Shown here: positions 1 to 64,000 of the stretch, piece by piece
How positions within the stretch are numbered: position 1 is the first letter of the stretch
Layout of the letters: the number at the start of each line of letters is the position of its first letter
From: an uncultured Bacillota bacterium
GTDB lineage: Bacteria; Bacillota; DTU025; MWDF01
DNA length: 64,000 bases
Assembly (NCBI GenBank): GCA_963823655.1
Contig: CAWGMK010000007.1
Span: 22,831 to 86,830 of the forward strand
Reading direction: 5' to 3'
The notes under the pieces: generated by a model
Database searches by the model: none
What the model was told of the DNA's origin: nothing
The model's input: only the letters and a program-made list of their open reading frames with translations
Made by a program: the position numbers and the translations under genes

Positions 1-10
1 TCTTGCCATA

Positions 11-265
11 ATGGGGAGCTATATTTCCTCAGCACAGGACAATACAATTGAATACCCCAATCCATTCAATAGTCCATTACTGGGGACAGTTATATATTTG
101 TCGTTCGCCGTCTTGTTCGGTGCAGCTGTCACTGGGTTAATTGCTGTTATCAAAGAAAAGGAGCGCTCTATTCTCGTTTACTTCATTATTCCGACCGGTA
201 TAGTAGTCACTTTGTTTGGTTTGATGCTTCTTATCGGAGGACTAATTGGACCGCCAAATCAGTGA
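11..265 (+). CDS. small hypothetical membrane protein (2 predicted TM helices); may be the C-terminal part of a gene starting before the window
   Basis: 84 aa ORF with two hydrophobic stretches (LLGTVIYLSFAVLFGAAVTGLIAVI, ILVYFIIPTGIVVTLFGLMLLIGGLI). No recognisable family. Confidence 0.3.
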   Translation: MGSYISSAQDNTIEYPNPFNSPLLGTVIYLSFAVLFGAAVTGLIAVIKEKERSILVYFIIPTGIVVTLFGLMLLIGGLIGPPNQ

Positions 266-502
266 ATGTATCTGTCTTATCAATGCGTTGGATCAAGTTA
301 TCGCTGGAATACTCAATGGAGTCTTGAACTTGTGTGTTCACTAAGGCTTATTGCAAGTTCAAGGCAAGCATTAAAAATTCTTAATGCTTGCCCACATCAG
401 TTGCCTCATGTCTTAAATCATTTTCACAGACCATGCTGCGTGTTCCTGCCTCTCCTGTCACTGCTGTTTTGTGCATCAAAACGCTCCAGTGTTATCCCTA
501 TG

Positions 503-2149
503 CTACTGCGGTATTTTGAAACTGTATCCGCATATAGTGCAGGTATAGGTGGTATATCCGCCTTCTGTGAAGCTAGGAGGAGTCACAACACTGATGAACG
601 TGCAGGCTTCGACTTCCCTATGGCTTGTGTTGTTTGAGCAGATCCGGCTGTGTGTACTCCTTTGATCTGATGATGCAGCGTCATGTGACCAGTCGCTCCA
701 AGCGTGCCCCAACGCTTCCGAGGTATCCATATAGCTGTATTTACACCTCGAGCAAGTATGTATGGTATATCCGCCTTCAGTGCAGGTCGGTGGGGTCACT
801 AAGCTGTTGAACGTGCAGCTTTCCGTTTCCTTGTGATTCGCGTTACGGTAGCAGATTCGACTGTGAGTGCTAGCAGAGCCAGCCGTAGCAGCATCATGCG
901 CCCAGTTTCTCCAAGCATGCCCCAATGCTGCAGTCGAAGCGTCTTTGTAACTGTATCCGCATCCTGTGCAGGTATGGGTGGTATATCCCTTTTCTGTACA
1001 GGTCGGCGGAGTCACAACGCTGCTGAATGTACAGACTCTCAATTCTCTGTGACTTGTGTTGCGCGAGCAGATTTGGCTGTGGGTGCTCCTTCTGCCAAAT
1101 GATGAGCCAACATGGACCCAGGCACTCCAGCTGTGCCCTAAAGCTGCAACCGGGGTATCTGCATATGTGTATCCGCATACTGTGCAGGTATGGGTGGTGT
1201 AGCCGCCTTTAATGCAAGCCGGCGGGGTCACAACGCTGTTGAAAGCGCAGCCTTCGGTTTCCGTATGGCTTTGATTATTGGCGCAGACCCTGCTGTGAGT
1301 GCTCGTTTCGCCTGATGCACTGTCATGTGTCCATGCGCTCCAGCTGTGCCCCAATGCTGCAACTTGGTTATCCGTATAATTGTATCCGCATATCGTGCAG
1401 GTATGAGTAGTATATCCGCTTTCGGTGCAAGTCGGCTGAATTACAGCGTTGTTGAAAGTGCAGCCAACCGTCTCCGTGTGATTTGTGTCACGGGAGCAGG
1501 TCCGGCTATGGGTGCTCGTCACGCCTGTCGTTGCAATGTCATGGGCCCAATTGCCCCAGATATGCCCCAATGCACTAACAATATTGTCATCATAATAGTA
1601 TCCACATCCTGCCGTGCAAGTGTGACGTGTATATCCTCCCTGCGTACAGGTTGGCGGAACGACAGCTGTCACTGCCATGGTATGGGCTTCAACATTATTT
1701 GTCAGACCGCAAACGCAGGCATGCCAGTGATTTGTGCCATTGTATGCCCAATTAGCATATTCATGTTCAATATTCAGCGTATAGCTAAAAGAATTGGCGT
1801 CAATGTATGGCCAATCCACCCCGCTTGATACAAGCCTGGCAAGAAATAGGCTATAGTAATGTCCACTTTCAGGGAGATTTCTAACGAGATAAGGAGGATC
1901 CGTGAATGTGTAACCAGGGTTTATTGTGGCATACCACTGACTCCATGTCATTGGGCTGCTATATTGCATTTTTACATGTGTGTTTGGGTCAATCCCATCC
2001 ACAGTAAAAAGGACCGATACGTTCTCACCGTGTTTAACGGGGCTAGGATCCTGCACGAATGTAACAGTATATGCCGCTGCAGCGGCAGGCATGAGCAGGA
2101 TACACGCCATAAGCAAGCCGACCACGAGAAGCGGTGATCTTTTTTGCAT
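503..2149 (-). CDS. secreted Cys/His-rich tandem-repeat protein (signal peptide + N-terminal domain + about six ~72 aa repeats)
   Basis: 548 aa ORF. N-terminal signal peptide MQKRSPLLVVGLLMACILLMPAAAAAY. About six tandem repeats with the pattern ALGHxWxxWxHDxAxxGxxSTHSRxCxxNxxHxExxxCxFNxVVTPPTCTExGYTTHTCTxCGYxY, roughly 6 Cys and 8 His per repeat. No family recognised. Confidence 0.6.
   Translation of the reverse strand: MQKRSPLLVVGLLMACILLMPAAAAAYTVTFVQDPSPVKHGENVSVLFTVDGIDPNTHVKMQYSSPMTWSQWYATINPGYTFTDPPYLVRNLPESGHYYSLFLARLVSSGVDWPYIDANSFSYTLNIEHEYANWAYNGTNHWHACVCGLTNNVEAHTMAVTAVVPPTCTQGGYTRHTCTAGCGYYYDDNIVSALGHIWGNWAHDIATTGVTSTHSRTCSRDTNHTETVGCTFNNAVIQPTCTESGYTTHTCTICGYNYTDNQVAALGHSWSAWTHDSASGETSTHSRVCANNQSHTETEGCAFNSVVTPPACIKGGYTTHTCTVCGYTYADTPVAALGHSWSAWVHVGSSFGRRSTHSQICSRNTSHRELRVCTFSSVVTPPTCTEKGYTTHTCTGCGYSYKDASTAALGHAWRNWAHDAATAGSASTHSRICYRNANHKETESCTFNSLVTPPTCTEGGYTIHTCSRCKYSYMDTSEALGHAWSDWSHDAASSDQRSTHSRICSNNTSHREVEACTFISVVTPPSFTEGGYTTYTCTICGYSFKIPQ
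506..1672 (-). repeat. in-frame tandem DNA repeats (period about 216 bp) encoding the Cys/His-rich repeat units
   Basis: Repeated nucleotide blocks are visible across 520-1670, for example recurring ...cagtcggtggggtcacaa.../...caggtcggcggagtcacaacgctg... segments, mirroring the protein repeats. Confidence 0.6.
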
Positions 2150-2750
2150 AACCTATCTCCACCTTTCTATAAAAGTCATTCATGCACAATAACAGCAATA
2201 CGTTAATACGAATCAATGATTGGTCAGCCTAGCTGAAACCAACCTGAAGAATAGTTCTTGTTTTCTTATTGATCCTTTTTCTCATATCCCTTATCAACAT
2301 CACGAGGTGAAGATATTATGCAAATATGATAGATTGTGAAGAGCTGCCGCAATTGCCTCAACTGAATGTCATCGCTAATTGCTGCTGTAATATTCGTCAT
2401 TAATATCTGAAATCATTCTGATAATTCTGAAAATGTTTTAATGCCGGAATTTTTCAATTTGAGTCTTTATCGAAATTTGATAGCAGCCAAGAATGTCTGA
2501 TCTGATGTTTTCATTACGCGATGTATAAAATAATTCTGTAAGAGTCTGGTAGTTTTTAACCCTATTGGCTTCGGCGGTGATATTCAATTTGTTTCTGTTC
2601 GTGAGATCCATTCTTGTATCTCTTGAGACCATACATTCCGGCTACTTAACAGTATTCAAATCCTAATGCTTGCACCCTTCTTGATAAATGCATTTTTATA
2701 TTCACGTTCGCTTGTCTAGGTAAAGGCGAATAAGAGGGCGCTTTTTGCTT

Positions 2751-2847
2751 TGCTTGACCGTTTGCTTGACCACTAGCCTACAATGCAAAACAAAACCGCC
2801 AGCATACTGGCGGTATCTAGCTCTATTGATGCCGAAGGCGGGATTCA
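2751..2847. repeat. about 95 bp intergenic repeat element, copy A: tandem GCTTGACC(N5)GCTTGACC + CACTAG + conserved hairpin ACCGCCAGCATACTGGCGGT + GGCGGGATTC
   Basis: About 90% identical to copy C at 5485-5580. The hairpin is followed by TTTGTTTTG on the minus strand (terminator-like). On the plus strand there is a TTGACC-N19-TACAAT promoter-like arrangement. Confidence 0.7.
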
Positions 2848-2968
2848 AATGACTTCAATCCTTTGTATCCATCTAGTATCCCTAATTCCATACAGTCCAG
2901 CTATTTGACCCCTATTTGAATCCTACTACGTCCATTTAGTTCATATAATCCACTGGGTATCACCACGT

Positions 2969-3013
2969 CTGCTTGACCGTTTGCTTGACCACTAGATCCA
3001 GCACTCCTGCTGG
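2969..3013. repeat. partial third copy of the repeat element (CTGCTTGACCGTTTGCTTGACCACTAG) followed by a different hairpin, CCAGCACTCCTGCTGG
   Basis: Exact 27 bp match to the 5' part of copies A and C; the sequence diverges after CACTAG. Confidence 0.65.
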
Positions 3014-3124
3014 CTTGCTTAGGAGGTGTTCGATCATTAATCTTGCAATATCTATGGAAGCTGCCGTTATAGCTTTCGTTTTGCTTGATCAAATGCGAAT
3101 TCTCCTAGGATCCCTATCTCATCA

Positions 3125-3934
3125 TTACCCCATAGTTGAAGCATAGGATTTTATACTCCATGCTTCACATATTTTGACTACATCCTGCTCGTTAGGCGCC
3201 CAGACCTCATCTGTTTTGCTGTACCCAATTTCCTTTTCAATGCGGCTTATACGACCCTTATCTCTCATCCTTTGGCCCGTTTCGCCCAAGTATGCAAAGG
3301 ACCTCTTTATATTTCCAGCGCTTGCTTTCATCCATTGGTGATATTCGACGATCCTATTTGTGCTATAGGCATGTGCTTCACTAAACTCTAGGCTTAGGGT
3401 CCTTATCAGGTCTTCTACATCATAATAGCAAAGGGCAAATGCTTGAAATGATGCTATGATAGTCCACTTGTTAACGCAAGGTAGTATTAAGGCGTAATCA
3501 ATTGCATGATTACCGAATACCTCCTCTAAGCCATATTGGCATTGGACGCTCTTCACATCCCCTTTCAAGAGGATGCGTGCTAGTTTATCGTTGTCAGCAT
3601 CCTTTACGGCCAACCAACTGGATTTATAGGGTAATCCGATATCCCTTAATTCAATCGATTTGCAATAAGAATCGGTAGTAGATATTGCTATAGAACGCTC
3701 TAGCGCTTCTACTACTTCAGTCGGATTGCTTATATCGCAAACAATCGGTTGAAGGTATAGATAGTAGTTGTTCTGCTTCTTCGTTGGCCAAAATGTTATT
3801 GAATTTCCTGATAGTTTAACATGCACATACTTCTTACCACGTTCCGCATTAGCCTCGCCTTTGACTTCATAGAAAATCTCAACAGGACTTTCAGTGTCCC
3901 AATATGCTGCCTTGACATACGGCAACCTATCCAT
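3125..3934 (-). CDS. hypothetical protein (269 aa), low-GC island
   Basis: Long ORF in AT-rich DNA with no recognisable motif. Overlaps the upstream 60 aa ORF by 8 nt, so the two are either an operon or one gene split by a frameshift. Confidence 0.5.
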   Translation of the reverse strand: MDRLPYVKAAYWDTESPVEIFYEVKGEANAERGKKYVHVKLSGNSITFWPTKKQNNYYLYLQPIVCDISNPTEVVEALERSIAISTTDSYCKSIELRDIGLPYKSSWLAVKDADNDKLARILLKGDVKSVQCQYGLEEVFGNHAIDYALILPCVNKWTIIASFQAFALCYYDVEDLIRTLSLEFSEAHAYSTNRIVEYHQWMKASAGNIKRSFAYLGETGQRMRDKGRISRIEKEIGYSKTDEVWAPNEQDVVKICEAWSIKSYASTMG

Positions 3935-4109
3935 ACTCGTGTCTGGCTACATCGAAGAAGGCACTGATGATTTCTTCGTCGGTGAAGTTCGGTTCTATTC
4001 GAATTATTGGCAGGGTTGGTAGTATCTCATTATCTTTCGTTTGCTTTAACGTTACGATGATGCTTTGACCATCTGCCGTGTTGTAGCAAATCTCAAATTT
4101 CCCTTCCAT
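3927..4109 (-). CDS. hypothetical small protein (60 aa), possibly the N-terminal fragment of the 269 aa protein
   Basis: 8 nt overlap with the start of the downstream ORF. No family recognised. Confidence 0.35.
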   Translation of the reverse strand: MEGKFEICYNTADGQSIIVTLKQTKDNEILPTLPIIRIEPNFTDEEIISAFFDVARHEYG

Positions 4110-4202
4110 TTCGATCTCCTATTTGGGCAATACTGATAAGCCCCAAGATATGGTACCAGTTCTCCGGGTGAAGGTCAAAGTTTTCGATTGCTTCAAGTCG
4201 GT

Positions 4203-4499
4203 CTATAGAACATCTACCGGTATGTATTGGATGCCAACGATGCCCTCCTTAATAAGTGCATCGACAACCGGTTTCTTAACAACCACCATTCTCCCATGAA
4301 GTCTCTCTTGGGTAAGGTTGAAATCCTTCGTAGCCACAATTCCTGTTTTCGAGAAACCTATAGTCTTATACGTCCAGTAATCGGTCGTTCCTATAATACC
4401 GCAGCTGCAATTTCTTCTTCTCTCTTCTGGCAATATATTGGCCAGGTTGGTACATAATGTTTGAAAGCTTCTTGACACTGCCCTTGTTTCGACATTCAT
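4203..4499 (-). CDS. hypothetical protein (98 aa), low-GC island
   Basis: ORF flanked by the 13 bp direct repeat TCGGTCTATAGAA (about 4199 and 4514). No family recognised. Confidence 0.35.
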   Translation of the reverse strand: MNVETRAVSRSFQTLCTNLANILPEERRRNCSCGIIGTTDYWTYKTIGFSKTGIVATKDFNLTQERLHGRMVVVKKPVVDALIKEGIVGIQYIPVDVL

Positions 4500-4970
4500 T
4501 TATAAAAAAGCGGTACTCGGTCTATAGAAAAGTCAAGAGGACAACTATAGCTATGTTTGCAATGGTTTTTATGATAAACATGATTTCTTCGACTCGTACT
4601 CTGCTAATCTCAAGTTCATCAGCTATCTTAGTAATATACGGTTTATGCTCAGTGTATTTCCATTTGGTCCATATTAAATCCTTAAATCTCTTGCCGTTAA
4701 ACCAATTGATATAGCTAAAATCAATACTTTGAAAATAAAAGCTGCGGGCCTGTCATCATTCCATTTCCATATGGCAAGAATATACCCTGTAGATAGGAGA
4801 TACTATTCCCGTCCATGCTGATATGGTTCTTTTCATTCCTGAGTTCTTCCTATTAAAGAACCATTTGTTTAGAACCAAATCATTGCGGCTTTCATTATCA
4901 TCATAAGTTATCCTCATCAACCTAAAAAACCCGAACTCGCTACTTAGGATTAGGAAGATACCCATGGAAT

Positions 4971-5306
4971 TTATTGTATCCTTGCAGCCCAAAATCCTAG
5001 TGACAAAAAACTTACAACTAATATGAAGGATGCGACAACATTAAACGACAAGTAATCAGAATATACAAATTCCTTTCCAGTTAGTTCGCCTATCTTTAAC
5101 CCGGCTTCGTAATTGTTACATGTAGCTGCTCTTTCATACCATTCAATACCTATCCCTATATGCATTAGTCGTTCTGTCATTACCTGGAAGTGGTAAGAGA
5201 TATAGTAATCGCCAAGCTCCTCCATGCTTTGAGGGTCGCCACTCTGAGCTTCTCGAATTAATTCTTGAAGCGCCTTTTGTTCATCCTCTTCAACGTTCTT
5301 GTGCAT
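4971..5306 (-). CDS. Sel1/TPR-like repeat protein with C-terminal transmembrane anchor
   Basis: GDPQSMEELGDYY...GIGIEWYERAA...YEAGLKIGEL resembles Sel1-like repeats. The C-terminal VVASFILVVSFLSLGFWAA stretch is hydrophobic. Confidence 0.4.
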   Translation of the reverse strand: MHKNVEEDEQKALQELIREAQSGDPQSMEELGDYYISYHFQVMTERLMHIGIGIEWYERAATCNNYEAGLKIGELTGKEFVYSDYLSFNVVASFILVVSFLSLGFWAARIQ

Positions 5307-5484
5307 TCCATGACCCCCAGATTCAATACAGGTTTTGGATAAGTACTCAATATACCTTCTTGAGCAATCTGCCGCTTCCTTCCAATACTAGTGTTTATTG
5401 TTTTATCCAATCGAGTTTTCTTCATCCATTGAGTCGAATTCTGCCGGCAAAATATACGGCAATTAGAGGGGGGTTTTTATACTC

Positions 5485-5580
5485 TGCTTGACCGTTTGCT
5501 TGACCACTAGCCTATATGCAAAACAATACCGCCAGCGTACTGGCGGTATGAAACCCCATTGATGTTAATGGCGGGATTCT
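5485..5580. repeat. about 95 bp intergenic repeat element, copy C (direct repeat of 2751-2847)
   Basis: CTGCTTGACCGTTTGCTTGACCACTAGCCTATATGCAAAACAATACCGCCAGCGTACTGGCGGTAT...GGCGGGATTC. The hairpin has a compensatory loop change (cata to cgta). It lies about 100 bp downstream of the minus-strand gene 5658-6443, consistent with that gene's terminator. Confidence 0.7.
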
Positions 5581-5657
5581 GCAACAAATCTCTCGCTGCA
5601 TATATAAGCTTTCTAATACCCAGTAAAAAGATACCAACCAAACGCATTCTTATAGGT

Positions 5658-6443
5658 TTATTTCGGCTGCATTACTCCGGCGAACACAAGCCATGCAAGG
5701 ACAGATTTTGCAACCAGACTCAAAACTATATAGGCGCGTTCACCATAGAGATAATCGGCCCATCTGCCTATCTTCTTGTATTGAAGGACCATATTGATTG
5801 GGAACAGGTTGAAGAAGACGAAGTATGATCCCACTATTGCGTAGGCAAACCACGGGACCTTTGACAAGTCCGAGTTGCCGAAAGCGTGAAGGAATACTAC
5901 TACCCAAGGGCCTATTCCTGCAATTGAGCCAAATACAAATGGACTCCAGTCGGTTTTCTTCTTAAATTGGTTGAGCTCTTCCATCAACAGGCCGAAGAGG
6001 TTCATCGAGGCGTTTACAAGGAATATGAGCAGGAGCGCGCCGACGTCATACACTCCGAAGAGCTGGGCGATGAGCAAAATCATAAGAGACGAGCTTAGAG
6101 CATACTCGAACCATCTAAATCTGTTTATGCCCTTCTCCAAACCCTTGTTGTATTCCTTATTGCCCCAAGGGGAGACAATTATGAAATGGGCGAGCGCCGA
6201 AAGAAGCAGGAAGCAGGCAACCAGCGCCGCGAAAGGAAGGTCCGCAATCTTCTTCGAATTGGTCACAAGCCTCATAAGCGTAGTATCGAAGGTTAGAAAA
6301 TTGGACCAGACCGGTAACTTGAAGCTGGAGAACTTATCCACCAGGAGCGCAAGCGACAACATCGCTGCTCCTTGAATGAAGTGCAGGAAACCCATGAAAA
6401 GGTTGAATTTCTTAAGGGAGGAAAGCTCGGTTTCTCTATACAT
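5658..6443 (-). CDS. heliorhodopsin-like 7TM protein (putative retinal-binding)
   Basis: 261 aa, about 7 hydrophobic helices. Contains FRWFEYALSSSLMILLIAQ, VNASMNLFG and GERAYIVLSLVAKSVLAW. The Lys in VAKS is at the position of the Schiff-base Lys in heliorhodopsins, and the sequence resembles heliorhodopsin 48C12 as I recall it. Confidence 0.6.
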   Translation of the reverse strand: MYRETELSSLKKFNLFMGFLHFIQGAAMLSLALLVDKFSSFKLPVWSNFLTFDTTLMRLVTNSKKIADLPFAALVACFLLLSALAHFIIVSPWGNKEYNKGLEKGINRFRWFEYALSSSLMILLIAQLFGVYDVGALLLIFLVNASMNLFGLLMEELNQFKKKTDWSPFVFGSIAGIGPWVVVFLHAFGNSDLSKVPWFAYAIVGSYFVFFNLFPINMVLQYKKIGRWADYLYGERAYIVLSLVAKSVLAWLVFAGVMQPK

Positions 6444-6508
6444 TTTTGCATACTCCTTTTTAGTTAATTCGTACGTGCCTTACAGCCATTTGCCTGATTG
6501 GAAAGACG

Positions 6509-7483
6509 CTACAAGGCTTCCGAAATCACCCGAAGCGCGTTCTTATAAGCTACCTTCTCGATCACTTCGCTGCTTAGCCCGTCTTTCTGAAGCTTATCGA
6601 AGAGAAGTCCCATCTTTGAGCTGTCCGATACTTCTATGTTGCCATCTATCCCGTCGAAATCGGATCCTAGAGCCGCAATATCAGTTCCTCCCACATCAAT
6701 CATGTGCCTAACATGGGCTGACATCATTTCCAAAGTGCTCTCTTTACCGGCAGCATCCGGGCTGAGGAATATCGGCGCGAAATTGAGCCCTGCAACACCG
6801 CCGTGGTCGGCAAGGACCTTTATCATGTTATCGGTCAAATTCCTTCGATGCGGGCTGAGGGCCCTGCAATTGGAGTGCGATGCTATGAAAGGCTTCTTCG
6901 AAATTTCTGCTACATCGCTGAAACCGCCGTCAGAAAGGTGTGAGACATCCACAAGCATCCCTATGGAGTTCATGTACTCTATTGCGGCTTTCCCGAAGGG
7001 CTTCAACCCTTTTTGCATGATTTCGGCGTCTTTCGAGTTGGGATATCCGAAGCAGTTCTCATAGTTCCACGTAAGAGAAATCAACCTCACTCCGGCTTCA
7101 TAGTAACGTTCAATATTCTCAAGCTTGCCCTCTACGCTCCTGCCATCTTCAATTGTCAGAAATGCGGACATCTTACCTTTGCTCTCATTTTCCAGCATCT
7201 CGGAAGCATTGCCGGCGAAGCTAATGATATCGGCATATTTCTCCAGATTCATCTTGAACGTCGTGCTAAGCTGCCCGATATATTCTTCATCGGATACAAA
7301 TTCAACGTTAGGAGCGTGTTTAGCAATCTCCGGCGAGAGCATGTACATCGCGAAAAACTGGGCAAGCTGCCCTCCTTGCTTCATCCGCGCGAAATCGACC
7401 ATGCCGTCCATCTCGTACATATCCTGCTTCTTGAACAGGAATGTCCTCATTAATGTATCGCAGTGCAGGTCTATGAATTTCAT
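6509..7483 (-). CDS. membrane dipeptidase, peptidase family M19
   Basis: Motifs IDLHCDTL, LTWN, VDVSHLSD and ASHSNCRAL are typical of renal-dipeptidase-family enzymes. Confidence 0.85.
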   Translation of the reverse strand: MKFIDLHCDTLMRTFLFKKQDMYEMDGMVDFARMKQGGQLAQFFAMYMLSPEIAKHAPNVEFVSDEEYIGQLSTTFKMNLEKYADIISFAGNASEMLENESKGKMSAFLTIEDGRSVEGKLENIERYYEAGVRLISLTWNYENCFGYPNSKDAEIMQKGLKPFGKAAIEYMNSIGMLVDVSHLSDGGFSDVAEISKKPFIASHSNCRALSPHRRNLTDNMIKVLADHGGVAGLNFAPIFLSPDAAGKESTLEMMSAHVRHMIDVGGTDIAALGSDFDGIDGNIEVSDSSKMGLLFDKLQKDGLSSEVIEKVAYKNALRVISEAL

Positions 7484-7518
7484 GGCTTGCTCCTTGTCAT
7501 AGATAGCTAATAGTCCTC

Positions 7519-8331
7519 TTATTTATCCCGTCCGGGCCCCATCTTCACGCCACAGATGCTCTCTACTTTGGCAATGGCCTGTCTCGCGCCGTTAACCATA
7601 TGCCCGATCTCGCTTGTAAGGGCGACTAGCTGGAAACCTTGGCCAATCCTCTCAGCTACGATCTCGGGGGATCCCAGGTACATGCCTACCGGAATGTTAT
7701 GGCTCTTGCCTGCAGCAAGCACCTTTTGAACAGCTTCTTCGAACCTGGGGTTCTTGAACTGCCCTGGAATGCCCATCGATGAAGTGAGGTCATAAGGGCC
7801 GATAAATGCTGCTCCGACGCCTTCAACTTGGAGGATCTCTTCGATGTTGTCTATTGATGCCTGCGTTTCGATCTGGACGATGACGAGGATGTTGTCGTTT
7901 GCCTCCCTCATGTACTTGCCTTCGTCCATATCATACCTAGTAGTGCGGCCCCCTCCTACTCCTCTTAGCCCCTTAGGAGGGAACATACAACCTCTTACGG
8001 CCATCTCTGCTTCAGCTTTCGAATTGACCCATGGCACCACGATGCCCATGGCACCCCGATCCAGGGCCAATTTCATAAGCACCGGATCGTTCCACGCAAC
8101 ACGTACGAATGGCACGACATCGGTACGCTCTATTGTCCTTATCATGTTTTCAGCGCCCTCGAAGTTATGGGCGGAATGCTCCATATCGATCACGAGCCAG
8201 TCGAAACCGACGTAACTCATGGCTTCGGCCGAGGAGCACGAGGAGATGCTCAGCCATGTGCCCAAAGTTGGCTTGCCCTGCATCAGTAACGCTTTGACTC
8301 TATTAGCCCTAAACTGACTATTATCTGCCAT
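7519..8331 (-). CDS. HpcH/HpaI family aldolase (2-keto-3-deoxy-acid aldolase / citrate-lyase-beta-like)
   Basis: FDWLVIDMEHS, PFVRV, DRGAMGIVVPWVNSKAEAE and PPKGLRG motifs of the HpcH/HpaI aldolase fold. Confidence 0.8.
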   Translation of the reverse strand: MADNSQFRANRVKALLMQGKPTLGTWLSISSCSSAEAMSYVGFDWLVIDMEHSAHNFEGAENMIRTIERTDVVPFVRVAWNDPVLMKLALDRGAMGIVVPWVNSKAEAEMAVRGCMFPPKGLRGVGGGRTTRYDMDEGKYMREANDNILVIVQIETQASIDNIEEILQVEGVGAAFIGPYDLTSSMGIPGQFKNPRFEEAVQKVLAAGKSHNIPVGMYLGSPEIVAERIGQGFQLVALTSEIGHMVNGARQAIAKVESICGVKMGPGRDK

Positions 8332-8450
8332 TTTATCCTCCTAGAAAATCTGATAAGGTAGCGTTCCCCATACACTTGGGCTACACCTTCTGGTCTGCCT
8401 TGCATATTGTCTGCTCAAACGCTTATCCGCCTTTACTTTTCCGGTTTAGA

Positions 8451-9634
8451 TCATTCAATGCCCGCAAACCAGAAAGGTGCCGATGAATACAGCTTCATCA
8501 TGGTCTTCAAGGCAGACTCATCAATTGTGAAGCAGGGATTATGTATGTCTTTCGAATACTCCGCTGCCTTATTCGCAGCCCCTATTAGAACGAATGTGCC
8601 GGGCACTTTCTTGAGAAAATATGTGTAATCCTCGCCAACCATCAAAGGCTTCGCCCTCAGGACATTCTCCGCTCCGAGCACCCTTGCCGCCAGCTTGCCC
8701 ATCTCCTCCGTTATCTTGACGTCATTGACTAGCGGCGGGTAATGGCATATGTACTCTACCTCGGCGCTTGCCCCCATCGAGGAGGCGATGCCCGTCACCA
8801 TGTCAATAATCGATTTTCTAACCATATCCCGAACCTTCGTATCGAAAGTCCTGACCGTGCCGGTAATATTGGCAACATCGGCGATAACGTTGAACCTGTA
8901 TCCTGCATTGATCGTTCCTACTGCGACCACGCAAGGGACTCCCGGCTCGGCCTTCCTTGAAACAATCGTCTGCAGCGCATTCACAATGTTGGCAGCAATC
9001 GGGATAGTATCAATGGCGTTGTGGGGCGCTGCCGCATGTCCTCCCACGCCCGTAATCTTTATCCTGAACTCGTCAGGGGCCGCAAACAGAGCCCCTTCTC
9101 TAAGCGCCACCTGCCCCGGGAGGTAATCACCCAAGACATGCCCCCAATGATGATATCGACGCCTTCCATCGCGCCCTGCTCTATCATAGGTATGGCGCCG
9201 CCGGGTCCCTCTTCTGCCGGCTGAAAGATGAATTTCACGGTTCCCGGCAGCTCGGACCTGAACGAGGAAAGAAGCTTTGCCGTCGAAAGAAGGCCCGCAG
9301 TATGCGCATCATGCCCGCAGCCGTGCATCCACCCTTCATGCTCTGATTTGAAGGGAAGGCCCGTCCTTTCGGTTATTGGAAGGCCGTCCATGTCGGCGCG
9401 TATGGCTATCGTACGCCCCGGCAAGCCTCCTTTTAATACCCCAATGACACCGGTGCCGGCTACTTGCGTTCGGACTTCGTCTAGCCCCAAGCCTTTGAGC
9501 TTCTGGGCTACGTATGCCGACGTCTTGAACTCCTTTAGCCCTGCCTCAGGCCACTTGTGCAGCGCCCGCCGAGTTTCGACGGCATCCTGGAAGATCTCCT
9601 CGCTTTTTGCAGATATCCTCTCATATACAGACAT
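8451..9634 (-). CDS. M20D family amidohydrolase (N-acyl-amino acid amidohydrolase / hippurate hydrolase-like), apparent frameshift
   Basis: The N-terminal ORF 9059-9634 has the HGCGHDAH metal-binding motif. The C-terminal ORF 8451-9134 continues the M20D dimerisation/C-terminal domain. The two overlap by 76 nt in different frames. Confidence 0.75.
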
Positions 9635-9695
9635 TTGTCCGCCGCCTTTCTGATAATTATTAAGGAGCCCATATCAGAACTTCCTGCGATCCTTT

Positions 9696-9739
9696 GTTAA
9701 ATAATAAGATACCGTTTCCCCTAATGGTTAAACGGTATC
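9696..9739 (-). terminator. Rho-independent terminator downstream of hisIE (end of the his operon)
   Basis: Perfect 10 bp stem GATACCGTTT/AAACGGTATC with a 12 nt loop, followed on the minus strand by TTATTATTTAAC. Confidence 0.5.
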
Positions 9740-9781
9740 ATCATTTGCCGATTCTGTCCTGCATTTGCACGTTCCTCTTCG

Positions 9782-10465
9782 CTACTTGCGCCTTGTGGCC
9801 AACACATCCTCCACGTCTTTCAGCTTCAACCCTATGGAGCAAAGCGCCACCTGGCTGTGGTAAATCAGGTCTGCAAGCTCACCTGCGGCATCCTGCTTGG
9901 ACCTGGCGTCCCCTACAAGGCTCGCCTTCATCGCAGCTATGATGAACTCGCCTGACTCCTCTCCTACCTTGCGCAACACCCTTTCCGTCCCGGCGGCAAG
10001 GAGCTTGCAAGTGTATGACCCTTCAAGTGGATCTTTCGCCCTCTCCCGGATTACATCATCAAGCTCATTGAGCACGCCCTGCCCTGAGAAACGCCTAATT
10101 GCATCCTGCGGATCCGCCGGCGGCTCATTTATAAAACAGGTCTCGGCCCCGGTATGGCACGCCGGCCCTGCCGGAATGACCTGAAGCAGCAGCGTATCAC
10201 AGTCGCAATCAAGCTCCATCCTCATTACCTTCATGCGGTTTCCGCTGGTCTCGCCCTTATTCCATAATTTGCCGCGGCTCCTGCTCCAAAACCAGGCTTC
10301 TTCGTGCTCCGCCGTAAGACGCAGAGCCTCCTCGTTCATATAGGCTACCATCAGCACGTCCCCGCTGCTGAAATCCTGAACTACAGCAGGCATCAGCCCG
10401 TTCTCTCCGTATTTTGCCCTTTTACAAAGCTTCTGCCAATACTCTCTCAATCCGAAAACCTCCAA
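9782..10465 (-). CDS. hisIE: bifunctional phosphoribosyl-AMP cyclohydrolase / phosphoribosyl-ATP pyrophosphatase
   Basis: HisI motifs ([42 protein letters not shown]) followed by the HisE domain ([12 protein letters not shown]...). Confidence 0.9.
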
Positions 10466-10479
10466 TGCCTATGTATCGG

Positions 10480-11340
10480 TCAGGCACCCAGCCTTACCGG
10501 TATTCCCCTGCCCTTGAGATAGGCTTTCACTTCCCCGATGCTAAGCTCTCCGTTATGAAACAGCGAGGCTGCCAGTGCCGCGTCCGCCCCTCCCATTGAA
10601 AGGGCCGTCGCGAAATCCTCGAGGCACCCGGCCCCGCCTGATGCAATGACTGGCACGTCCACTGCCTCGGCCACCGCTCTTGTAAGCTCGATATCGTAGC
10701 CCTTCCTGACCCCATCCGAATCTATAGAGGTGAGCAGTATTTCGCCGGCTCCCAGCGCTACGACCTTCTTCGCCCATTCGATAACATCAAGGCCCGTTTC
10801 CTTCTTGCCCCCGAATATCAGCACTTCCCATTCGGGCCCATTCGCCCCTTCTTGGAAGCCCTTTTTTGCGAACTTGTACTCGTCCTCGCCGGCTACAGCT
10901 TTCGCGAGCTTCGCCGCAATATTTTCCCCTTCCAGGCGCTTCCGCCTGGCATCTATCGCAACCACCACGCACTGGCTTCCGTAGCTTGCAGCGGCGCTTT
11001 CGATAAGCCACGGGGTCTTTACCGCGGAAGTGTTGATCGACACTTTATCGGCCCCGGCCCCGAGCACCGCTTTAATGTCCTCGATACTGGTGATGCCGCC
11101 GCCCACCATAAAGGGGATGAACAGCTCCCTGGAGACTTCCCTTGCCAGCTTCGTCGCATTGCCCCTCTTCTGCGCGGAGGCGGAAATGTCTAAGAAGGCC
11201 AGCTCGTCAGCGCCCTCCAGATAGTACCTTCTGGCCAGCTCCACAGGATCGCCGCAATCTCTCAAGCCTTCGAAATTCACGCCCTTGACCACCCTACCGT
11301 CCGCCATATCCAGACAAGGGATTATCCTCTTGCTTAACAT
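10480..11340 (-). CDS. hisF: imidazole glycerol phosphate synthase cyclase subunit
   Basis: [36 protein letters not shown] and [13 protein letters not shown]. Carries a 30-40 aa insertion relative to the typical 252 aa HisF. Confidence 0.9.
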
Positions 11341-12127
11341 GCCGCAGCCTCCCTCGCCTCACCCAATGTGAAAATGCCCTCGTAAAGCGCCTTGCCTACT
11401 ATGACGCCGACTATGGAGCCAAGGCCCTTGCCCCTGTCCTTTCCCGGCACCTTCACGGCGCTTTTAAGTTCTTTTGCTGCCTTCGCGACGAGCCTTAGAT
11501 GTTCCAAGGACCCAATTCCGCCTGACACGATGACGTCTATGCCGGCAGTTCAATAAATGGCATGGCAGCATCTACAGAGGCCCCTTTAAGCGCCCCGTCC
11601 CTTATTACATCGGTGACAATGGCAGTGGTGATGCCAATCGTTGAGAGCAGCTCAGCTAACTCCCCGGCACTAATCCCCGCGCTTTGGGTCCAGCCCCGGG
11701 CCATCGCGGTCCCTGATTTCAAATCCGCCGAAGCGATCACCTTGCCCGGGTATTCAATGACAGCGTTTCTTATGAATCCGCCATATTCCGCAAGCGAGGT
11801 CCCGAGCGCTATGAAGTCCGATCCCATATCGAAGGCCTTCTTGGCCAATTCCATATCCCTTATGCCGCCGCTCAGGTCCATAACGCCTGTGAAAGCACCT
11901 CTAACTGCAGCAATTGGCCCGAGGTTTATCAGCTCTCCAGCCTTCGCCCCATCGAGATCCACAACATGGAGCCGGGTGGCACCTTGATCGGCCCAGTATC
12001 TGGCCGCATCTGCAGGGTTCTCCCAGTAGACTTTCGCCGTGTCATATCCTCCCCTGGTAAGCCTTACGGCCTTGCCGCCTAATATATCGACTGCGGGGAT
12101 TATCTCAAGCATCCGCACCCCTCCCAA
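11334..12127 (-). CDS. hisA: ProFAR isomerase (HisA), apparent frameshift or stop near 11530-11540
   Basis: The 196 aa ORF ([15 protein letters not shown]...DLDGA) and the 64 aa ORF ([10 protein letters not shown]...[11 protein letters not shown]) together make the HisA N- and C-terminal halves. Confidence 0.8.
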
Positions 12128-12842
12128 GGCCTATGAAACCTGATAGAAGCCTCAATCCGGCCTCGCCGCTCTTCTCCGGATGGAACTGGACTCCGATGAC
12201 ATTGCCCTTTCTTATCGCTGCGGCTATGGTGGGCCCGTCCCCCGGAAACTGGCCATCGAGGGGAGTTCTAGCGGCAACTATCGCCTCATCATCCGGGTAA
12301 GCCGCAAAGGAATGGGTGAAGTAGAACTTCTCGTTATCCTCATCCATCAGCAGACTGAGGGCGTCCCCCACCCTGAAGACGTCGTTCCAGCCTGTATGAG
12401 GCACTTTGAAAAATGACTTCCCGCAACCATCGTGTGGTTTCTGTCCATTCGCAATCTCCCAGGCATCGGATTTGCTAATCCCAGCCTCAAGCTTGCGGTT
12501 CACGCCCCTGAACAGCGAAAGGCCCATCTGCCCCCTGCTCTCCTCGCTTATATCTAGCATAAGCTGCATCCCAAGGCAGATGCCAAGAAGCGGCCTTCCG
12601 GAATCTGCGAAATCGGGCACGGCAAGGTCCATACCCGAGCTCCTCATGCTCTCGCAGGCAGCGCCGAAGGCTCCCACTCCCGGCAGCACAAGCGCATCCA
12701 GCTTGCCAAGCTCAGAAGGTTCATACACTATGACGGGCTTGGCATTGCATACCTCAAGCGCCCTTGCGACGCTAGTCAGGTTGCCGATGCCGTAATCCAG
12801 TATGCCCACCAGTGGTTTCGAATTGGCACTCATCCTATGCAC
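12105..12842 (-). CDS. hisH: imidazole glycerol phosphate synthase glutamine amidotransferase subunit
   Basis: VGILDYGIGNLTSVARALE, LVLPGVGAFG, Cys in GICLGMQ, and HPEKS. Confidence 0.9.
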   Translation of the reverse strand: MHRMSANSKPLVGILDYGIGNLTSVARALEVCNAKPVIVYEPSELGKLDALVLPGVGAFGAACESMRSSGMDLAVPDFADSGRPLLGICLGMQLMLDISEESRGQMGLSLFRGVNRKLEAGISKSDAWEIANGQKPHDGCGKSFFKVPHTGWNDVFRVGDALSLLMDEDNEKFYFTHSFAAYPDDEAIVAARTPLDGQFPGDGPTIAAAIRKGNVIGVQFHPEKSGEAGLRLLSGFIGLGRGADA

Positions 12843-13444
12843 CCCTTGCTGCTTGAGGCCCCCGTCCTTTGCGAGTCCGGTTCAAGCGCCGCCCTTAGAG
12901 CCAGCGCCAGCCCCTTGAAGGCGGCCTCTGTCGAATGATGGCGGTTATCGGACTTCAAAACATCAATATGCAGGGTAATGCCTGCCTCCTTGGCAAAGGC
13001 TTTCAGGAATTCTATAAGATCCTCATCCATGTCAGGCGCGTCAATGAAAGCGCCGCCTCTTCCGCTCACATCAAGGCTCACTTGCGCAAGAGATCCGTCC
13101 ATAGGCGCCAGGGCCCAGCCGAAGCGCCTTATGGCAGCTCCTCTGGAATCTAGTTTGTCCGCATCTTGTCCGCTTACTGCAAGCCCCAGCGCCCTGCCAA
13201 GGCTAATGCCCACATCCTCGCAAAGGTGATGATATCCGGTCTTCAGGTCGGCCTGAGACTCGATTGTTATATCCATTAGGGAGTGGAATGACAATTGAGC
13301 CAGCATATGGTCGAAAAAGCCGAAGCCCGTATCTGCAGTAAGAATGCCCTGTCCCTCTATCTTCACGACCGCCTTGATGGCAGTTTCCCCGGTCTTCCTC
13401 TCATAACAACCCGTGCGAGCCATTGAAATCCCCTCCTGAAACAA
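12830..13444 (-). CDS. hisB: imidazoleglycerol-phosphate dehydratase
   Basis: ERKTGETAIKAVVKIEG, FFDHMLAQLSFHS and GYHHLCEDVGISLG, the IGPD signature. Confidence 0.9.
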   Translation of the reverse strand: MFQEGISMARTGCYERKTGETAIKAVVKIEGQGILTADTGFGFFDHMLAQLSFHSLMDITIESQADLKTGYHHLCEDVGISLGRALGLAVSGQDADKLDSRGAAIRRFGWALAPMDGSLAQVSLDVSGRGGAFIDAPDMDEDLIEFLKAFAKEAGITLHIDVLKSDNRHHSTEAAFKGLALALRAALEPDSQRTGASSSKGCIG

Positions 13445-13564
13445 TAAACTTATCCTTCATCTCGGTTGCCGACAGTAACCGCTCAGTCCCAGCCGGTCTT
13501 CTTTTCGGCTTCGGCCACCTTTTCGCATTCACGCATAAAGCCCACAGTATCTGCCTTTTCAAAT

Positions 13565-14585
13565 TTATCTGGTTTTTAAAGCCGCTCTCACTGCATCAAT
13601 GAGCCGCCTGTTCTCCGACGCAGTACCCACCGTTACCCTTATCAAGTCGGGCCGGTCCGCGAACGCCCGGGTAAGTATCCCCATTGAAGCCAGCTTCGCG
13701 TTGAGCCTGCACCCCTCATCCCCACCTAACTCTATGAGAAGGAAGTTGCAGGAATCGCCCCTTACCTTAAGCCCCATCTTCATAAGTCCTTTGGCCAGGT
13801 AATCCCTGCCATAGGAGTTGTCGCCGACGTATTCTCCAAGGGCTTCTTCTTCATCAAGGGCCGATATGGCGATCTCCTCGCAAATGGACGGCACATTGTA
13901 GGGAAGCTTGGCCTTTCTTTAGCAGTTCAGCCATCTCTTCGCCCGAGATGCTGTAGCCCACCCTGATGCCCGCAAGCCTCCTGGCCTTCGAGAAGGTGCG
14001 AAGGATTACTGTCCTGCCGGACGCCATATCGGACATGTCCGAGCCGCAGAACTCCGCATATGCCTGGTCTATTGCTACATACGCCTTTGATGTCGGGATC
14101 TTCGACCTTACGAACTTCTCCATGCTGTCGCCCGTCGGGTTATTGGGGACGCATAGCATGACAAGGGCCCTCTCATCAGCCAGAGCCTCATCCAGCGCGC
14201 TCTCGTCCGGAAGGCCGTCGAACCCAAGGCCGATTGCCTCAAACGGCAGGCCGCAGATCGAAGATATGCCTCTGTACATGGAAAATGATGGCCATGGTGA
14301 TACTACCCGATCCACTTTCCCCCTTAGGGCGAGCATTAGGACCATGATCATCTCGTCGGAGCCCACTCCCACCACGAAGCGCGAAGCCTCAATGCCGAAC
14401 CTCTCGGAAAGCCTTGCCCGCAGCCTGTCCGAATCCATGCTCGGATACCTGTTGAATGGTATATCCATAAGAGAGCCCAGTATGCGAGCTTTCGCTCCAG
14501 CAGGGACATCCAGGCTGCACTCATTGGCGTCCAGCTTGACGGGCTTAAATCCTGCCACTCTTTCTGATTCCGCATCAAGCGGGGA
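13565..14585 (-). CDS. hisC: histidinol-phosphate aminotransferase. The N-terminal part is read in-frame with hisD (no intervening stop) and the C-terminal part is in another frame (frameshift near 13860-13895).
   Basis: KLDANECSLDVP...RYPSMD...NNPTG...RTFSKARRLAGIRVGY (PLP Lys region) in the long ORF, then ...LLIELGGD...RVTVGTASENRRL in the 109 aa ORF. Confidence 0.7.
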
Positions 14586-15806
14586 GCCGGCGGCAAGCCT
14601 TACGCTTACGGAAGATGCATGCCCGAAGAGCCCCTCCTCCTTGGCCAGAACTACGGCTGCCGGGCCTTCCGCCAGGAAGCCGTCCTTGGAGTACTCCACC
14701 ACGTTAACCGCCTTCTGGAAGTCCGAAGTTGAGAGCGTTCCCCTGAACCTCGCCGTGCCCATCGTAGGAAGCACATGGCTGGGCCCTGCGACGTAGTCTC
14801 CCATCGCCTCGGCGGAGTAGTTACCTACGAATATCGTCCCAGCATTAGATGCCATCTGTGCGAGGGCTGCCGCACCTTCACAACACAGCTCCAGGTGCTC
14901 AGGCGCAAATTTGTCCGCAATTCCTATTGCCTCTTCAAGCGATCCGGCCATTATGCATGCGGAATAAGACTCCAGGGCCGCTCTTGCAATCGCCTGCCTT
15001 GGGGCAATTAAGAGCTGCCTTTCCAATTCATCCAATACTTTTCCAAGCACTCCGGCCGAAGTGGTTACAAGCGTGCAGCAGGCCAGCTCGTCGTGTTCCG
15101 CCTGTGCGATGAGGTCGGCGGCTATAAATGAGGGGTTGGCCGTCTCGTCCGCCACTACCATGAGCTCGCTGGGCCCTGCCAGCATATCGACCCTTACATC
15201 GCCCATTACAGCCCTTTTGGCCGCGGTTACATAGGCGTTGCCGGGGCCTGCGATTACATCAACCGCAGGTACGCTCTTGGTGGAGTATGCGAGCGCGGCT
15301 ATGGCCTGGGCCCCTCCTATGCGGAAGATCCTGTCCACGCCGGCAATTTCAGCGGCTGCAAGCGTTGCCTTGTTTATCGAGCCGTCCTTGCCGGGAGGCG
15401 TGCACATATAGACATTGGGTACTCCGGCTGCCTTCGCAGCCAGGCCGCACATCAGCACAGTCGAAGGGTATGCCGCGCTTCCGCCCGGTACGTAAATGCC
15501 TGCGGACTTCAAGGGCACCATCCTCTGGCCCAGCCTTGTGCCATATCCGTCCATGTAGGACCAGGATGCCTGCCTTTGTGATATGTGGAAGCGCGATATG
15601 TTGGCCGCAGCAAGCTCCAGAGACTTCCTTACACCTGCGTCCAGGCTTAGAAGCGCCTCTTTTGCTAACTTCATATCGAGTTCTATATCCTGCTCCCCCA
15701 TATCGGGCCAGTCGAACTTTCGAGTGAGTTCAACAAGCGCCAAGTCGCCATCTGCCCTTACTTTCGAGATGATCTCCAATGCTGTGCCCATGAAACTTGG
15801 CGCCAT
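14586..15806 (-). CDS. hisD: histidinol dehydrogenase (no stop codon before the hisC-like sequence in this assembly)
   Basis: VPGGSAAYPSTVLM, QAEHDE, GPSHVLPT and ...HASSVSVRL, the HisD C-terminal signature, at about residue 400 of the 650 aa ORF. Confidence 0.85.
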
Positions 15807-15863
15807 CGGCAGCAGGCCTTATCTTCGATATTTCTGAGGAAGGGATGATTCTCAGCATCTTTT

Positions 15864-16538
15864 TCATTTGGCATCCGCCCCCTTGATGCCGGCGGATCTC
15901 ATAAGTGCGCAGAATTCGGCAATTTCCTCCGACCTGAGTCCGTAGCTGGACCTGCTTGCGATGAGCCTTGCGCTGGACCTGGAGATTTCGGCTACTATGC
16001 CAAGGCCGTTCTCCTTCAATGTGAGGCCGCTGGAGACTATGTCCACGATTGCGTCTGCCAGACCGACTGATGACGCAAGCTCGACCGCGCCCTTCAGCGT
16101 TATGATCTCGGGCCTTAATATCCTGCCCTTTGCGAACTCCTTGGTGATGGCGGGGAATTTGGTGGCAATCCTTAGCTTTGCTATCCTGCCGCCCCCTTCC
16201 AGCGCCTTTTTGTAGCCCTCGATGGCCTCAAGCGGGGCCGCCAGCACGAACCGGCATTCTCCGAAGCCGAGGTCCATCAGCTCATATACTTCCTCTCCCG
16301 ACTCCGAGAGCCCGTCCTTGCCTACTATGCCAAGGTCCGCAACACCCCTGGCAACATAGACTGGGACGTCGGAAGGCCTTGAGATCAGGTATCTGGCCCT
16401 GTTTCCTGTAAAAATGAGCTTCCTGCTAGCCTTGTCGTACGGGCAATCGTATCCTACGCTGTTTAGAGCGACTGCCGCCTCTTCGAGCATGCGCCCCGCC
16501 GGAAGCGCTATAGTCATCTTGCCGTTAGCCTCTGTCAT
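15864..16538 (-). CDS. hisG: ATP phosphoribosyltransferase, short (HisZ-dependent) form
   Basis: 224 aa. MTIALPAGRMLEE...DVPVYVARGVADLGIVGKD...RFVLAAP. Confidence 0.9.
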   Translation of the reverse strand: MTEANGKMTIALPAGRMLEEAAVALNSVGYDCPYDKASRKLIFTGNRARYLISRPSDVPVYVARGVADLGIVGKDGLSESGEEVYELMDLGFGECRFVLAAPLEAIEGYKKALEGGGRIAKLRIATKFPAITKEFAKGRILRPEIITLKGAVELASSVGLADAIVDIVSSGLTLKENGLGIVAEISRSSARLIASRSSYGLRSEEIAEFCALMRSAGIKGADAK

Positions 16539-17533
16539 TCTTCCTGAACCCCCTCAGGCCTGATTTCCATTAACATACCCATGTCCAACGCGAAGCCTAT
16601 TCCGCCCTCATCCGAGCCCAGGGACCTCATAAGCCCGTCGTACTGGCCGCCGCCTAGCATCGGCCTTCCGTAGCCATTTACGTAGGCTTCGAAGACTGGG
16701 CCGTTGTAGTAATCCAAGGGCCTCAGAAGGCCGAGCTCGAAGGCGATGCCAACCCCTTTTGATACCATCCTCGCGCCATCGAGAAGAAGTGATGCCCTGA
16801 GTGCCTCTTCGGCAAGCTTCGTTGCCGGATACTCGCGTACGATGCCCTCCAAGCCCTTGATCGCGGCCTCATCGCAATTCGAGGGAATCAGCTTACGCAG
16901 CATGGATGAAGCCTTGTTCCCTTTGCCGTATTTGGTAAGGGCGGACATTGCTGAACTTATGTCATGGACCATCAGGGCCTGCCTTAGCTCGTCCATCTGC
17001 AGGCCGTCCAGTCCGCTTTCAAGAAGCAGTTGGTCTAAAAGGGATATGTCGCCTATTCTAAGTTGCACTGCTTCCTTGGCGAAGCGGCAGATGCCAATCG
17101 CGGCGCCCAAAGCCTCAAGCCCCGCCTTGAGCCCGTCGTGTCCGTAGATCTCGGCGCCGAGCTGAAGATCCTGCCTCGATATGGCAAGTCCGTCCCTATT
17201 GCCGGGCCTTCTGAATACTGGCCCTGTGTAGAAGAGCCTTAATGGCCTCGGTTTTGAAGCAAGCTCCCTTATGGCAAGCTTCGCGCACGGCCTGGTCATA
17301 TCGGAGCTGAGCCTGCCGATGAAGCCTCCGGGCAATGCGAACTTGATAGGCCCGCCAGGCATGCCCGCCTCATCGTTATTGTCAGCAAGCTCGATTATCG
17401 GAAGCCTTACTTCGTCGAAACCCAGGCTCTCCAGCATTGAAGCAAGCGCCGCCTCGGTCCTTCTTAAAGCGCCTGCCTCCGGGGGGAGAAGCAAGGACAA
17501 ACCATCCATTACATCCTGCAAGTACAACACCAC
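16535..17533 (-). CDS. hisZ: ATP phosphoribosyltransferase regulatory subunit (HisS paralogue)
   Basis: Class-II aaRS-like catalytic core (LRLFYTGPVFR, YYNGPVFE) without an anticodon-binding domain. Sits immediately upstream of the short hisG. Apparent GTG start. Confidence 0.8.
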   Translation of the reverse strand: MVLYLQDVMDGLSLLLPPEAGALRRTEAALASMLESLGFDEVRLPIIELADNNDEAGMPGGPIKFALPGGFIGRLSSDMTRPCAKLAIRELASKPRPLRLFYTGPVFRRPGNRDGLAISRQDLQLGAEIYGHDGLKAGLEALGAAIGICRFAKEAVQLRIGDISLLDQLLLESGLDGLQMDELRQALMVHDISSAMSALTKYGKGNKASSMLRKLIPSNCDEAAIKGLEGIVREYPATKLAEEALRASLLLDGARMVSKGVGIAFELGLLRPLDYYNGPVFEAYVNGYGRPMLGGGQYDGLMRSLGSDEGGIGFALDMGMLMEIRPEGVQEE

Positions 17534-17577
17534 TCTTTATCGCTTTAGTTAGGTAAAGTATTAAAGTGCACGAATAA

Positions 17578-17607
17578 GAAGATACTATCAACTCAGAAAA
17601 GAGTCAA
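17578..17607 (-). promoter_or_regulatory. candidate sigma-70-like promoter of the his operon (TTGACT-N17-TATCTT on the minus strand)
   Basis: Hexamers read directly from the sequence about 45-75 nt upstream of the hisZ start. Weak -10. Confidence 0.25.
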
Positions 17608-17640
17608 GGAAATGCCTGTATTTATATCGGTGCAGAAAAG

Positions 17641-17675
17641 AAAAGGCCGCCATGCAGGCGGCTTTCAATTTTGTT
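17641..17675. terminator. bidirectional Rho-independent terminator-like hairpin upstream of the his promoter
   Basis: AAAAGGCCGCCATGCAGGCGGCTTTCAATTTTGTT: GC stem flanked by an A-run 5' and a T-run 3', so it can work in both orientations. Confidence 0.45.
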
Positions 17676-18562
17676 GGGTTTATGAGAGGCTTGAGCCTTT
17701 AACCTCCAGGTTGCCAGATGCCCTTCCGGCTTGACCATCCTCGAAAATATCTGGCTCTTGGATAGAAGCCCCGGTTATTTGTGGTAGCAAAAAGTGACTA
17801 TGTTCCTCGGCAGTACATCATTACATTTATTGTATTTTAAAAATCGTTGATTTTCTACAATAAAACCATTAATATTGGTTTAGGTGGTGAAAATATGATA
17901 AAAACTAACGCTATGCTAAGGCACGAATTAAAATCGTATGTGAACCCGATGGAAAACATACGACGACTGGCCAAAGAAGGAGAAATGGTTTTCTGTTGTC
18001 AGAGGGTTATATGAAACGGACAGGAGTATTCCTGGTTACTATCTTGCCCCAATCATTTCGGATCCTTCATATCTATCCTTTGAGTTTGCATTAGCATACT
18101 ACTCCTATTTGAAGCTGCATATAACTTTACATTGGCTACTTTTGAAAGAAAAAGGCAAAGCAATAATACACCATACGGCAGCTTCACTATCGTGATGTAC
18201 CGAGTGAAGCATGCTGATAACTTCGTACAGGACCGGGTACGGTTTTAAAATTGCGTCTGCCGAGAAGGCAATATGCGATGCGCTCTCCAAAATGCCCCAC
18301 TAATGAATAGAAGTGAATTGGAGCGCATGTATTTGAGGATCTGAGAATTGATGAAAGCGATTTCTTCCATCTAAACATGACAGATCTTCTTAATACATCC
18401 GCCTTTTTAAGTCGCAGGAACACAAGTTGCTACAGGTATCTATCAAAAGGAGAATGAAGACGAAGTAAATCATCCGCTTTATGCATAGAGCTACTGGTCA
18501 GTTGCGCGAACAGGCAAATGCGGCAGGCTTATCCAAATGATTAAGCCGGGAAGTGAAATGTT

Positions 18563-18898
18563 ATGATGCTCGTCGAACTGCTTATTCTGTCACCTATAGG
18601 CGCAGCACTCATCTTGTGTGGCTTGCTAATCTGGAAGAAGAACAGGATAGATTTGATACATTCATATCACTATAAAAGAGTCACAGAGGAGAACAAAAAG
18701 GCGTATTCAACGGCAATGGGCAAAGGCGTCCTGCTCATGGGTATCGGAGTGTTACTGACCGGTATTGATCAATTACGTAACGGGAGCTGCTTCCGGCTGG
18801 ATTTGTTTCGTGTTTTTCTTCATCTTAGGGCTCACGTTGGTGCTAAGAGCCCAGAGCAAATTCAATGGCGGGCTTTTCTAACATTCCCGATACGTTGA
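18563..18898 (+). CDS. small membrane protein (2 TM), function unknown
   Basis: 111 aa with two hydrophobic helices (LVELLILSPIGAALILCGLLIW, GVLLMGIGVLLTGI). Confidence 0.35.
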   Translation: MMLVELLILSPIGAALILCGLLIWKKNRIDLIHSYHYKRVTEENKKAYSTAMGKGVLLMGIGVLLTGIDQLRNGSCFRLDLFRVFLHLRAHVGAKSPEQIQWRAFLTFPIR

Positions 18899-18944
18899 CT
18901 GAATTGACTGCATCTTCCTTTTAGAAATATCGAGTATATGTATG

Positions 18945-19274
18945 TTAGATCTCCCCTTTTTCCTTCAGCCTTGCTATGGCCAGCTTATATCCCCCCGCAC
19001 CAAATGCGAGGAACCTTTTGACCCTGCTTACGGTGGCGGAACTTGCCCCCGTATCCTTACCTACTTCAGCGTACGTCCTGCCCTTTTCCAGGCTCAGAGC
19101 GATCTCGAACCGGTCGCTAAGTTCGCTTACCTCCGAGATGGTGCAGAGGTCCTCGAAAAAGGCGTAACATTCATCGACGTTTTCAAGCGTCATTATTGCC
19201 TTGAAGAGCCTATCTGTCTTCGCGCGGTCCACATTGTCCTTAAGCGCCATGTAACAGGCCTCCTTTTGGCACAC
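18945..19274 (-). CDS. YerC/YecD family TrpR-like DNA-binding protein
   Basis: ELSDRFEIALSLEKGRTYAEVGKDTGASSATVSRVKRFLAFGAGGYKL matches the conserved YerC/YecD (Trp-repressor-like) core. Confidence 0.7.
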   Translation of the reverse strand: MCQKEACYMALKDNVDRAKTDRLFKAIMTLENVDECYAFFEDLCTISEVSELSDRFEIALSLEKGRTYAEVGKDTGASSATVSRVKRFLAFGAGGYKLAIARLKEKGEI

Positions 19275-19627
19275 ATATGCTTCATCTTGTTAAAGTATAT
19301 TTAAATCTCCGGGCATTACAAATCCATTAGATATTGCTGTCTGTTGTGGATCCGGAACTATTTGCCAAACTTGCTGAGATACGGCTTAATAGACTCATTT
19401 CGTAAATATCATTTTCCTGCATGAATAGCCTTCAGCTTTTCGAACGCCCTCCTGTAACCGTCAATTTGATCGGACCATTCAGCAAGCTTCAGGCAGGGGA
19501 ACTGGTCGCATTCGCTGCAGTTGCCTAAGCCTTCGTCATCCATACATCTGAATAGCGATCTGAATAGGTTTTCTTGCAATCCTACTTCTGAAATCTCGGG
19601 ACTTTTGGCTTCACATCATGTTTTAAA

Positions 19628-20698
19628 CTACTGACTCTTGATCTCTTGGTCTGTGTTCTTTATATAGGAAGTGCTTTTTCCTGCTCCAACCTTAATAATG
19701 TATCCTTCCTTGAGGAGCGAAGCCAATGCCAACTCGATTGTTGATATGCTGATGTCTGGAAATTTCTCTGATATCGACTTCTTTGGATAGTTTTTGCAAC
19801 GTGGTATCAAACAATGCACGAATTCGATCTGGCTTGGACAGACTACGATTCAGCATTAATTCGACACGCATCGAAAATTCCTTGTATGCACCCAGTATGA
19901 TTTCCAAGTAATACTTCACGAAAGGGAAGTAAGTGTTCGTGAGACTGTGCCAGCCTTGAGAACTGGCTTGCAGCACATCGTAATAGGTTTCCTTAGTTTT
20001 CTCAATCAGCATTTCAAGGCTGATATATTTTCCAACGATGTATCCTGACCGATATAAAAGCAGTAAGGTTAACAGCCGACTCATCCGCCCGTTTCCGTCA
20101 GTAAACGGGTGAATGCAGAGAAAATCCAGAATGAACATCGGAATCAACAATAACGGGTCATACTTTTCAGACTGAATTGCATTGATGAAGGCCATTGTCA
20201 GACAATCAACCGCTTCCGGTGTTTCAAAGGCCGGCAACGGTGCAAATCGGATCTTGCTGACACCTTGTGATCTGTTTCGGCAATAGCATTGTCTGCATTT
20301 TTGAATCGTCCGCCCATGGAGGAAGGGTTAAATTGATATAGATCCCGATGCAACTGAAGAATCGTATTCGTTCGCGGGACAATGTAATCGTAGCTGTCGT
20401 GGATCAGCGCCAGGACTTCTCGATATCCAGCAATTTCCTGTTCTGAGCGATTTCGCGGCTCGGACTTTTCGCTGACCAAAGCCTGCAATCGTTCATCTGA
20501 TGTGTAAATGCCCTCAATACGATTGGAAGCACCAGTGCTCTGAATTTTAGCAACCTCAAGCATGGCATTTAGCACATCAGGCTTGGCTTCGATATACAGC
20601 TCTTGCTTGCCTTTGTGCTCATGAATAGCAGAAACCAAATTCATAAGTTCGTAATGGAGCAGTTCATCTGGTATTTTACTGTATTCAAACTCCCTCAT
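19628..20698 (-). pseudogene. Fic/DOC family protein (adenylyltransferase-type) interrupted by two frameshifts
   Basis: Three consecutive ORFs cover one Fic architecture: 20198-20698 is the N-terminal region, 19692-20237 is the Fic core with HPFTDGNGRMSRLL, and 19628-19819 is a C-terminal winged-helix-like tail (ELALASLLKEGYIIKVGAGKSTSYI). Frame breaks fall near 20230-20290 and 19790-19820. Confidence 0.55.
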
Positions 20699-21396
20699 CT
20701 ATTACATCCTTTCTGCACAAGGATTAGTTTACTGCATTATTGTACCATTAAATTATGCAGAAAGGAATATGATTAGGCAGAACGATTTGAATGATATAGC
20801 TGCTATAAAGTATATCTGCATAATTCAACAGTTAAATAGTGCAGTAAAACATATGCGTTAGCAGAACTACCGCACAGCATGCTCCCCTCAATGGCTTTCT
20901 TTATACCCTCATCCTCTTTTAGCCAGCCTTCTTTCCGGAACCAGTCAATAACCACCTTAGCTCCAGCCAGGTCTTATCCGCAAGGCGTATCTCACATGAG
21001 CCGCAATCCAGTCCGCAGGCAGCCATCATGATTGGCTTATCCATGTCCTCCACCGATGCGCACTTGATTTCAGGCTATTCATGTTTCATCTTTGGGATGC
21101 TGATTCCATCTCAGTATCAAGGTTTATGAACGAATTCAGCAACAAGGCCTCCATCATAGGATCTATGCTTGAAACGAACAACAAACGAATTATCTATATC
21201 AAACCGAAGATCTCGCCCAAAAGGCTGGAGGAATTGATCGTAAGCAACTGGAATCTACTTTCAGACAGGGATTTTATGCGAAAGCTATCTTGCGTGTTAA
21301 CCAAGAAGCCTTCTAATCGTGCGAATTTCATAATTACATACACCATATCAGTAATTAACATAAATGGTATATAATCTTTGACGATTGAGGCATTTA

Positions 21397-21723
21397 GATG
21401 TATATTGAATTTGTTAGCAAGCGCTTGAAAGAGCAGATTGAAGATGCCAAAGCGATGAACAAGAGGTACGGCGAGGACCGAGCCCGCGAAATATGGAAGA
21501 GGCTTGATCAAATCAGGGCCTTTAACAACATCGGGGATCGCTTAAATCGGGTATTGGCCATGTGGAAATGTTGAGAGGGAATCTTAAGGGGATTATGTCG
21601 ATTAGAGTTGACAAGAAGTTGCGGATTCTGTTTGAGCCTGTTAGTGAAAGCGGGCACGCCAATGACGATGTATTCGCATTAAACAGAATAAGGATCTTGG
21701 AGGTGGGCGGGTATCATGAATAG
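21397..21723 (+). pseudogene. HigB/RelE-family toxin-like gene with a 1 nt frameshift (about 21545-21560)
   Basis: Frame A gives MYIEFVSKRLKEQIEDAKAMNKRYGEDRAREIWKRLDQIRAFNNIGD..., frame C gives ...SGIGHVEMLRGNLKGIMSIRVDKKLRILFEPVSESGHANDDVFALNRIRILEVGGYHE*. The C-terminus matches the HigB signature (G..SIRV...RI.F......V...DYH). The stop overlaps the ATG of the downstream HTH gene (cATGAATAG). Confidence 0.5.
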
Positions 21724-22747
21724 AGACTCTGAATACAGAGCTCCGGTGGCAATACCGCCCGGCGAGACTCTATTCGAAGTGCTTGAGGATAGGAATATGA
21801 CTCAGGTGGAACTCGCCAAGAGGCTGGGTTACAGCACTAAGCACATAAATCAGGTTATTAAAGGCAAGGCGTCAATTAGCAGCGATTTTGCCGTAAGCCT
21901 GTTTTATGTGCTGGGGATACCTGCATATTTCTGGCTAAATCTGGAGACCCAGTACCAGGAGGCCGCCGCCCGTTTGGCTGACGAAGCACGAATGAAGGAA
22001 GAAGCCCTTCTAGTCAAAGAGTTCTGCTATGCCGAAGCAAGCAGAAGAGGGTGGGTAAAGTCCACAAGAGATAGCTGCGAGAAGGTCATCGAACTTAGGA
22101 AATACCTGCAGGTGTCCTCTCTGTCCCATGTAGAAGACATATATCCGGCCTCTTTCCGGATTGGAAAGTGCAAAAAGACCTTAATCGGAGCACTGGCTAT
22201 GTGGCTGCGGCAAGGTGAGCTTATCGGAAAAGCTAAAAGCACAAACAAGTACAACGAAAAGAGCTTGAGAAATTTTATAGGCATGCTTAAGCAAATCTGC
22301 GCGGAGGCAGATGCGGCGGGGTTGGAGAAAGCAGGTTCCATATTAGCTGATTGCGGAGTGGCCCTTGCTGTTGTCCCACAGCTGGAAGGTACAAATGTAT
22401 TGGGTGCTGCAATGAAATTGGCACCTGATAAATATGTCATTGAAATGTCCTTAAGGGGGAAATGGGCCGATATCTTCTGGTTCAGCCTTTTCCACGAAAT
22501 CGGGCACATTCTTCTTAGCCATGTGAAAGAAACATGGAGCATTAACTTCGATGATGCCGCAGAGTGCTACCACAAGAATCAAGCTGAAGAGGATGCCGCA
22601 AACGAATTTGCCAAGGACCAGCTGATCATTCCGGCTATTTACGAAGGGTTTAAAAGTAACCACGATTTCTCCAGGGAGTCAATTAAGGAGTTCGCCGCAG
22701 ACGAATGGAATTCACCCGGGAATTGTCCTTGGAAGACTATACTATGA
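21716..22747 (+). CDS. HTH-XRE DNA-binding domain fused to an ImmA/IrrE-family (COG2856) zinc metallopeptidase; HigA-like antitoxin partner
   Basis: N-terminus LFEVLEDRNMTQVELAKRLGYSTKHINQVIKGKASIS (XRE HTH). C-terminal FHEIGHILLSH, the HEXXH zinc-peptidase motif of ImmA/IrrE. Confidence 0.75.
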   Translation: MNRDSEYRAPVAIPPGETLFEVLEDRNMTQVELAKRLGYSTKHINQVIKGKASISSDFAVSLFYVLGIPAYFWLNLETQYQEAAARLADEARMKEEALLVKEFCYAEASRRGWVKSTRDSCEKVIELRKYLQVSSLSHVEDIYPASFRIGKCKKTLIGALAMWLRQGELIGKAKSTNKYNEKSLRNFIGMLKQICAEADAAGLEKAGSILADCGVALAVVPQLEGTNVLGAAMKLAPDKYVIEMSLRGKWADIFWFSLFHEIGHILLSHVKETWSINFDDAAECYHKNQAEEDAANEFAKDQLIIPAIYEGFKSNHDFSRESIKEFAADEWNSPGNCPWKTIL

Positions 22748-22795
22748 TGGACTTCTCAACCATGGCGTTTTCCAAGAGATGAGATATCAGGTTAA

Positions 22796-23249
22796 TTGAT
22801 AATTTCCGTGAGTATTCAATTCGGACAAAAGGACGGCTTCATAGTGATAAATCTAAGGGAGATCAATGCAGACAACTGGCGCGTACTGACCAAGCTGAAA
22901 GTCAAAGACTGGCAGGCCCCATTTGTCGCCAGCAACGGGGACTCTATCGCCAGGGCGCATTATGTTAAAGATAACTTCCCTCTCGGCATCTATGACGATG
23001 AGACTCCAGTGGGATTTTGCATGTATTCGATAAGCCCTAAGAGGCGAAATCTGGATACTTAGGCTGATGATAGCCGCAGATTATCAATCTAAAGGCCGCG
23101 GTAAGGAGGCCACAATCAAGCTTATAGAAATGCTCCTTGATAAGTTCGGCAAAGTGCCAATATTCATCAGCTTCGACCCTGCAAACGAATGGGCCAGGAA
23201 GATTATATGCCAGTTTGGGTTTCGTGAAGGACGACAGGGAAGCGGATGA
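22796..23249 (+). pseudogene. GNAT family N-acetyltransferase with an internal frameshift (about 23040-23065)
   Basis: The 88 aa ORF plus a +1 shifted continuation (...GEIWILRLMIAADYQSKGRGKEA...) restores the GNAT acetyl-CoA-binding motif (Q/R-x-x-G-x-G/A). Confidence 0.55.
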
Positions 23250-23397
23250 TGAGATAGTCTTCAGGCTCGATCCCTGAGAGCGCACAGAGTTGACGTACAT
23301 TTGCCTCAGATAATAATGACGGGCGCCATTGATGGGCGCCCGTTTCTTTAATCCATAAGCATTACTAGTTAATAAGCTTGGACTATCCCGTCGAATA

Positions 23398-24705
23398 CTA
23401 GGGCCTTCCCGTTCCGATGTCCTTCCTGTATGAGAGGTTGGGGCAATCCACTGTGTCAGCGCCCCTGTAAACCTTGGCGGTCGCCTCAGCCAGGCTGTCC
23501 CCAAGCGCGCTTATAGCCAGCACCCTTCCTCCGTCCGTAACGAGCCTGCCCTCCGCATCGCTTGCGGTCCCGGCGTGGAATATTACTACGCCTTCCTCCG
23601 GCACATCCGTGAATTCAATCTCGAAATCCTTGTCGTACATCTCAGGGTATCCCTTGCTCGCCAAGACAAGGCAGACGCATGTCTTGTCCAAGAAAGAGAG
23701 GCTCTTCCTGGTAAGCTTGCCATCGCAGGCTTCAAGCATCACCTCGACGAGGTCATCCTCCATGAGAGGAAGGACGGCCTGCGTTTCCGGGTCGCCGAAA
23801 CGGCAGTTGTATTCCAGCACCTTCGGGCCTTCCTTGGTAAGCATAAGCCCTGCATAAAGCACCCCTTTGTAGGGCGTGCCCCTGTCCGCCATGATTTTCA
23901 GTATTGGCTCTACGGTAAGCTTTGCCAGATCGTAAGCCTCCTGCATGGCCACAAAAGGCGACGGCGAGACGGCCCCCATGCCCCCGGTGTTGGGCCCCCT
24001 GTCCCCCTCCAGCGCCCTCTTGTAGTCCTTTGCCGGCATAAGAGGCAGCGCCCGTACCCCGTCGCAGATGCAAAGCAGCGACGTCTCGACGCCCTCCAAC
24101 CTCTCTTCAAGCAGGACCCTGCCGGCAGATGATGCTCCTGAGAACCTGCTCAAAGCCACAGATGCCTCGGCGGTCGTATCTGCCACGACTACGCCTTTGC
24201 CCGCAGCCAGCCCGTCCAGCTTCACGACTATGGGCCCTTCCATCTTCAAAAGGGCCTCCTGGGCGCTTTTTGCATCGTCGAATATCTTGGCCCAGGCAGT
24301 AGGTACGCCGGCCTCCTGCATGATCTGCTTGGAGAAAGCCTTTGAGGATTCAAGCCTTGCGCACTCGCGTACCGGCCCGAAGACCTTCCTGCCGCATGCT
24401 TCAAGCCTGTCCGCAAGGCCCAGCGAAAGCGGCACTTCAGGCCCCACTACGACAAGGTCGGCGTCAATTTGCTCGGCCAATTTTACAAGCCCTTCAACAT
24501 CGTCCGCCTTAACCTTGAAGCATTCTGCAAGCTCGGATATACCGGGATTGCCGGGGGCTGCGAATATCTTGTCCACAAGCCTGCTTTCCGCTATCTTCCA
24601 TACGAGCGCATGCTCCCTGCCTCCGGAGCCGACGACTAGTATATTGAGCTTCTCCGCCCTGCTTTCAGCATTAGCAGCCATAGATACCTCCATCGATATC
24701 ATCAA
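23398..24705 (-). CDS. purD: phosphoribosylamine-glycine ligase
   Basis: ILVVGSGGREHALVWKIAES..., the ATP-grasp signature, 435 aa. Confidence 0.9.
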   Translation of the reverse strand: MMISMEVSMAANAESRAEKLNILVVGSGGREHALVWKIAESRLVDKIFAAPGNPGISELAECFKVKADDVEGLVKLAEQIDADLVVVGPEVPLSLGLADRLEACGRKVFGPVRECARLESSKAFSKQIMQEAGVPTAWAKIFDDAKSAQEALLKMEGPIVVKLDGLAAGKGVVVADTTAEASVALSRFSGASSAGRVLLEERLEGVETSLLCICDGVRALPLMPAKDYKRALEGDRGPNTGGMGAVSPSPFVAMQEAYDLAKLTVEPILKIMADRGTPYKGVLYAGLMLTKEGPKVLEYNCRFGDPETQAVLPLMEDDLVEVMLEACDGKLTRKSLSFLDKTCVCLVLASKGYPEMYDKDFEIEFTDVPEEGVVIFHAGTASDAEGRLVTDGGRVLAISALGDSLAEATAKVYRGADTVDCPNLSYRKDIGTGRP

Positions 24706-24735
24706 ATTAGCTGAGCCCTGCTCCTGCCAAAATTC

Positions 24736-26298
24736 CTAGTGCTTGAAATGCCTCACTCCGGTGTATACCATCGCTATGCCGTGCTTGTCGCACTCCTCGA
24801 TGCTCTCTTTGTCCCTGATGCTGCCGCCCGGCTGTATTATCGCCTTTACGCCAGCCTTCGCCGCCGCCTCCACAGTGTCCTTGAACGGGAAGTAGGCATC
24901 GGATGCCATGACGGACCCCTTGGCCTTGTCGCCCGCCATCTCGATTGCGATCTTGGCGGCTCCTACCCTGTTAGTCTGCCCGCCTCCCACGCCCACAGTA
25001 GCCTCGCCCTTCCAGAGCAATATGGCGTTGGATTTGACGTGCTTGACCACTTTCCATGCGAACAGAAGCTGCATCACTTCCTCGTCCGTGGGGCAGATCT
25101 TGGTGACGCACTTAAGATCCTCCATGACGACTTTCTTCGCATCGGTGCCCTGCATCAGGAAGCCCCCAGGAACGGTCTTTATGTCGACTTCCTTGCCCCT
25201 CATCATCTCATCCAGGGACAGCTCGACGAACCTTACAGCCGGCTTCTTCGAGAACATCAAGGAAGCTTCGCCGGAGAAGCTCGGAGCCACGACCACCTCT
25301 AGGAATATCTCGGCCATCTTGGCGATGACGGAGCTTCCCAGCTGCCTGTTCGATGCAACAATGCCACCGAAGGCAGATACCGGGTCAGCCTCATAGGCCA
25401 ACCTAAATGCCTCGTCAATATTCTCCGCGACTGCCACTCCGCAGGGGGTCGCGTGCTTGACGATGCAGACGCACGGCCTGTCGGGGCCGAACTCCCTGAG
25501 GACCGCAATCGCAGTCTCCATGTCGCCCAGGTTGTTGTAGCTGAGCTCCTTGCCGGACAGCTTCTTCATCGCCAGCATGCCTGTAGGAAGAAGCCCCGAC
25601 TGCTTATAGAGCCCCGCGCTCTGGTGGGGGTTCTCGCCGTATCTAAGCTCCAGGGCAGGCGCCAGTCCAATTGCAAGGCTCGCGCCCGCAAGGTCTAGCA
25701 AGCCACGTCCGGCCTTTGCGTTCAGGTGCTGTGAAATCGCAGCGTCGTAAGCTGCTGTATGGGAGAAAGCCTTGGAGGCAAGCTCCAGTTTCAAAACCTT
25801 GCTCACCTTGCCGGTCCTAAGCTCCTTGAGCACCCTGTCGTAGTCCTTTGGGTCAGTCACGACGGTGACACGCTCGAAGTTCTTGGCGGCTGATCTGAGC
25901 ATCGAGGGGCCGCCGATGTCGATGTTCTCTACTATGGTCTCGAAGTCCGCCCCCTTATCCACGGTCGCCTGGAAGGGATAGAGATTTACGCAAACTATGT
26001 CAATGAGCTTGGCGCCCAGTTTCGCAACCTGCTTGAGATGCTCGTCAATTGGCCTTGCGAGGATTCCTGCATGTACCATCGGATGCAGCGTCTTCACCCT
26101 GCCGTCCAGGCACTCCGGGAAGTTGGTAAGCTCCGATATGTCCATTACGGTAACTCCAGCGTTCCTTAGGACATTGGCGGTGCCGCCTGTAGAGACAATG
26201 TCGAAGCCCAGATCTACAAGGCCTTTTGCGAACTGCGCAGCCCCCGTCTTGTCCGTTAAGCTGATCAAAGCAAGTTTTCCCATCAATTTTCCTCCCAA
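24736..26298 (-). CDS. purH: bifunctional AICAR transformylase / IMP cyclohydrolase
   Basis: ALISLTDKTG, TGGTANVLRNAG and KTLHPMVHAGILAR, 520 aa. Confidence 0.9.
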   Translation of the reverse strand: MGGKLMGKLALISLTDKTGAAQFAKGLVDLGFDIVSTGGTANVLRNAGVTVMDISELTNFPECLDGRVKTLHPMVHAGILARPIDEHLKQVAKLGAKLIDIVCVNLYPFQATVDKGADFETIVENIDIGGPSMLRSAAKNFERVTVVTDPKDYDRVLKELRTGKVSKVLKLELASKAFSHTAAYDAAISQHLNAKAGRGLLDLAGASLAIGLAPALELRYGENPHQSAGLYKQSGLLPTGMLAMKKLSGKELSYNNLGDMETAIAVLREFGPDRPCVCIVKHATPCGVAVAENIDEAFRLAYEADPVSAFGGIVASNRQLGSSVIAKMAEIFLEVVVAPSFSGEASLMFSKKPAVRFVELSLDEMMRGKEVDIKTVPGGFLMQGTDAKKVVMEDLKCVTKICPTDEEVMQLLFAWKVVKHVKSNAILLWKGEATVGVGGGQTNRVGAAKIAIEMAGDKAKGSVMASDAYFPFKDTVEAAAKAGVKAIIQPGGSIRDKESIEECDKHGIAMVYTGVRHFKH

Positions 26299-26454
26299 AA
26301 GGCCAAAAGCCCGTAATCAAAACAAGTTATACCGCTACTGCAGCCTATTTCTTCGGCCCCTTGGATTTCCTTGCGCGAACGACCTGCTCGATCTTCGCGA
26401 AGAAGAAAGTCTTCCAGGCCTTGTAGTTCATCATTAAGTGCAGAAGGAACGCCC

Positions 26455-27111
26455 TCACCGGGCATCGCCTCCATCCGAGATCCTGACAGTCCTGCCATCC
26501 AATCGCACCTTTTCGTCCGCAAGAAGCCCTAAGGCCTCAACGTAGAGGATGTGCTCCTGCTCAAGTATCCTCTGAGATAATTTCTCCTCGTCGTCGCCCT
26601 CAAGCACAGAGACGGCCCTTTGCAAAATTATCGGCCCCGTGTCCATGCCTTCGTCCACGAAATGCACTGTGCATCCGGTAACCTTGGCCCCGAAGTCCAG
26701 GGCCTGTTTTTGCGCATCAAGTCCGGGGAAGCTGGGCAGAAGCGCCGGGTGGATGTTCACTATCCTGCCTTTAAACCTTCCAACGAACTCCTTGCCCAGC
26801 ACCCTCATGAAGCCCGCAAGGGCTATGTAATCGGGGTTGAAGCCTTCTACCAGATCAGCCAGCGCCATGTCGTAATCACGCCTTGTGGCAAATCCCTTCC
26901 TTGCCAGCACGACCACATTCGGGACGCCTGCTTTCAGGGCTTTGCCAAGGACCGCGGCATCCGTCTTGTCGGACACGACGGCTATGATTTCGGCATTCAG
27001 CTTTCCTGCCTTTATGGCATCGTCGATAGCGGTGAAATTTGAGCCCCTGCCGGATGCCATTATCACAAGCCTCATCGCTTTTCCTTTCGTGGCCCTCACC
27101 GCCTTTCGCAT
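26455..27111 (-). CDS. purN: phosphoribosylglycinamide formyltransferase
   Basis: RLVIMASGRGSNF, IVNIHPALLPSFPG and HFVDEGMDTGPII. Confidence 0.9.
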   Translation of the reverse strand: MRKAVRATKGKAMRLVIMASGRGSNFTAIDDAIKAGKLNAEIIAVVSDKTDAAVLGKALKAGVPNVVVLARKGFATRRDYDMALADLVEGFNPDYIALAGFMRVLGKEFVGRFKGRIVNIHPALLPSFPGLDAQKQALDFGAKVTGCTVHFVDEGMDTGPIILQRAVSVLEGDDEEKLSQRILEQEHILYVEALGLLADEKVRLDGRTVRISDGGDAR

Positions 27112-27142
27112 CTATTTGCTCGCTGCTTCTTAAAAGCCTCGC

Positions 27143-28194
27143 TTACTTCTGGTTCTTCGCCTTCTTGGACAGGTTGAACTTCACCTCTGCCCTGCCGGAC
27201 GTTATCCTGCCCACTACCGCCGCCTTTTCGCCGGCGTTGTTGAGAAGCTCTACAGCCCTTGCCGCATCCTGCTGCCTTACTACGGCCACGAAGCCTAGCC
27301 CCATGTTGAACACCCTTAGCATCTCGGACGTCTCCACCTTGCCCAGCCTTGCTATCATGTCGAACACCGGGGGCACCTTCCAGCTTCCCAGATCAAGCTC
27401 CATGCCGCAACCTTCCGGCAGGCACCTTACTGGGTTTTCCACCAGGCCTCCGCCTGTTATATGGGCCATGCCGAGGACTTCGACTTCCTTCATCAGGGCC
27501 AGCACCGGCCTAACATATATCCTCGTGGGTTTCAGAAGCTCCTCGCCCACAGTGCAGCCCAGCTCCTCGAAATGCTCGTGGAAGTACAAGCTGTTGTCTG
27601 CAAGAAGCACGCGCCTTGCCAGGGAGAACCCGTTGGAATGAAGGCCGTTGGAGGCAAGCCCGATTACTGCATCTCCCGGTTTTATCTTGGAGCCGTCAAT
27701 TATCTCGTCTTTTTCAACGGCGCCGACCGCAAAGCCCGCAACGTCGTACTCCCCGTAAGGGTAGAAGCCCGGCATTTCCGCCGTCTCGCCGCCGACTAGG
27801 GCGCAGTCCGCCTGTACGCAGCCGTCCGCGACGCCTTTGACTATATCCGCCACGAGCTCCGGCTCAAGCTTGCCGAGCGCTATGTAATCCAGGAAGAATA
27901 TCGGCTTTGCACCAGATACCAGGCAGTCATTAACGCACATGGCCACGCAGTCAATACCGATGGTATCGTTCCTGTCCATGCCCATCGCGATTCTAAGCTT
28001 GGTGCCGACGCCGTCGGTCCCGGAGACCAGTACCGGCTTTTTGAGGCCGAGGGAGCTCAAGTCGAACAGGCCGCCGAAGCCGCCTATGCCGCCCATCACG
28101 CCCTTGGTCCTTGTCTTCTCCACATGGGGCTTGATGAGCTCTACCGCCTTGTTACCGGCATCTATATCCACGCCCGCCTTGCGGTAGGTCGCGC
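27143..28194 (-). CDS. purM: phosphoribosylformylglycinamidine cyclo-ligase (AIR synthetase). No start or stop separates it from purF in this assembly.
   Basis: [22 protein letters not shown]...GGFGGLFDL...[11 protein letters not shown] begins at about residue 506 of the 854 aa ORF. Confidence 0.85.
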
Positions 28195-29707
28195 TCTCTT
28201 CGCCCTTCTTTATGGTCTCGAATACCTGCTTGTCGCTTTCGGCGTCGACCGCCGTCGGATATTTGCCGTCGAAGCAGGCCTTGCAAAAGCCCCTACTTCC
28301 TGAGCCGGACGAGCGCCTTGCCCTCTCAATCGCCAGGACCATGCCCTCCAAGGAGAGGTAGTACAGCAATTCCGAGCCTATCATCTCCCTGATCTCATCT
28401 ACGCTCTTCACATTGGCCACCAGCTCGCCGCGCCCCGTTGTATCTATGCCGTAATGGCAGCCGAACTTCACTGGAGGCGACGATACGACGACATGTACCT
28501 CGGTGGCGCCGGCCCTCTTCATGAGGTCAACCAGCTTGCGGCTTGTCGTGCCGCGAACAATTGAGTCATCCACTAGCACGACACGCTTTCCTCTAACGAG
28601 GGAGGCGACCGCGTTTAGCTTGAGCCTTACGCCAAGGTCCCTGACGTTCTGGGACGGCTGTATGAAAGTCCTTCCCATGTAGCGGTTCTTTATCATGCCC
28701 ATCACGTATGGCAGGCCGCTCTCCTGGGCGTAGCCCTGGGCCGCTCCTATGCCCAATTCCGGAACGGGCACTACGATGTCGGCCTCGATGCCGCGGCTTT
28801 CGCGCGCCAACTGCTTTCCGAGCTCGAACCTGGCCTCGGCCACCCCGATGTCGTCGATGCACGAGTCTGGCCTTGCGAGGTATACGTGCTCGAATATGCA
28901 GGATGAGTGCTTCACGCCGTTGATCTTGCCGGCGGAGTGGAGCCCGTCCTTGTTCATGTATATGATCTCGCCGGGCTCGACGTCTCTTATCCTCACAGCG
29001 CCGACCGTATCAAGCGCGCAGGATTCGGAGGCCACGAAGTAGCCTGAGCCGTCTCCCGCCTCGCCCACCATAAGCGGCCTGAAGCCGTGCGGATCCCTTG
29101 CGGCGTAGACTGTGTCGCCCTGCAGCACCGCGAATGAGTAGGCGCCGTCCAGAGTCTCCATGGCCTTCCTGATTGCGCCAAGCATGCCCATGTCATAGTG
29201 CCTGGCGATAGTGCAGCCGATTATCTCGGAGTCGGACGTAGTCTGGAAGACCGCGCCGGTCTTGCCCAGCCTCCGCCTTAGCGTCGCGGCGTTGGTGATG
29301 TTGCCGTTATGGGCGAGCGCCATCATCCCGTCAATATACCTGAAGGTCATGGGCTGGGCGTTCATTATGTCGGAGCTGCCAGTCGTGGAGTATCTGACAT
29401 GCCCTATGCCCGAATGGCCCTTGAGGGATGTGACCGAGTGCTTCGAGAAGACCTCGGTTACCAGGCCCATGTCCTTGATCACTTTTATCTCATTGCCCTC
29501 GAAAGTGGCGATGCCCGCGCTCTCCTGGCCCCTGTGCTGCAGGGCTACCAGCCCCATGAATATGTTCTCCGCGGCCGGCCCCTGAAGGGCCGCCCCGAAG
29601 ACGCCGCACTCATCGCGCACCGCATCGTCCTCTATAAGGCATACATGCTTTAGATCCAATATAGTTACCTCACCTTCCGGAGATGGCGCAGGGAAGCGCC
29701 TCCTCAT
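28195..29707 (-). CDS. purF: amidophosphoribosyltransferase (reads through into purM)
   Basis: Ntn Cys in CGVFG, PRTase motif [14 protein letters not shown], and a C-terminal [11 protein letters not shown]. Confidence 0.85.
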
Positions 29708-31980
29708 AAGCCCTGTTCATCTTGCAAAGGTCCACGTTCACGGCCTTGCCGTCCAGTTTTATCGAAAGGGTTTCCCCTCCGGTCTTGCCGACGAAGTACG
29801 CCGGCACGCCGTTTCTCCTGGCGATGCTCTGTATCGTTGCCGCATTGCCGGGCTTCACCTCTATGAGGGCCCTTGATGCGCTCTCGGAGAAGAGCAGCTT
29901 GTAAAGCGGCAGGCAGTCGGGGTTCGCATCAGTAAGATCGATATCGGCACCTATCCCTTTTGCAAGGCATGCTTCAGAAAGGGCCGCGCCCAACCCGCCT
30001 TCCGCGCAGTCGTGAGCAGATGTCATCAGGCCCTGGCCCGCTGCCTCTATCAGGAACTTGATAAGCCTCTTCTCGTTGTCCGCGTTGAACCTTGGAGGCC
30101 TGCCGGCCTCTATGCCGTGGAAATGGGCCAGGTATTCAGACCCGCCCAGCTCGTCTTTTGTTTCACCCAACAGGACGATGGAGTTGCCGGCCTCCCTGAA
30201 GCCCGCAGGCACCGCCTTGTTCACGTCGTCCAAGGAACCTACCATGCCGATAGTGGGAGTCGGGTAGATCGCAGTCTCGCCGTCCTCGTTGTAGAAGCTG
30301 ACATTGCCGCCTGTTACCGGCGTTCCGAAAACCTCGCACCCTTCGGCAAGGCCCAGCACGGATTCCCTGAAGCTCCAGTATACTTCGGGTTTCATGGGGT
30401 TGCCGTGGTTCTGGCAGTTTGTTACGGCAAGTGGCGTCGCGCCTGTCAGGGCGATCTTCCTTGCTGCCTCGGCCACCGCAAGCTTGGCACCCTCCCTGGG
30501 GAACAGGTAGCAGTAGCGGGGGTTGACGTCGGTAGTGAGTGCAATGCCCTTGTTTGTTCCGGGGATGCGCACAACGGCGGCGTCTCCGCCCGGTTTTATC
30601 GCGGTGCCGCAGCCGACCTGGTGGTCGTACTGCGAGTATATCCAGCGCTTGGAGCAAAGGGCGGGCGATGCCATAAAGTCGATGATCATCGAGGAGAGCT
30701 TCTCATCGTCGGGCGCCGGCAGGCTGCCCGGGTCGAATGCGCCTAGCTCATTGATGTAGCCCGGCTTCACGTATTCCCTGTCGTAGGCAGGCGCGTCCTC
30801 AGCAAGCTGCGCTGCGGGGATATCGGCTACGACTTCGCCGTGCATGGTCAGCGTCAGCATCCCGCCGTCGGTGACCTCTCCTATGACTGCCGCGTCCAGG
30901 TCCCACTTCCTCAGGATGTCGGCGACCTCCCCCTCCTTGCCGGGGACGGGCACCATGAGCATCCTCTCCTGCGATTCCGAAAGCATTATCTCGTAAGGGC
31001 TCATGCCGGTCTCGCGCTTGGGAACAAGGTCCAGCTCTACTTTCATTCCTGATCCACCGCGGCTTGCCATCTCAGATGTCGCGCAGGTAAGCCCTGCCGC
31101 GCCAAGATCCTGAATTCCGAGCACAAGTTCCTTTTCAACCAGCTCCAGGCAGGCTTCAAGCAGAAGCTTCTCGCGGAACGGGTCGCCGACTTGTACTGCC
31201 GATTTCCTCTCCTGGGCCTCCTCTGTCAGGTCCGCCGATGCGAATGTCGCCCCGTGTATGCCGTCGCGCCCGGTGGTGGAGCCTATAAGCATGACTTTGT
31301 TGCCGGCGCCTGTCGCTTTGCCGCGCCTGATGTCCTCATGCTTCAGATATCCTACGCACATGACATTTATTAAGAGGATTTACCGAATAGCAGCTTCCGA
31401 ACCAGCTCATGCCGCCGACTGTGGGAATGCCGACCGCGTTGCCGTAGCCCGCTATGCCGGCTACCACGCCGTCGATTATGTGGCGGTTCCTGGCGTCGTC
31501 CGCAGGCCCGAAGAACAGCGGGTCGAGCATGGCTATCGGGCGCGCTCCCATGGTGAATATGTCGCGTATGATGCCGCCGGCCCCTGTCGCGGCCCCCTGA
31601 TAGGGCTCAACCGCGCTGGGGTGGTTGTGGCTTTCGATCTTGAACGCGACGGCCAGGCCATCGCCGACATCGACTATGCCTGCGTTCTCGCCCGGGCCCT
31701 GCAGCACGCAGTCGCCCTTGGTAGGCAGTAGCTTCAGCACCTTCCTCGAATTCTTATAGGAGCAGTGCTCGCTCCACATGACGGAGAACATCGCCACTTC
31801 CAGGAAGTTGGGATGCTTTCCGATCTTGGTGCAGACCAGCTCGTATTCTTCATCGGTAAGCCCCATCGCGCGCCAGTCCTTGGGCTCCACTGTCCTTACG
31901 CCTGAGACTGCCGGGCTCTGCTTATCCACGAAATCTTTTATCTGCTCGCTCATTTGAGGTAGCCTCCCTTCCCGCACCAT
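29670..31980 (-). CDS. purL: phosphoribosylformylglycinamidine synthase II (large subunit), apparent frameshift at about 31336-31361
   Basis: The 214 aa N-terminal ORF (...[29 protein letters not shown]...) and the 563 aa C-terminal ORF overlap by 26 nt in different frames. Confidence 0.85.
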
Positions 31981-32656
31981 TCGATGAGGGATTTGAAGAC
32001 CCTTATGCCGTCGGTGCCGCCCAAAACGCTTTCCATGACGCGCTCAGGGTGAGGCATAAGCCCTACCACGTTGCCCTCTTTGTTCGATATGCCGGCTATG
32101 TTGTTGATGCTGCCATTGGGGTTTGAGCAGGCAGAAAGCTCTCCGTCGGCCTCGGCGTAGCGGAAGACCACCCTTCCGTTGTCCTCGAGCGTTCTTTATC
32201 ATATCGGCATCGGCGTAGTAGTTGCCCTCTGCATGAGCTATGGGGAAGTCGACTACCTCGCCCTGTGGAATAAAGGCTTGTAAAGGGGGTTTTAACGTTT
32301 TCGACCCTCAGCTTCTGGGGCCTGCATATGAACTTCAGGCTGCGGTTTCTAAGCGTAACGCCCGGAAGAAGGCCCAATTCAAGAAGCACCTGGAAGCCGT
32401 TGCATATGCCAAGCACCGGACCGCCGTCGTTTGCGAAATCGATCACGGCATCCATTATCGGGGAGAAGCGGGCGATGGCCCCGCAGCGGAGGTAATCGCC
32501 GTGGGCGAATCCGCCGGGCAGCACTATCGCATCGTACCCTTCTACGCTTTTCTCTTTATGCCATATGAAGCCCGAATCCGCGCCTGTTACCTCAGCCGCC
32601 CTCTCGACGTCGCGGTCGCAGTTGGAGCCGGGGAAGACCACTATGCCTATCTTCAT
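31950..32656 (-). CDS. purQ: phosphoribosylformylglycinamidine synthase I (glutaminase subunit), two apparent frameshifts within about 150 nt
   Basis: [16 protein letters not shown]...GICNGFQVL in the 186 aa ORF. The middle segment ...[23 protein letters not shown]... is only in a third frame. The C-terminus [44 protein letters not shown] is in the 73 aa ORF. Confidence 0.8.
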
Positions 32657-32916
32657 TTCGCCATCTCCTCGGCCAGGGTGAACTCATATCTTTCCATGAC
32701 CAGGTTGGCCAGAAGCTTCCTGGTTATCTCGTCCAAGGCAAGCTTTGCCGAAGCCTCATCCGCAGCCTTGAGCCTGACTTCGATGAACTTTCCAAGGCGC
32801 ACGTCATCCACTGCCGAGTAGCCCATGCTGTGAAGGCCCGTCCTCACCGCGACGCCCTGCGGGTCCAGTATGGAGGGCTTAAGCGTCACAATTACTTTCG
32901 CAAGATAGCTCTTCAC
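32653..32916 (-). CDS. purS: phosphoribosylformylglycinamidine synthase subunit PurS
   Basis: 87 aa, [21 protein letters not shown]... Confidence 0.85.
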
Positions 32917-33677
32917 TCTACCGCACCTCCGGATATCCTTCTTAGAACCTCGACATAGGCTTCCTCGACGCCGCCCAAATCGCGGCGGAAGCGGTCCTTG
33001 TCCAGCTTCTCGCGGGTCTGGGAGTCCCAGAAGCGGCAGGTGTCGGGGGAAATCTCGTCAGCGAGGATGATCTGGCCTTTGTAGAGCCCGAACTCCAGCT
33101 TGAAGTCCACGAGTATGAGGCCTCTGTCCGCCATGAAGGGGCGAAGCAGGTTATTGACTCTAGTCGCCATATCGCGCACCTTGTCGACGGTCGCCTGGTC
33201 GGCTATCCCTAGGAGCTTTACGTGGTCGTCGTTTACGAGGGGGTCGTGCAGCTCGTCGTCCTTGTAGTAGATCTCGCGGATCGGCTCCTTGATGTCGACG
33301 CCCTCGGGGATGCCGAGCCTCTTGGAAAGGCTACCGGCCACCACATTCCTTACGACTACTTCTAGAGGGACGATCTTTACGTGCTTTACCAGCATCTCGG
33401 TGTCCGATAACAGCTTTACGAAGTGAGTCGGAATGCCATGATGCTCCAAATAGCCGAACATGGCGGCGGACATGAGGTTGTTTACCCTGCCCTTGCCGCT
33501 TATCGTGCCCTTCTTAAGCCCGTCGAAGGCGGTTGCGCTATCCTTGTAGCTTATGAGGACTTCGTCCGGATTCTCGGTTGCGTACACCCTTTTGGCCTTG
33601 CCTTCGTACAACAGCTTCCCTTCCATATCAAAAACCTCCATATCATTGTTATTACAAAGGTGAATTCGCTTATTCAA
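32913..33677 (-). CDS. purC: SAICAR synthetase
   Basis: LLYEGKAKRVY, GKG and LILVDFKLEFG motifs. Confidence 0.9.
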   Translation of the reverse strand: MNKRIHLCNNNDMEVFDMEGKLLYEGKAKRVYATENPDEVLISYKDSATAFDGLKKGTISGKGRVNNLMSAAMFGYLEHHGIPTHFVKLLSDTEMLVKHVKIVPLEVVVRNVVAGSLSKRLGIPEGVDIKEPIREIYYKDDELHDPLVNDDHVKLLGIADQATVDKVRDMATRVNNLLRPFMADRGLILVDFKLEFGLYKGQIILADEISPDTCRFWDSQTREKLDKDRFRRDLGGVEEAYVEVLRRISGGAVE

Positions 33678-33684
33678 AGTTCTC

Positions 33685-34188
33685 TTATTTTCCCTTGACC
33701 CTTACTTCCTCATCGGCCTCGATCGCCCTGGCCTTGATGTTCTCCTTGTAATCACGAAGGATTATTTCCAATGTCTTGTCGGATAATGCCAGTATCTGGG
33801 CTGCGAGTATGGCGGCATTTGCAGCGCCTCCGATGGCCACTGTCGCCACCGGCACGCCGGACGGCATCTGCACTGTGGCATATAGCGCGTCTACACCGTT
33901 TAGCGCCCCCGATGAAAGGGGTACGCCTATCACAGGAAGCATGGTGTTCGCGGCCATTGCGCCTGCAAGATGGGCCGCCGCTCCGGCTCCCGCGATGATT
34001 ACCTTAATCCCACGGCCTGCGGCGCTCTTCGCGTATTCTGCCGCGATGTCCGGGGTGCGGTGGGCGGATATCACTCTGAGCTCGGATTCTATTCCGAACT
34101 TGGTTAGCAATCCCGACGTCGCCTTCATGACTTCCAGGTCCGATTTGCTTCCCATTACTATTCCTACTTCGATTCCGTTGATTGACAT
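33685..34188 (-). CDS. purE: N5-carboxyaminoimidazole ribonucleotide mutase
   Basis: [14 protein letters not shown] and VISAHRTPD. No purK was seen in the window. Confidence 0.9.
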
Positions 34189-34682
34189 GGAAACTCCTCC
34201 TTAAAAAAGCATAAAGCCCCGCGAACAAGGTTACGAAACCTGCCCGCCGGGGCTTTTATCCCTTAGGTGTAGCCTTGCCCTCTAAAAAGAGGGGGGCCTG
34301 CGCCGCTCGGTCCAGGCCCGCTTCGCTTCTGCTTCGCGGCGGAACCCTAGGCGCACTTTCGTCATATTCTTTTTTGGGGCGGGCTTAAGCCCCTAAAAAC
34401 TTTGCGCCGCACGAACCCTTCAAAAGGGCCTGCGGCGCATCCTCGATCATCTATTCAGAGCTGTGGGCATGCGACAAGGCAAGCTTACCCGAAAACGCTA
34501 TCCTTCTCAGCCTACAGTGCCAATTCATAAACCCTACGCGTCCTTTCCCAAACCGGGCCTCGCCGTGCCCGCTTATTTGAAACGACTACATGAGGATTGT
34601 AAGCTAAAACGACGAAATCTTCAAGCCTTCTGCGGCTTCGGCAATACCAGCGCCTTGTGCTGATTACGACTATATCGGCAGC
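34189..34682 (-). promoter_or_regulatory. long structured 5' leader of the pur operon with an intrinsic terminator-like hairpin abutting the RBS; candidate riboswitch or attenuator
   Basis: A 494 nt intergenic leader containing several GC-rich hairpins. On the minus strand, 34256-34213 forms a 9 bp stem AAAGCCCCG...CGGGGCTTT followed by ATGCTTTTTTAAGGAGG directly before the purE ATG. Confidence 0.45.
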
Positions 34683-35593
34683 TTATTTGCCCAATGGGAG
34701 CACTGCCAGTATGATATCGAATTTTATCCTGGCCTGGCCCGCGGCCTGGGAAAGGATGATCTCGTCGCCCTCCACCTTAACGAGTATCCCTGAGAGGGTT
34801 GTGCCGTCTTTCAGCACTACTATGACGCCGGCGGTTCCTTGAGCGCCTGCGGCAGGCGATGCTTCGATCTGGCCCGGTACGGAGGATTTGATCTCCTCTG
34901 CGCTGAGTGCGCGGCCGTAGAGCCTGACTTCGCTGATGGCGCCTTTTATGTGCTCCAGCTCGTTGTCGTCCATGAAGGCTCCTATTGCGAATGTCGACTG
35001 CTCGGGATAGGCGATGTCCCCGTAGGCTTGGGTAGATTCCCTGACAAGGGTACCGTCGATATAGAGCTTCATGTTGGCACCATCGTAGGTGAAGGCTATG
35101 TAGTACCATCTGCCGAGCTCGAAATAGTTGTCCCAGGATATCCAGTCATATCTGGGAGAGCCGCCGTCTCTTACGGTTGCGATGTAGCCTCCGATGCGCC
35201 CGTCCACCACGCCAAGGAAGAAGCCCCTTTCATAGGAGCCGTTGTCCTGCACGTAGTTCAGAATGCCGGTCCAGGAAGCGACGGGTTTCGATCTTCGCCC
35301 AGACCTGCGATAGTGAGCTCCTTAGCCGGCAATGCCGTACCTGATGGTGCCCCTTTGTAAAGTTCGATGCGGTTGCTGGTGCCGTCGAAGACCATCGCCT
35401 TGCCGTAAGGGCCGTCAATGAACTGCTGGGGGCCGTTTATCGCTCCATCCTTGCCGTACAGTGCAGAAAGCGCAATGCCGTTAATGTATTCCGGCGCAAG
35501 GACCCATGCGCCTATCAGGCCTGAAGGGGCAGCATGCGCCGACGAAACGAGAAGCAGGGAAATCAACAGCGCCATTAGCATCATCTTTTTCAT
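34683..35593 (-). CDS. secreted concanavalin-A-like lectin/LamG-domain protein, apparent frameshift at about 35252-35258
   Basis: The N-terminal ORF has a signal peptide MKKMMLMALLISLLLVSSAHA. The C-terminal ORF has WYYIAFTYDGANMKLYIDGTL..., a LamG/ConA-like beta-sandwich signature. Confidence 0.5.
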
Positions 35594-35869
35594 TAAGCAT
35601 CCACCTTTTCTCAGTCTTCTTTGGGCGCGGTCTTACTTTTATCGCTTAATCAAATAGGAGGGAGATTACGTTGATTTCCTATTATTATACCTGCAACAGC
35701 GGTCTTTACAAGCCATTCGTCAGATAAGTGCACGTTTGCTGCCCAATACCCTGCAACGACTGGGTTTGTGAAGCCGGAGGTCATGCGGATGAGACAAGGT
35801 GCTTAATGCACTTTGCTATCGCCTGTTTACACTGCTGCTGCGATAATGAAGTAAATATGGCTTTGCGGG

Positions 35870-37891
35870 GTGAGCAAGATGGATTACGAGGGCATAGTAA
35901 GGCTCGATCGGATTCTCGTTATGGCCGGCGTGGCCTTTGCAGCAGTGCTGCTTCTGCTTTTCCAGGGAGGCGCTGCAAGGGAGATGTTCCTTCCCATATG
36001 CATAGCCGTTTCCGTGCTGGCTTTGGTGGCCGAAACAGGGCATCGCTACGACAGAAAAGGGCGCACCTATGCAATGCCTTACTTCTCGGTCCCTGCTTTC
36101 ATGCTCGTCATACTTGCCGCGGCGAGCACCTTCTGGAGCATCGATATCGGAAGGAGCATGGCGGAGCTGCCTAAGTACTTCCTTTACTTCCTCTCGTTCT
36201 GGATCCTATCCCGCATGGTGGATAAGCAAAGAAGGGCAGCATACTTCATATTCCTCCTGGTTGCAGGCGCCATGATGGCCTATTCGCTGTATGAATACGC
36301 CTTTCTAGCCGGCTCCGGGACGGCAGGGCCGACATTCCCGTTTGCATCACCCGAGCCTTTTGTGGCATTCGCCCTGGTCCTGCTTTCGATGTCGCTCGGC
36401 ATGCTGATGAGCGTTTGGCTGGATGGGGCTGTATTGAGCGAAGAGGCTGCGGGCGCAACTCATATTGCAGTTCTTGTCGTATCAGCGGCCACCGCCCTTT
36501 TGTCGTCGGCAGCGCTGCTGCTGTCCTCTTCGGCCATGACGCTGCTTCTGGGAACCCTAATACTTGTCGCAATAGTGCTTGTCCGCGGTCGGAAAGAGTG
36601 GCTCAGATCTGCGGCTCTTGTATTGGGCGTAATGCTCATCGGGCTGTTGTTTTCATGGCTGCTCAGCTCATATGGATCGAGCGAAGCAAGGACGGTGCCC
36701 TTCCTTCCTGCGCTTGAGGGCACGGTTGAAGGTTTCGTTAAGGAGCTCGAATACAGGGCTTATCATTGGGTAATCGCATTAAAGCTCGGGGCACAGCGTT
36801 TCGTTGGGGGCTTCGGACTGGGGACTTTCAAGGAAGCGCTGCCTCTTGCCTATGTACCTGCCGACTTCAGGCCCGGGCCAAATGCGCAAAGCTTCGCCTT
36901 GCAGCTGTTCGCAGAGCTCGGTTTTCTTGGCTTCTCATCGTTTCTGGCTCTGGCGGCATCAGTTGCAGTGAGCCTTGCAAGAAGGGTGAAGCGCAATGAC
37001 AAGGATGCCTTGGCTCTGGCAGTGCCATTCGTCGCTGCCCTGATCTCCCTTTTCATCGGGGGAGGATACGAGGCGCCGGTGTTAGCAATGCTGTTTTTCA
37101 TGTTCTCGGGAATGGCCTCGGCGGAAAGGCACACTGCAGCAGACGTAAAGGGAAGGAAGGGCCGGATGAGGCTTATCCCTACCGCAGCCCTGCTTGCGGT
37201 GATAGCCGGCTCGATCGTCCTCTGCTCCTTCTCCATGGCGGCGCTTACCGCAAAGCAGGAGGCCGAGCACTATATGGACCACGGGGAATATGAAGAGGCG
37301 GTAGTCGCGATAGACAAGGCCCTGGACCTGAATTCGTACGACAAGGACCTCTATATGGCCTGGGCAAGGGCGGAGATGGCGCTGGCCAATGATGGAGTCG
37401 AGGGGCACAGCCTTGATGCGGCCCTCAGGTATGCGGAAATTGCAGTAGACCTCTCTCCTTATAGCCCGGAGGCGCTTGCGATCAGGGGCTCCCTAATTAA
37501 GGCAATGGTAGATGACGGCTCGTGGTTGGAGGATTTCAAGCAGGCATCCGCCTTCGCCGCAGACGATGTCTCAGCCAGCCTTACAGTCGCGGATGAGGGG
37601 CTAAGGACGGGTGACTTGGACATGGCGGGAGAGTACATCGACATTGCGAGGCTGAATGAGCCCCTTCTGTCAACGGGTGCGGATGTGACCACCCTTGAGG
37701 GAATAAGCGATCTCTCCAACCTGATAAAAGTCGAAGTGCTTGCCTATGTCCATGCGGTGAAATCAGGGGATACAGATGAGGCCGAGATCATACTTGAGGA
37801 TCTTAAGTTGTTGGAAGAGGAGTACCCCGACATCCACGGATTCATACACGAACTGATTGAAAGATATGGCGTGGAAGATCCCCTTCACTGA
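35870..37891 (+). CDS. polytopic membrane protein with an O-antigen ligase/polymerase-like (Wzy_C) core and a C-terminal TPR-like domain
   Basis: More than 10 TM helices. RAYHWVIALKLGAQRFVGGFGLGTF is a Wzy_C-like loop. The C-terminus has TPR-like helices (EAEHYMDHGEYEEAVVAIDKALDLN...). Confidence 0.55.
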   Translation: MSKMDYEGIVRLDRILVMAGVAFAAVLLLLFQGGAAREMFLPICIAVSVLALVAETGHRYDRKGRTYAMPYFSVPAFMLVILAAASTFWSIDIGRSMAELPKYFLYFLSFWILSRMVDKQRRAAYFIFLLVAGAMMAYSLYEYAFLAGSGTAGPTFPFASPEPFVAFALVLLSMSLGMLMSVWLDGAVLSEEAAGATHIAVLVVSAATALLSSAALLLSSSAMTLLLGTLILVAIVLVRGRKEWLRSAALVLGVMLIGLLFSWLLSSYGSSEARTVPFLPALEGTVEGFVKELEYRAYHWVIALKLGAQRFVGGFGLGTFKEALPLAYVPADFRPGPNAQSFALQLFAELGFLGFSSFLALAASVAVSLARRVKRNDKDALALAVPFVAALISLFIGGGYEAPVLAMLFFMFSGMASAERHTAADVKGRKGRMRLIPTAALLAVIAGSIVLCSFSMAALTAKQEAEHYMDHGEYEEAVVAIDKALDLNSYDKDLYMAWARAEMALANDGVEGHSLDAALRYAEIAVDLSPYSPEALAIRGSLIKAMVDDGSWLEDFKQASAFAADDVSASLTVADEGLRTGDLDMAGEYIDIARLNEPLLSTGADVTTLEGISDLSNLIKVEVLAYVHAVKSGDTDEAEIILEDLKLLEEEYPDIHGFIHELIERYGVEDPLH

Positions 37892-38636
37892 CATTGTGCT
37901 TGATGGGGCCTCAATATCCATCGGCAGCCCTTTTCAACAAGCGAATCGGGATTCTCTTGGAGGTGTTATCTTGAGTTCAAAGACTAAGCCGGAGGAGAAT
38001 TTTGCCGACAAAAGCAGACTCGAAGACTTTGACGGCCTTGTAAACAGGCTGTTGTCCGACCCTTCTCAGATAAAAGGCCTTTTGGAGGCAATCCCTAAAG
38101 ACAAAGGAAACCTGAAATACTTGCATGAGAAAGCTATACGGGCGATAAGCGAGAGAAAGCCCGATCCTCTGCTTCCTCACATGGATCTCATACTGGGCTT
38201 GGCTAATTGCGAAAATACGTTCATCCGCTGCGGGGCGATAATTAGCCTATCGAATCTCATTCCAAAGGCTTCGGCAGGGGCGGCGCTTGAGTCATTCAAG
38301 GGCTATATGGCGCTCATGGAATCCGATTCCCTTCTTATTGCGGGCAACGCATCAGGTAACGCATGGAAGATAGCGAAAGCCTGGCCCGGATTGGAGCCAT
38401 GCATAACCAAAAAGCTGCTTTCTATACCATCCAGGACATTCATCCATCAGGGGAAGCCCTCCCCCGAATGCAGGAATATCATGATAGGGCACGCTTTGGA
38501 ATGCTTCGCCAAGTATTTCGATTTCGCAACTGACAAGGCAAGCATCATAGATTTCTTCGAAAAGGCAGAGGCGAATGAAAGGCCTTCAGTGGCGCGGAAG
38601 GCACACACCCTTCACAGAAAGCTTCGAAGCTATTGA
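37857..38636 (+). CDS. hypothetical protein, possibly alpha-helical repeat (HEAT/ARM-like)
   Basis: 259 aa ORF overlapping the end of the preceding gene. No motif recognised. Confidence 0.3.
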   Translation: MKDMAWKIPFTDIVLDGASISIGSPFQQANRDSLGGVILSSKTKPEENFADKSRLEDFDGLVNRLLSDPSQIKGLLEAIPKDKGNLKYLHEKAIRAISERKPDPLLPHMDLILGLANCENTFIRCGAIISLSNLIPKASAGAALESFKGYMALMESDSLLIAGNASGNAWKIAKAWPGLEPCITKKLLSIPSRTFIHQGKPSPECRNIMIGHALECFAKYFDFATDKASIIDFFEKAEANERPSVARKAHTLHRKLRSY

Positions 38637-38712
38637 GATTCAGAATTTGCAGATGCCCTTGCAATGCATAGCACAACTAAGGCCGGTCTTATCGTTCTTA
38701 GGAACAGAAAGT

Positions 38713-39918
38713 TCACTCATCCCGGCTCCCGGTACGTGTAATTTTCCATATGCTCCGGCCATCTGCAATGAAAAAGCCATCAGCAATAGGGTAAATCACG
38801 GCTGGGCCTCTCAACCCCTCTACTTTTAGAATATCGGTTGTGAGAAGATTGTTATCCAGAACAACTATTCTGTCTTTTTGAGGAATGAAGTAGCTGCCTT
38901 CATAAGATAGCGGTTCTCCAATAACACCATCTTCCAGCACTGCCGAAGCCAATACATATCCATCGAATGGGCGAAGCAGCTTCAGGCTCTTGGAATCCTT
39001 TCCGACGACAAGCACGTGTCCGTCCGCGCCTACAGCCAGAAATTTAGGATTCTCCGTCTTTAACGTCCAGCTCAAGCCCGCCGTATCAAGGGTGTTCCAC
39101 ATGGCTAACCCTGTTCCTTCGACTACGAACAACGCGCCGTAACCCGGAACCTCTTTCATAATGAGAATATCGGCCGGATATAGCTGGAGAAACTGCAGGT
39201 CGTTCTTTCCGTCTTCGGTTCTGATCACCTTGGAATATTTTGTTCCTACGGTAAGATTGTCGCTTCCGAATTCATAAACTTCGCCCGTAAGAAGAAGCCT
39301 TCCATCCCAGAGTATTTCGAGGAGCCGAACCGGCCCCGGTAGCATAAGTCCTCAGAAATCACATTCCTCATGAGGATAGTATTCCCAAAGGGAGCTTCCC
39401 TCATCGTTGAATGCCTGGATTCCGTAAGAATGCCCTACAGCGGGGCTCCCATCAGGCAGTATAGTAATAGCCACAATCTCCTCATTGGCTTCAGATTCCC
39501 ACGCCTCCCTACCGTCGGCGTCGAACTTTGCCAGTATAGTCCCATATGCTATGAATAGAGATCCTTCTTGTCCAAAGGCCATGGCCTTTATATTGGATGG
39601 CAAGACGGTTTCAATAACCTTTTCCGCGGACGAATCGAATATCATCAGCTTCCTCTTATGCGACACCGCGAAGCCGCCATCCTGCGAAGCCGCAAACATG
39701 TCGTGGCTATTCTGCCCGATATGGGTGATTTCGTAATCTGAAGCAGCCGCATTCAATGGAAATGAGGCTATTGCCAATAATACGGCAACAAAAATGAAGA
39801 TCGCTCTCTTCACAATATCATCACCTCTTTGAGACAAGCTTGGGAGCCTATTCGCTTCTCTTGCCAAAGTGAACGCCTTGTGCGTAGTCCATGGTCTCAT
39901 TCTATATCTTTTGAACAA
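38713..39918 (-). CDS. secreted beta-propeller (PQQ/BamB-like repeat) protein interrupted by one in-frame TGA at 39352-39354
   Basis: Two ORFs in the same frame (...HEECDF*-GL-MLPGPVRL...) with a signal-anchor at the N-terminus. Repeated ...DGS/DG...V...G blades in both halves. Confidence 0.45.
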
Positions 39919-40128
39919 ATGTACAATTATCTATACAAAGCTTTCTATGTTTCGGCTATATTTCATTTTAGGCCATCTAGCTGGAGCTAAGCTATTACAG
40001 TTTATCTCTGTAAATCCAGCATATGCATATACCATTTTCTTGTGCTGTTCAGCGTCAGAATATTCATTTCTTTGTATAAAGAAGGACGGGGTATTATCAC
40101 ATAGAAAGCTATTAATCGGTCAAGCTAA

Positions 40129-41676
40129 TTGACCCATTTTAAGGAGGGGAAGCGACACATGAAGAGGATTTTGACAGTCTCGTTGTTTGTTCTGTTAGTT
40201 CTGGCAGCCTCAGTAACCGCTGCCAGCATCCCCGCCCAACCCAGCTGGTGGACCGGTCATAATGCAGCGTTGAAAGACTTGTATGTACAGCCCGGCTATC
40301 CGCCATATGAAGAGCATGCCCGCTATATCGGCGATCTCAAGGGAACCTGGTTTGAGATGGGCGTGCAGTACGGTGAAAGGGCCGGAGACCTCATCCGCCT
40401 TGTTTTCGAAGGCTATTATGATCAGATCTTCGCCTCCGTTAAGGACCAGGCGAGGATCATCAATGACTGCAGAGGCTTCGGAAAGTATTTGTCGCAGCTT
40501 GTACCTGAAGCTGTCGAGTTCATGCAGGGCATAGCAAAGGGCGCGTCGCCTGAGCTGGCGAAATCCCTTTATGCCTCAATTGGAGACGATTACGACAAGA
40601 TACTCATCATCAACCACTACTTCGCAGCCCGCAGAGTCTCCGGAACCCAGCATAAATGGGCCGGAACCGTAATGGATGGAGCCCCTATCCAGATAGCCGA
40701 AACCGAGGAAGATTATCCTGCTTGCAGCGGAGTAGTCGTAATCGGCAAGCTGGATGGACCTACCAAGGACAGGACTACCATCCACGGCGGCACAAGGGAC
40801 CAGGTGTTCTTCCCTCAGCTTTATGAGGTGACCTATACGCTGAGCCCTTCCGATCCTAACGCCAACCGCATCTGGACGATTGCGTCCGCAGGCGAAATCG
40901 GCGGTCAGATGGTCGGTAACGACAAGGGCGTAATAATCACCGGTTATGCAGGAGGAACTGCTAAGGGCCTATGGGCATACGGAATCGAGTGGAACATAGG
41001 CGACTGGTATGGTGCCTGCTTCGCCGATACAGCCCAGGAAGCAGCCGACATATTGACCAAAGGCCGCCCGGGCTTCATCGAGAAGACCGGTTCTAAGATG
41101 GTTCAGCCCGCATGGGGCATCAACTGGCTGATATCCGACCTTAAGGATGCCAAGGTTGTAGAGACTAACCCGGGAAGGTATGCCGTAAGGAGCATCGGAG
41201 ATCTCGGCGAGACGGACTTCCTGATTTGTACCAACCATTGCGCCGCCACATGGAGCTATGACGAGAACCATGTAAAATCAACCATACCGATGACCGAGTA
41301 TGGTCCGGAGACCGGCACATACAGCGGCTTGTCTGCGAGCGGCACCAGGTATTGGACTCAGTGGTGGAATGCCAAGTATAACTACGGAAAGATCGATAGG
41401 AACATGGTAATCGACTGGTACAGAGGACATTACTATATCAACAAGGATGGTATCCGCGTAGACAACATCTGGGACGCGACCTACGGATGGGTTCCTGCGA
41501 ACCTGAAGTCCACATCGGTCTGCCGTCATCAGAGCGGTTTCCCGGACACCATGAAGGGCACAACAGTTGACGCCAAAGTGGGCGTTGCACAGGATCTGGC
41601 ATTCTACTTCACCAAGGGCCGCGGCCATGACTGGGTAGGGCCGTGGGACCTTCTCAGCCTGAAGAACAGGCCATAA
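40129..41676 (+). CDS. secreted protein, possibly an Ntn-hydrolase (peptidase C45 / acyltransferase-like) with an internal Cys nucleophile
   Basis: Signal peptide MKRILTVSLFVLLVLAASVTAAS. DYPACSGVVVIGK resembles an autoprocessing site followed by a nucleophilic Cys. Confidence 0.35.
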   Translation: MTHFKEGKRHMKRILTVSLFVLLVLAASVTAASIPAQPSWWTGHNAALKDLYVQPGYPPYEEHARYIGDLKGTWFEMGVQYGERAGDLIRLVFEGYYDQIFASVKDQARIINDCRGFGKYLSQLVPEAVEFMQGIAKGASPELAKSLYASIGDDYDKILIINHYFAARRVSGTQHKWAGTVMDGAPIQIAETEEDYPACSGVVVIGKLDGPTKDRTTIHGGTRDQVFFPQLYEVTYTLSPSDPNANRIWTIASAGEIGGQMVGNDKGVIITGYAGGTAKGLWAYGIEWNIGDWYGACFADTAQEAADILTKGRPGFIEKTGSKMVQPAWGINWLISDLKDAKVVETNPGRYAVRSIGDLGETDFLICTNHCAATWSYDENHVKSTIPMTEYGPETGTYSGLSASGTRYWTQWWNAKYNYGKIDRNMVIDWYRGHYYINKDGIRVDNIWDATYGWVPANLKSTSVCRHQSGFPDTMKGTTVDAKVGVAQDLAFYFTKGRGHDWVGPWDLLSLKNRP

Positions 41677-41709
41677 TCGAACAAACTACAATACGGGGCG
41701 CTCCGCTAT

Positions 41710-42327
41710 TTGGGGCGCCCCAACCAGATACCAGCGCCGGAAGGAGGCGTTTCGTCTATGAAAGCCCAAAAGAAGCTGTTACTCATGCTTGCTTTATCTC
41801 TAGCGATCGCGATTGTAACAGGCGGTTTCACGGGAGCTGCCGTGACCATACCGAAATTCCCAAGCCCGATTCTCATTACCTGCACCGGCCAGACACCGGG
41901 CTCCCTCACGCTAAAGAGCTTTTTTGACGCTCTGGCGATAAAGGCGACCCATGATGAGCTGATTCTTCCATCGAAAATGGGAGGCTTCAAGACTCTTGTC
42001 ATAGTCATGGGCGCAAGCCTTAAGGGCCTGGGAGCTGCCGGAATAGATCAGGACGAGGAGATGGAAAGGGATACTATCGTAGTAAAGAAGGCCAAGGATA
42101 GCGGCATGAAGATCGTTGCTGCACATATCGAAGGAACGGCAAGAAGGAATGCCATCGCAGACAAATTTATAACGCCTTTCGTGCCCATGGCAGACTTCCT
42201 GCTCGTCCTTGAGGAGAGCAATCAGGACAAGCTCTTTACGCAACTATCGGAGAAATATAAGATACCTCTGCTGATATTCAAGGACTTTTCAGAGCTGCCT
42301 GCCATTTTGGAAAAGATGTTCAAGTAG
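41710..42327 (+). CDS. secreted protein or lipoprotein of unknown function
   Basis: Signal peptide MKAQKKLLLMLALSLAIAIVTG. Encoded immediately upstream of a polytopic permease. Confidence 0.35.
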   Translation: MGRPNQIPAPEGGVSSMKAQKKLLLMLALSLAIAIVTGGFTGAAVTIPKFPSPILITCTGQTPGSLTLKSFFDALAIKATHDELILPSKMGGFKTLVIVMGASLKGLGAAGIDQDEEMERDTIVVKKAKDSGMKIVAAHIEGTARRNAIADKFITPFVPMADFLLVLEESNQDKLFTQLSEKYKIPLLIFKDFSELPAILEKMFK

Positions 42328-42345
42328 CTTCTTTGTAATGCAACT

Positions 42346-43647
42346 TTGGAAGGGGTGGTGCAGTTGCCTGCCCATGTGATAATTGCAACGGCGGTAATGG
42401 TCCTTGCCTTTGCCGCCGGCTTAATTTTTCTTAAGAGATGGCCCATGGGGGCCTTGCTCATCATCGCTTCAGTCCTCTCTTCTATTGCCTCAGGTTTTGG
42501 ATTTTCATTAAGGCACGTAGTAGAGGGCATGTTCACTTATCTGAATATCATCCTGATATGTGCTACCGGGATAATTTTTCTAAAGTCGATAGAAGCATCG
42601 GGAGCCGCTGCCGCACTTACCCGCACACTGGTGGTCCGGCTATACAAGCAACGGGCGATCCTGATAATGGTAATAATGCTCCTTCTGCTCGTGCCCGGAG
42701 CTTTGACGGGGATTGCCGTAAATTCGGTGCTTAGCATCGGAGCCCTTGTCGCTCCGATAATGCTGGGAATGGGCATCCCGCCCGTAAGGACAGCCGTAAT
42801 AATCGGGACGGGGTCGATTCTCAGCATGCTGGTCCCTCCGACTAATCTCATCGCGATGTCCATCGCCGCGGGGATAAATGCTCCATTTGTAGGCTTTACG
42901 ATCCCTACGTTCCTCCTCTCGGTACCTTTCGCACTGATTGTAGGACTTGTGATGGGGCTTCCCTATATGAAGCGCGTGAAACTTGAGGATCTTGTAGGCT
43001 CATTGCCAAAAGTAGAGGTGAAAAATGTCCTTCTTTCTTGGGTGCCGTTCATCCTTGTAATAGGACTTATGGTACTTATAAGGGCTTTCCCGTCTACGGT
43101 GCCTGACATCGGGACTCCCCTCGTATTTATCATCGGTACCCTGGCAGCGGCCATTACCGGGAAAAGGTTCAACGTCCTCAAGCTCACAACCGACGCTCTG
43201 AGCGGCCCGATGCTAAATATCCTGGAACTGCTTCTTGGGGTCGGTGTTTTCGTTCAGATTGCAAGCCTTACCGGGATAAGGGGAATGCTGGTTACAGGCT
43301 CGCTAAGCCTTCCTAAGCTGTTGGCATATCCCGCAGCGGCGATAAGCCTCATCCTGGCGGGCGGTTTCCTGTCTCCGTTCGGTGCGGCATCGGTCTTTGC
43401 GGTGCCGTTTGCCCTGTTCTTCCTGGACAGGAACCAGATAATCACAATCGCCGCGCTCTCTTTGCTTTGCGCTTTGTCCCAGTTTATGCCCCCAACAGCC
43501 ATAGCCGGAAGGTTCTCGGCCGATGTTGCCGGAGTCAAGGACTATGGAAAGGTATGGCGGGCATCTCTCATTCCAACGGGTATCCTGGCCCTTGTCGCCC
43601 TTGCAGTAATCTTCTGGGCGGACAAAATTGCCAGGGTTATCCTTTAG
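42346..43647 (+). CDS. polytopic membrane permease (about 12 TM), transporter of unknown specificity
   Basis: 433 aa, hydrophobic throughout. Plausibly forms an operon with the upstream secreted protein and the downstream deacylase-like enzyme. Confidence 0.45.
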   Translation: MEGVVQLPAHVIIATAVMVLAFAAGLIFLKRWPMGALLIIASVLSSIASGFGFSLRHVVEGMFTYLNIILICATGIIFLKSIEASGAAAALTRTLVVRLYKQRAILIMVIMLLLLVPGALTGIAVNSVLSIGALVAPIMLGMGIPPVRTAVIIGTGSILSMLVPPTNLIAMSIAAGINAPFVGFTIPTFLLSVPFALIVGLVMGLPYMKRVKLEDLVGSLPKVEVKNVLLSWVPFILVIGLMVLIRAFPSTVPDIGTPLVFIIGTLAAAITGKRFNVLKLTTDALSGPMLNILELLLGVGVFVQIASLTGIRGMLVTGSLSLPKLLAYPAAAISLILAGGFLSPFGAASVFAVPFALFFLDRNQIITIAALSLLCALSQFMPPTAIAGRFSADVAGVKDYGKVWRASLIPTGILALVALAVIFWADKIARVIL

Positions 43648-43661
43648 GGAGGGGAAGTTTA

Positions 43662-43808
43662 ATGCTCAATATCGTTTACAGAATAATGCTTGGCGCAATA
43701 ACACTCGCTTTGATATGGAACACCATAAAGCTCAAGGAGCCGCGCAAGCAGTACATGTCGGCCTTGTTGATAATACCCTTTGTACTCAGGATAATTGGCG
43801 TTAAGTAA
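43662..43808 (+). CDS. small membrane protein (48 aa), tentative
   Basis: MLNIVYRIMLGAITLALIWNTIKLKEPRKQYMSALLIIPFVLRIIGVK. Preceded by GGGAGGGGAAG, a good RBS. Confidence 0.3.
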   Translation: MLNIVYRIMLGAITLALIWNTIKLKEPRKQYMSALLIIPFVLRIIGVK

Positions 43809-43817
43809 GGGGGCGGG

Positions 43818-44954
43818 GTGATGAATCAGAAACTGCGCACAGAGTATTTCGGCCTGCTGATGCTGGCGGCGGCCGTGATTGTTATTGTCCTTGTCACCCC
43901 TGCCTTCACAAGCATGTGGAAGCAGGATCTTATTGTGCCCGGGCCGGGCGTGACAAGGCAGACCAAGTTGTCAGAATATTTTCCCGATCTTGCAGGAACT
44001 CCGCTGGATACGGACATTTACATTTTGGAAGGCAAGGAGGCCGGCGGAACCACACTGGTGATGAGCGGGGTGCATTGCAATGAGCCCGGAGCCTACCTCA
44101 GCTCGATATTGATTACGGAATACGGCAGCGTCAGCAAGGGCCGGCTCATCGTTGTGCCCGCTACAAACTTAAGCGGCTTCACTTGTTCGGACCCCGGAGA
44201 GGGAGCGCCTCAGAGATTTACTATAGAGACTCCTAACGGCCCCAGGACTTTCAAATATGGATCCCGAGCCATAAATCCGATACATTCCTGGCCCGATCCG
44301 GAGGTATTCGTGCATTATCCATCAGGTCAGAGGCTGTCCGGCGAAGAGACAAGGAATATTAACCGGGCATTCCCGGGAAAACCGGATGGAACTGCGGCCG
44401 AAAAGGTCTGTTACGGGATTACACAGATTATCGAGAAAGAAGGAGTGGATCTCGTAATAGACTTGCATGAAGCGATGCCTGAGTACCCGAATATCAATGT
44501 GATTGTGGCCCACCAGAAGGCATTGAGCCTGGCAGCCATGGCCCAGATGAAGATGCTTATAGCGGGAATCCAGATTTCATTAAGTCCCTCGCCCGTCAAT
44601 TTTCACGGGCTATCCCACAGAGAATTGGGCGACAGCACAAGCGCCCTCTCTGTCCTTATGGAGGCGCCGCACCTTGCCTTCGGAAGGCTGAGATCGGAGA
44701 CTACCTCCGATCTGATACTTACCGGCAAGGATCCTTTCTATATAATCGGCGCCAAGCTCGGCAGGCTATTCGTGCCGTATACCGAAGCTGGCTGGCCAAT
44801 TGAGGTCAGGGTGGCAAGGCATGTGACAGGGATTAAGAGCCTTGTTGAGGCATTGGGAACAACGAAACCGGGCAAGGATTTGATAGTGGAGTGGCCCACA
44901 TATAAGGAAATCATAGCAAACGGAGTCGGGGCATATCTAAGCGCCCCAATCTAG
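43818..44954 (+). CDS. succinylglutamate desuccinylase/aspartoacylase (AstE/AspA) family zinc hydrolase-like protein, membrane-anchored
   Basis: N-terminal TM segment. MSGVHCNEPGA corresponds to the GxHGNE zinc-binding motif of the AstE/AspA/M14-like fold. Confidence 0.6.
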   Translation: MMNQKLRTEYFGLLMLAAAVIVIVLVTPAFTSMWKQDLIVPGPGVTRQTKLSEYFPDLAGTPLDTDIYILEGKEAGGTTLVMSGVHCNEPGAYLSSILITEYGSVSKGRLIVVPATNLSGFTCSDPGEGAPQRFTIETPNGPRTFKYGSRAINPIHSWPDPEVFVHYPSGQRLSGEETRNINRAFPGKPDGTAAEKVCYGITQIIEKEGVDLVIDLHEAMPEYPNINVIVAHQKALSLAAMAQMKMLIAGIQISLSPSPVNFHGLSHRELGDSTSALSVLMEAPHLAFGRLRSETTSDLILTGKDPFYIIGAKLGRLFVPYTEAGWPIEVRVARHVTGIKSLVEALGTTKPGKDLIVEWPTYKEIIANGVGAYLSAPI

Positions 44955-44989
44955 CCATATAGCTGACTATCCCTCACCTCAAACAAGCA

Positions 44990-45029
44990 AAAAGCAGAGG
45001 CCAGATGCAATTTCTGGCCTCTGCTTTTT
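44990..45029. terminator. bidirectional Rho-independent terminator between convergent genes
   Basis: AAAAGCAGAGGCCAGATGCAATTTCTGGCCTCTGCTTTTT: 12 bp stem flanked by an A-run and a T-run. Confidence 0.65.
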
Positions 45030-45042
45030 AATTGAACGTAGA

Positions 45043-45762
45043 TCAATATTCGGAAGGGCCCGTGATGCTAACGAAGTCGATGAGGTCCATCGGAGTGAGT
45101 ATCCCCAGCGGCCTTTCGTAATCCTTTCCGGTTTCGGTAATCATCAGGGCCGGATATCCCTCATCATACTGCTGAAAATAGGCAAGCGCCTCATAGACTG
45201 TCGCATCCTTGGATATGTAGCATTTCTGCTTGCAACTTGCCGGCATGAGCTCGTCAACGCTCACGGATCCGGCAGGAGGCATTGAACCCTCGGCGTGCCT
45301 CTCCAGCCATTTTGCCGTATCCTCCCTGCGAAGGAAGAAGTACCTGCCGCCTTTTTCCACAACGACCTGTGAGAAATCATTCTGGAGCATGTGCCTCAAA
45401 GCCTTGCTCAGAGGATCCCTACTGTTGAATACCGCCGGCAATGTGGGGCTTTTCCGATCGTATACCGTCATGGGCCTGGCTAATGCCTCGAATATCTCGG
45501 AGAGCCTGTCGATTATGTCCTCACGGGGATCAGCCAGCGGTTTCCCGTCCCTGTAATTCTCATGCGTGACAACATTCCTAAGCCTGTTTATGACTTCAAG
45601 GTCGTCGTCATAGCGCCTGATTACGTACTTTACGCGCCTGTCGTTGGCCAGGATGTTCTTCTTCTCGATGAAGCTTACCTTCGTCCCGTCCAGCAGATAC
45701 TCGAAATAGTGGTCAAGCTTGTTGAATTCCTCTATGAAACGTTCCGCGTTAGCCAAGAGCAT
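45043..45762 (-). CDS. HEPN-like (Rx4H motif) N-terminal domain fused to a CBS-like C-terminal domain; 15 nt downstream of dnaB on the same strand
   Basis: INRLRNVVTHEN contains R-x4-H (RNVVTH). The C-terminus ...VYEALAYFQQYDEGYPALMITETGKDYERPLGILTPMDLIDFV is CBS-like. Assignment is by motif only. Confidence 0.4.
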   Translation of the reverse strand: MLLANAERFIEEFNKLDHYFEYLLDGTKVSFIEKKNILANDRRVKYVIRRYDDDLEVINRLRNVVTHENYRDGKPLADPREDIIDRLSEIFEALARPMTVYDRKSPTLPAVFNSRDPLSKALRHMLQNDFSQVVVEKGGRYFFLRREDTAKWLERHAEGSMPPAGSVSVDELMPASCKQKCYISKDATVYEALAYFQQYDEGYPALMITETGKDYERPLGILTPMDLIDFVSITGPSEY

Positions 45763-45776
45763 CCCTCCAAGAGGCT

Positions 45777-47147
45777 TTATGATTCAACCGGCCCCTCAGC
45801 CAAGTTCTCATACTTCGTATATTCCTTCTTCCAGAAGAGGTTGAATTCGCCGATCGGGCCATTCCTCTGCTTGGCGATTATGATCTTGACTATCCTCGCC
45901 TTGGAAGGGTCCTTTTTCAGGACGTTCGCATCATCTTCCCTGTGGATGAACATCACCACGTCTGCGGTCTGCTCGATTTCGCCCGACTCCTTCAGATGAG
46001 ACAGCCTTGGAAGTTTATCCGCCGATGATTCAACCGACCTGGATAGCTGCGCAAGGCATAGGACAGGGACTTCCATCTCCCTTGCGATGGATTTAAGGTC
46101 CCTTGTAATCTCAGCCACTTCCTGCTGGCGGTTTTCGATCCTGCCCCTGCCGGAGATGAGCTGCAGGTAATCTATGATTATCAAGGAGAGCTTGTTCTCG
46201 GCCTTAAGCCTTCTAGCCCTTGCCCTGATATCAAGCGTCGTCATGTTGGACGTATCGTCTATGAAAATGGGCGCCCTGGAGAGAAGCCCGACCGTATCGC
46301 TCAGCTTGTACCAGTCGCCCTCCATCAGAAGGCCCTTCCTGAGCTTCTGGCCATCAATCTCCGCCCTTGCGCTTATCATTCTCTGCGCGAGCTGCTCTGC
46401 CGCCATTTCAAGTGAGCAGATGAAGACCGGTTTGCCCCCGTCAACCGCGACATTTTCGGCGATATTCAAGGCGAGCGCGGTCTTACCGACCGACGGGCGC
46501 GCCGCGATGATTATAAGCTCTGAGTTCTGGAACCCGGACAGGAAATCGTCCATCTTGATGAAACCCGTCTCAAGCCCTGTGAGTCGCCCCTTTTCGCCAT
46601 ATATCTTTTCTATTTGCTGATACGTGGCGTCCATGACCGTGCGCATGTCCTTTATGTCGCCGGTCCTCTGCCTTTTAGCGAGGCTCAGCACCATCTGCTC
46701 CGCCTTGTCCAGGGATTCTTCTACTCCCAAGGATTCGGTAAAGCCGATGCCGGTGATGTCCATGCCGGCCTTGACCAGGCTGCGCATGACGGACTTGGCC
46801 TTCACGATATTGGCGTAGTTGGAGGCGTTGGCGGGCGTGGGGACGGTGTTGGCCAGATGGGATATATAGGAGGCGCCGCCTACAGAATCGAGCTTGCCGG
46901 CATTGCGGAGCATCTCCGTGACCGTAACAAGGTCGACAGGCTCGCCCCTGTCGAAGAGGTCCTTTATGGCTGTGAAGAGGTAGCGGTGGTTCTCGTGGTA
47001 GAAGTCCGCGGCCTCGAGCTTGTCGACTACCTTATCTATGGCCTCCCTGTCGAGCAGCATTGCCCCCAGGGCCGATTGCTCGGCCTGGATGTTCTGCGGA
47101 GGCACCCTGTCGTAAAGGTTCTTGTCGTCGTTCGCCAAAGGACTCAT
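45777..47147 (-). CDS. dnaB: replicative DNA helicase
   Basis: Walker A GARPSVGKTALALNIAENVA, IIIDYLQLI and an RecA-like C-terminal domain, 456 aa. Confidence 0.9.
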   Translation of the reverse strand: MSPLANDDKNLYDRVPPQNIQAEQSALGAMLLDREAIDKVVDKLEAADFYHENHRYLFTAIKDLFDRGEPVDLVTVTEMLRNAGKLDSVGGASYISHLANTVPTPANASNYANIVKAKSVMRSLVKAGMDITGIGFTESLGVEESLDKAEQMVLSLAKRQRTGDIKDMRTVMDATYQQIEKIYGEKGRLTGLETGFIKMDDFLSGFQNSELIIIAARPSVGKTALALNIAENVAVDGGKPVFICSLEMAAEQLAQRMISARAEIDGQKLRKGLLMEGDWYKLSDTVGLLSRAPIFIDDTSNMTTLDIRARARRLKAENKLSLIIIDYLQLISGRGRIENRQQEVAEITRDLKSIAREMEVPVLCLAQLSRSVESSADKLPRLSHLKESGEIEQTADVVMFIHREDDANVLKKDPSKARIVKIIIAKQRNGPIGEFNLFWKKEYTKYENLAEGPVES

Positions 47148-49102
47148 CTCCCGTCGTCGGATTCTATGCCGCCCTCCGTCAGCTTATAGCCGGCGAAGGC
47201 GTGATCGAAGCATTCCCTGACGTCGTCCACAGGTACTATCGTTATGCCGGTGATGTCTGACGGCACGTCCTTGATATTCCCCTTGGGTATCAGCACCTTG
47301 CGGATCCCGGCCTGCTTGGCCCCGTAGATCTTCTCGAAGATGCCGCCTACTTCCTTGACCTTGCCCTGGATGGAGATCTCGCCCGTCACGGCCACATCCT
47401 GCATGATCTTAATGCCTTTCGCCGCGCTGAGCATAGCCAGCAGTATCGCAGCGCCCGCGGAAGGCCCTTCGATGTTGCCCCCGCCCACTACGTTTACATG
47501 CACGTCGTATTTGTAAAGCTCCTCGCCCGTAATCGAGCGGAAGACGGCGCCCGCGTTGAAGACCGAGTCCTTGGCCATGGAGCCGGCCGTCTCGTTGAAC
47601 CTTATCGCGCCCTTGTCATCCTTCCTGATGAATGCCACGGCCTCGATTTCTATCACCGAGCCCAGGAAGCCCGATACGCCAAGTCCGAATATCTTTCCGA
47701 CCTCAGGGGTGTTGGACGCCCTGATGTGCACGTACGGTGCCATCCTGCCCGCCCTGATGGCCTCCTCCAGATGAAGCTTCGTGATGAGCACGTCTTTGCT
47801 TCCGCCGGTCTCATAAAGCGCGAAAGAGTATGCGTCAATAAGAAGGCTTGTGGCCTTCCTGCCCTCGATAGTGTAGTCGGATATCATCTCCGGCACCCCG
47901 GCTTCGATGCTCACGCCAAGCCGAGTTGCCGCATTCGATGCGATCTTCTGCACATCGTGCTGGGTCAAAGGCTCGAAGAATACTTCGGCGCAGCGGCTTC
48001 TCAGCGCCGGGGAAAGGTACTCCGGCTCCCTTGTCGTGGCTCCGATTAGCATGAAGTCCGCGGGGGCTCCCTTTTCGAACAGCCTTCTTATGTACTCAGG
48101 GACGCTCTTGTCCTCAGGGTCATAGTAGGAAGACTCGAAGGCCACCCTCTTGTCCTCCATCACCTTAAGCAGCTTGTTCAGGAGTATCGGGTCCATCTCG
48201 CCTATCTCGTCAATGAACAGCACTCCGCCGTGGGCCTCTGATACGAGCCCCAGCTTCGGCTCAGGCACGCCGCCTTCGGCCAGGTCGCGTTTCGCCCCCT
48301 GGTAGATGGGGTCATGCACGCTGCCCATCAAAGGGTTGACTATGTCGCGCGGGTCCCAGCGCAGGGTTGTTCCGTCCACTTCGACGAACCTTGCGTCTGT
48401 CCCGAAGGGTGTATACTTCGCCTTCTTGGCCTCCTCCAGGACGAGCCTGGCTGCCGACGTCTTGCCGACGCCGGGAGGACCATAGAGGATCACATGCTGG
48501 GGAAACGGGCTCGATATCTTCGCCATAAGGGCCTTTATCGCCCGATCCTGGCCTATTATCTGTGCCAGCTCGGAGGGCTTCACAGCCTCCATGGCGGAGG
48601 TGATGAGCTTCCTGTCCTCAAGCTCCTTCAAATTCTCAAGCTTCTTCTGTGTTTCCGCGGTCTCCGGGCCGGCTTCAGATGTAAGCAGCTGCTTCTTGAC
48701 GTCCTTTACGTACTCCTCGTGCTTCTGCTGGAGCTTGTCCGTGACCTTGCGCTCTATGCTGTCATCAAGCCTTTTCCTTGCTATCATCTCGGCCACTTCG
48801 TCCTCGAGGTCCTCCATGGCGGAGGGAAGCTCGTCGAAGTTGGGGGCTACAGTGATAGTGGGGTCCAGGAACACTATGCGCTGCAGGGCCATGACCTTTT
48901 CGGCCAGGTCCTCCGAGCGCATGAGCGTAAGGGACTCAAGCTTGCCTGCCTTCAGGATGAGGCGGTCGGCCCCCATCAGGTCTGACAGCATGGACATCAT
49001 TGAAGAGACCCTAAGGGCCATTTCCTCTATTGCGCCGGGATGCTCCCACCACAGAAGCTCGCCGGTTTTCGGTTTTTCATCGTTCTTCTTGAAAAGTCCC
49101 AT
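47144..49102 (-). CDS. Lon-family ATP-dependent protease (LonB/LonC-like) between rplI and dnaB
   Basis: AAA+ Walker A ILYGPPGVGKTS. C-terminal Lon protease domain with catalytic GPSAG and a downstream Lys (TGEISIQGKVKEVGG). Confidence 0.8.
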   Translation of the reverse strand: MGLFKKNDEKPKTGELLWWEHPGAIEEMALRVSSMMSMLSDLMGADRLILKAGKLESLTLMRSEDLAEKVMALQRIVFLDPTITVAPNFDELPSAMEDLEDEVAEMIARKRLDDSIERKVTDKLQQKHEEYVKDVKKQLLTSEAGPETAETQKKLENLKELEDRKLITSAMEAVKPSELAQIIGQDRAIKALMAKISSPFPQHVILYGPPGVGKTSAARLVLEEAKKAKYTPFGTDARFVEVDGTTLRWDPRDIVNPLMGSVHDPIYQGAKRDLAEGGVPEPKLGLVSEAHGGVLFIDEIGEMDPILLNKLLKVMEDKRVAFESSYYDPEDKSVPEYIRRLFEKGAPADFMLIGATTREPEYLSPALRSRCAEVFFEPLTQHDVQKIASNAATRLGVSIEAGVPEMISDYTIEGRKATSLLIDAYSFALYETGGSKDVLITKLHLEEAIRAGRMAPYVHIRASNTPEVGKIFGLGVSGFLGSVIEIEAVAFIRKDDKGAIRFNETAGSMAKDSVFNAGAVFRSITGEELYKYDVHVNVVGGGNIEGPSAGAAILLAMLSAAKGIKIMQDVAVTGEISIQGKVKEVGGIFEKIYGAKQAGIRKVLIPKGNIKDVPSDITGITIVPVDDVRECFDHAFAGYKLTEGGIESDDGR

Positions 49103-49109
49103 CAGGCAT

Positions 49110-49583
49110 CTACTCCAAAGGCTGTATGGTAAGTCTTAACTTCGAGGCTATTCCGGACATCAGCCAAATCTCCGCCTCGTAATCGCCTACTGTCTTTATG
49201 TGCTCGGGCATCTCTATCTTCTTCTTGTCGATCTCAAGGTTCAAAAGCTCCTTGAGGGCCTTTGATACGTCCGCCGACGTTACGGTGCCGTAAAGCCTGC
49301 CGCCCTCGCCGCACTTTACGCGAAGCGTAATGCCGCTTTCCTTGAGCTGGCGGGCAAGCTGCCTTGCCTGCTGCTCCTCGCGCTCGTGCCTGTTCTGGGC
49401 CGAGATCTTTATATCCTCGACCTTTTTGAGCTCGGCTGCTGTGGCCTCTATCCCCAGCTTCCTGGGGAAGAGGTAATTTCTCGCATACCCGTCGGCAACC
49501 TCGATTACCTGGCCCTTCTTGCCGATGGCCTTAATGTCCTGCAAAAGTATGACTTTCATCCAGAGCCCGCCGCGGATTCCCAA
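49110..49583 (-). CDS. rplI: 50S ribosomal protein L9 (true start probably MKVILLQD at about 49559)
   Basis: [32 protein letters not shown] is the conserved L9 N-terminus. Confidence 0.85.
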
Positions 49584-49659
49584 AGGAACACTTCCTGCGG
49601 CTCCCTCCTTTTTCTGTAGTCCTTATTATTTCCCCTCGGGCGGGCAGTTTTCCTTCGCC

Positions 49660-50619
49660 CTAATGCCTGAGTCTCCTGAAATCGTAGAAACTGTCTAATA
49701 CCCCTGCGTATGGCAGCAGCCCCGAGAAGAACGGGGTGACGTAGATGAAAACGCAAGCCACAAAGCGCAGGAACTTGGGCACATTGTTCTTCCTCATGTA
49801 GAACCAGACGAGAGACATCGCATGGACCATGTAAAGGAGCATGGAGCCCGTAAATAGGTTGTCGCCTATGGTAACGATTATCGGCACCTTAAGGTAATTG
49901 CCCAAAAGAGGCAGCGCGAGGCCCATTATGGGGGCCCAGACGAGCACGATAGGCATGGCCCAGGTCTCAAACGCGTCTATGGGCTGCACTTTCGTCTTCA
50001 TGCGAAGCAGCACTGCCCTGACTATGGCATAAGCTGCAAGGGCGAACAGCAGGCCGGAGAGAATGAGGAAGGCCGGTAGAAGCTGCTTGAGGACCACCGC
50101 GGTCTTGGCCGCCATCTCCTCCAGCTGGCTCATTACTTCCGGGGTGGCGCCGAGCTTCTCATAGATGCCCTTGGACACCTCCACGGAATCCGCCATTGCC
50201 TGGTGTATCTCATCCCATGCCTTCTGAGGCGAAATCCCCATGGCGAGGGCGCCCAGCAGGAAATCTACGACGGTGGTCACGGCTATCACAAGTCCCGTTA
50301 TTATGGTCGACTTGGCCCACCCAAGGCCCTTCTTCATGCAAAGACCGAGCACTATGCCGGGAAGCCCTACTATGGCAAGGCAGATCAGCCCGTCCAGCGG
50401 GCCCATGATAAGGCCGGTTCCAAGAGCCGCCACTATCGAGGCCATGATCCCAGCCCTTGCCCCATGCCTTTGGGTTATTAGCGCGGCCGGGACAGGATAC
50501 GCCACTGTCAGCAGCATCTGGGTCGCAGGACCGAGTATGTACATTACTACGGCCACCGCCGCGAATACCGCGCCTTCTACAACGGCCCTCGTGCTCATGA
50601 CCCTCTCATTTTCCCTCAT
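49660..50619 (-). CDS. YybS-like (DUF2232) polytopic membrane protein
   Basis: 319 aa membrane protein located between rpsR and rplI, the same position YybS occupies in Bacillus. Confidence 0.55.
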   Translation of the reverse strand: MRENERVMSTRAVVEGAVFAAVAVVMYILGPATQMLLTVAYPVPAALITQRHGARAGIMASIVAALGTGLIMGPLDGLICLAIVGLPGIVLGLCMKKGLGWAKSTIITGLVIAVTTVVDFLLGALAMGISPQKAWDEIHQAMADSVEVSKGIYEKLGATPEVMSQLEEMAAKTAVVLKQLLPAFLILSGLLFALAAYAIVRAVLLRMKTKVQPIDAFETWAMPIVLVWAPIMGLALPLLGNYLKVPIIVTIGDNLFTGSMLLYMVHAMSLVWFYMRKNNVPKFLRFVACVFIYVTPFFSGLLPYAGVLDSFYDFRRLRH

Positions 50620-50749
50620 CAGCTACCTCGCTCATCCCCGGGCCGCCGGCTTTTTAAAGCAAGCTTTGCCCGATTTCGATGCGCACAATTAAACATACGG
50701 GACTCCCCGGGATACCCGGAGAGTCCCGACGATAGATACCCTCTTCGCC

Positions 50750-50989
50750 TTATTCCGCGGTGAATGGCAGCAGGGCGATATGCCTGGACCTCTTGATCGC
50801 CTCGGTTACCTGGCGCTGATGCTTTGCGCAGCAGCCGCTTATCCTGCGGGGCATTATCTTGCCGCGCTCGTTTATGTACCTGCGCAGCTTTCCTAGATCC
50901 TTGTAATCTATATCGGTGGCGTGGTCCACACAGAACGTACATACGCGCCTGCGGGCCTTGCGGCCACCCTTCTCACGTTTGATCATCAT
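50750..50989 (-). CDS. rpsR: 30S ribosomal protein S18
   Basis: ...[48 protein letters not shown]. Confidence 0.9.
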
Positions 50990-51026
50990 TTGACAACAGT
51001 CCTCCTAAATTGGTCTTGCATAGATA

Positions 51027-51455
51027 TCAGAACGGCGGCTCGTCTGCGAGTTCCTCCACTGCGAAATCGTCTTGTATCTCGTCCGAAGTCCCGCCTTCGT
51101 GAGGCTGCTGTGGACGCGGTGCAGCGCTTTCGCCCCTTCTGGGCTCAAGGAACATCACTCTGCCGGCAACTACTTCCCAGGCTCTGCGCTTCTGGCCTTC
51201 CTGGGTCTCGTAGGAGCGCACCTGCAGCCTTCCCTCGACTGCCGTCATGTGCCCCTTCTTGACGTAATTGCTTACGTTTTCCGCCTGCTTGTCCCAGACG
51301 ACTATGTCTATGAAGTCAGCCTGGTTCTTGCCGCTTTGGTCCTTAACGCCCCTGTCCACTGCGAGCGTGAACTTCGCGACCGCCTTACCGCTCTGCGTGT
51401 AGCTTAGCACCGGGTCCTGAGTCAGTCTTCCGATAAGTATGACCCTGTTTAACAT
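51027..51455 (-). CDS. ssb: single-stranded DNA-binding protein
   Basis: MLNRVILIGRLTQDPVL...OB-fold, with an acidic C-terminal tail ending DDFAVEELADEPPF. Confidence 0.9.
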   Translation of the reverse strand: MLNRVILIGRLTQDPVLSYTQSGKAVAKFTLAVDRGVKDQSGKNQADFIDIVVWDKQAENVSNYVKKGHMTAVEGRLQVRSYETQEGQKRRAWEVVAGRVMFLEPRRGESAAPRPQQPHEGGTSDEIQDDFAVEELADEPPF

Positions 51456-51500
51456 CTACGACACCACCTTGCTGGTATTCGGTCCGGGCAAAAGGTCCTA

Positions 51501-51788
51501 TTAGTCGTCTTTTCTGACGATTAGATGGCGGATTACGCCGTCTGTGATCTTGAAGACGCGATCGAGCTCGGCGGCGAGCGTAGGCTCGGCGTCGAAATAG
51601 AGGATTGTGTAATAACCCTCCATATTACCGTCGATCTCGTACGCCAGTCTGCGCCTACCCATACGGTCTGTCTTGGTCACCACGCCGCCGTTGTTGACGA
51701 TCAATTGATCGAACTTGGCGATGGTGGCCTCGGTCTTCTCCTCGTCGAACAGAGGGGAAATTATGAACATGCATTCATAGGCTCTCAC
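51501..51788 (-). CDS. rpsF: 30S ribosomal protein S6
   Basis: MRAYECMFIISP...LAYEIDG...GYY. Confidence 0.9.
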   Translation of the reverse strand: MRAYECMFIISPLFDEEKTEATIAKFDQLIVNNGGVVTKTDRMGRRRLAYEIDGNMEGYYTILYFDAEPTLAAELDRVFKITDGVIRHLIVRKDD

Positions 51789-51972
51789 TGACTATACACC
51801 TCCCTTCGGACAAATGGCCCCGCAACAAGTGCGGAGCAGGGCAACATATAGTTTAACATCTAGGGTGTCTATTGGCAAACCACAAAAACATGCCTGCATA
51901 ATTGGCATATTTGACTCTTTGTACGCGGGCCTTTGGTGGAATTATCCGGTCTGTTAGAGCTCAATTGACGAA

Positions 51973-52503
51973 CTACAATTTCTCGGCAGATTTGTATATG
52001 CTTTCGATCTCTTTCCTGTCCATGGCCCTGTTTATAAGAAAAGCGATTGCGAAAATGCCGACGAAACTTAATCCCAGCCGCGTTAGGGTGAATTTCGTTC
52101 CCATCGAGGCTAGCTCGAAAAGCAGCATGGGTATCTTCGTAGTGGACCATGCGCCCATGAAGATGAGGACGTTCGAGAATTTCACGCCTTTGCGCATGAA
52201 TACTGCCGCTATCGGAAATGCAGCGTACAGTGGACCTGCTGCGGCGGAACCCAGTATTATGGCAAGAACTACGCCGAGCAACCCCGACTTCTCACCCATG
52301 AACTTGATCATGGTCTCCCTGGGCACCCAAACGTCGAGCAGGCCAAGCAAAACGAAGATGGGCGGCAGGACCTGAAGCATCTCCTTTAGGGAAAATAGGG
52401 TCGTGTCCACAGCCTTCACGCCTGCCGGCTTATCTATTAGATACAGAAGCCCGGTCGCCAGGATCATGATGATTAGGAACATGTACCTCTTAAGCTGTTT
52501 CAT
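51973..52503 (-). CDS. permease subunit (DUF318/ArsP-like fold, no CxC), second of two adjacent half-size genes
   Basis: 176 aa, 4-5 TM helices. Start overlaps the stop of the upstream 166 aa paralogue (ATGA). Confidence 0.5.
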   Translation of the reverse strand: MKQLKRYMFLIIMILATGLLYLIDKPAGVKAVDTTLFSLKEMLQVLPPIFVLLGLLDVWVPRETMIKFMGEKSGLLGVVLAIILGSAAAGPLYAAFPIAAVFMRKGVKFSNVLIFMGAWSTTKIPMLLFELASMGTKFTLTRLGLSFVGIFAIAFLINRAMDRKEIESIYKSAEKL

Positions 52504-53000
52504 ACTCTTCCCACCACCTTCCCTATTACGAAGGCGACAAAGAAAGAGAAGACGAATGCCAGGAGGTTTCTCATCAGGGCGGCCTTCCTGCCGAAGTACC
52601 TGATCTCAAGCGGAAGGGTGACGACGCCTACCATCATAAGTGATGAAATGAAGGCACCTATCTGCATGTAACCGGCTCCACCCTGAAGGAGCATGGAAGA
52701 CAAAGGGAATGCTATGAAGCCGGGTATCAGGGTTATCGCGCCGACCAAAGATGCGAGAAGCACCCCGAGCCAGCCCGAGGAGCCTCCGATTATCTTGCTT
52801 ATGATCTGCGGGTTCAGGATTGCCAGCACTATGCCTATGAGCACGAATATGCCCAAAAACTGCGGCATGATGTTCTCAAAAGATTTCCAGGCCTTCATCA
52901 GCGCCTTCTTGGTTTTCTGGCGGTCTTTCAAGAAAGATGCCAGGACCAGGGCTATGGCCACTGAATAGAGTATGATGTTCTGCATATCGGGCCCTTTCAA
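52500..53000 (-). CDS. permease subunit (DUF318/ArsP-like fold), first of two adjacent half-size genes
   Basis: 166 aa, 4-5 TM helices. Paralogous to the downstream gene and to the full-length 338 aa permease at 55938-56954. Confidence 0.5.
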   Translation of the reverse strand: MKGPDMQNIILYSVAIALVLASFLKDRQKTKKALMKAWKSFENIMPQFLGIFVLIGIVLAILNPQIISKIIGGSSGWLGVLLASLVGAITLIPGFIAFPLSSMLLQGGAGYMQIGAFISSLMMVGVVTLPLEIRYFGRKAALMRNLLAFVFSFFVAFVIGKVVGRV

Positions 53001-53056
53001 AGCGAAGATTTTGCTTCGACGTACCGCCGTCGTATTACTCGATATTACCTGAGTTC

Positions 53057-53503
53057 CTATAAAGCCGCCAGGTTTTCGGGCATGCCCTCTACGAAATGCC
53101 TTATCTCGTCCCTCACCCTGCGGTAGTGGACAAGCTCTTCTTCAAGGGTTTTGGCGCCCTTGGCAAGCTGCGGCGGATCATCGAACCCTTTGTGCAGCAC
53201 TTTTGCCTTGCCCGGGAAGAACGGGCAGTTCTCGTTGGCATGTCCGCAAAGAGTAATGACGTAATCGAATTCCATAGTCGGCAGCTCGGAAACTATTTTT
53301 GAGCGTTGGGCGGATATGTCCACCCCCGCCTCCTTCATGACAGCAACCGCTCTTGTGTTAAGGCCGTGCTTTTCTATGCCGGCCGAATACGCCTCGATTG
53401 ACGCTGTCTTAAGTGCCCTGGCCCACCCTTCCGCCATCTGGCTCCTGCACGAATTTCCGGTGCAGAGGAAGAGTATCCTGGTCTTTGAGGTTTGCTCTTT
53501 CAT
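53057..53503 (-). CDS. arsC: arsenate reductase, LMW-PTP/thioredoxin-coupled type
   Basis: ILFLCTGNSCRSQMAEGWA is the catalytic CX5R P-loop. Downstream Cys residues are present. Confidence 0.85.
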   Translation of the reverse strand: MKEQTSKTRILFLCTGNSCRSQMAEGWARALKTASIEAYSAGIEKHGLNTRAVAVMKEAGVDISAQRSKIVSELPTMEFDYVITLCGHANENCPFFPGKAKVLHKGFDDPPQLAKGAKTLEEELVHYRRVRDEIRHFVEGMPENLAAL

Positions 53504-53548
53504 CTGTCAACGAGCTCCTTTTCCATGATCGAACCCATAAACATTGCT

Positions 53549-54607
53549 TTACTTGGCCTTGGCAGGAAACCATCCCTTTGTTGCGTTGGCGATCTTCACT
53601 AATGTAAGCATCACCGGCACTTCCACAAGCACACCAACGACAGTGGCGACGGTGGCTCCGGAGCGAAGCCCGAAAAGGGATATGGCGACCGCAACAGACA
53701 GCTCGAAGAAGTTGGACGCGCCTATCATGCCGGCAGGGGCCGCTACGTCATGCGGCAGCCTCCATGCTTTGGCCCACAGATAAGCGATGAAGAATATCAA
53801 AAACGTCTGGATTATTAGAGGCACTGCGATCAGGAGTATGTTGAGGGGATTCTCCACGATGATCCTGCCCTGGAACGAGAATATTATGACCAGGGTAAGC
53901 AGGAGCCCCGATATAGTCACATTGCCGAATTTCGGGATGAACTGCTTCTCAAAGTAGTCGAGCCCCTTCCTGCTAGTTATCATGCTCCTGGATAACCAGC
54001 CTGCGCCCAGGGGAATGACTACGAAGAGCACGACTGACAGGAAGAGAGTCGCCCAGGGGATAGCTATGTCGCTGATGCCAAGAAGCAAACCGACGATCGG
54101 AACGAAGGCTACCAGTATTATCAAGTCGTTGGTGGCAACTTGAATCAGCGTGTATGCAGGGTCCCCTTTTGTTAGGTGGCTCCATACGAAAACCATGGCG
54201 GTACAAGGGGCGGCTCCCAGGAGCACAGCGCCCGCAAGATATTCTTTGGCCAGTTCAGCTGGTATTAGGCCTTTGAATATTACGTAGAAGAAGAGCAATG
54301 CAATGCCGTACATCGTAAACGGCTTGATAAGCCAGTTGGTGACCCAGGTGATTATTAGCCCCCTTGGGTTCTCCCCCACCTTCTTGATGCTCTGGAAGTC
54401 CACTTTAAGCATCATGGGATAGATCATGAGCCAAATGAGTATTGCCACAGGGATGGATACGTTTGCATATTCGAATTTGCTCAAGAATTCCGGGACTTTA
54501 GGCAGGTAGACTCCTATTGCGACTCCCGCTGCCATGCAAAGCGCCACCCATACAGTAAGGTACTTCTCGAAGAAACCTATGCCGGATTTCCCTTCAACTT
54601 TTCCCAT
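53549..54607 (-). CDS. acr3: ACR3-family arsenite efflux permease
   Basis: 352 aa. N-terminus FFEKYLTVWVALCMAAGVAIGVYLP, 10 TM helices. Confidence 0.85.
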   Translation of the reverse strand: MGKVEGKSGIGFFEKYLTVWVALCMAAGVAIGVYLPKVPEFLSKFEYANVSIPVAILIWLMIYPMMLKVDFQSIKKVGENPRGLIITWVTNWLIKPFTMYGIALLFFYVIFKGLIPAELAKEYLAGAVLLGAAPCTAMVFVWSHLTKGDPAYTLIQVATNDLIILVAFVPIVGLLLGISDIAIPWATLFLSVVLFVVIPLGAGWLSRSMITSRKGLDYFEKQFIPKFGNVTISGLLLTLVIIFSFQGRIIVENPLNILLIAVPLIIQTFLIFFIAYLWAKAWRLPHDVAAPAGMIGASNFFELSVAVAISLFGLRSGATVATVVGVLVEVPVMLTLVKIANATKGWFPAKAK

Positions 54608-54664
54608 GCCCTATCCGCCTTTCGGATTGCCGCGGCATGTAGCCGCGACATGTTTTGTGCTTTG

Positions 54665-54907
54665 CTACTTTGCTTGCCTTTCCAGGATTTTTACGACCTC
54701 GGCAGGTTTGAGAACTTTGCCGAACGATACCACTTTTTCATCGATAACCATCGCCGGTGTGGACATCACCCCATAGGAGATTATCTGCTGGATATCGGTC
54801 ACTTTCTGGACTTCAGCGACAAGGCCCATTTCATCCAGGGCGGTCTTCACGTTATCTGCCAGCACCATGCAATTTTTACAGCCGGAACCGAGTACTTTTA
54901 TTACCAT
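54665..54907 (-). CDS. small thioredoxin-fold protein (redox-active disulfide protein 2 type)
   Basis: 80 aa, CxxC in VLGSGCKNC. Confidence 0.65.
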   Translation of the reverse strand: MVIKVLGSGCKNCMVLADNVKTALDEMGLVAEVQKVTDIQQIISYGVMSTPAMVIDEKVVSFGKVLKPAEVVKILERQAK

Positions 54908-55036
54908 TTGATTATGCCCCTTTCGATTCTCAGAATTTGGCAGCGGCTCATTGCTGCAAACAGTGTCAATTTATATGTCTCGCTGTTACAGGCCTTGCCG
55001 GATCAGTTGCAGCAATCCCCGGATTTCCCGCCGCAA

Positions 55037-55267
55037 TCACATGAGCAGGGCACGGAATTCGTCGCTCTTATCTCCTACATAGGAAATCGCCCCGACAGGG
55101 CATAGCTTTTGGCACCCATGGCAGCCTTGCACGCACCCGTCTGGAAATATCACTACTGGCACAGGTGCTTTTGCCACGTCATATACTTTGTGCCGGCAGA
55201 AGCTTGTACATGTACCGCACTCTGTGCAAAGCGAATAGTCTATTACCGGATACCATGTTTTTGACAT
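55037..55267 (-). CDS. 2x[4Fe-4S] ferredoxin-like protein
   Basis: CTECGTCTSFC and CVQGCHGCQKLCP cysteine clusters. Confidence 0.6.
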   Translation of the reverse strand: MSKTWYPVIDYSLCTECGTCTSFCRHKVYDVAKAPVPVVIFPDGCVQGCHGCQKLCPVGAISYVGDKSDEFRALLM

Positions 55268-55311
55268 CGCTGTTTCCTCCTCAGCAAAATTCTCGAGCCT
55301 TTTACGAAAAG

Positions 55312-55908
55312 TTATGGATTTACGCCCATTTCTTTGAGCACAGAAAGAAGCTGACTTTTAGTCATTCCTCCTTCATGTCTTGTGAATAGATGTTCACCGG
55401 TGGCCTTGTTGGAATAGTAGCTCATCATATATGCGACAGGATCGGCTGGCACGAATGGTTTGCCATCGCTGCCTATGAACACTTGTGTAGGTATAAGCCT
55501 TATCGGGAATCCCTTATACAATGATGAATACTTCAAAACATCTACGAATTTTATGATCGCCTTACCGCGAAGTGTCTCGTTAAGCTCTTTCAGCACCGGC
55601 GCCATGTCTTTGCATGCGGTACATGAATCCGAGCCAAAATCTATGATTATGGGCAGTCCATATGACTTCAGTTTCTGCAGGTCGATTGGATTGGTTACGA
55701 TCAAATCGAAATCGGGGTTGCTTTTTGGAGCCGCGTTCTCCATTTCATTTAACCCGGCTAAGCTTCCAAGGTTAATAGTCAGTACAAATCCAACTATTAT
55801 AAGCGCCATTATCGATATGATGCTGGCTCTTATGCCGCGACTTTTTTTCATAGCGTCCTCCTTAATACCGGGACAAATATCGATTTTCTGTACATCGCTT
55901 TGCGCCAA
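55312..55908 (-). CDS. membrane-anchored TlpA/ResA-like thiol:disulfide oxidoreductase
   Basis: N-terminal TM helix. IIDFGSDSCTACKDMAPVLKEL is a thioredoxin-fold CxxC. Confidence 0.7.
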   Translation of the reverse strand: MAQSDVQKIDICPGIKEDAMKKSRGIRASIISIMALIIVGFVLTINLGSLAGLNEMENAAPKSNPDFDLIVTNPIDLQKLKSYGLPIIIDFGSDSCTACKDMAPVLKELNETLRGKAIIKFVDVLKYSSLYKGFPIRLIPTQVFIGSDGKPFVPADPVAYMMSYYSNKATGEHLFTRHEGGMTKSQLLSVLKEMGVNP

Positions 55909-55937
55909 CCGCTTACGATCGTCTTTTCAACCTATCC

Positions 55938-56954
55938 CTATACAATCAGAAGATATGCAAATGCATTGAACAGATAGCCAATTATGATTATCCCCAGCGT
56001 CACTATGCCCACGAAGAAGGCCAACAGCTGTATCTTCACGACTTTCTTAAGCATTATCATCGAAGGTAGCGACAGCGCGGTTACGCCCATCATGAATGAA
56101 AGCGCAGTCCCCAGCCCCACGTTGTTCATAACAAGCGCTTCGGCAATAGGAAGGGTCCCGAAGATATCAGCATACATCGGTACCCCGATCAGCGTGGCCA
56201 GCGGCACGGAATACCACTTGTCCATTCCTAGAAGGGCATTAATTATGTTTTGAGGTATCCAGTTATGAATAGCGGCCCCTATGCTAACACCGATCAATAT
56301 GTAGAGCCAGACCCTTTTTACTATGTCGACAACCTGCTTTAGGGAGAAGTCGATCCTGTCTTTTGTCGTAAGCTCCTCCTGGTCCACATCAAGCACCTTG
56401 TTTCCCATAACGAAGGGCTCGACGTACCTTTCAAGCTTCAGCTTGCTTATCAATGTGCCGCCGATTACGGCCAATACCACACCTACGAACACATAGGCTA
56501 GCGCGATCTTCCAGTTGAAAATGCTCGCAAGCAGCAGAACGGATGCGAGGTCCACAAGGGGGGATGAAATAAGAAACGAGAAAGTCACGCCTATCGGCAG
56601 ACCGGCGCTGGTAAAGCCTATGAATAAGGGTATAGAAGAGCACGAGCAGAATGGCGTCACTGTGCCCAGTAAAGCGCCTACGATGTTGGCCGATACCCCC
56701 TTGAACCTGCCCAGGATCTTCCTGGTCCTCTCAGGAGGGAAGAAGCTCTGGATGTAGGAGATTGCGAAGATCAAAAGGGACAGCAGTATGAATATCTTGA
56801 TCGAATCGTAGATGAAGAAGTGAACGCTTGCGCCCACCTTGCCCTCTAAATCAAGCCCAAAAACCCTTTCGACTAAGGAGCCAATGAGCGATTTAAGCCA
56901 ATCCATCCTGAGCATCTGATTATTGAGCCAACTTAGTACCGCCACTAAAAACAC
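55938..56954 (-). CDS. ArsP-like permease (DUF318 family) with TPFCSCS motif
   Basis: 338 aa, about 8 TM helices. GTVTPFCSCSSIPLF is the vicinal-Cys motif characteristic of ArsP-type permeases. Confidence 0.6.
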   Translation of the reverse strand: MFLVAVLSWLNNQMLRMDWLKSLIGSLVERVFGLDLEGKVGASVHFFIYDSIKIFILLSLLIFAISYIQSFFPPERTRKILGRFKGVSANIVGALLGTVTPFCSCSSIPLFIGFTSAGLPIGVTFSFLISSPLVDLASVLLLASIFNWKIALAYVFVGVVLAVIGGTLISKLKLERYVEPFVMGNKVLDVDQEELTTKDRIDFSLKQVVDIVKRVWLYILIGVSIGAAIHNWIPQNIINALLGMDKWYSVPLATLIGVPMYADIFGTLPIAEALVMNNVGLGTALSFMMGVTALSLPSMIMLKKVVKIQLLAFFVGIVTLGIIIIGYLFNAFAYLLIV

Positions 56955-56956
56955 CC

Positions 56957-57304
56957 CTAACAGCTTTTATCTTCGTTTTGTATTGCTTCTTCCTTCATGA
57001 GGGATCCTAAGAAGTCCTCAATCAAGCCCAGCTTCTTCCGGTCCAGCGTATACTTCATCCAGACGCCTTCCCTCCGGCTGATGACAAGGCCGCTGCTTTT
57101 AAGGGTTTTCATATGGTGTGAAAGGGTTGGCTGAGTGATTTTGAACTCCTCGAGTATCTTGCATGCGCAAAGCTCCCCCTTGGTGAGCATGACCAATATC
57201 CTAAGCCTGGTCTCGTCAGCAAGGACCTTCATAAGGTAAGCATATTCCGCATATTCGTACTTCAAATCCGATACCGCCTTTTCTATTTGGTTATAGACCG
57301 TCAT
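56957..57304 (-). CDS. arsR: ArsR/SmtB family metalloregulator
   Basis: LADETRLRILVMLTKGELCACKILEEFKITQPTLSHHMKTLKSSGLV is the winged-HTH, with ELCAC metalloid-binding Cys. Confidence 0.85.
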   Translation of the reverse strand: MTVYNQIEKAVSDLKYEYAEYAYLMKVLADETRLRILVMLTKGELCACKILEEFKITQPTLSHHMKTLKSSGLVISRREGVWMKYTLDRKKLGLIEDFLGSLMKEEAIQNEDKSC

Positions 57305-57308
57305 CTAT

Positions 57309-57342
57309 ATTATATACGGGTATAGACGCCCGTCAATATATC
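57309..57342. promoter_or_regulatory. imperfect inverted repeat upstream of arsR; candidate ArsR operator in the divergent promoter region
   Basis: TATATACGGGTATAGACGCCCGTCAATATAT: ATATAnCGGG ... CCCGnnnATATAT arms. Confidence 0.3.
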
Positions 57343-57670
57343 CCTGTTAAAGTCCAACTTATGGAAATTACCTCAAAGGCTCTTAACGCTCTTTGCTTCG
57401 GCCTCTAAAGAATATTTGTGACAATTGTCCGTATTCATATACAGGTATCCGCAAAACACTTAGAATAATGACTAAACAATTCGATTCAGCACCGCAAGCG
57501 TTCATGGCGATCCCGGAAATCGGGCCGGATATGCCTCTGTTATCATATAGATACAATTGCATACTCCCTGCATTAGAGCAGTATGTTTTGCAGGCCTCAA
57601 TTTACAATTGTGAAATGCTGAATTAATATGTCTTTATTGGAACAAGCAAAACAAGAAAGGAGAGGAATTT

Positions 57671-58906
57671 ATGTTTTCCAGGAAGGTGTTAATCGCCGTA
57701 TTCATCCTGGCAGCCGTGCTCGCACTGGGCGCTTTCGCCCTGCAGACCGGCGCCGATGATACCAACAGCTGCGTGGACTGCCACACCAACCCCGCCGTGA
57801 TGAAGGCAATGGTTGTGGTGCCCAAGCTGGGCGGCGAAGCAGGCGAAGGCTGAGCGGGCCCCCCTCCCCCGGTCAGGGCGGAAGATTACTATTTGGGGTT
57901 CGTAGTCAGCAAGACTGCATTGGAAGAGGACGTCCACATGATGATGATGGCCTGCGCCGATTGCCATTCGGGCAATCCCGAAGCGAAGGCTAAAGCAGAT
58001 GCCCATACTGGCTTAGTCAAGAGACCCTCAGACAATATCGAAACATGCGCAGGCTGCCATTCGGATCAAGCCGCGCATTATGAGACCTCCCTCCATTACA
58101 CAACTGCAGGCTTCAGAAACGGGGTCATGGAGAGATTCAGCGCGGAAGAGCTCGCAAAATATGACGAGAAGGTATTCGAGCAGAGCTGCCGCAGCTGCCA
58201 CGCCGCTTGTGGCGATTGCCACGTAAAATCTCCTATAGTCTCGGGTGTTAACCTGGGCCTGATCAATGGGCATGACTTCGTAAAGAAGGACGAGGCCAAG
58301 ACCTGCGCCCTCTGCCACGGCGGAAGGGTGTTTACGGAGTTCACAGGCGAATACGGCGGAACGCCGGATATCCACTATCAGAAGGGCATGCTTTGTGCAG
58401 ACTGCCACACGGCTGATGAGATGCACGGGGACGGGACCGCGTATGACAGCCGCAGGGACGTGGCAAACAGGCCGCAGTGCGTAAATTGCCATCCGCTTGC
58501 TGCCAGCAGCGCGAACTCCAAAGACGCCCACGAAGCGCATCAGTCGTCGCTTTCATGCACGGCCTGCCACACTTCGGCCGAATACAGGAATTGCAAGAGC
58601 TGCCATGTAGGAGAAGGGGCTACTTCATTCCCCGCGCTCGTCCTCGGTAAAAACCCCAGGAACCCAGAGCAGGTGACAACGCTGAGGCTTGTCCCCACAG
58701 TGCGCTCGACATTCGAGAAGGCGGGCATAGAGCAGGTCAATTTCGACACTCTCCCCAATTGGTGGGACACTGTGCCACATATGACGAAGAAGCGCACGGA
58801 CCGCACGAAGGACTGCGCCGTATGCCATTCGGAAGGCACTTATTACATAACCAAGGACATGTTCCCGGAGGACGGCTCAAAGGCCAATGAGGGCCTTCTG
58901 CATTAA
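57671..58906 (+). CDS. periplasmic multiheme c-type cytochrome (at least 10 CxxCH), split by a frameshift in a G/C homopolymer at about 57853-57893
   Basis: The 60 aa ORF carries the signal peptide and the first heme site CVDCH. The 337 aa ORF carries CADCH, CAGCH, CRSCH, CGDCH, CALCH, CADCH, CVNCH, CTACH, CKSCH and CAVCH. The junction sequence is GGGCCCCCCTCCCCCGG. Confidence 0.7.
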
Positions 58907-59807
58907 AAATCAAATCATCGGAGGTAAAGCAATGAAGAAGTATGTAGTGATCGTTCTTGTGGCCATGATGGTGACACTAGCCGGCGGAATCGCGTCCGCC
59001 GCGGACTTCAATGCTCTGGTCAGCACTTCCTGGCTGTCAGCCAACCTGACAACCCCCAATCTAGTGATCCTCGATATCCGTGCCGTCGCAGACTATAAGG
59101 CAAGCCACATCCCGGGCGCCGTAAACGTCATCTACGGGGCGCTTTCCGTAAAGAAGGGCGTTTTGGCAAATGAGATCCCCGACCTGGCAGACCTTCAGGA
59201 CATGCTGCAGGATGCCGGCATCAACAAGGACTCCACAGTAGTAATCTACAGCGCCAAGTATTCCAAGGTTGATTCCTTCGCAGGCATATATGACTCGCTT
59301 CGCATCTACTACACGCTCAAGTACGCAGGAGTCGCCAGCGTTGGCGTGCTCGACGGCGGCTTGGACAAGTGGGTCCTCGAGAAGAAGGCCGTTACTGCTG
59401 ACGCAACAGTGGTAAAGACCGGCAACTTCGAAGTCAAGGCGAACGAAGCCATAATGGCCACCAAGGAAGAAGTCCTGGCTGCAGTCGGCAAGGACGTCGT
59501 AATCGTAGACGTAAGGGATACCGCGACCTATGATACAAAGCATATCAAGGGCGCCGTAAGCGTCCCCTCCGCATTCGTATTCAACGATGACGGCACAATC
59601 AAATCAGCACAGGAGCTGGCCCTCTATTCCGTGCCCAAGATCGGCACCGACCTCAAGCAGGCTATCATCACCCATTGCGTAAGCGGGCGCACCTGCAACG
59701 CGTGGACCTTCGTCCTTCTTGAGATGCTGGGCTATAAGAACGTCGCAACATATGACGGATCATCACAGGAATTCCCGGCGATACCGAGCCTTCCGATGGT
59801 ACCGTAG
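58887..59807 (+). CDS. secreted tandem-rhodanese sulfurtransferase (likely start MKKYVV at about 58932)
   Basis: Signal peptide MKKYVVIVLVAMMVTLAGGIASA. Two rhodanese modules, with the active-site Cys in HCVSGRTC. Confidence 0.75.
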   Translation: MRAFCIKNQIIGGKAMKKYVVIVLVAMMVTLAGGIASAADFNALVSTSWLSANLTTPNLVILDIRAVADYKASHIPGAVNVIYGALSVKKGVLANEIPDLADLQDMLQDAGINKDSTVVIYSAKYSKVDSFAGIYDSLRIYYTLKYAGVASVGVLDGGLDKWVLEKKAVTADATVVKTGNFEVKANEAIMATKEEVLAAVGKDVVIVDVRDTATYDTKHIKGAVSVPSAFVFNDDGTIKSAQELALYSVPKIGTDLKQAIITHCVSGRTCNAWTFVLLEMLGYKNVATYDGSSQEFPAIPSLPMVP

Positions 59808-59883
59808 CCTAAACACAAGCGCCAATGATTAGGGCCTCCTCGTATAAATGAGGAGGCCCTTTCTATTGTAGAAGCCGTTATGA

Positions 59884-60585
59884 TTATCTTCCCAAGTACG
59901 CCTTCTTGACCATGGGATCTTTCGCCAGGTCCGAGCATTTAGCTTCCATCACAATGCGCCCTGTCTCAAGCACGTAGCCTCTGTGGGCGGTCTTAAGCGC
60001 CTGATACGCATTCTGCTCTACCAGAAGGATGGTGGCATCCTTTGCGATTTCGGCTATCTCCTTGTAGATCTCCTGGACAAGGACGGGGGCAAGGCCCATG
60101 GAGGGCTCGTCCATCAGTAGCAGCTTCGGCCTGGACATCATTGCGCGCCCGATGCAAAGCATCTGCTGTTCTCCTCCAGAAAGAGTACCAGCCATCTGCT
60201 CGCGCCTTTCCTTCAGCCTCGGGAAGATGTGGAAAACCCTATCCCTGTCCCCTTCTATCTGCTTATGGTCTTTCCTCAGGAAGGCTCCGAGCCTCAAATT
60301 CTGATCAACCGAAAGATCATAGAATATCTTGCGGCCTTCCGGAGCGTGGCCTATGCCTGCTGCTACGATGTTATGCGGGGCCATTTTGGCGATGTTGATA
60401 TCGTTGAAGCTCATGTTCCCGGACTGGGACTTCACTATTCCCGATATCGCCCTCAGCAGAGTCGACTTACCTGCCCCGTTGGCGCCTATTATGGTGACTA
60501 TCTCGCCCTCTTGCACGTTGATGGAGACCGAGTCCAGGGCGTGTATTCCGCCGTAGTAGACATGAAGGTTCTCAATCTTCAGCAT
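59884..60585 (-). CDS. livF: branched-chain amino acid ABC transporter ATP-binding protein
   Basis: GANGAGKSTLL Walker A, LSGGEQQML signature, 233 aa. Confidence 0.9.
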   Translation of the reverse strand: MLKIENLHVYYGGIHALDSVSINVQEGEIVTIIGANGAGKSTLLRAISGIVKSQSGNMSFNDINIAKMAPHNIVAAGIGHAPEGRKIFYDLSVDQNLRLGAFLRKDHKQIEGDRDRVFHIFPRLKERREQMAGTLSGGEQQMLCIGRAMMSRPKLLLMDEPSMGLAPVLVQEIYKEIAEIAKDATILLVEQNAYQALKTAHRGYVLETGRIVMEAKCSDLAKDPMVKKAYLGR

Positions 60586-61357
60586 CTTTTTGCTCCTCCC
60601 CGAGGTAAGCCTCGATTACTTTGGAATCGTTCTGGATTTCCGAGGGCGTGCCCTGTGTGAGGAGCTTGCCGAAGTTGAGCACGTACATGCGCTCGCATAT
60701 GTTCATGATTACGTCCATGTGGTGCTCAATAATCAGTATCGTGGTCGAGAATTCCTTCTTAACTTTGCGTATGAACTCTATCAGCTCTACGCACTCCTGG
60801 GGGTTCATGCCGGCTGCTGGCTCGTCCAGAAGCAGCAGAGCAGGCTTTAATGCCAAAGCCCTTGCAATCTCGACTCGCCTTTGCATCCCGTACGGGAGGC
60901 TCGCCGATACCTCATCCTTCCGGTCCAGGAGACCTACCATGCCAAGAAGCCTGATAGCCTCCTCATGGCACTCCTTCTCGCGCTTCTCATATAAGCCCGT
61001 GTGAAGGAATGAATCAAAGATGCTGTACGGTATCCTAAGATGCCCGGCAGTCCTGATGTTGTCGTAAACGCTCAAGCCCTTGAACAGCCTTATGTTCTGG
61101 AACGTCCTTACGACGCCAAGCTCGGCTATCTGATTCGGCCTCATGTTCACGATATTCTTGTCCTTGAATGTGATGATGCCGGTATCGGGCATGTAAACAC
61201 CCGTTATGAGGTTGAATACGGTAGTCTTGCCGGCTCCGTTGGGACCGATCAACCCTACTATTTCACCTTCGTCTACATGGAGGTTGACGCTGTCGACCGC
61301 TGTCAGGCCTCCGAACTTTATCGTAAGGTTCTCAACATTGAAAAACGACATGGTCAT
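60572..61357 (-). CDS. livG: branched-chain amino acid ABC transporter ATP-binding protein
   Basis: GPNGAGKTTVFN Walker A, LPYGMQRRVEIARAL signature, 261 aa. Confidence 0.9.
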   Translation of the reverse strand: MTMSFFNVENLTIKFGGLTAVDSVNLHVDEGEIVGLIGPNGAGKTTVFNLITGVYMPDTGIITFKDKNIVNMRPNQIAELGVVRTFQNIRLFKGLSVYDNIRTAGHLRIPYSIFDSFLHTGLYEKREKECHEEAIRLLGMVGLLDRKDEVSASLPYGMQRRVEIARALALKPALLLLDEPAAGMNPQECVELIEFIRKVKKEFSTTILIIEHHMDVIMNICERMYVLNFGKLLTQGTPSEIQNDSKVIEAYLGEEQKDAED

Positions 61358-62493
61358 ACCTCCTTCTTCGACGGTTTTCTAAATAGCCTGAAGTTCCTGA
61401 TGCTCTCCCATGTGATTTCCTTGCGGCCGATAAGGCCCTGCGGCCTCGTTAACATGATTATTAGGAACATCGCGGCATAGAATACGGTCCAGCCCCTCTT
61501 GATAAACGCGCCTGCCGCAGCCAAGCCCCAGCCTGTGAGGAGCGTTGCGGCGTTTCTGAATACCTCTGGAAGGAGCGTTATGCCGAAGGCGCCTGCGATC
61601 GACCCGGTAAGGCCGCCAATACCGCCGAGGATGACCATTGAGATGATCTCTACCGTCTTTGTGTAGTTGAATATCTCAGGATGCAGGTACATCATATAGT
61701 GCCCGATGAGCGCGCCGCCTATGCCCGCGAAGAAGGACGATATGACGAAAGCCAGCACCTTGAAGGTCGTCGTGTCGATACCGACCGAGCGCGCAGCTAT
61801 CTCGTCCTCCTTGACGGATACGAATGACCTGCCATGCTTCGAATGTACGAGGTTAGTTATGAGCCATATCGTGACGACAAGGGTAATCAGCACAACCGGC
61901 AGCGTAGATTGGAACGGCACTCCGGCGAGCCCCAGGCCGCCGCCTGTTAGCTCCGTAGTGTTGTTCAATATCGCCGTGATTATGTACTGGAAGCCCAGCG
62001 TAACGACCGACAGATAGTCGCCGACGAGCCTCAGCGACGGGAAGCCAATCAGGAAGCCCGCGATGCCGGCCAGCGTTCCTCCGGCAATAAGGGATGGCAG
62101 GAATGGCCAGCTCAGCTTCATCATGAGTATCGCTGATGTGTAGGCCCCTATGGCCATGAAACCGGCGTGCCCCATGCTGAACTGCCCGGTGAATCCCGCG
62201 ACCAGGTTCCAGCTGATGGCCAGTATCGCGTTGATGCAGAACAATGTGAGTATACCTATCGGATAGGCCTGAAGGTTGGCCTTAAGGAAGACCGCCAATC
62301 CCCACGCCACCAATATCTGGACTATAAGAGTGCCGAACCTCTTCAGAAATCCACTGCTCATGCCGTCACACCTTCTCTTTCGTGCCCTTGCCGAAAAGCC
62401 CTGAGGGCTTGAAGAGCAATACGAGCACCAGAAGTATGAATGCGATGGCGTCCTTGAAATTGGATGATATGTACCCAGCCCCGAAAGTCTCAA
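61354..62493 (-). CDS. livM: branched-chain amino acid ABC transporter permease (annotated N-terminus probably over-extended)
   Basis: LivM-type polytopic permease. The first about 40 residues are non-hydrophobic and overlap livH. Confidence 0.85.
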   Translation of the reverse strand: MRLSGLGTYHPISRTPSHSYFWCSYCSSSPQGFSARARKRRCDGMSSGFLKRFGTLIVQILVAWGLAVFLKANLQAYPIGILTLFCINAILAISWNLVAGFTGQFSMGHAGFMAIGAYTSAILMMKLSWPFLPSLIAGGTLAGIAGFLIGFPSLRLVGDYLSVVTLGFQYIITAILNNTTELTGGGLGLAGVPFQSTLPVVLITLVVTIWLITNLVHSKHGRSFVSVKEDEIAARSVGIDTTTFKVLAFVISSFFAGIGGALIGHYMMYLHPEIFNYTKTVEIISMVILGGIGGLTGSIAGAFGITLLPEVFRNAATLLTGWGLAAAGAFIKRGWTVFYAAMFLIIMLTRPQGLIGRKEITWESIRNFRLFRKPSKKEV

Positions 62494-63382
62494 GGAAACC
62501 TATCAGATACCCGCCGACATAGGCGCCTTGGATGCTGCCTATGCCTCCGAGGACGGCAGCCGAGAACGATTTAAGCCCGAAGAGGCCTCCTAATGAGGGA
62601 TTGACGCTGAACTTCATCCCTATCAGCAGGCCTGCCGTGCTTGCCATCACTCCTGCCAGGAAGAAGGTCACCGATATGGCCCCGTTTACGTTGATGCCCA
62701 TCAGCGACGCCGCATCGCGGTCCATGGACACGGCTTTAATGGAAAGCCCCGTAAGGGTCCTGTTCACAAAGAACCAGAGTGCCAGCATGAGTATCACTGC
62801 CCCGACTACGAGGAATATATCCACCGGAGGTATGAGTACTCCGCCGAATTCCAAGGGTATCCCGGACAGGATGCGAGGGTAAATGTGATAATCGGCGGAG
62901 AAATAAACCACTATGGCGTTCTCCACCAATAGTGATATTCCAATCGAAGTAATCAGCATGTTCAGCCGAGGCGCGTTCTTCAGGCGCAACGACCTGTATA
63001 TCCTTTGTTCCGTGAACATCGAGAAAAGCCCCGACAGCACCATGCTCAGACCCATGGCCACCGGGAAGGGAACGATCTTCTGAAGCGATATCATGAGTGC
63101 GATATAAGCACCGAGCGTAAGAATCGATCCGTGAGCGAAGTTAATGAACTTCAATACTCCGAACACGAGAGTATATCCTACAGCCACCAGGGCGTACACG
63201 CTGCCTATTGACAGCCCGTTCCACAGCTGTTGCAGAAATTCTCCCATAAACTCTCTCCTTCCGGCGCGAGCAGCAAATCGAGCATGCCTTCTCCGGGTTG
63301 GCCCAGGATTTGAGTCCGGCTTTGAATCTGCCAAAGACTCGACGGACGAGCGTCCGCGACTATGCTTCGGTGGCCCGCACAA
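62366..63382 (-). CDS. livH: branched-chain amino acid ABC transporter permease (true start probably MGEFLQQLWNG at about 63238)
   Basis: LivH-type permease. The N-terminal 48 residues of the ORF are Arg/Ser-rich and unlikely to be translated. Confidence 0.85.
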   Translation of the reverse strand: MCGPPKHSRGRSSVESLADSKPDSNPGPTRRRHARFAARAGRREFMGEFLQQLWNGLSIGSVYALVAVGYTLVFGVLKFINFAHGSILTLGAYIALMISLQKIVPFPVAMGLSMVLSGLFSMFTEQRIYRSLRLKNAPRLNMLITSIGISLLVENAIVVYFSADYHIYPRILSGIPLEFGGVLIPPVDIFLVVGAVILMLALWFFVNRTLTGLSIKAVSMDRDAASLMGINVNGAISVTFFLAGVMASTAGLLIGMKFSVNPSLGGLFGLKSFSAAVLGGIGSIQGAYVGGYLIGFLETFGAGYISSNFKDAIAFILLVLVLLFKPSGLFGKGTKEKV

Positions 63383-63389
63383 GAATCTA

Positions 63390-63438
63390 CTTCGTACAAA
63401 ATAAAGTGCCCCGCGGCCTACTTACCCGGCCGCAGGGC
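63390..63438 (-). terminator. intercistronic terminator/attenuator hairpin between the substrate-binding-protein gene and livH
   Basis: On the minus strand, GCCCTGCGGCC-GGGTAAGTA-GGCCGCGGGGC is followed by ACTTTATTTTGTAC. Confidence 0.45.
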
Positions 63439-63466
63439 ACGGCTGGGACTTGCTTTAACCCTGATA

Positions 63467-64000
63467 TTACGGATTTACTTTCTCAACGAATGTGAAGCCG
63501 TTGTCCTTGACCTTTACGACCAATACCGGTTTGTCGAGAGGGTTATGGGTCTTCGGGTCCATAGTGAAGGTGCCAGACGGTACGGAAATATTGCTTATGT
63601 TCTCTATTGCCGCCCTTATTGCTTCCGGCTCTGCGCTTCCGGCCTTCTTAATGGCTTCCGCGAGGACAATCATTGCCTCATAGGAGAAGCAGGCATTGGA
63701 GTTCGGCTCGGAGTTGAACTGCTTCCTGTACTTCACTGCGAACGCAAGTGCCTTCGGGTCCGGATCGTCATCGACGTACAGCGTGGTCAGATACAGGTTC
63801 TTCAAAGCATCCGGACCAGCTATTTCGATGATCTTCGGAGCATGGGTGGAGTCTCCGCCCATAAACGGGATGGTCGACATTCCAAGCTCCAGCATCTGGC
63901 GAAGTATCAGGCCGTTCGCGTCGTACGTGTTGGGCCCGATGATTACTTCGGGTTTGAGGCTCTTTATCTTTGTTAGCTGGGGTTTGAAGTCCTGGGTGGC
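63467..64000 (-). CDS. livK: branched-chain amino acid ABC transporter substrate-binding protein (partial; the N-terminus lies beyond the window end)
   Basis: The reading frame stays open to position 64000 (ATQDFKPQLTKIKSLKPEVIIGPNTYDANGLILRQMLELGMSTIPFMGG...), a LivK/LivJ-like periplasmic binding fold. Confidence 0.7.
   Translation of the reverse strand, partial: ATQDFKPQLTKIKSLKPEVIIGPNTYDANGLILRQMLELGMSTIPFMGGDSTHAPKIIEIAGPDALKNLYLTTLYVDDDPDPKALAFAVKYRKQFNSEPNSNACFSYEAMIVLAEAIKKAGSAEPEAIRAAIENISNISVPSGTFTMDPKTHNPLDKPVLVVKVKDNGFTFVEKVNP

Follow-up and report, generated by a model that had tools for sequence, protein, structure and literature searches.

The stretch between positions 2150 and 5650 of the window, by which we mean the whole 64,000-nucleotide stretch of DNA analyzed here, raises the question of how it came to lie beside a heliorhodopsin (HeR) gene and whether its genes still form a working system. 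The evidence set out below suggests that it was acquired from elsewhere and has since decayed.

Composition and comparison with the nearest relative

With a GC content of 40.1%, against 52.3% for the whole window, 2150-5650 is low in GC, as the original prediction had supposed, and is the lowest 3.5-kb stretch of the window. Codon usage is likewise not uniform: GC3 is 0.37-0.49 in the island ORFs, all of which are encoded on the minus strand, and 0.60-0.76 in housekeeping genes. Positions 2150-2499, between a degenerate repeat unit described below and the start of the Cys-rich repeat-protein gene, form an AT-rich stretch (~36% GC) whose sole ORF (44 aa) has no match. These figures support the view that the segment is compositionally foreign. 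Comparison of the island DNA with plasmids and phages gave no match.

The comparison loci carry L numbers, L022 being a viral contig. The nearest relative found, L013, has an HeR protein that is 98% identical in amino acid sequence and DNA synteny at 89-92% over 8 kb; every cargo ORF is absent from it, and two repeat units lie in the same neighborhood. No empty attB was recovered; L013 diverges right after the HeR stop codon with no recognizable core, and the more distant HeR relatives (73-78% identity) offered neither common synteny nor an empty site.

The direct repeats and the unit to which they belong

Two ~95 bp direct repeats, about 90% identical, had been predicted to flank the segment. 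The repeats exist, but their identity is lower (83% over 120 nt; 2729-2846 versus 5461-5579, or 2733-2847 and 5467-5580 by the narrower bounds) and they are not a private pair. Both are parts of a ~230-bp unit that recurs in related Clostridia/Oscillospiraceae contigs, with copies in other genomes (L001, L002, L005, L010 and L013) and a further degenerate tandem copy in the window (~2776-2500). Each unit opens with a box, in which two repeats of 12-bp period stand in tandem, and continues with a spacer of ~120 nt, a core, an intrinsic terminator and the box again, the box repeats (GGTCAAGCAAAC/GGTCAAGCAGAC) lying 117 nt upstream of the core and then again 50 nt downstream. As an exact 26-nt sequence, CTAGTGGTCAAGCAAACGGTCAAGCA (minus strand), the box occurs at 2751-2776, 2970-2995 and 5485-5510, that is, three times in the window where 0 copies are expected by chance. 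Six full or partial units (window, L001, L005, L010 and two in L013) align at 79-91% with box 1 near-invariant, and for the tandem degenerate copy the figure is about 62%. Every copy carries its terminator directly behind an upstream gene; copies sit at several unrelated loci and at contig ends, at several of which the unit breaks assemblies. Scans of genomes, metagenomes and viral sequences with a 21-mer of the box gave true relatives in L001, L002, L005 and L010 only; eight further matches, in unrelated high-GC or repetitive DNA, were set aside as chance. Translating the unit in every frame and searching proteins with the products gave no match, and neither did viral scans for the spacer and leader.

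The left junction (5467-5580, minus strand) would be an attL-like site made of core and P' arm, and its homology to the complete unit begins exactly at GAATCCCGCC. It runs from the core remnant (GAATCCCGCC..., 5579-5557) through a terminator hairpin (5549-5526, T-run to 5516) and the box (5510-5485) into the first ~18 nt of a conserved left-end sequence. This 'leader' (5349-5484, minus strand) is 83-88% identical to L010 403-540 and L002 178-280, following the box in L010 too and partly in L002. The complete unit (2751-2995, minus strand) may represent P-core-P', either attP-like or an internal attI-like junction; it comprises a box (2995-2970), spacer A (2969-2850), a core resembling the 3' end of tRNA-Leu (TTTGAATCCCGCCTTCGGCATCA, 2849-2827), the terminator (2814-2795, T-run to 2783) and a second box (2776-2751). 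In tandem with it lies the degenerate second unit (2500-2776, minus strand; nhmmer E 1e-8 for 2672-2546), in which the box is followed by a 34-nt insert, half of a decayed box, the spacer, a core at about 2588-2565 and a terminator remnant. A 64-aa ORF inside this degenerate copy is probably spurious.

Unit copies in L010, L005 and L001 contain the 20-mer GAATCCCGCCTTCGGCACCA, which is the exact 3' end (20/20) of the tRNA-Leu(GAG) gene that ARAGORN found in L021; the 20-mer also lies at the end of the viral contig L022, as a tRNA-less fragment. The core of these copies is identical to the annotated phage P4 attP core at 21 of 23 bases and also matches Salmonella tRNA-Leu. In the window copies the core is mutated, with 1-7 substitutions (GGCATCA; core0 ATTAACATCA); within the window, GAATCCCGCC is confined to the two places where the repeats begin, and the window repeat has its left edge where the core starts. 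The core probably derives from the terminal ~23 nt of a tRNA-Leu gene, which span its T-loop, T-stem, acceptor strand and ACCA; the terminator follows it.

The likeness to P4 attP extends to the arms. In both, the core is a tRNA-Leu 3' end flanked on each side, ~50-120 nt away, by two tandem direct repeats with a 12-bp period, which the P4 record annotates as two tandem 12-bp 'attP arm sequence repeats' either side of the core. On this analogy the boxes would be integrase arm-type binding sites. As in P4-like elements that target tRNA-Leu, the sites flank foreign, low-GC cargo. There are differences, however: the spacing of the arms is a mirror image of that in P4 (upstream and downstream, 117 and 50 nt in the unit, 53 and 112 in P4), the arm repeat of the unit (GGTCAAGCA) is unrelated to P4's GGGGGCA, the host is a Clostridia-type genome and not an enterobacterium, and the element here is only ~2.7 kb and decayed. 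Unlike in P4, no integrase gene follows the P' arm and there is no tRNA gene at the insertion site. No tyrosine integrase gene was found among the island ORFs and ten mid-size window ORFs, and no integrase was found beside the unit copies in L001, L005, L010 and L013. ARAGORN found no tRNA or tmRNA, and hence no complete tRNA at the attL-like site, in the window and seven related loci; since no unit copy has a tRNA gene, the site of insertion here differs from the tRNA-Leu gene that would be expected. Given that the long repeats are only 83% identical, any integration would be old.

Cargo genes and the promoter-like motif

The largest gene had been described as a 269 aa ORF overlapping a 60 aa ORF. 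This pair is an artefact of frameshifts. When set against five intact alleles of 346 aa, 3067-4109 (minus strand) is a pseudogene of a single 346-aa protein, its frame disrupted by one extra nucleotide at 3938 and another at about 3152. The C-terminal ~190 aa of the protein have a CdiI (EC869-type) immunity-protein fold, and in the AF2 model this domain has pLDDT above 90, a good model being obtained only after 81 remote homologs were added (a 4-sequence alignment gave pLDDT 35). The fold is that of CdiI of the EC869 o11/Yersinia type (PDB 4g6u_B, 4zqu_B, 4zqv and 4zqw_B; NMB0488, 2gkp). The 346-aa protein differs from these structures in being only ~12-17% identical and in having an extra ~155-aa N-terminal region; furthermore, no CdiA-CT or other toxin gene is adjacent, and the window copy is a pseudogene. 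Searches of Pfam and NCBIfam with the 346-aa protein (P0001) gave no match, Pfam CdiI (PF07262) included; among its relatives, 1 of 84 matches PF07262 and 29 of 84 weakly match DUF6928. The C-terminal domain family comprises at least 1,438 clusters at 50% identity, and no curated Pfam or NCBIfam model covers it. The cluster table also contains proteins identical to window proteins.

The gene upstream of the 346-aa gene is the 98-aa ORF in the window, a 236-aa membrane protein in L007 and L018, and SUFU (E 8e-41) in L002, and no toxin domain was found in any of these neighbors. The immunity-type content expected from the original prediction holds for the largest gene: its fold is of the CdiI type, and in a related array its neighbor is an immunity-type SUFU gene. 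The cargo proteins may act as immunity proteins, a role that for the 346-aa protein is suggested by fold similarity.

The other cargo ORFs also lie on the minus strand. A 111-aa ORF (4971-5306), apparently intact, has one Sel1-like repeat and a C-terminal hydrophobic helix; the earlier Sel1-like call is tentative (Pfam Sel1 E 0.21; PDB Sel1 repeat protein 6ork_A E 8.8e-7), and no homolog occurs in the other related loci. Next to it, 4522-4992 is a stop-interrupted frame, consisting of a 78-aa ORF, TGA TGA and 76 codons with a 'IADELEISRVRVEEIM' stretch, that is likely a pseudogene and has no significant family. The predicted HTH-like fragment is located in this frame behind the 78-aa ORF, past the TGA TGA, and has no significant family match. 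For the 98-aa ORF (4203-4499) family searches found nothing, as had been anticipated, and there is no homolog in the other related loci. No Pfam or PHROGs family was found for the small island ORFs, PADLOC gave no match on the island, and no integrase, relaxase or other transfer-gene family appeared among the ORFs between the sites.

A recurrent ~45-nt promoter-like motif (4137-4181, minus strand; TTGACC, 17 nt, TACCAT, with an upstream TG) marks the 5' boundary of the 346-aa gene cassette and recurs ten more times between genes or at their edges in related loci, with one of the L010 copies inverted. We rejected the idea that the motif is a coding remnant (peptide LTFTLKTGT), as stops close the frame on both sides in most copies, and RNAalifold found no consensus RNA structure over the eleven copies. 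Cassette boundaries in the window, L002, L007 and L018 repeatedly carry the motif and the box; one cassette is common to these four loci, in different company, and the homology breakpoints between the window and L007, L002, L010 and L018 fall at the motif, box or core. The recurrence of the motif at gene boundaries is not explained by an att model.

Origin of the stretch and likeness to known systems

Most likely, the low-GC stretch is what is left of a mobile element that formerly inserted by site-specific recombination and has since worn out. On balance, we favor reading the island as two decayed integrative elements in tandem, both lacking an integrase and comparable to CIMEs (cis-mobilizable elements), with repeats that are parts of attachment sites of the tyrosine-integrase type and cargo of the orphan-immunity type. 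The elements would occupy a variable locus downstream of the HeR gene, and the ~95-115-bp direct repeats would be portions of full sites flanked on both sides by a box of predicted integrase arm-type sites. Read along the minus strand, the proposed order would be the HeR gene; core and P' arm; the cargo (Sel1-like gene, stop-broken ORF, 98-aa ORF, promoter-like motif and 346-aa gene, the last with a CdiI-fold C-terminal domain and inactivated by its two frameshifts); P arm, core and P' arm; 34 nt; and a degenerate P arm and core. The evidence supports the view that the flanking repeats have the character of attachment sites belonging to an element gained by horizontal transfer, and the original prediction of horizontal acquisition is in line with the foreign composition, the absence of the cargo from the nearest relative and these att-like repeats.

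It is unlikely, in our estimation, that the unit is instead an intergenic repeat dispersed in the manner of REP, MITE or BOX elements, placed at gene boundaries and supplying a terminator and a neighboring promoter, whose spread and cassette swaps came about by homologous recombination with no integrase and whose tRNA-like core is accidental. Such a repeat would account for copies at unrelated loci and contig ends, for the terminator directly after each upstream gene, for the motif before cassette genes, for the divergence of copies within one genome (83%, and about 62% for the tandem copy) and for the failure to find an integrase in the island ORFs and ten mid-size window ORFs. What speaks against it is that a 20/20 tRNA-Leu 3' end with tandem 12-bp-period repeats on both sides is a specific integrase attP signature, as annotated in P4, that the left edge of the window repeat is the start of the core, and that the unit has neither terminal inverted repeats nor excess hairpin stability. 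The same core and arm repeats are left unexplained if the repeats are taken, as had been considered originally, for terminator or regulatory modules, although each does carry an intrinsic terminator. We regard it as quite improbable that the unit is a small regulatory RNA of ~190 nt ending at that clear minus-strand terminator, or a cis-regulatory leader, with the box as a transcription-factor site. Sequence is conserved over six unit copies, and the box resembles the CtsR heptad repeat GGTCAAA NAN GGTCAAA; however, its spacer is 5 nt (GGTCAAG CAAAC GGTCAAG) where the operator (A/GGTCAAA NAN A/GGTCAAA) needs 3 nt, its period is 12 bp and not CtsR's 10 bp, and the pattern fails at up to 2 mismatches. 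Scanned against Rfam with E allowed up to 5, positions 1-9000 gave nothing at the repeats and only chance-level matches elsewhere. By fold energy the unit does no better than shuffled sequences (z of -0.6 for the minus strand and -1.4 for the plus strand), and upstream of it the minus strand has no sigma-70-like promoter. CsrA-like GGA motifs are not significantly enriched (8 observed versus 5.3 +/- 1.6 in shuffles). RNAalifold over the six copies predicts 49 pairs, of which 0 covary, and gives a positive covariation term; the 'compensatory change' once noted in the hairpin loop is one loop substitution (TATG versus TACG) that involves no pair.

The reading preferred at the outset, an active toxin/immunity or anti-phage defense cassette, now appears very improbable. 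The immunity-type fold of the largest gene, the Sel1-like membrane protein and the SUFU gene beside the homolog in L002 fit it, but the largest gene carries two frameshifts, which produced the supposed 'overlapping pair', two stop codons break up another ORF, and neither a toxin domain nor a PADLOC match nor a family for the small ORFs was found. With at least two genes broken and no toxin, defense-system or recombinase gene, the island makes a poor candidate for a novel accessory system that still works. Given the att-like flanking repeats and the broken main gene, we would describe it as a fairly ordinary genomic islet.

These results bear on annotation. The two 'hypothetical proteins' (60 and 269 aa) of the deposited genome are better annotated as one pseudogene, the repeats would best be labeled att-type sites, and the 64-aa ORF is probably no gene. 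In addition, the ~230-bp unit is a usable marker of variable loci in a poorly known Clostridia group. The CdiI-type fold of the C-terminal domain family of the 346-aa protein widens the range over which that immunity fold is known, adding Gram-positive lineages, in which a CDI system would not be expected.

CIMEs, which derive from ICEs or IMEs and can be mobilized in cis once accretion has occurred, and the tandem accretion of integrative elements were reportedly first described for ICESt1/ICESt3-related islands of Streptococcus thermophilus. By definition, CIMEs retain attL and attR and lack integration and transfer genes (PMC5704250). In the window, predicted attL- and attR-type sites (core and P' at 5580-5467, P and core at 2995-2827) lie in direct orientation around decayed cargo, and the absence of a recombinase from the island ORFs and ten mid-size window ORFs fits that definition (PMC5704250), as does the lack of transfer genes; tandem elements with an internal hybrid att site (P-core-P') are a further likeness. 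The elements here are, however, much smaller than those described, and the second is reduced to 34 nt between sites.

There is also a resemblance to the rAID-1 orphan-immunity arrays of Bacteroidales and to integron cassette arrays (Ross et al., bioRxiv 10.1101/471110), in that co-directional, small, low-GC (40%) genes of immunity type are separated by repeated sequences at cassette boundaries and gene content differs between close relatives. Those arrays adjoin a dedicated recombinase, XerD-like or IntI (10.1101/471110), whereas no XerD-like or integron integrase adjoins the island, its repeats are attP-like with a tRNA core and not attC-like hairpins, and the host belongs to the Clostridia, not the Bacteroidales. 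It is possible, though unlikely, that in this Clostridia/Oscillospiraceae lineage the units are more than scars and border exchangeable orphan-immunity cassette arrays, in which small integrase-less cassettes, each with a complete attP-like site and a promoter-like motif, are shuffled in trans by a tRNA-Leu-type integrase encoded elsewhere. If so, they would offer a new route for collecting orphan immunity genes and would be a Firmicutes counterpart of rAID-1 arrays and integrons, built on lambda/P4-type att sites instead of attC.

Composition of the island and probable decay of its genes

The low GC of the segment at 2150-5650, originally estimated by eye, is confirmed by measurement. Its GC content is 40.1% versus 52.3% for the whole window, making it the lowest-GC 3.5-kb stretch of the window, and GC3 is 0.37-0.49 in its ORFs compared with 0.60-0.76 in his, pur and other housekeeping genes. 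The flanking direct repeats also exist (2729-2846 and 5461-5579, 83% identity over 120 nt), and minus-strand intrinsic terminators have their hairpins at 2814-2795 and 5549-5526. The hairpin change that had been called compensatory is a single substitution located in the loop and so compensates nothing.

No island ORF had a significant match in Pfam, PHROGs or PADLOC. For the 269-aa ORF only two relatives were found among 5.8 billion proteins, and one of these, the 346-aa protein P0001, covers both this ORF and the 60-aa ORF that had been proposed to form an overlapping pair with it. When aligned with the related loci L007 and L002, the window shows one inserted base at 3938 and another at about 3152. 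Given that there are five different intact 346-aa alleles (P0001, P0274, P0277, P0278 and the L002 copy), the pair is in fact one gene broken by these two insertions. The housekeeping genes of the window are unfragmented. We read both frameshifts as decay rather than sequencing noise, although the second sits in an A-run. The small 'HTH-like fragment' turned out to share one frame with a 78-aa ORF, broken by TGA TGA, and the 64-aa ORF sits within a degenerate repeat copy. The 111-aa ORF does show the Sel1 likeness ascribed to it, but only weakly. Inside the frame broken by TGA TGA, a match to RNA-OUT (RF00240) at 4679-4747 (minus strand) scored 23.5 bits (E 0.78), below the gathering score of 41, and was treated as chance; the same broken frame has a stretch that resembles rve_2 very weakly (E 0.13).

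In L002 (Clostridia MAG) a SUFU-family protein (E 8e-41) adjoins the 346-aa gene. In the polymorphic toxin systems surveyed by Zhang and Aravind, the SUFU family reportedly also serves as immunity proteins, and for this reason we assign the cargo, that is, the genes between the flanking repeats, to the orphan-immunity type; no toxin gene is present with it. A profile of the C-terminal half of the 346-aa protein matched 1,438 clusters (50% identity) at E <=1e-3 among 1.84 billion representatives. No Pfam or NCBIfam model passed threshold on this domain family, 29 of 84 relatives matched DUF6928 weakly and a single one of the 84 matched Pfam CdiI. The domain spans residues ~155-346 of P0001 and has relatives P0123-P0272; its predicted fold is that of CdiI (EC869-type), and fusions to TPR repeats or to a CdiI domain occur in part of the family.

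A repeated unit with the plan of an attachment site

The 26-nt box CTAGTGGTCAAGCAAACGGTCAAGCA (minus strand) occurs exactly at 2751-2776, 2970-2995 and 5485-5510, with no further exact copy elsewhere in the 64 kb. Box scans found true relatives in L001 (Oscillospiraceae MAG), L002 and L005 (Clostridia MAG) and L010 (metagenome contig); other matches were rejected as chance. The ~95-bp repeat is found in relatives as well, as part of a ~230-bp unit (L001, L005, L010 and L013). In L001, L005 and L010 the full unit consists of the box, ~120 nt, GAATCCCGCC..., a terminator and the box again, a layout identical to window 2995-2751. The repeat at 5580-5467 represents the unit's 3' third plus box, and a profile search detected a further copy, degenerate and in tandem, at about 2776-2500. 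The L001 and L005 contigs terminate within the unit, consistent with a sequence present in multiple copies at which assemblies break off. The unit showed no sign of structured RNA.

The invariant centre of the unit in L010, L005 and L001, TTTGAATCCCGCCTTCGGCACCA, is laid out as a tRNA 3' end: T-loop, T-stem strand, acceptor strand, discriminator A and CCA. A blastn search with the core among annotated phage records hit the 'attP core sequence' of phage P4 (21/23) and a Salmonella tRNA-Leu. On contig L021, a tRNA-Leu(GAG) gene called by ARAGORN ends in exactly the 20-mer of the core. In the P4 record, a pair of tandem 12-bp 'attP arm sequence repeats' is annotated on either side of the core, and the integrase gene lies beyond. 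The unit shares this plan of tandem 12-bp repeats flanking a tRNA-Leu-type core: GGTCAAGCAAAC/GGTCAAGCAGAC precedes the core by 117 nt, and this box recurs 50 nt beyond it. On the strength of the core and the P4-like arms, we read the unit as a putative P-core-P' attachment site of a tRNA-Leu-type tyrosine integrase; by the same analogy the box would be an integrase binding site. There was no integrase beside any unit copy in the DNA examined and no tRNA gene at any copy, and no empty site was recovered. The same tRNA-Leu tail occurs as a tRNA-less fragment, TTCGAATCCCGCCTTCGGCACCA, at 9587-9609 (minus strand) of the viral contig L022 (IMGVR_UViG_3300002700_000016), ~60 nt from the contig end; there it probably marks where an unrelated prophage has its att site.

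Probable tandem elements at a variable locus

A heliorhodopsin 98% identical to that of the window is encoded on ENA contig L013, where the his, M20, HpcH, M19 and heliorhodopsin genes are syntenic with the window at 89-92% DNA identity. Homology ends at the heliorhodopsin stop codon. Past it, L013 has no homologue of any island ORF; Na/Ca-exchanger, MscS and TIG-domain genes lie there instead, together with the unit in two copies. The segment is therefore not universal at this locus and its cargo is not conserved there, while the unit itself belongs to the neighbourhood. More distant heliorhodopsin relatives show no synteny with the window. Many housekeeping genes at 1593-6162 of L013 (ENA ERZ25039527 contig_54358) were called in pieces (His_biosynth 232, 148 and 114 aa; M20 177 and 226 aa; HpcH 121 and 155 aa); this assembly probably carries many indel errors, making gene integrity there unreliable.

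Read along the minus strand, with P and P' as arms either side of the core (O), the heliorhodopsin stop is followed by 78 nt, core0 with terminator and box (O-P', 5580-5485), a conserved 'leader' at the left end (5484-5349) that likewise follows the box in L010 and L002, the cargo, and a complete P-O-P' of box, spacer, core1, terminator and box (2995-2751). After a 34-nt stretch come a decayed half box, spacer and core2 (P-O, to about 2560), then AT-rich DNA and the Cys-rich protein gene. The long repeat has its left edge exactly where the core starts. Such an order would result if two elements had integrated in tandem and the second had shrunk to almost nothing. Any such events are old, given the mutated cores in the window and a repeat identity of just 83%. 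Most likely, the island is an att-flanked islet in decay that has no integrase and carries cargo of the orphan-immunity type. The core of the original prediction, foreign DNA within direct repeats, is upheld by the low GC and GC3 and by cargo without counterpart in L013; the proposed 'novel accessory system' is not supported.

The leader (window 5349-5484, minus strand; L010 403-540; L002 178-280) contains a short frame, LDKTINTSIGRKRQIAQEGI, with two window-versus-L010 differences, both synonymous and too few to separate a small ORF from DNA-level conservation. An IS3-family orfA (MGKQNYTPEQII.KLR.IEIL...), the same in L001 (4727-5005) and L002 (65-1, minus strand), lies near a contig end in both, in L002 directly after the partial leader; these genomes may carry it in several copies as an independent IS.

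A second low-GC stretch, 17500-22800 (about 44% GC), is probably another decayed mobile-element remnant. Encoded there are a Fic/DOC protein in two pieces (ORFs of 166 aa and 181 aa), a Trp-repressor-like protein, a DUF3784 membrane protein and an HTH_3 + Peptidase_M78 (ImmA/IrrE-like) protein. The stretch contains no copy of the unit, the box or the ~45-nt motif described below. The Cys-rich gene (503-2149, minus strand) encodes a 548-aa secreted protein in which a repeat comprising a Cys-rich C..GGYT.H.C..CGY motif and an H..H pair recurs about seven times; C2H2 zinc-finger-repeat matches were sub-threshold only (PF18868, E 1.3e-4). It has no homologue in L013 or the other loci and may therefore itself belong to the variable region.

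Cassette company and known systems

A ~45-nt motif, TTGACCTTCACCCTGAAAACTGGTACCA..., marks the 5' edge of cassettes. It occurs at window 4137-4181 (minus strand) and in ten further copies in related loci: L007 (884-924, 2096-2137), L018 (139-181, 925-966, 2143-2184), L002 (1746-1706, 3778-3738), L005 (3720-3762), L001 (272-230) and, inverted, L010 (1416-1458). Its two subtypes read ...AATCTGGGGGCTG or ...CCTTTGATGGTAGTCAG. A promoter scan found it promoter-like by consensus (TTGACC, 17 nt, TACCAT, upstream TG), and its copies have no conserved structure. We suggest, with low confidence, that it may be a cassette promoter or an additional protein-binding site.

Around the 346-aa gene, the homologous stretch shared by the window, L007, L018 and L002 runs from the motif to within or just past the box. 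The company of this cassette varies both upstream (98-aa ORF, 236-aa membrane protein or SUFU) and downstream (unit, motif or IS3). With a common cassette in such different company, a shuffling system like that of integrons or rAID arrays would be conceivable. However, those systems have a defining recombinase, which the window array lacks, and we do not class the island with them. A cis-mobilizable element (CIME) by definition retains attL and attR, has lost integration and transfer genes and undergoes tandem accretion (PMC5704250). Since no integrase or transfer gene was found between the sites or in ten other mid-size window ORFs tested, the putative elements of the island match this definition.

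Follow-up and report, generated by a model that had tools for sequence, protein, structure and literature searches.

Two heliorhodopsins (HeRs) with structures in the PDB serve as references for the protein described here: 48C12, of actinobacterial origin (6su3, 6uh3), and TaHeR, from a Thermoplasmatales archaeon (6is6). As a family, HeRs are characterised by bound all-trans retinal, absorption near 550 nm, and a slow photocycle. To our knowledge, neither 48C12 nor TaHeR shows net ion transport. Other HeRs are described together with a partner. Binding with a regulatory effect is reported for glutamine synthetase (AbHeR), for photolyase (TfHeR of Trichococcus flocculiformis, a photolyase helper whose operon holds a class 2 CPD photolyase and DUF2238) and for an ABC exporter (OmrDE, with OcHeR). 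The premise of the original prediction, that HeRs have no settled function, needs correcting where these three partners are concerned and is to that extent out of date. A 2025 preprint makes a case for HeRs as carotenoid-antenna proteins instead of sensors pure and simple (bioRxiv 10.1101/2025.11.27.691015).

We find that the open reading frame (ORF) at 5658-6443 of the window (the whole 64-kb stretch of DNA that was analysed) encodes a genuine, intact heliorhodopsin of a large, already annotated Firmicutes-type clade; it is one of >5,000 close homologues. The original prediction, which had called the product a putative heliorhodopsin and left its minus strand unstated, is borne out by the Pfam HeR profile that it had itself proposed as a check: PF18761 aligns end to end (profile positions 1-242 of 242; 336.4 bits, against a gathering score of 26.7 bits; E = 1.1e-100). 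The 261-aa protein also scores 320.4 bits against the NCBIfam HeR equivalog NF038020 (cut-off 100), and its PDB sequence matches are heliorhodopsins in six cases out of six (E = 4e-56 to 5e-51). Every test of family membership that could be applied gave the same answer.

Alignment to 48C12, likewise proposed beforehand, places K246 of the query on the Schiff-base lysine K241 (K238 in TaHeR) and E113 on the TM3 counterion E107 (E108 in TaHeR). S242 corresponds to S237 of 48C12, the SxxxK motif of TM7 reading S242-L-V-A-K246, and the histidine pair H21/H86 to H23/H80 of the proton-accepting cluster. These five residues (K246, E113, S242, H21, and H86) are invariant across the 34 clade members aligned, including the TM7 lysine on whose conservation the assignment had been staked, and the three motifs quoted in the original prediction are found at residues 109, 143, and 234.

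The AlphaFold2 model of the protein (pLDDT 84.6, pTM 0.79) has seven transmembrane helices and, between TM1 and TM2, the long beta-hairpin typical of HeRs (strands 42-53 and 58-70). The top ten Foldseek matches of this model are all HeR structures (E = 3e-17 to 2e-13, TM-scores of 0.82-0.87), whereas type-1 rhodopsins begin at E = 3e-3 with TM-scores of about 0.5-0.6. No competitor came to light among other 7TM families, which had been named as the alternative, and the Pfam match and the Foldseek ranking rule out both these and a type-1 rhodopsin. A positive-inside count over the predicted helices gives 14 Lys and Arg residues on the N-in (cytoplasmic) side versus seven outside, the latter falling to two when the 36-residue hairpin loop is left out; this distribution fits the inverted topology, in which the N-terminus would be cytoplasmic.

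In family and fold the query resembles 48C12 (phmmer E = 1.6e-55, Foldseek TM-score about 0.83, 44-46% identity), and the Schiff-base lysine, counterion glutamate, SxxxK motif, histidine pair, and fenestration residues all align. It differs in its host (an uncultured Bacillota rather than Actinobacteria) and in having M218 at the position of Q213 (TaHeR also has Met). TaHeR provides both the best PDB sequence match (E = 4.4e-56) and the best structural match (TM-score 0.87, rmsd 2.5 Å), with E108 and K238 aligned as above, but is archaeal and 40-42% identical to the query. A carotenoid-binding "two-antenna" motif has been defined for HeRs, in 48C12 numbering, by opposing aromatics at 162/206, non-bulky residues at 166/210, Gly 169, and Asn 207 (bioRxiv 10.1101/2025.11.27.691015). 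This fenestration motif is complete in the query: F169, S173, G176, F211, N212, and P215 correspond to F162, C166, G169, F206, N207, and A210 of 48C12. Five of the six residues are invariant in the clade, the exception being S173.

The closest functionally studied relative of the query is probably TfHeR. Carnobacteriaceae HeRs (from Alkalibacterium and Lacticigenium) share 67-71% identity with the query, and the TfHeR termini read from cloning primers (MKEITTEK..., ...MQP) fit the consensus of the query's clade; judged by these relatives and termini, TfHeR probably belongs to the same Firmicutes HeR clade. It differs in its operon, since neither the class 2 CPD photolyase nor DUF2238 is found in the 64-kb window. 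The AbHeR-glutamine synthetase and OcHeR-OmrDE pairs offer a further parallel, a lone HeR domain beside a metabolic or transport gene and possibly co-transcribed with it. Here, however, the neighbour is an M19 dipeptidase, which lies outside the ten recurrent HeR-flanking groups (PMC11109279) and adjoins HeR in two related lineages only, and the MsbA-like ABC exporter that is the commonest neighbour in the clade (10 of about 80 loci) is absent from the query locus. Many clade members of about 390 aa (69-73% identical; P0035, P0047-P0049, P0053, and others) carry an N-terminal MORN-repeat domain (PF02493), the MORN-HeR fusion that is known from anaerobic Syntrophomonadaceae.

The HeR ORF is intact in five related contigs: the window, L001, L082, L083, and L084. 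L082 has 96-97% DNA identity to the window and L083 about 89-92%; L001 is 89-92% identical at the DNA level from the his operon through M19 to HeR, its HeR protein being 98% identical. Compared with L001, HeR has a dN/dS of 0.025 (dS 0.36; five conservative substitutions) and M19 one of 0.078. The GC3 of HeR (0.61) is like that of neighbouring native genes. Because dN/dS is so low and the ORF is intact in all relatives, HeR is an old resident of the locus under strong constraint, and not island-borne. A recent horizontal arrival together with the low-GC island downstream was rejected, since GC3 is native-like and homology with the relatives spans HeR and ends only past it. A HeR pseudogene is excluded by the dN/dS.

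A ribosome-binding site precedes the HeR start codon (Table 1), which is placed where the clade consensus has its N-termini. Transcriptional read-through from M19 is plausible, because the 65 nt between the two genes contain no terminator-like or stable structure. In L082, L001, and L083 this spacer is about 160 nt long (L082 9838-10000; L001 7173-7332), that of the window being 97 nt shorter through a deletion flanked by short direct repeats (CAGGCnAATGGC). Neither a promoter nor a terminator nor a stable structure is predicted in the segment that is missing, and the longer spacers of the three relatives have no terminator-like signal between M19 and HeR. On the other side, the first terminator-like hairpin past the HeR stop codon lies inside a repeat copy (copy C), just where the original prediction had embedded the terminator (hairpin 5549-5526 within 5467-5579). 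Its stem comprises 10 bp, six of them GC, with a folding energy of -19.2 kcal/mol (z = -3.5; 0 of 200 shuffled sequences as stable), and the same hairpin is present downstream of HeR in L082.

Table 1. Features of the heliorhodopsin locus, in window coordinates
Feature	Position	Strand	Basis or remark
Full repeat unit: core at both ends, ~190 nt spacer, hairpin at 2795-2814	2729..2995		
Strain-specific low-GC cargo: ORFs of 111, 98, and 269 aa	2996..5332		Absent from L082
Repeat copy C, truncated unit: GGCGGGATTC, hairpin, core TGCTTGACCGTTTGCTTGACCACT	5467..5579		
Terminator-like hairpin ATACCGCCAG-TACG-CTGGCGGTAT with tail TGTTTTGCAT	5516..5549	minus	~109 nt after HeR stop
Heliorhodopsin CDS, 261 aa, ATG start	5658..6443	minus	PF18761, NF038020, PDB matches, Foldseek, dN/dS
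Schiff-base Lys K246 codon	5708-5706	minus	48C12/TaHeR alignment
Counterion E113 codon	6107-6105	minus	48C12/TaHeR alignment
M19-HeR spacer, 65 nt	6444..6508	minus	Without terminator-like or stable structure
Ribosome-binding site AAGGAG, 9 nt upstream of ATG	6453..6458	minus	Sequence inspection
M19 dipeptidase, 324 aa, without signal peptide	6509..7483	minus	PF01244, E = 5.6e-84

The nearest named relatives of the host DnaB are uncultured Bacillota, Firmicutes, and Clostridia MAGs (59-79% identity), and the window contains the gene order S6-SSB-DUF2232-L9-Lon-like-DnaB, which we take to be Firmicutes-like. An anaerobic lifestyle is likely, since related contigs carry genes for an NADH-linked [FeFe]-hydrogenase and an aldehyde:ferredoxin oxidoreductase (AFOR) and the window a multihaem cytochrome gene. 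HeRs are reported as a rule from monoderm hosts; diderm Firmicutes lineages exist, and the sole documented diderm exception to the rule, Sphaerochaeta UBA6084, has a HeR of the same clade as the query (L004, 75% identity). We also observe HeRs 66-76% identical to the query on contigs whose labels, which come from MAG binning, are those of nominally diderm groups: Halobacteroidaceae, Kosmotogaceae, Muribaculaceae, and Spirochaetales (L009, L035, L053, L055, L057, L005, and L008).

Several genes of the window appear split or fused: M20 at ~9130-9145, purL at 29670-31980, hisD/hisC at 13565-15806, and ArsP at 51973-53000. At the M20 break one G of a G-run is lacking, in L001 the gene is broken at a different homopolymer, and L082 and L083 both have M20 intact at 394 aa. 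For these reasons the split genes are probably indel errors of long-read assembly rather than pseudogenes, and M20 is unlikely to be a true pseudogene. A second low-GC patch (17500-23100), located between the his and pur operons, has defence-type genes: one for a SoFic-like Fic protein, split into two ORFs (19692-20698), and one for a protein combining HTH and M78 (21716-22747; PD-Lambda-2_B match, E = 6e-33).

Our main reading, to which we give a probability of roughly 80%, is that the locus encodes an intact, maintained, native heliorhodopsin that serves as a slow-cycling photosensor or regulator rather than a pump, with no dedicated partner readable at the locus. By homology, the protein would be a seven-helix membrane protein with a cytoplasmic N-terminus, with all-trans retinal bound to K246 (TM7, SxxxK) through a protonated Schiff base, E113 (TM3) as the counterion, and H21 and H86 in the proton-accepting cluster. 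Light would isomerise the retinal and move the Schiff-base proton to this internal cluster with no net transport, and a long-lived photointermediate would then alter the cytoplasmic surface and so modulate one or more partner proteins. The present analysis itself establishes the family, the fold, the key residues, purifying selection, the signals for translation, and a terminator. Chromophore, photocycle, absence of pumping, and regulatory output are all taken over from characterised HeRs, and on that analogy sensing or regulation with a slow photocycle, rather than pumping, is the most likely role.

The window has no genes for SQS_PSY, a CrtI-type oxidase, lycopene cyclase, Blh/BCD, or RPE65, so that the chromophore would have to come from genes outside these 64 kb or from the environment. 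The Blh route to retinal depends on O2 and is closed to an anaerobe. For both reasons, the formation of holoprotein in vivo is uncertain.

As predicted, HeR lies between an M19 dipeptidase (Peptidase_M19, E = 5.6e-84), its upstream neighbour on the same strand, and a repeat-flanked low-GC island, recognisable by the drop in GC and by the repeat copies. Farther upstream are an HpcH/HpaI aldolase, an M20 amidohydrolase, and a complete his operon. The expectation that this context would be informative does not hold up, the neighbours being conserved only among close relatives. In a forward linkage test (tblastn of M19, HpcH, M20, and HisIE against 81 HeR loci), M19 was recovered in L001 only, and it is near HeR in none of 80 other genome loci of the HeR clade (55-77% identity). 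A reverse test that began from M19 orthologues revealed L084 (GCA_964545975.1), which has a 74%-identical M19 and, after it in the same orientation, a HeR with 74.4% identity to that of the window, although both flanks are wholly different. The gap between the two genes is 695 nt in L084 and contains a 105-aa ORF with a signal peptide; a 12-bp GC-rich terminator-like hairpin stands directly after M19. No HeR accompanies the M19 orthologues at 62-64% identity, and four further contigs with HeRs 73-78% identical (L088-L091) have unrelated neighbours and no M19. The M19-HeR neighbourhood is common to L001, L082, L083, and L084, and the adjacency is limited to the window's genus and one sister lineage, L084. 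The most fitting reading is synteny passed down in a narrow lineage.

When the four genes to either side of HeR were clustered without bias at about 80 loci of the clade, no fixed partner emerged, and no family was present in more than 10 loci. The commonest neighbours are an MsbA-like ABC exporter (10 loci), an OYE flavin reductase (eight), DUF3159 (six), and an OmpR regulator (six), followed by a histidine kinase and a CHAP-domain protein (five each). This lack of a dominant partner agrees with published surveys, one of which counts ABC exporters and alpha/beta hydrolases in its ten recurrent HeR-flanking groups (PMC11109279), while another describes two-component genes near HeRs (PMC8612252). 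Within the 64-kb window, we found none of the ten published partner groups (PMC11109279) and no histidine kinase or response regulator.

The alternative that survives best, although we regard it as improbable, is that HeR confers light regulation on the adjacent cytoplasmic M19 dipeptidase, and possibly on an M20-HpcH-M19 cluster for peptide and amino-acid catabolism, with which it would be co-transcribed. The two genes are co-stranded and close together with nothing terminator-like between them, as is also true of the longer spacers of the relatives, but in L084 a terminator-like hairpin and an ORF part M19 from HeR. Without a signal peptide, M19 would be on the same side of the membrane as the K/R-rich cytoplasmic loops of HeR. 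Characterised HeRs bind the products of neighbouring genes, and a peptidase occurs in one class of actinobacterial HeR transcripts; peptidases as a group, however, fall outside the ten recurrent flanking groups (PMC11109279). M20 peptidases adjoin HeR in Proteiniclasticum, directly upstream of it in two genomes (L064 6622-7743, L069 6695-7786). In L063 an M20 peptidase (12204-13298) lies about 6 kb from HeR, and in the window M20 is two genes upstream; such recurrence of peptidases near HeRs is weak and statistically unconvincing.

The only pointer to light regulation of M19 is the survival of M19 followed by HeR in L084, at ~74% protein identity, amid complete rearrangement of the flanks, which leaves some room for a functional link. 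The equal divergence of the two proteins nevertheless fits simple co-inheritance, and HeR and M19 each occur without the other, the former at the 80 clade loci and on L088-L091 and the latter among the orthologues at 62-64% identity. A HeR-partner operon is recognised by a co-oriented partner that recurs across independent lineages, and M19 does not recur in this way. If light regulation of M19 were true, a peptidase would be a new class of HeR partner, and light sensing would be tied to peptide catabolism in a chromophore-scavenging anaerobe.

We consider it somewhat less probable again that HeR is mainly a two-chromophore light harvester, with an exogenous xanthophyll at the lateral fenestration, or a proton conductor like some viral HeRs. 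The fenestration motif is complete, with nearly all of its residues invariant in the clade, and an exogenous pigment would be in keeping with a window free of carotenoid genes; carotenoid binding by HeRs, however, rests on docking and sequence motifs and not on measured energy transfer (bioRxiv 10.1101/2025.11.27.691015). The transporting viral HeRs all belong to a group without the fenestration motif (bioRxiv 10.1101/2025.11.27.691015), and the bacterial and archaeal HeRs characterised to date are not known to show net transport. An energy-harvesting role is also implausible for a host that looks anaerobic and of dim habitat, as judged from the hydrogenase and AFOR genes. That HeR is in decay, or left without a function, in a genome unable to supply retinal, as the missing retinal and carotenoid genes in the 64 kb and the apparently frameshifted neighbours might suggest, is effectively refuted by the signal of selection, the ORF being intact in the window and its four relatives, the changes conservative at a dN/dS of 0.025 with all key residues invariant, and the neighbouring frameshifts apparently assembly errors at homopolymers that differ among assemblies, with M20 intact in L082 and L083.

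The heliorhodopsin read here as a native photosensor or regulator adjoins a site of strong variation. The DNA downstream of HeR is low in GC (39-42% over 2-6 kb, versus 55-58% for the his operon), and the ORFs of this island have a GC3 of 0.37-0.44, versus 0.61 for HeR. The 27-nt core of the repeat occurs in three exact copies in the window (2750, 2969, and 5484), where none is expected by chance. The whole unit is about 250-265 nt long, with the core (TGCTTGACCGTTTGCTTGACCACT) at both ends and ~190 nt, GGCGGGATTC, and a hairpin inside. Between the copies, L082, which is 96-97% identical to the window on both sides, has a different 1.5 kb (ORFs of 170 and 213 aa) in place of the 2.3 kb of the window, and L083 and L001, despite a mutual identity of 96%, diverge directly after the repeat. 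Four related genomes thus have four different cargos at this repeat-bounded site (window 2729-5579; L082 10866-12844; L083 10072-15475; L001 10617-13021). The 213-aa cargo ORF is common to L082 and L083, at differing distances from HeR.

The cassette site contains no integrase and no tRNA that could serve as an integration site, and the left boundary of the cargo is found 130-150 nt past the repeat core. This makes a classical att-site integrative element unlikely; the cargo more probably is replaced by homologous recombination between conserved flanks than integrates at att sites. HeR only borders on this hotspot and takes its terminator hairpin from the repeat. An Rfam scan of the window at gathering thresholds returned no matches.

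The cargo of the window (2996-5332) has no Pfam, PHROG, or PADLOC matches. Its largest ORF (3125-3934, minus strand, 269 aa) has homologues in 611 representative clusters that have in common a C-terminal domain of ~165 aa with conserved Trp, Gly, and Glu. Among these homologues there are a few weak DUF6928 matches, and one carries a CdiI immunity domain. The AlphaFold2 model of the ORF is confident (pLDDT 86), with no significant fold match in the PDB. The product may be an immunity-type protein. Farther along, on the minus strand (503-2149), we note a 548-aa protein in which a signal peptide precedes a Cys/His-rich module of ~71 aa, repeated in tandem about six times with divergence among the copies (consensus TCT..GYT.HTC..CGY...ALGH.W..W.HD...STHSR.C). 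Its sole match, zf-C2H2_3rep, is weak and sub-threshold, and its gene has 96% nucleotide identity in L082. Tandem Repeats Finder found none in positions 1-6000, the 213-nt repeats of this gene being too diverged.

The identification of HeR is correct yet ordinary: standard pipelines would already call the protein "heliorhodopsin HeR" through its NF038020 match, and the finding has little importance past correct annotation. The survey of about 80 loci warns against reading the function of a HeR off a single locus. The M19-HeR pair, kept in two lineages, is a cheap and testable candidate for a further HeR partner, and the cassette site next to it may be more interesting than the rhodopsin itself.
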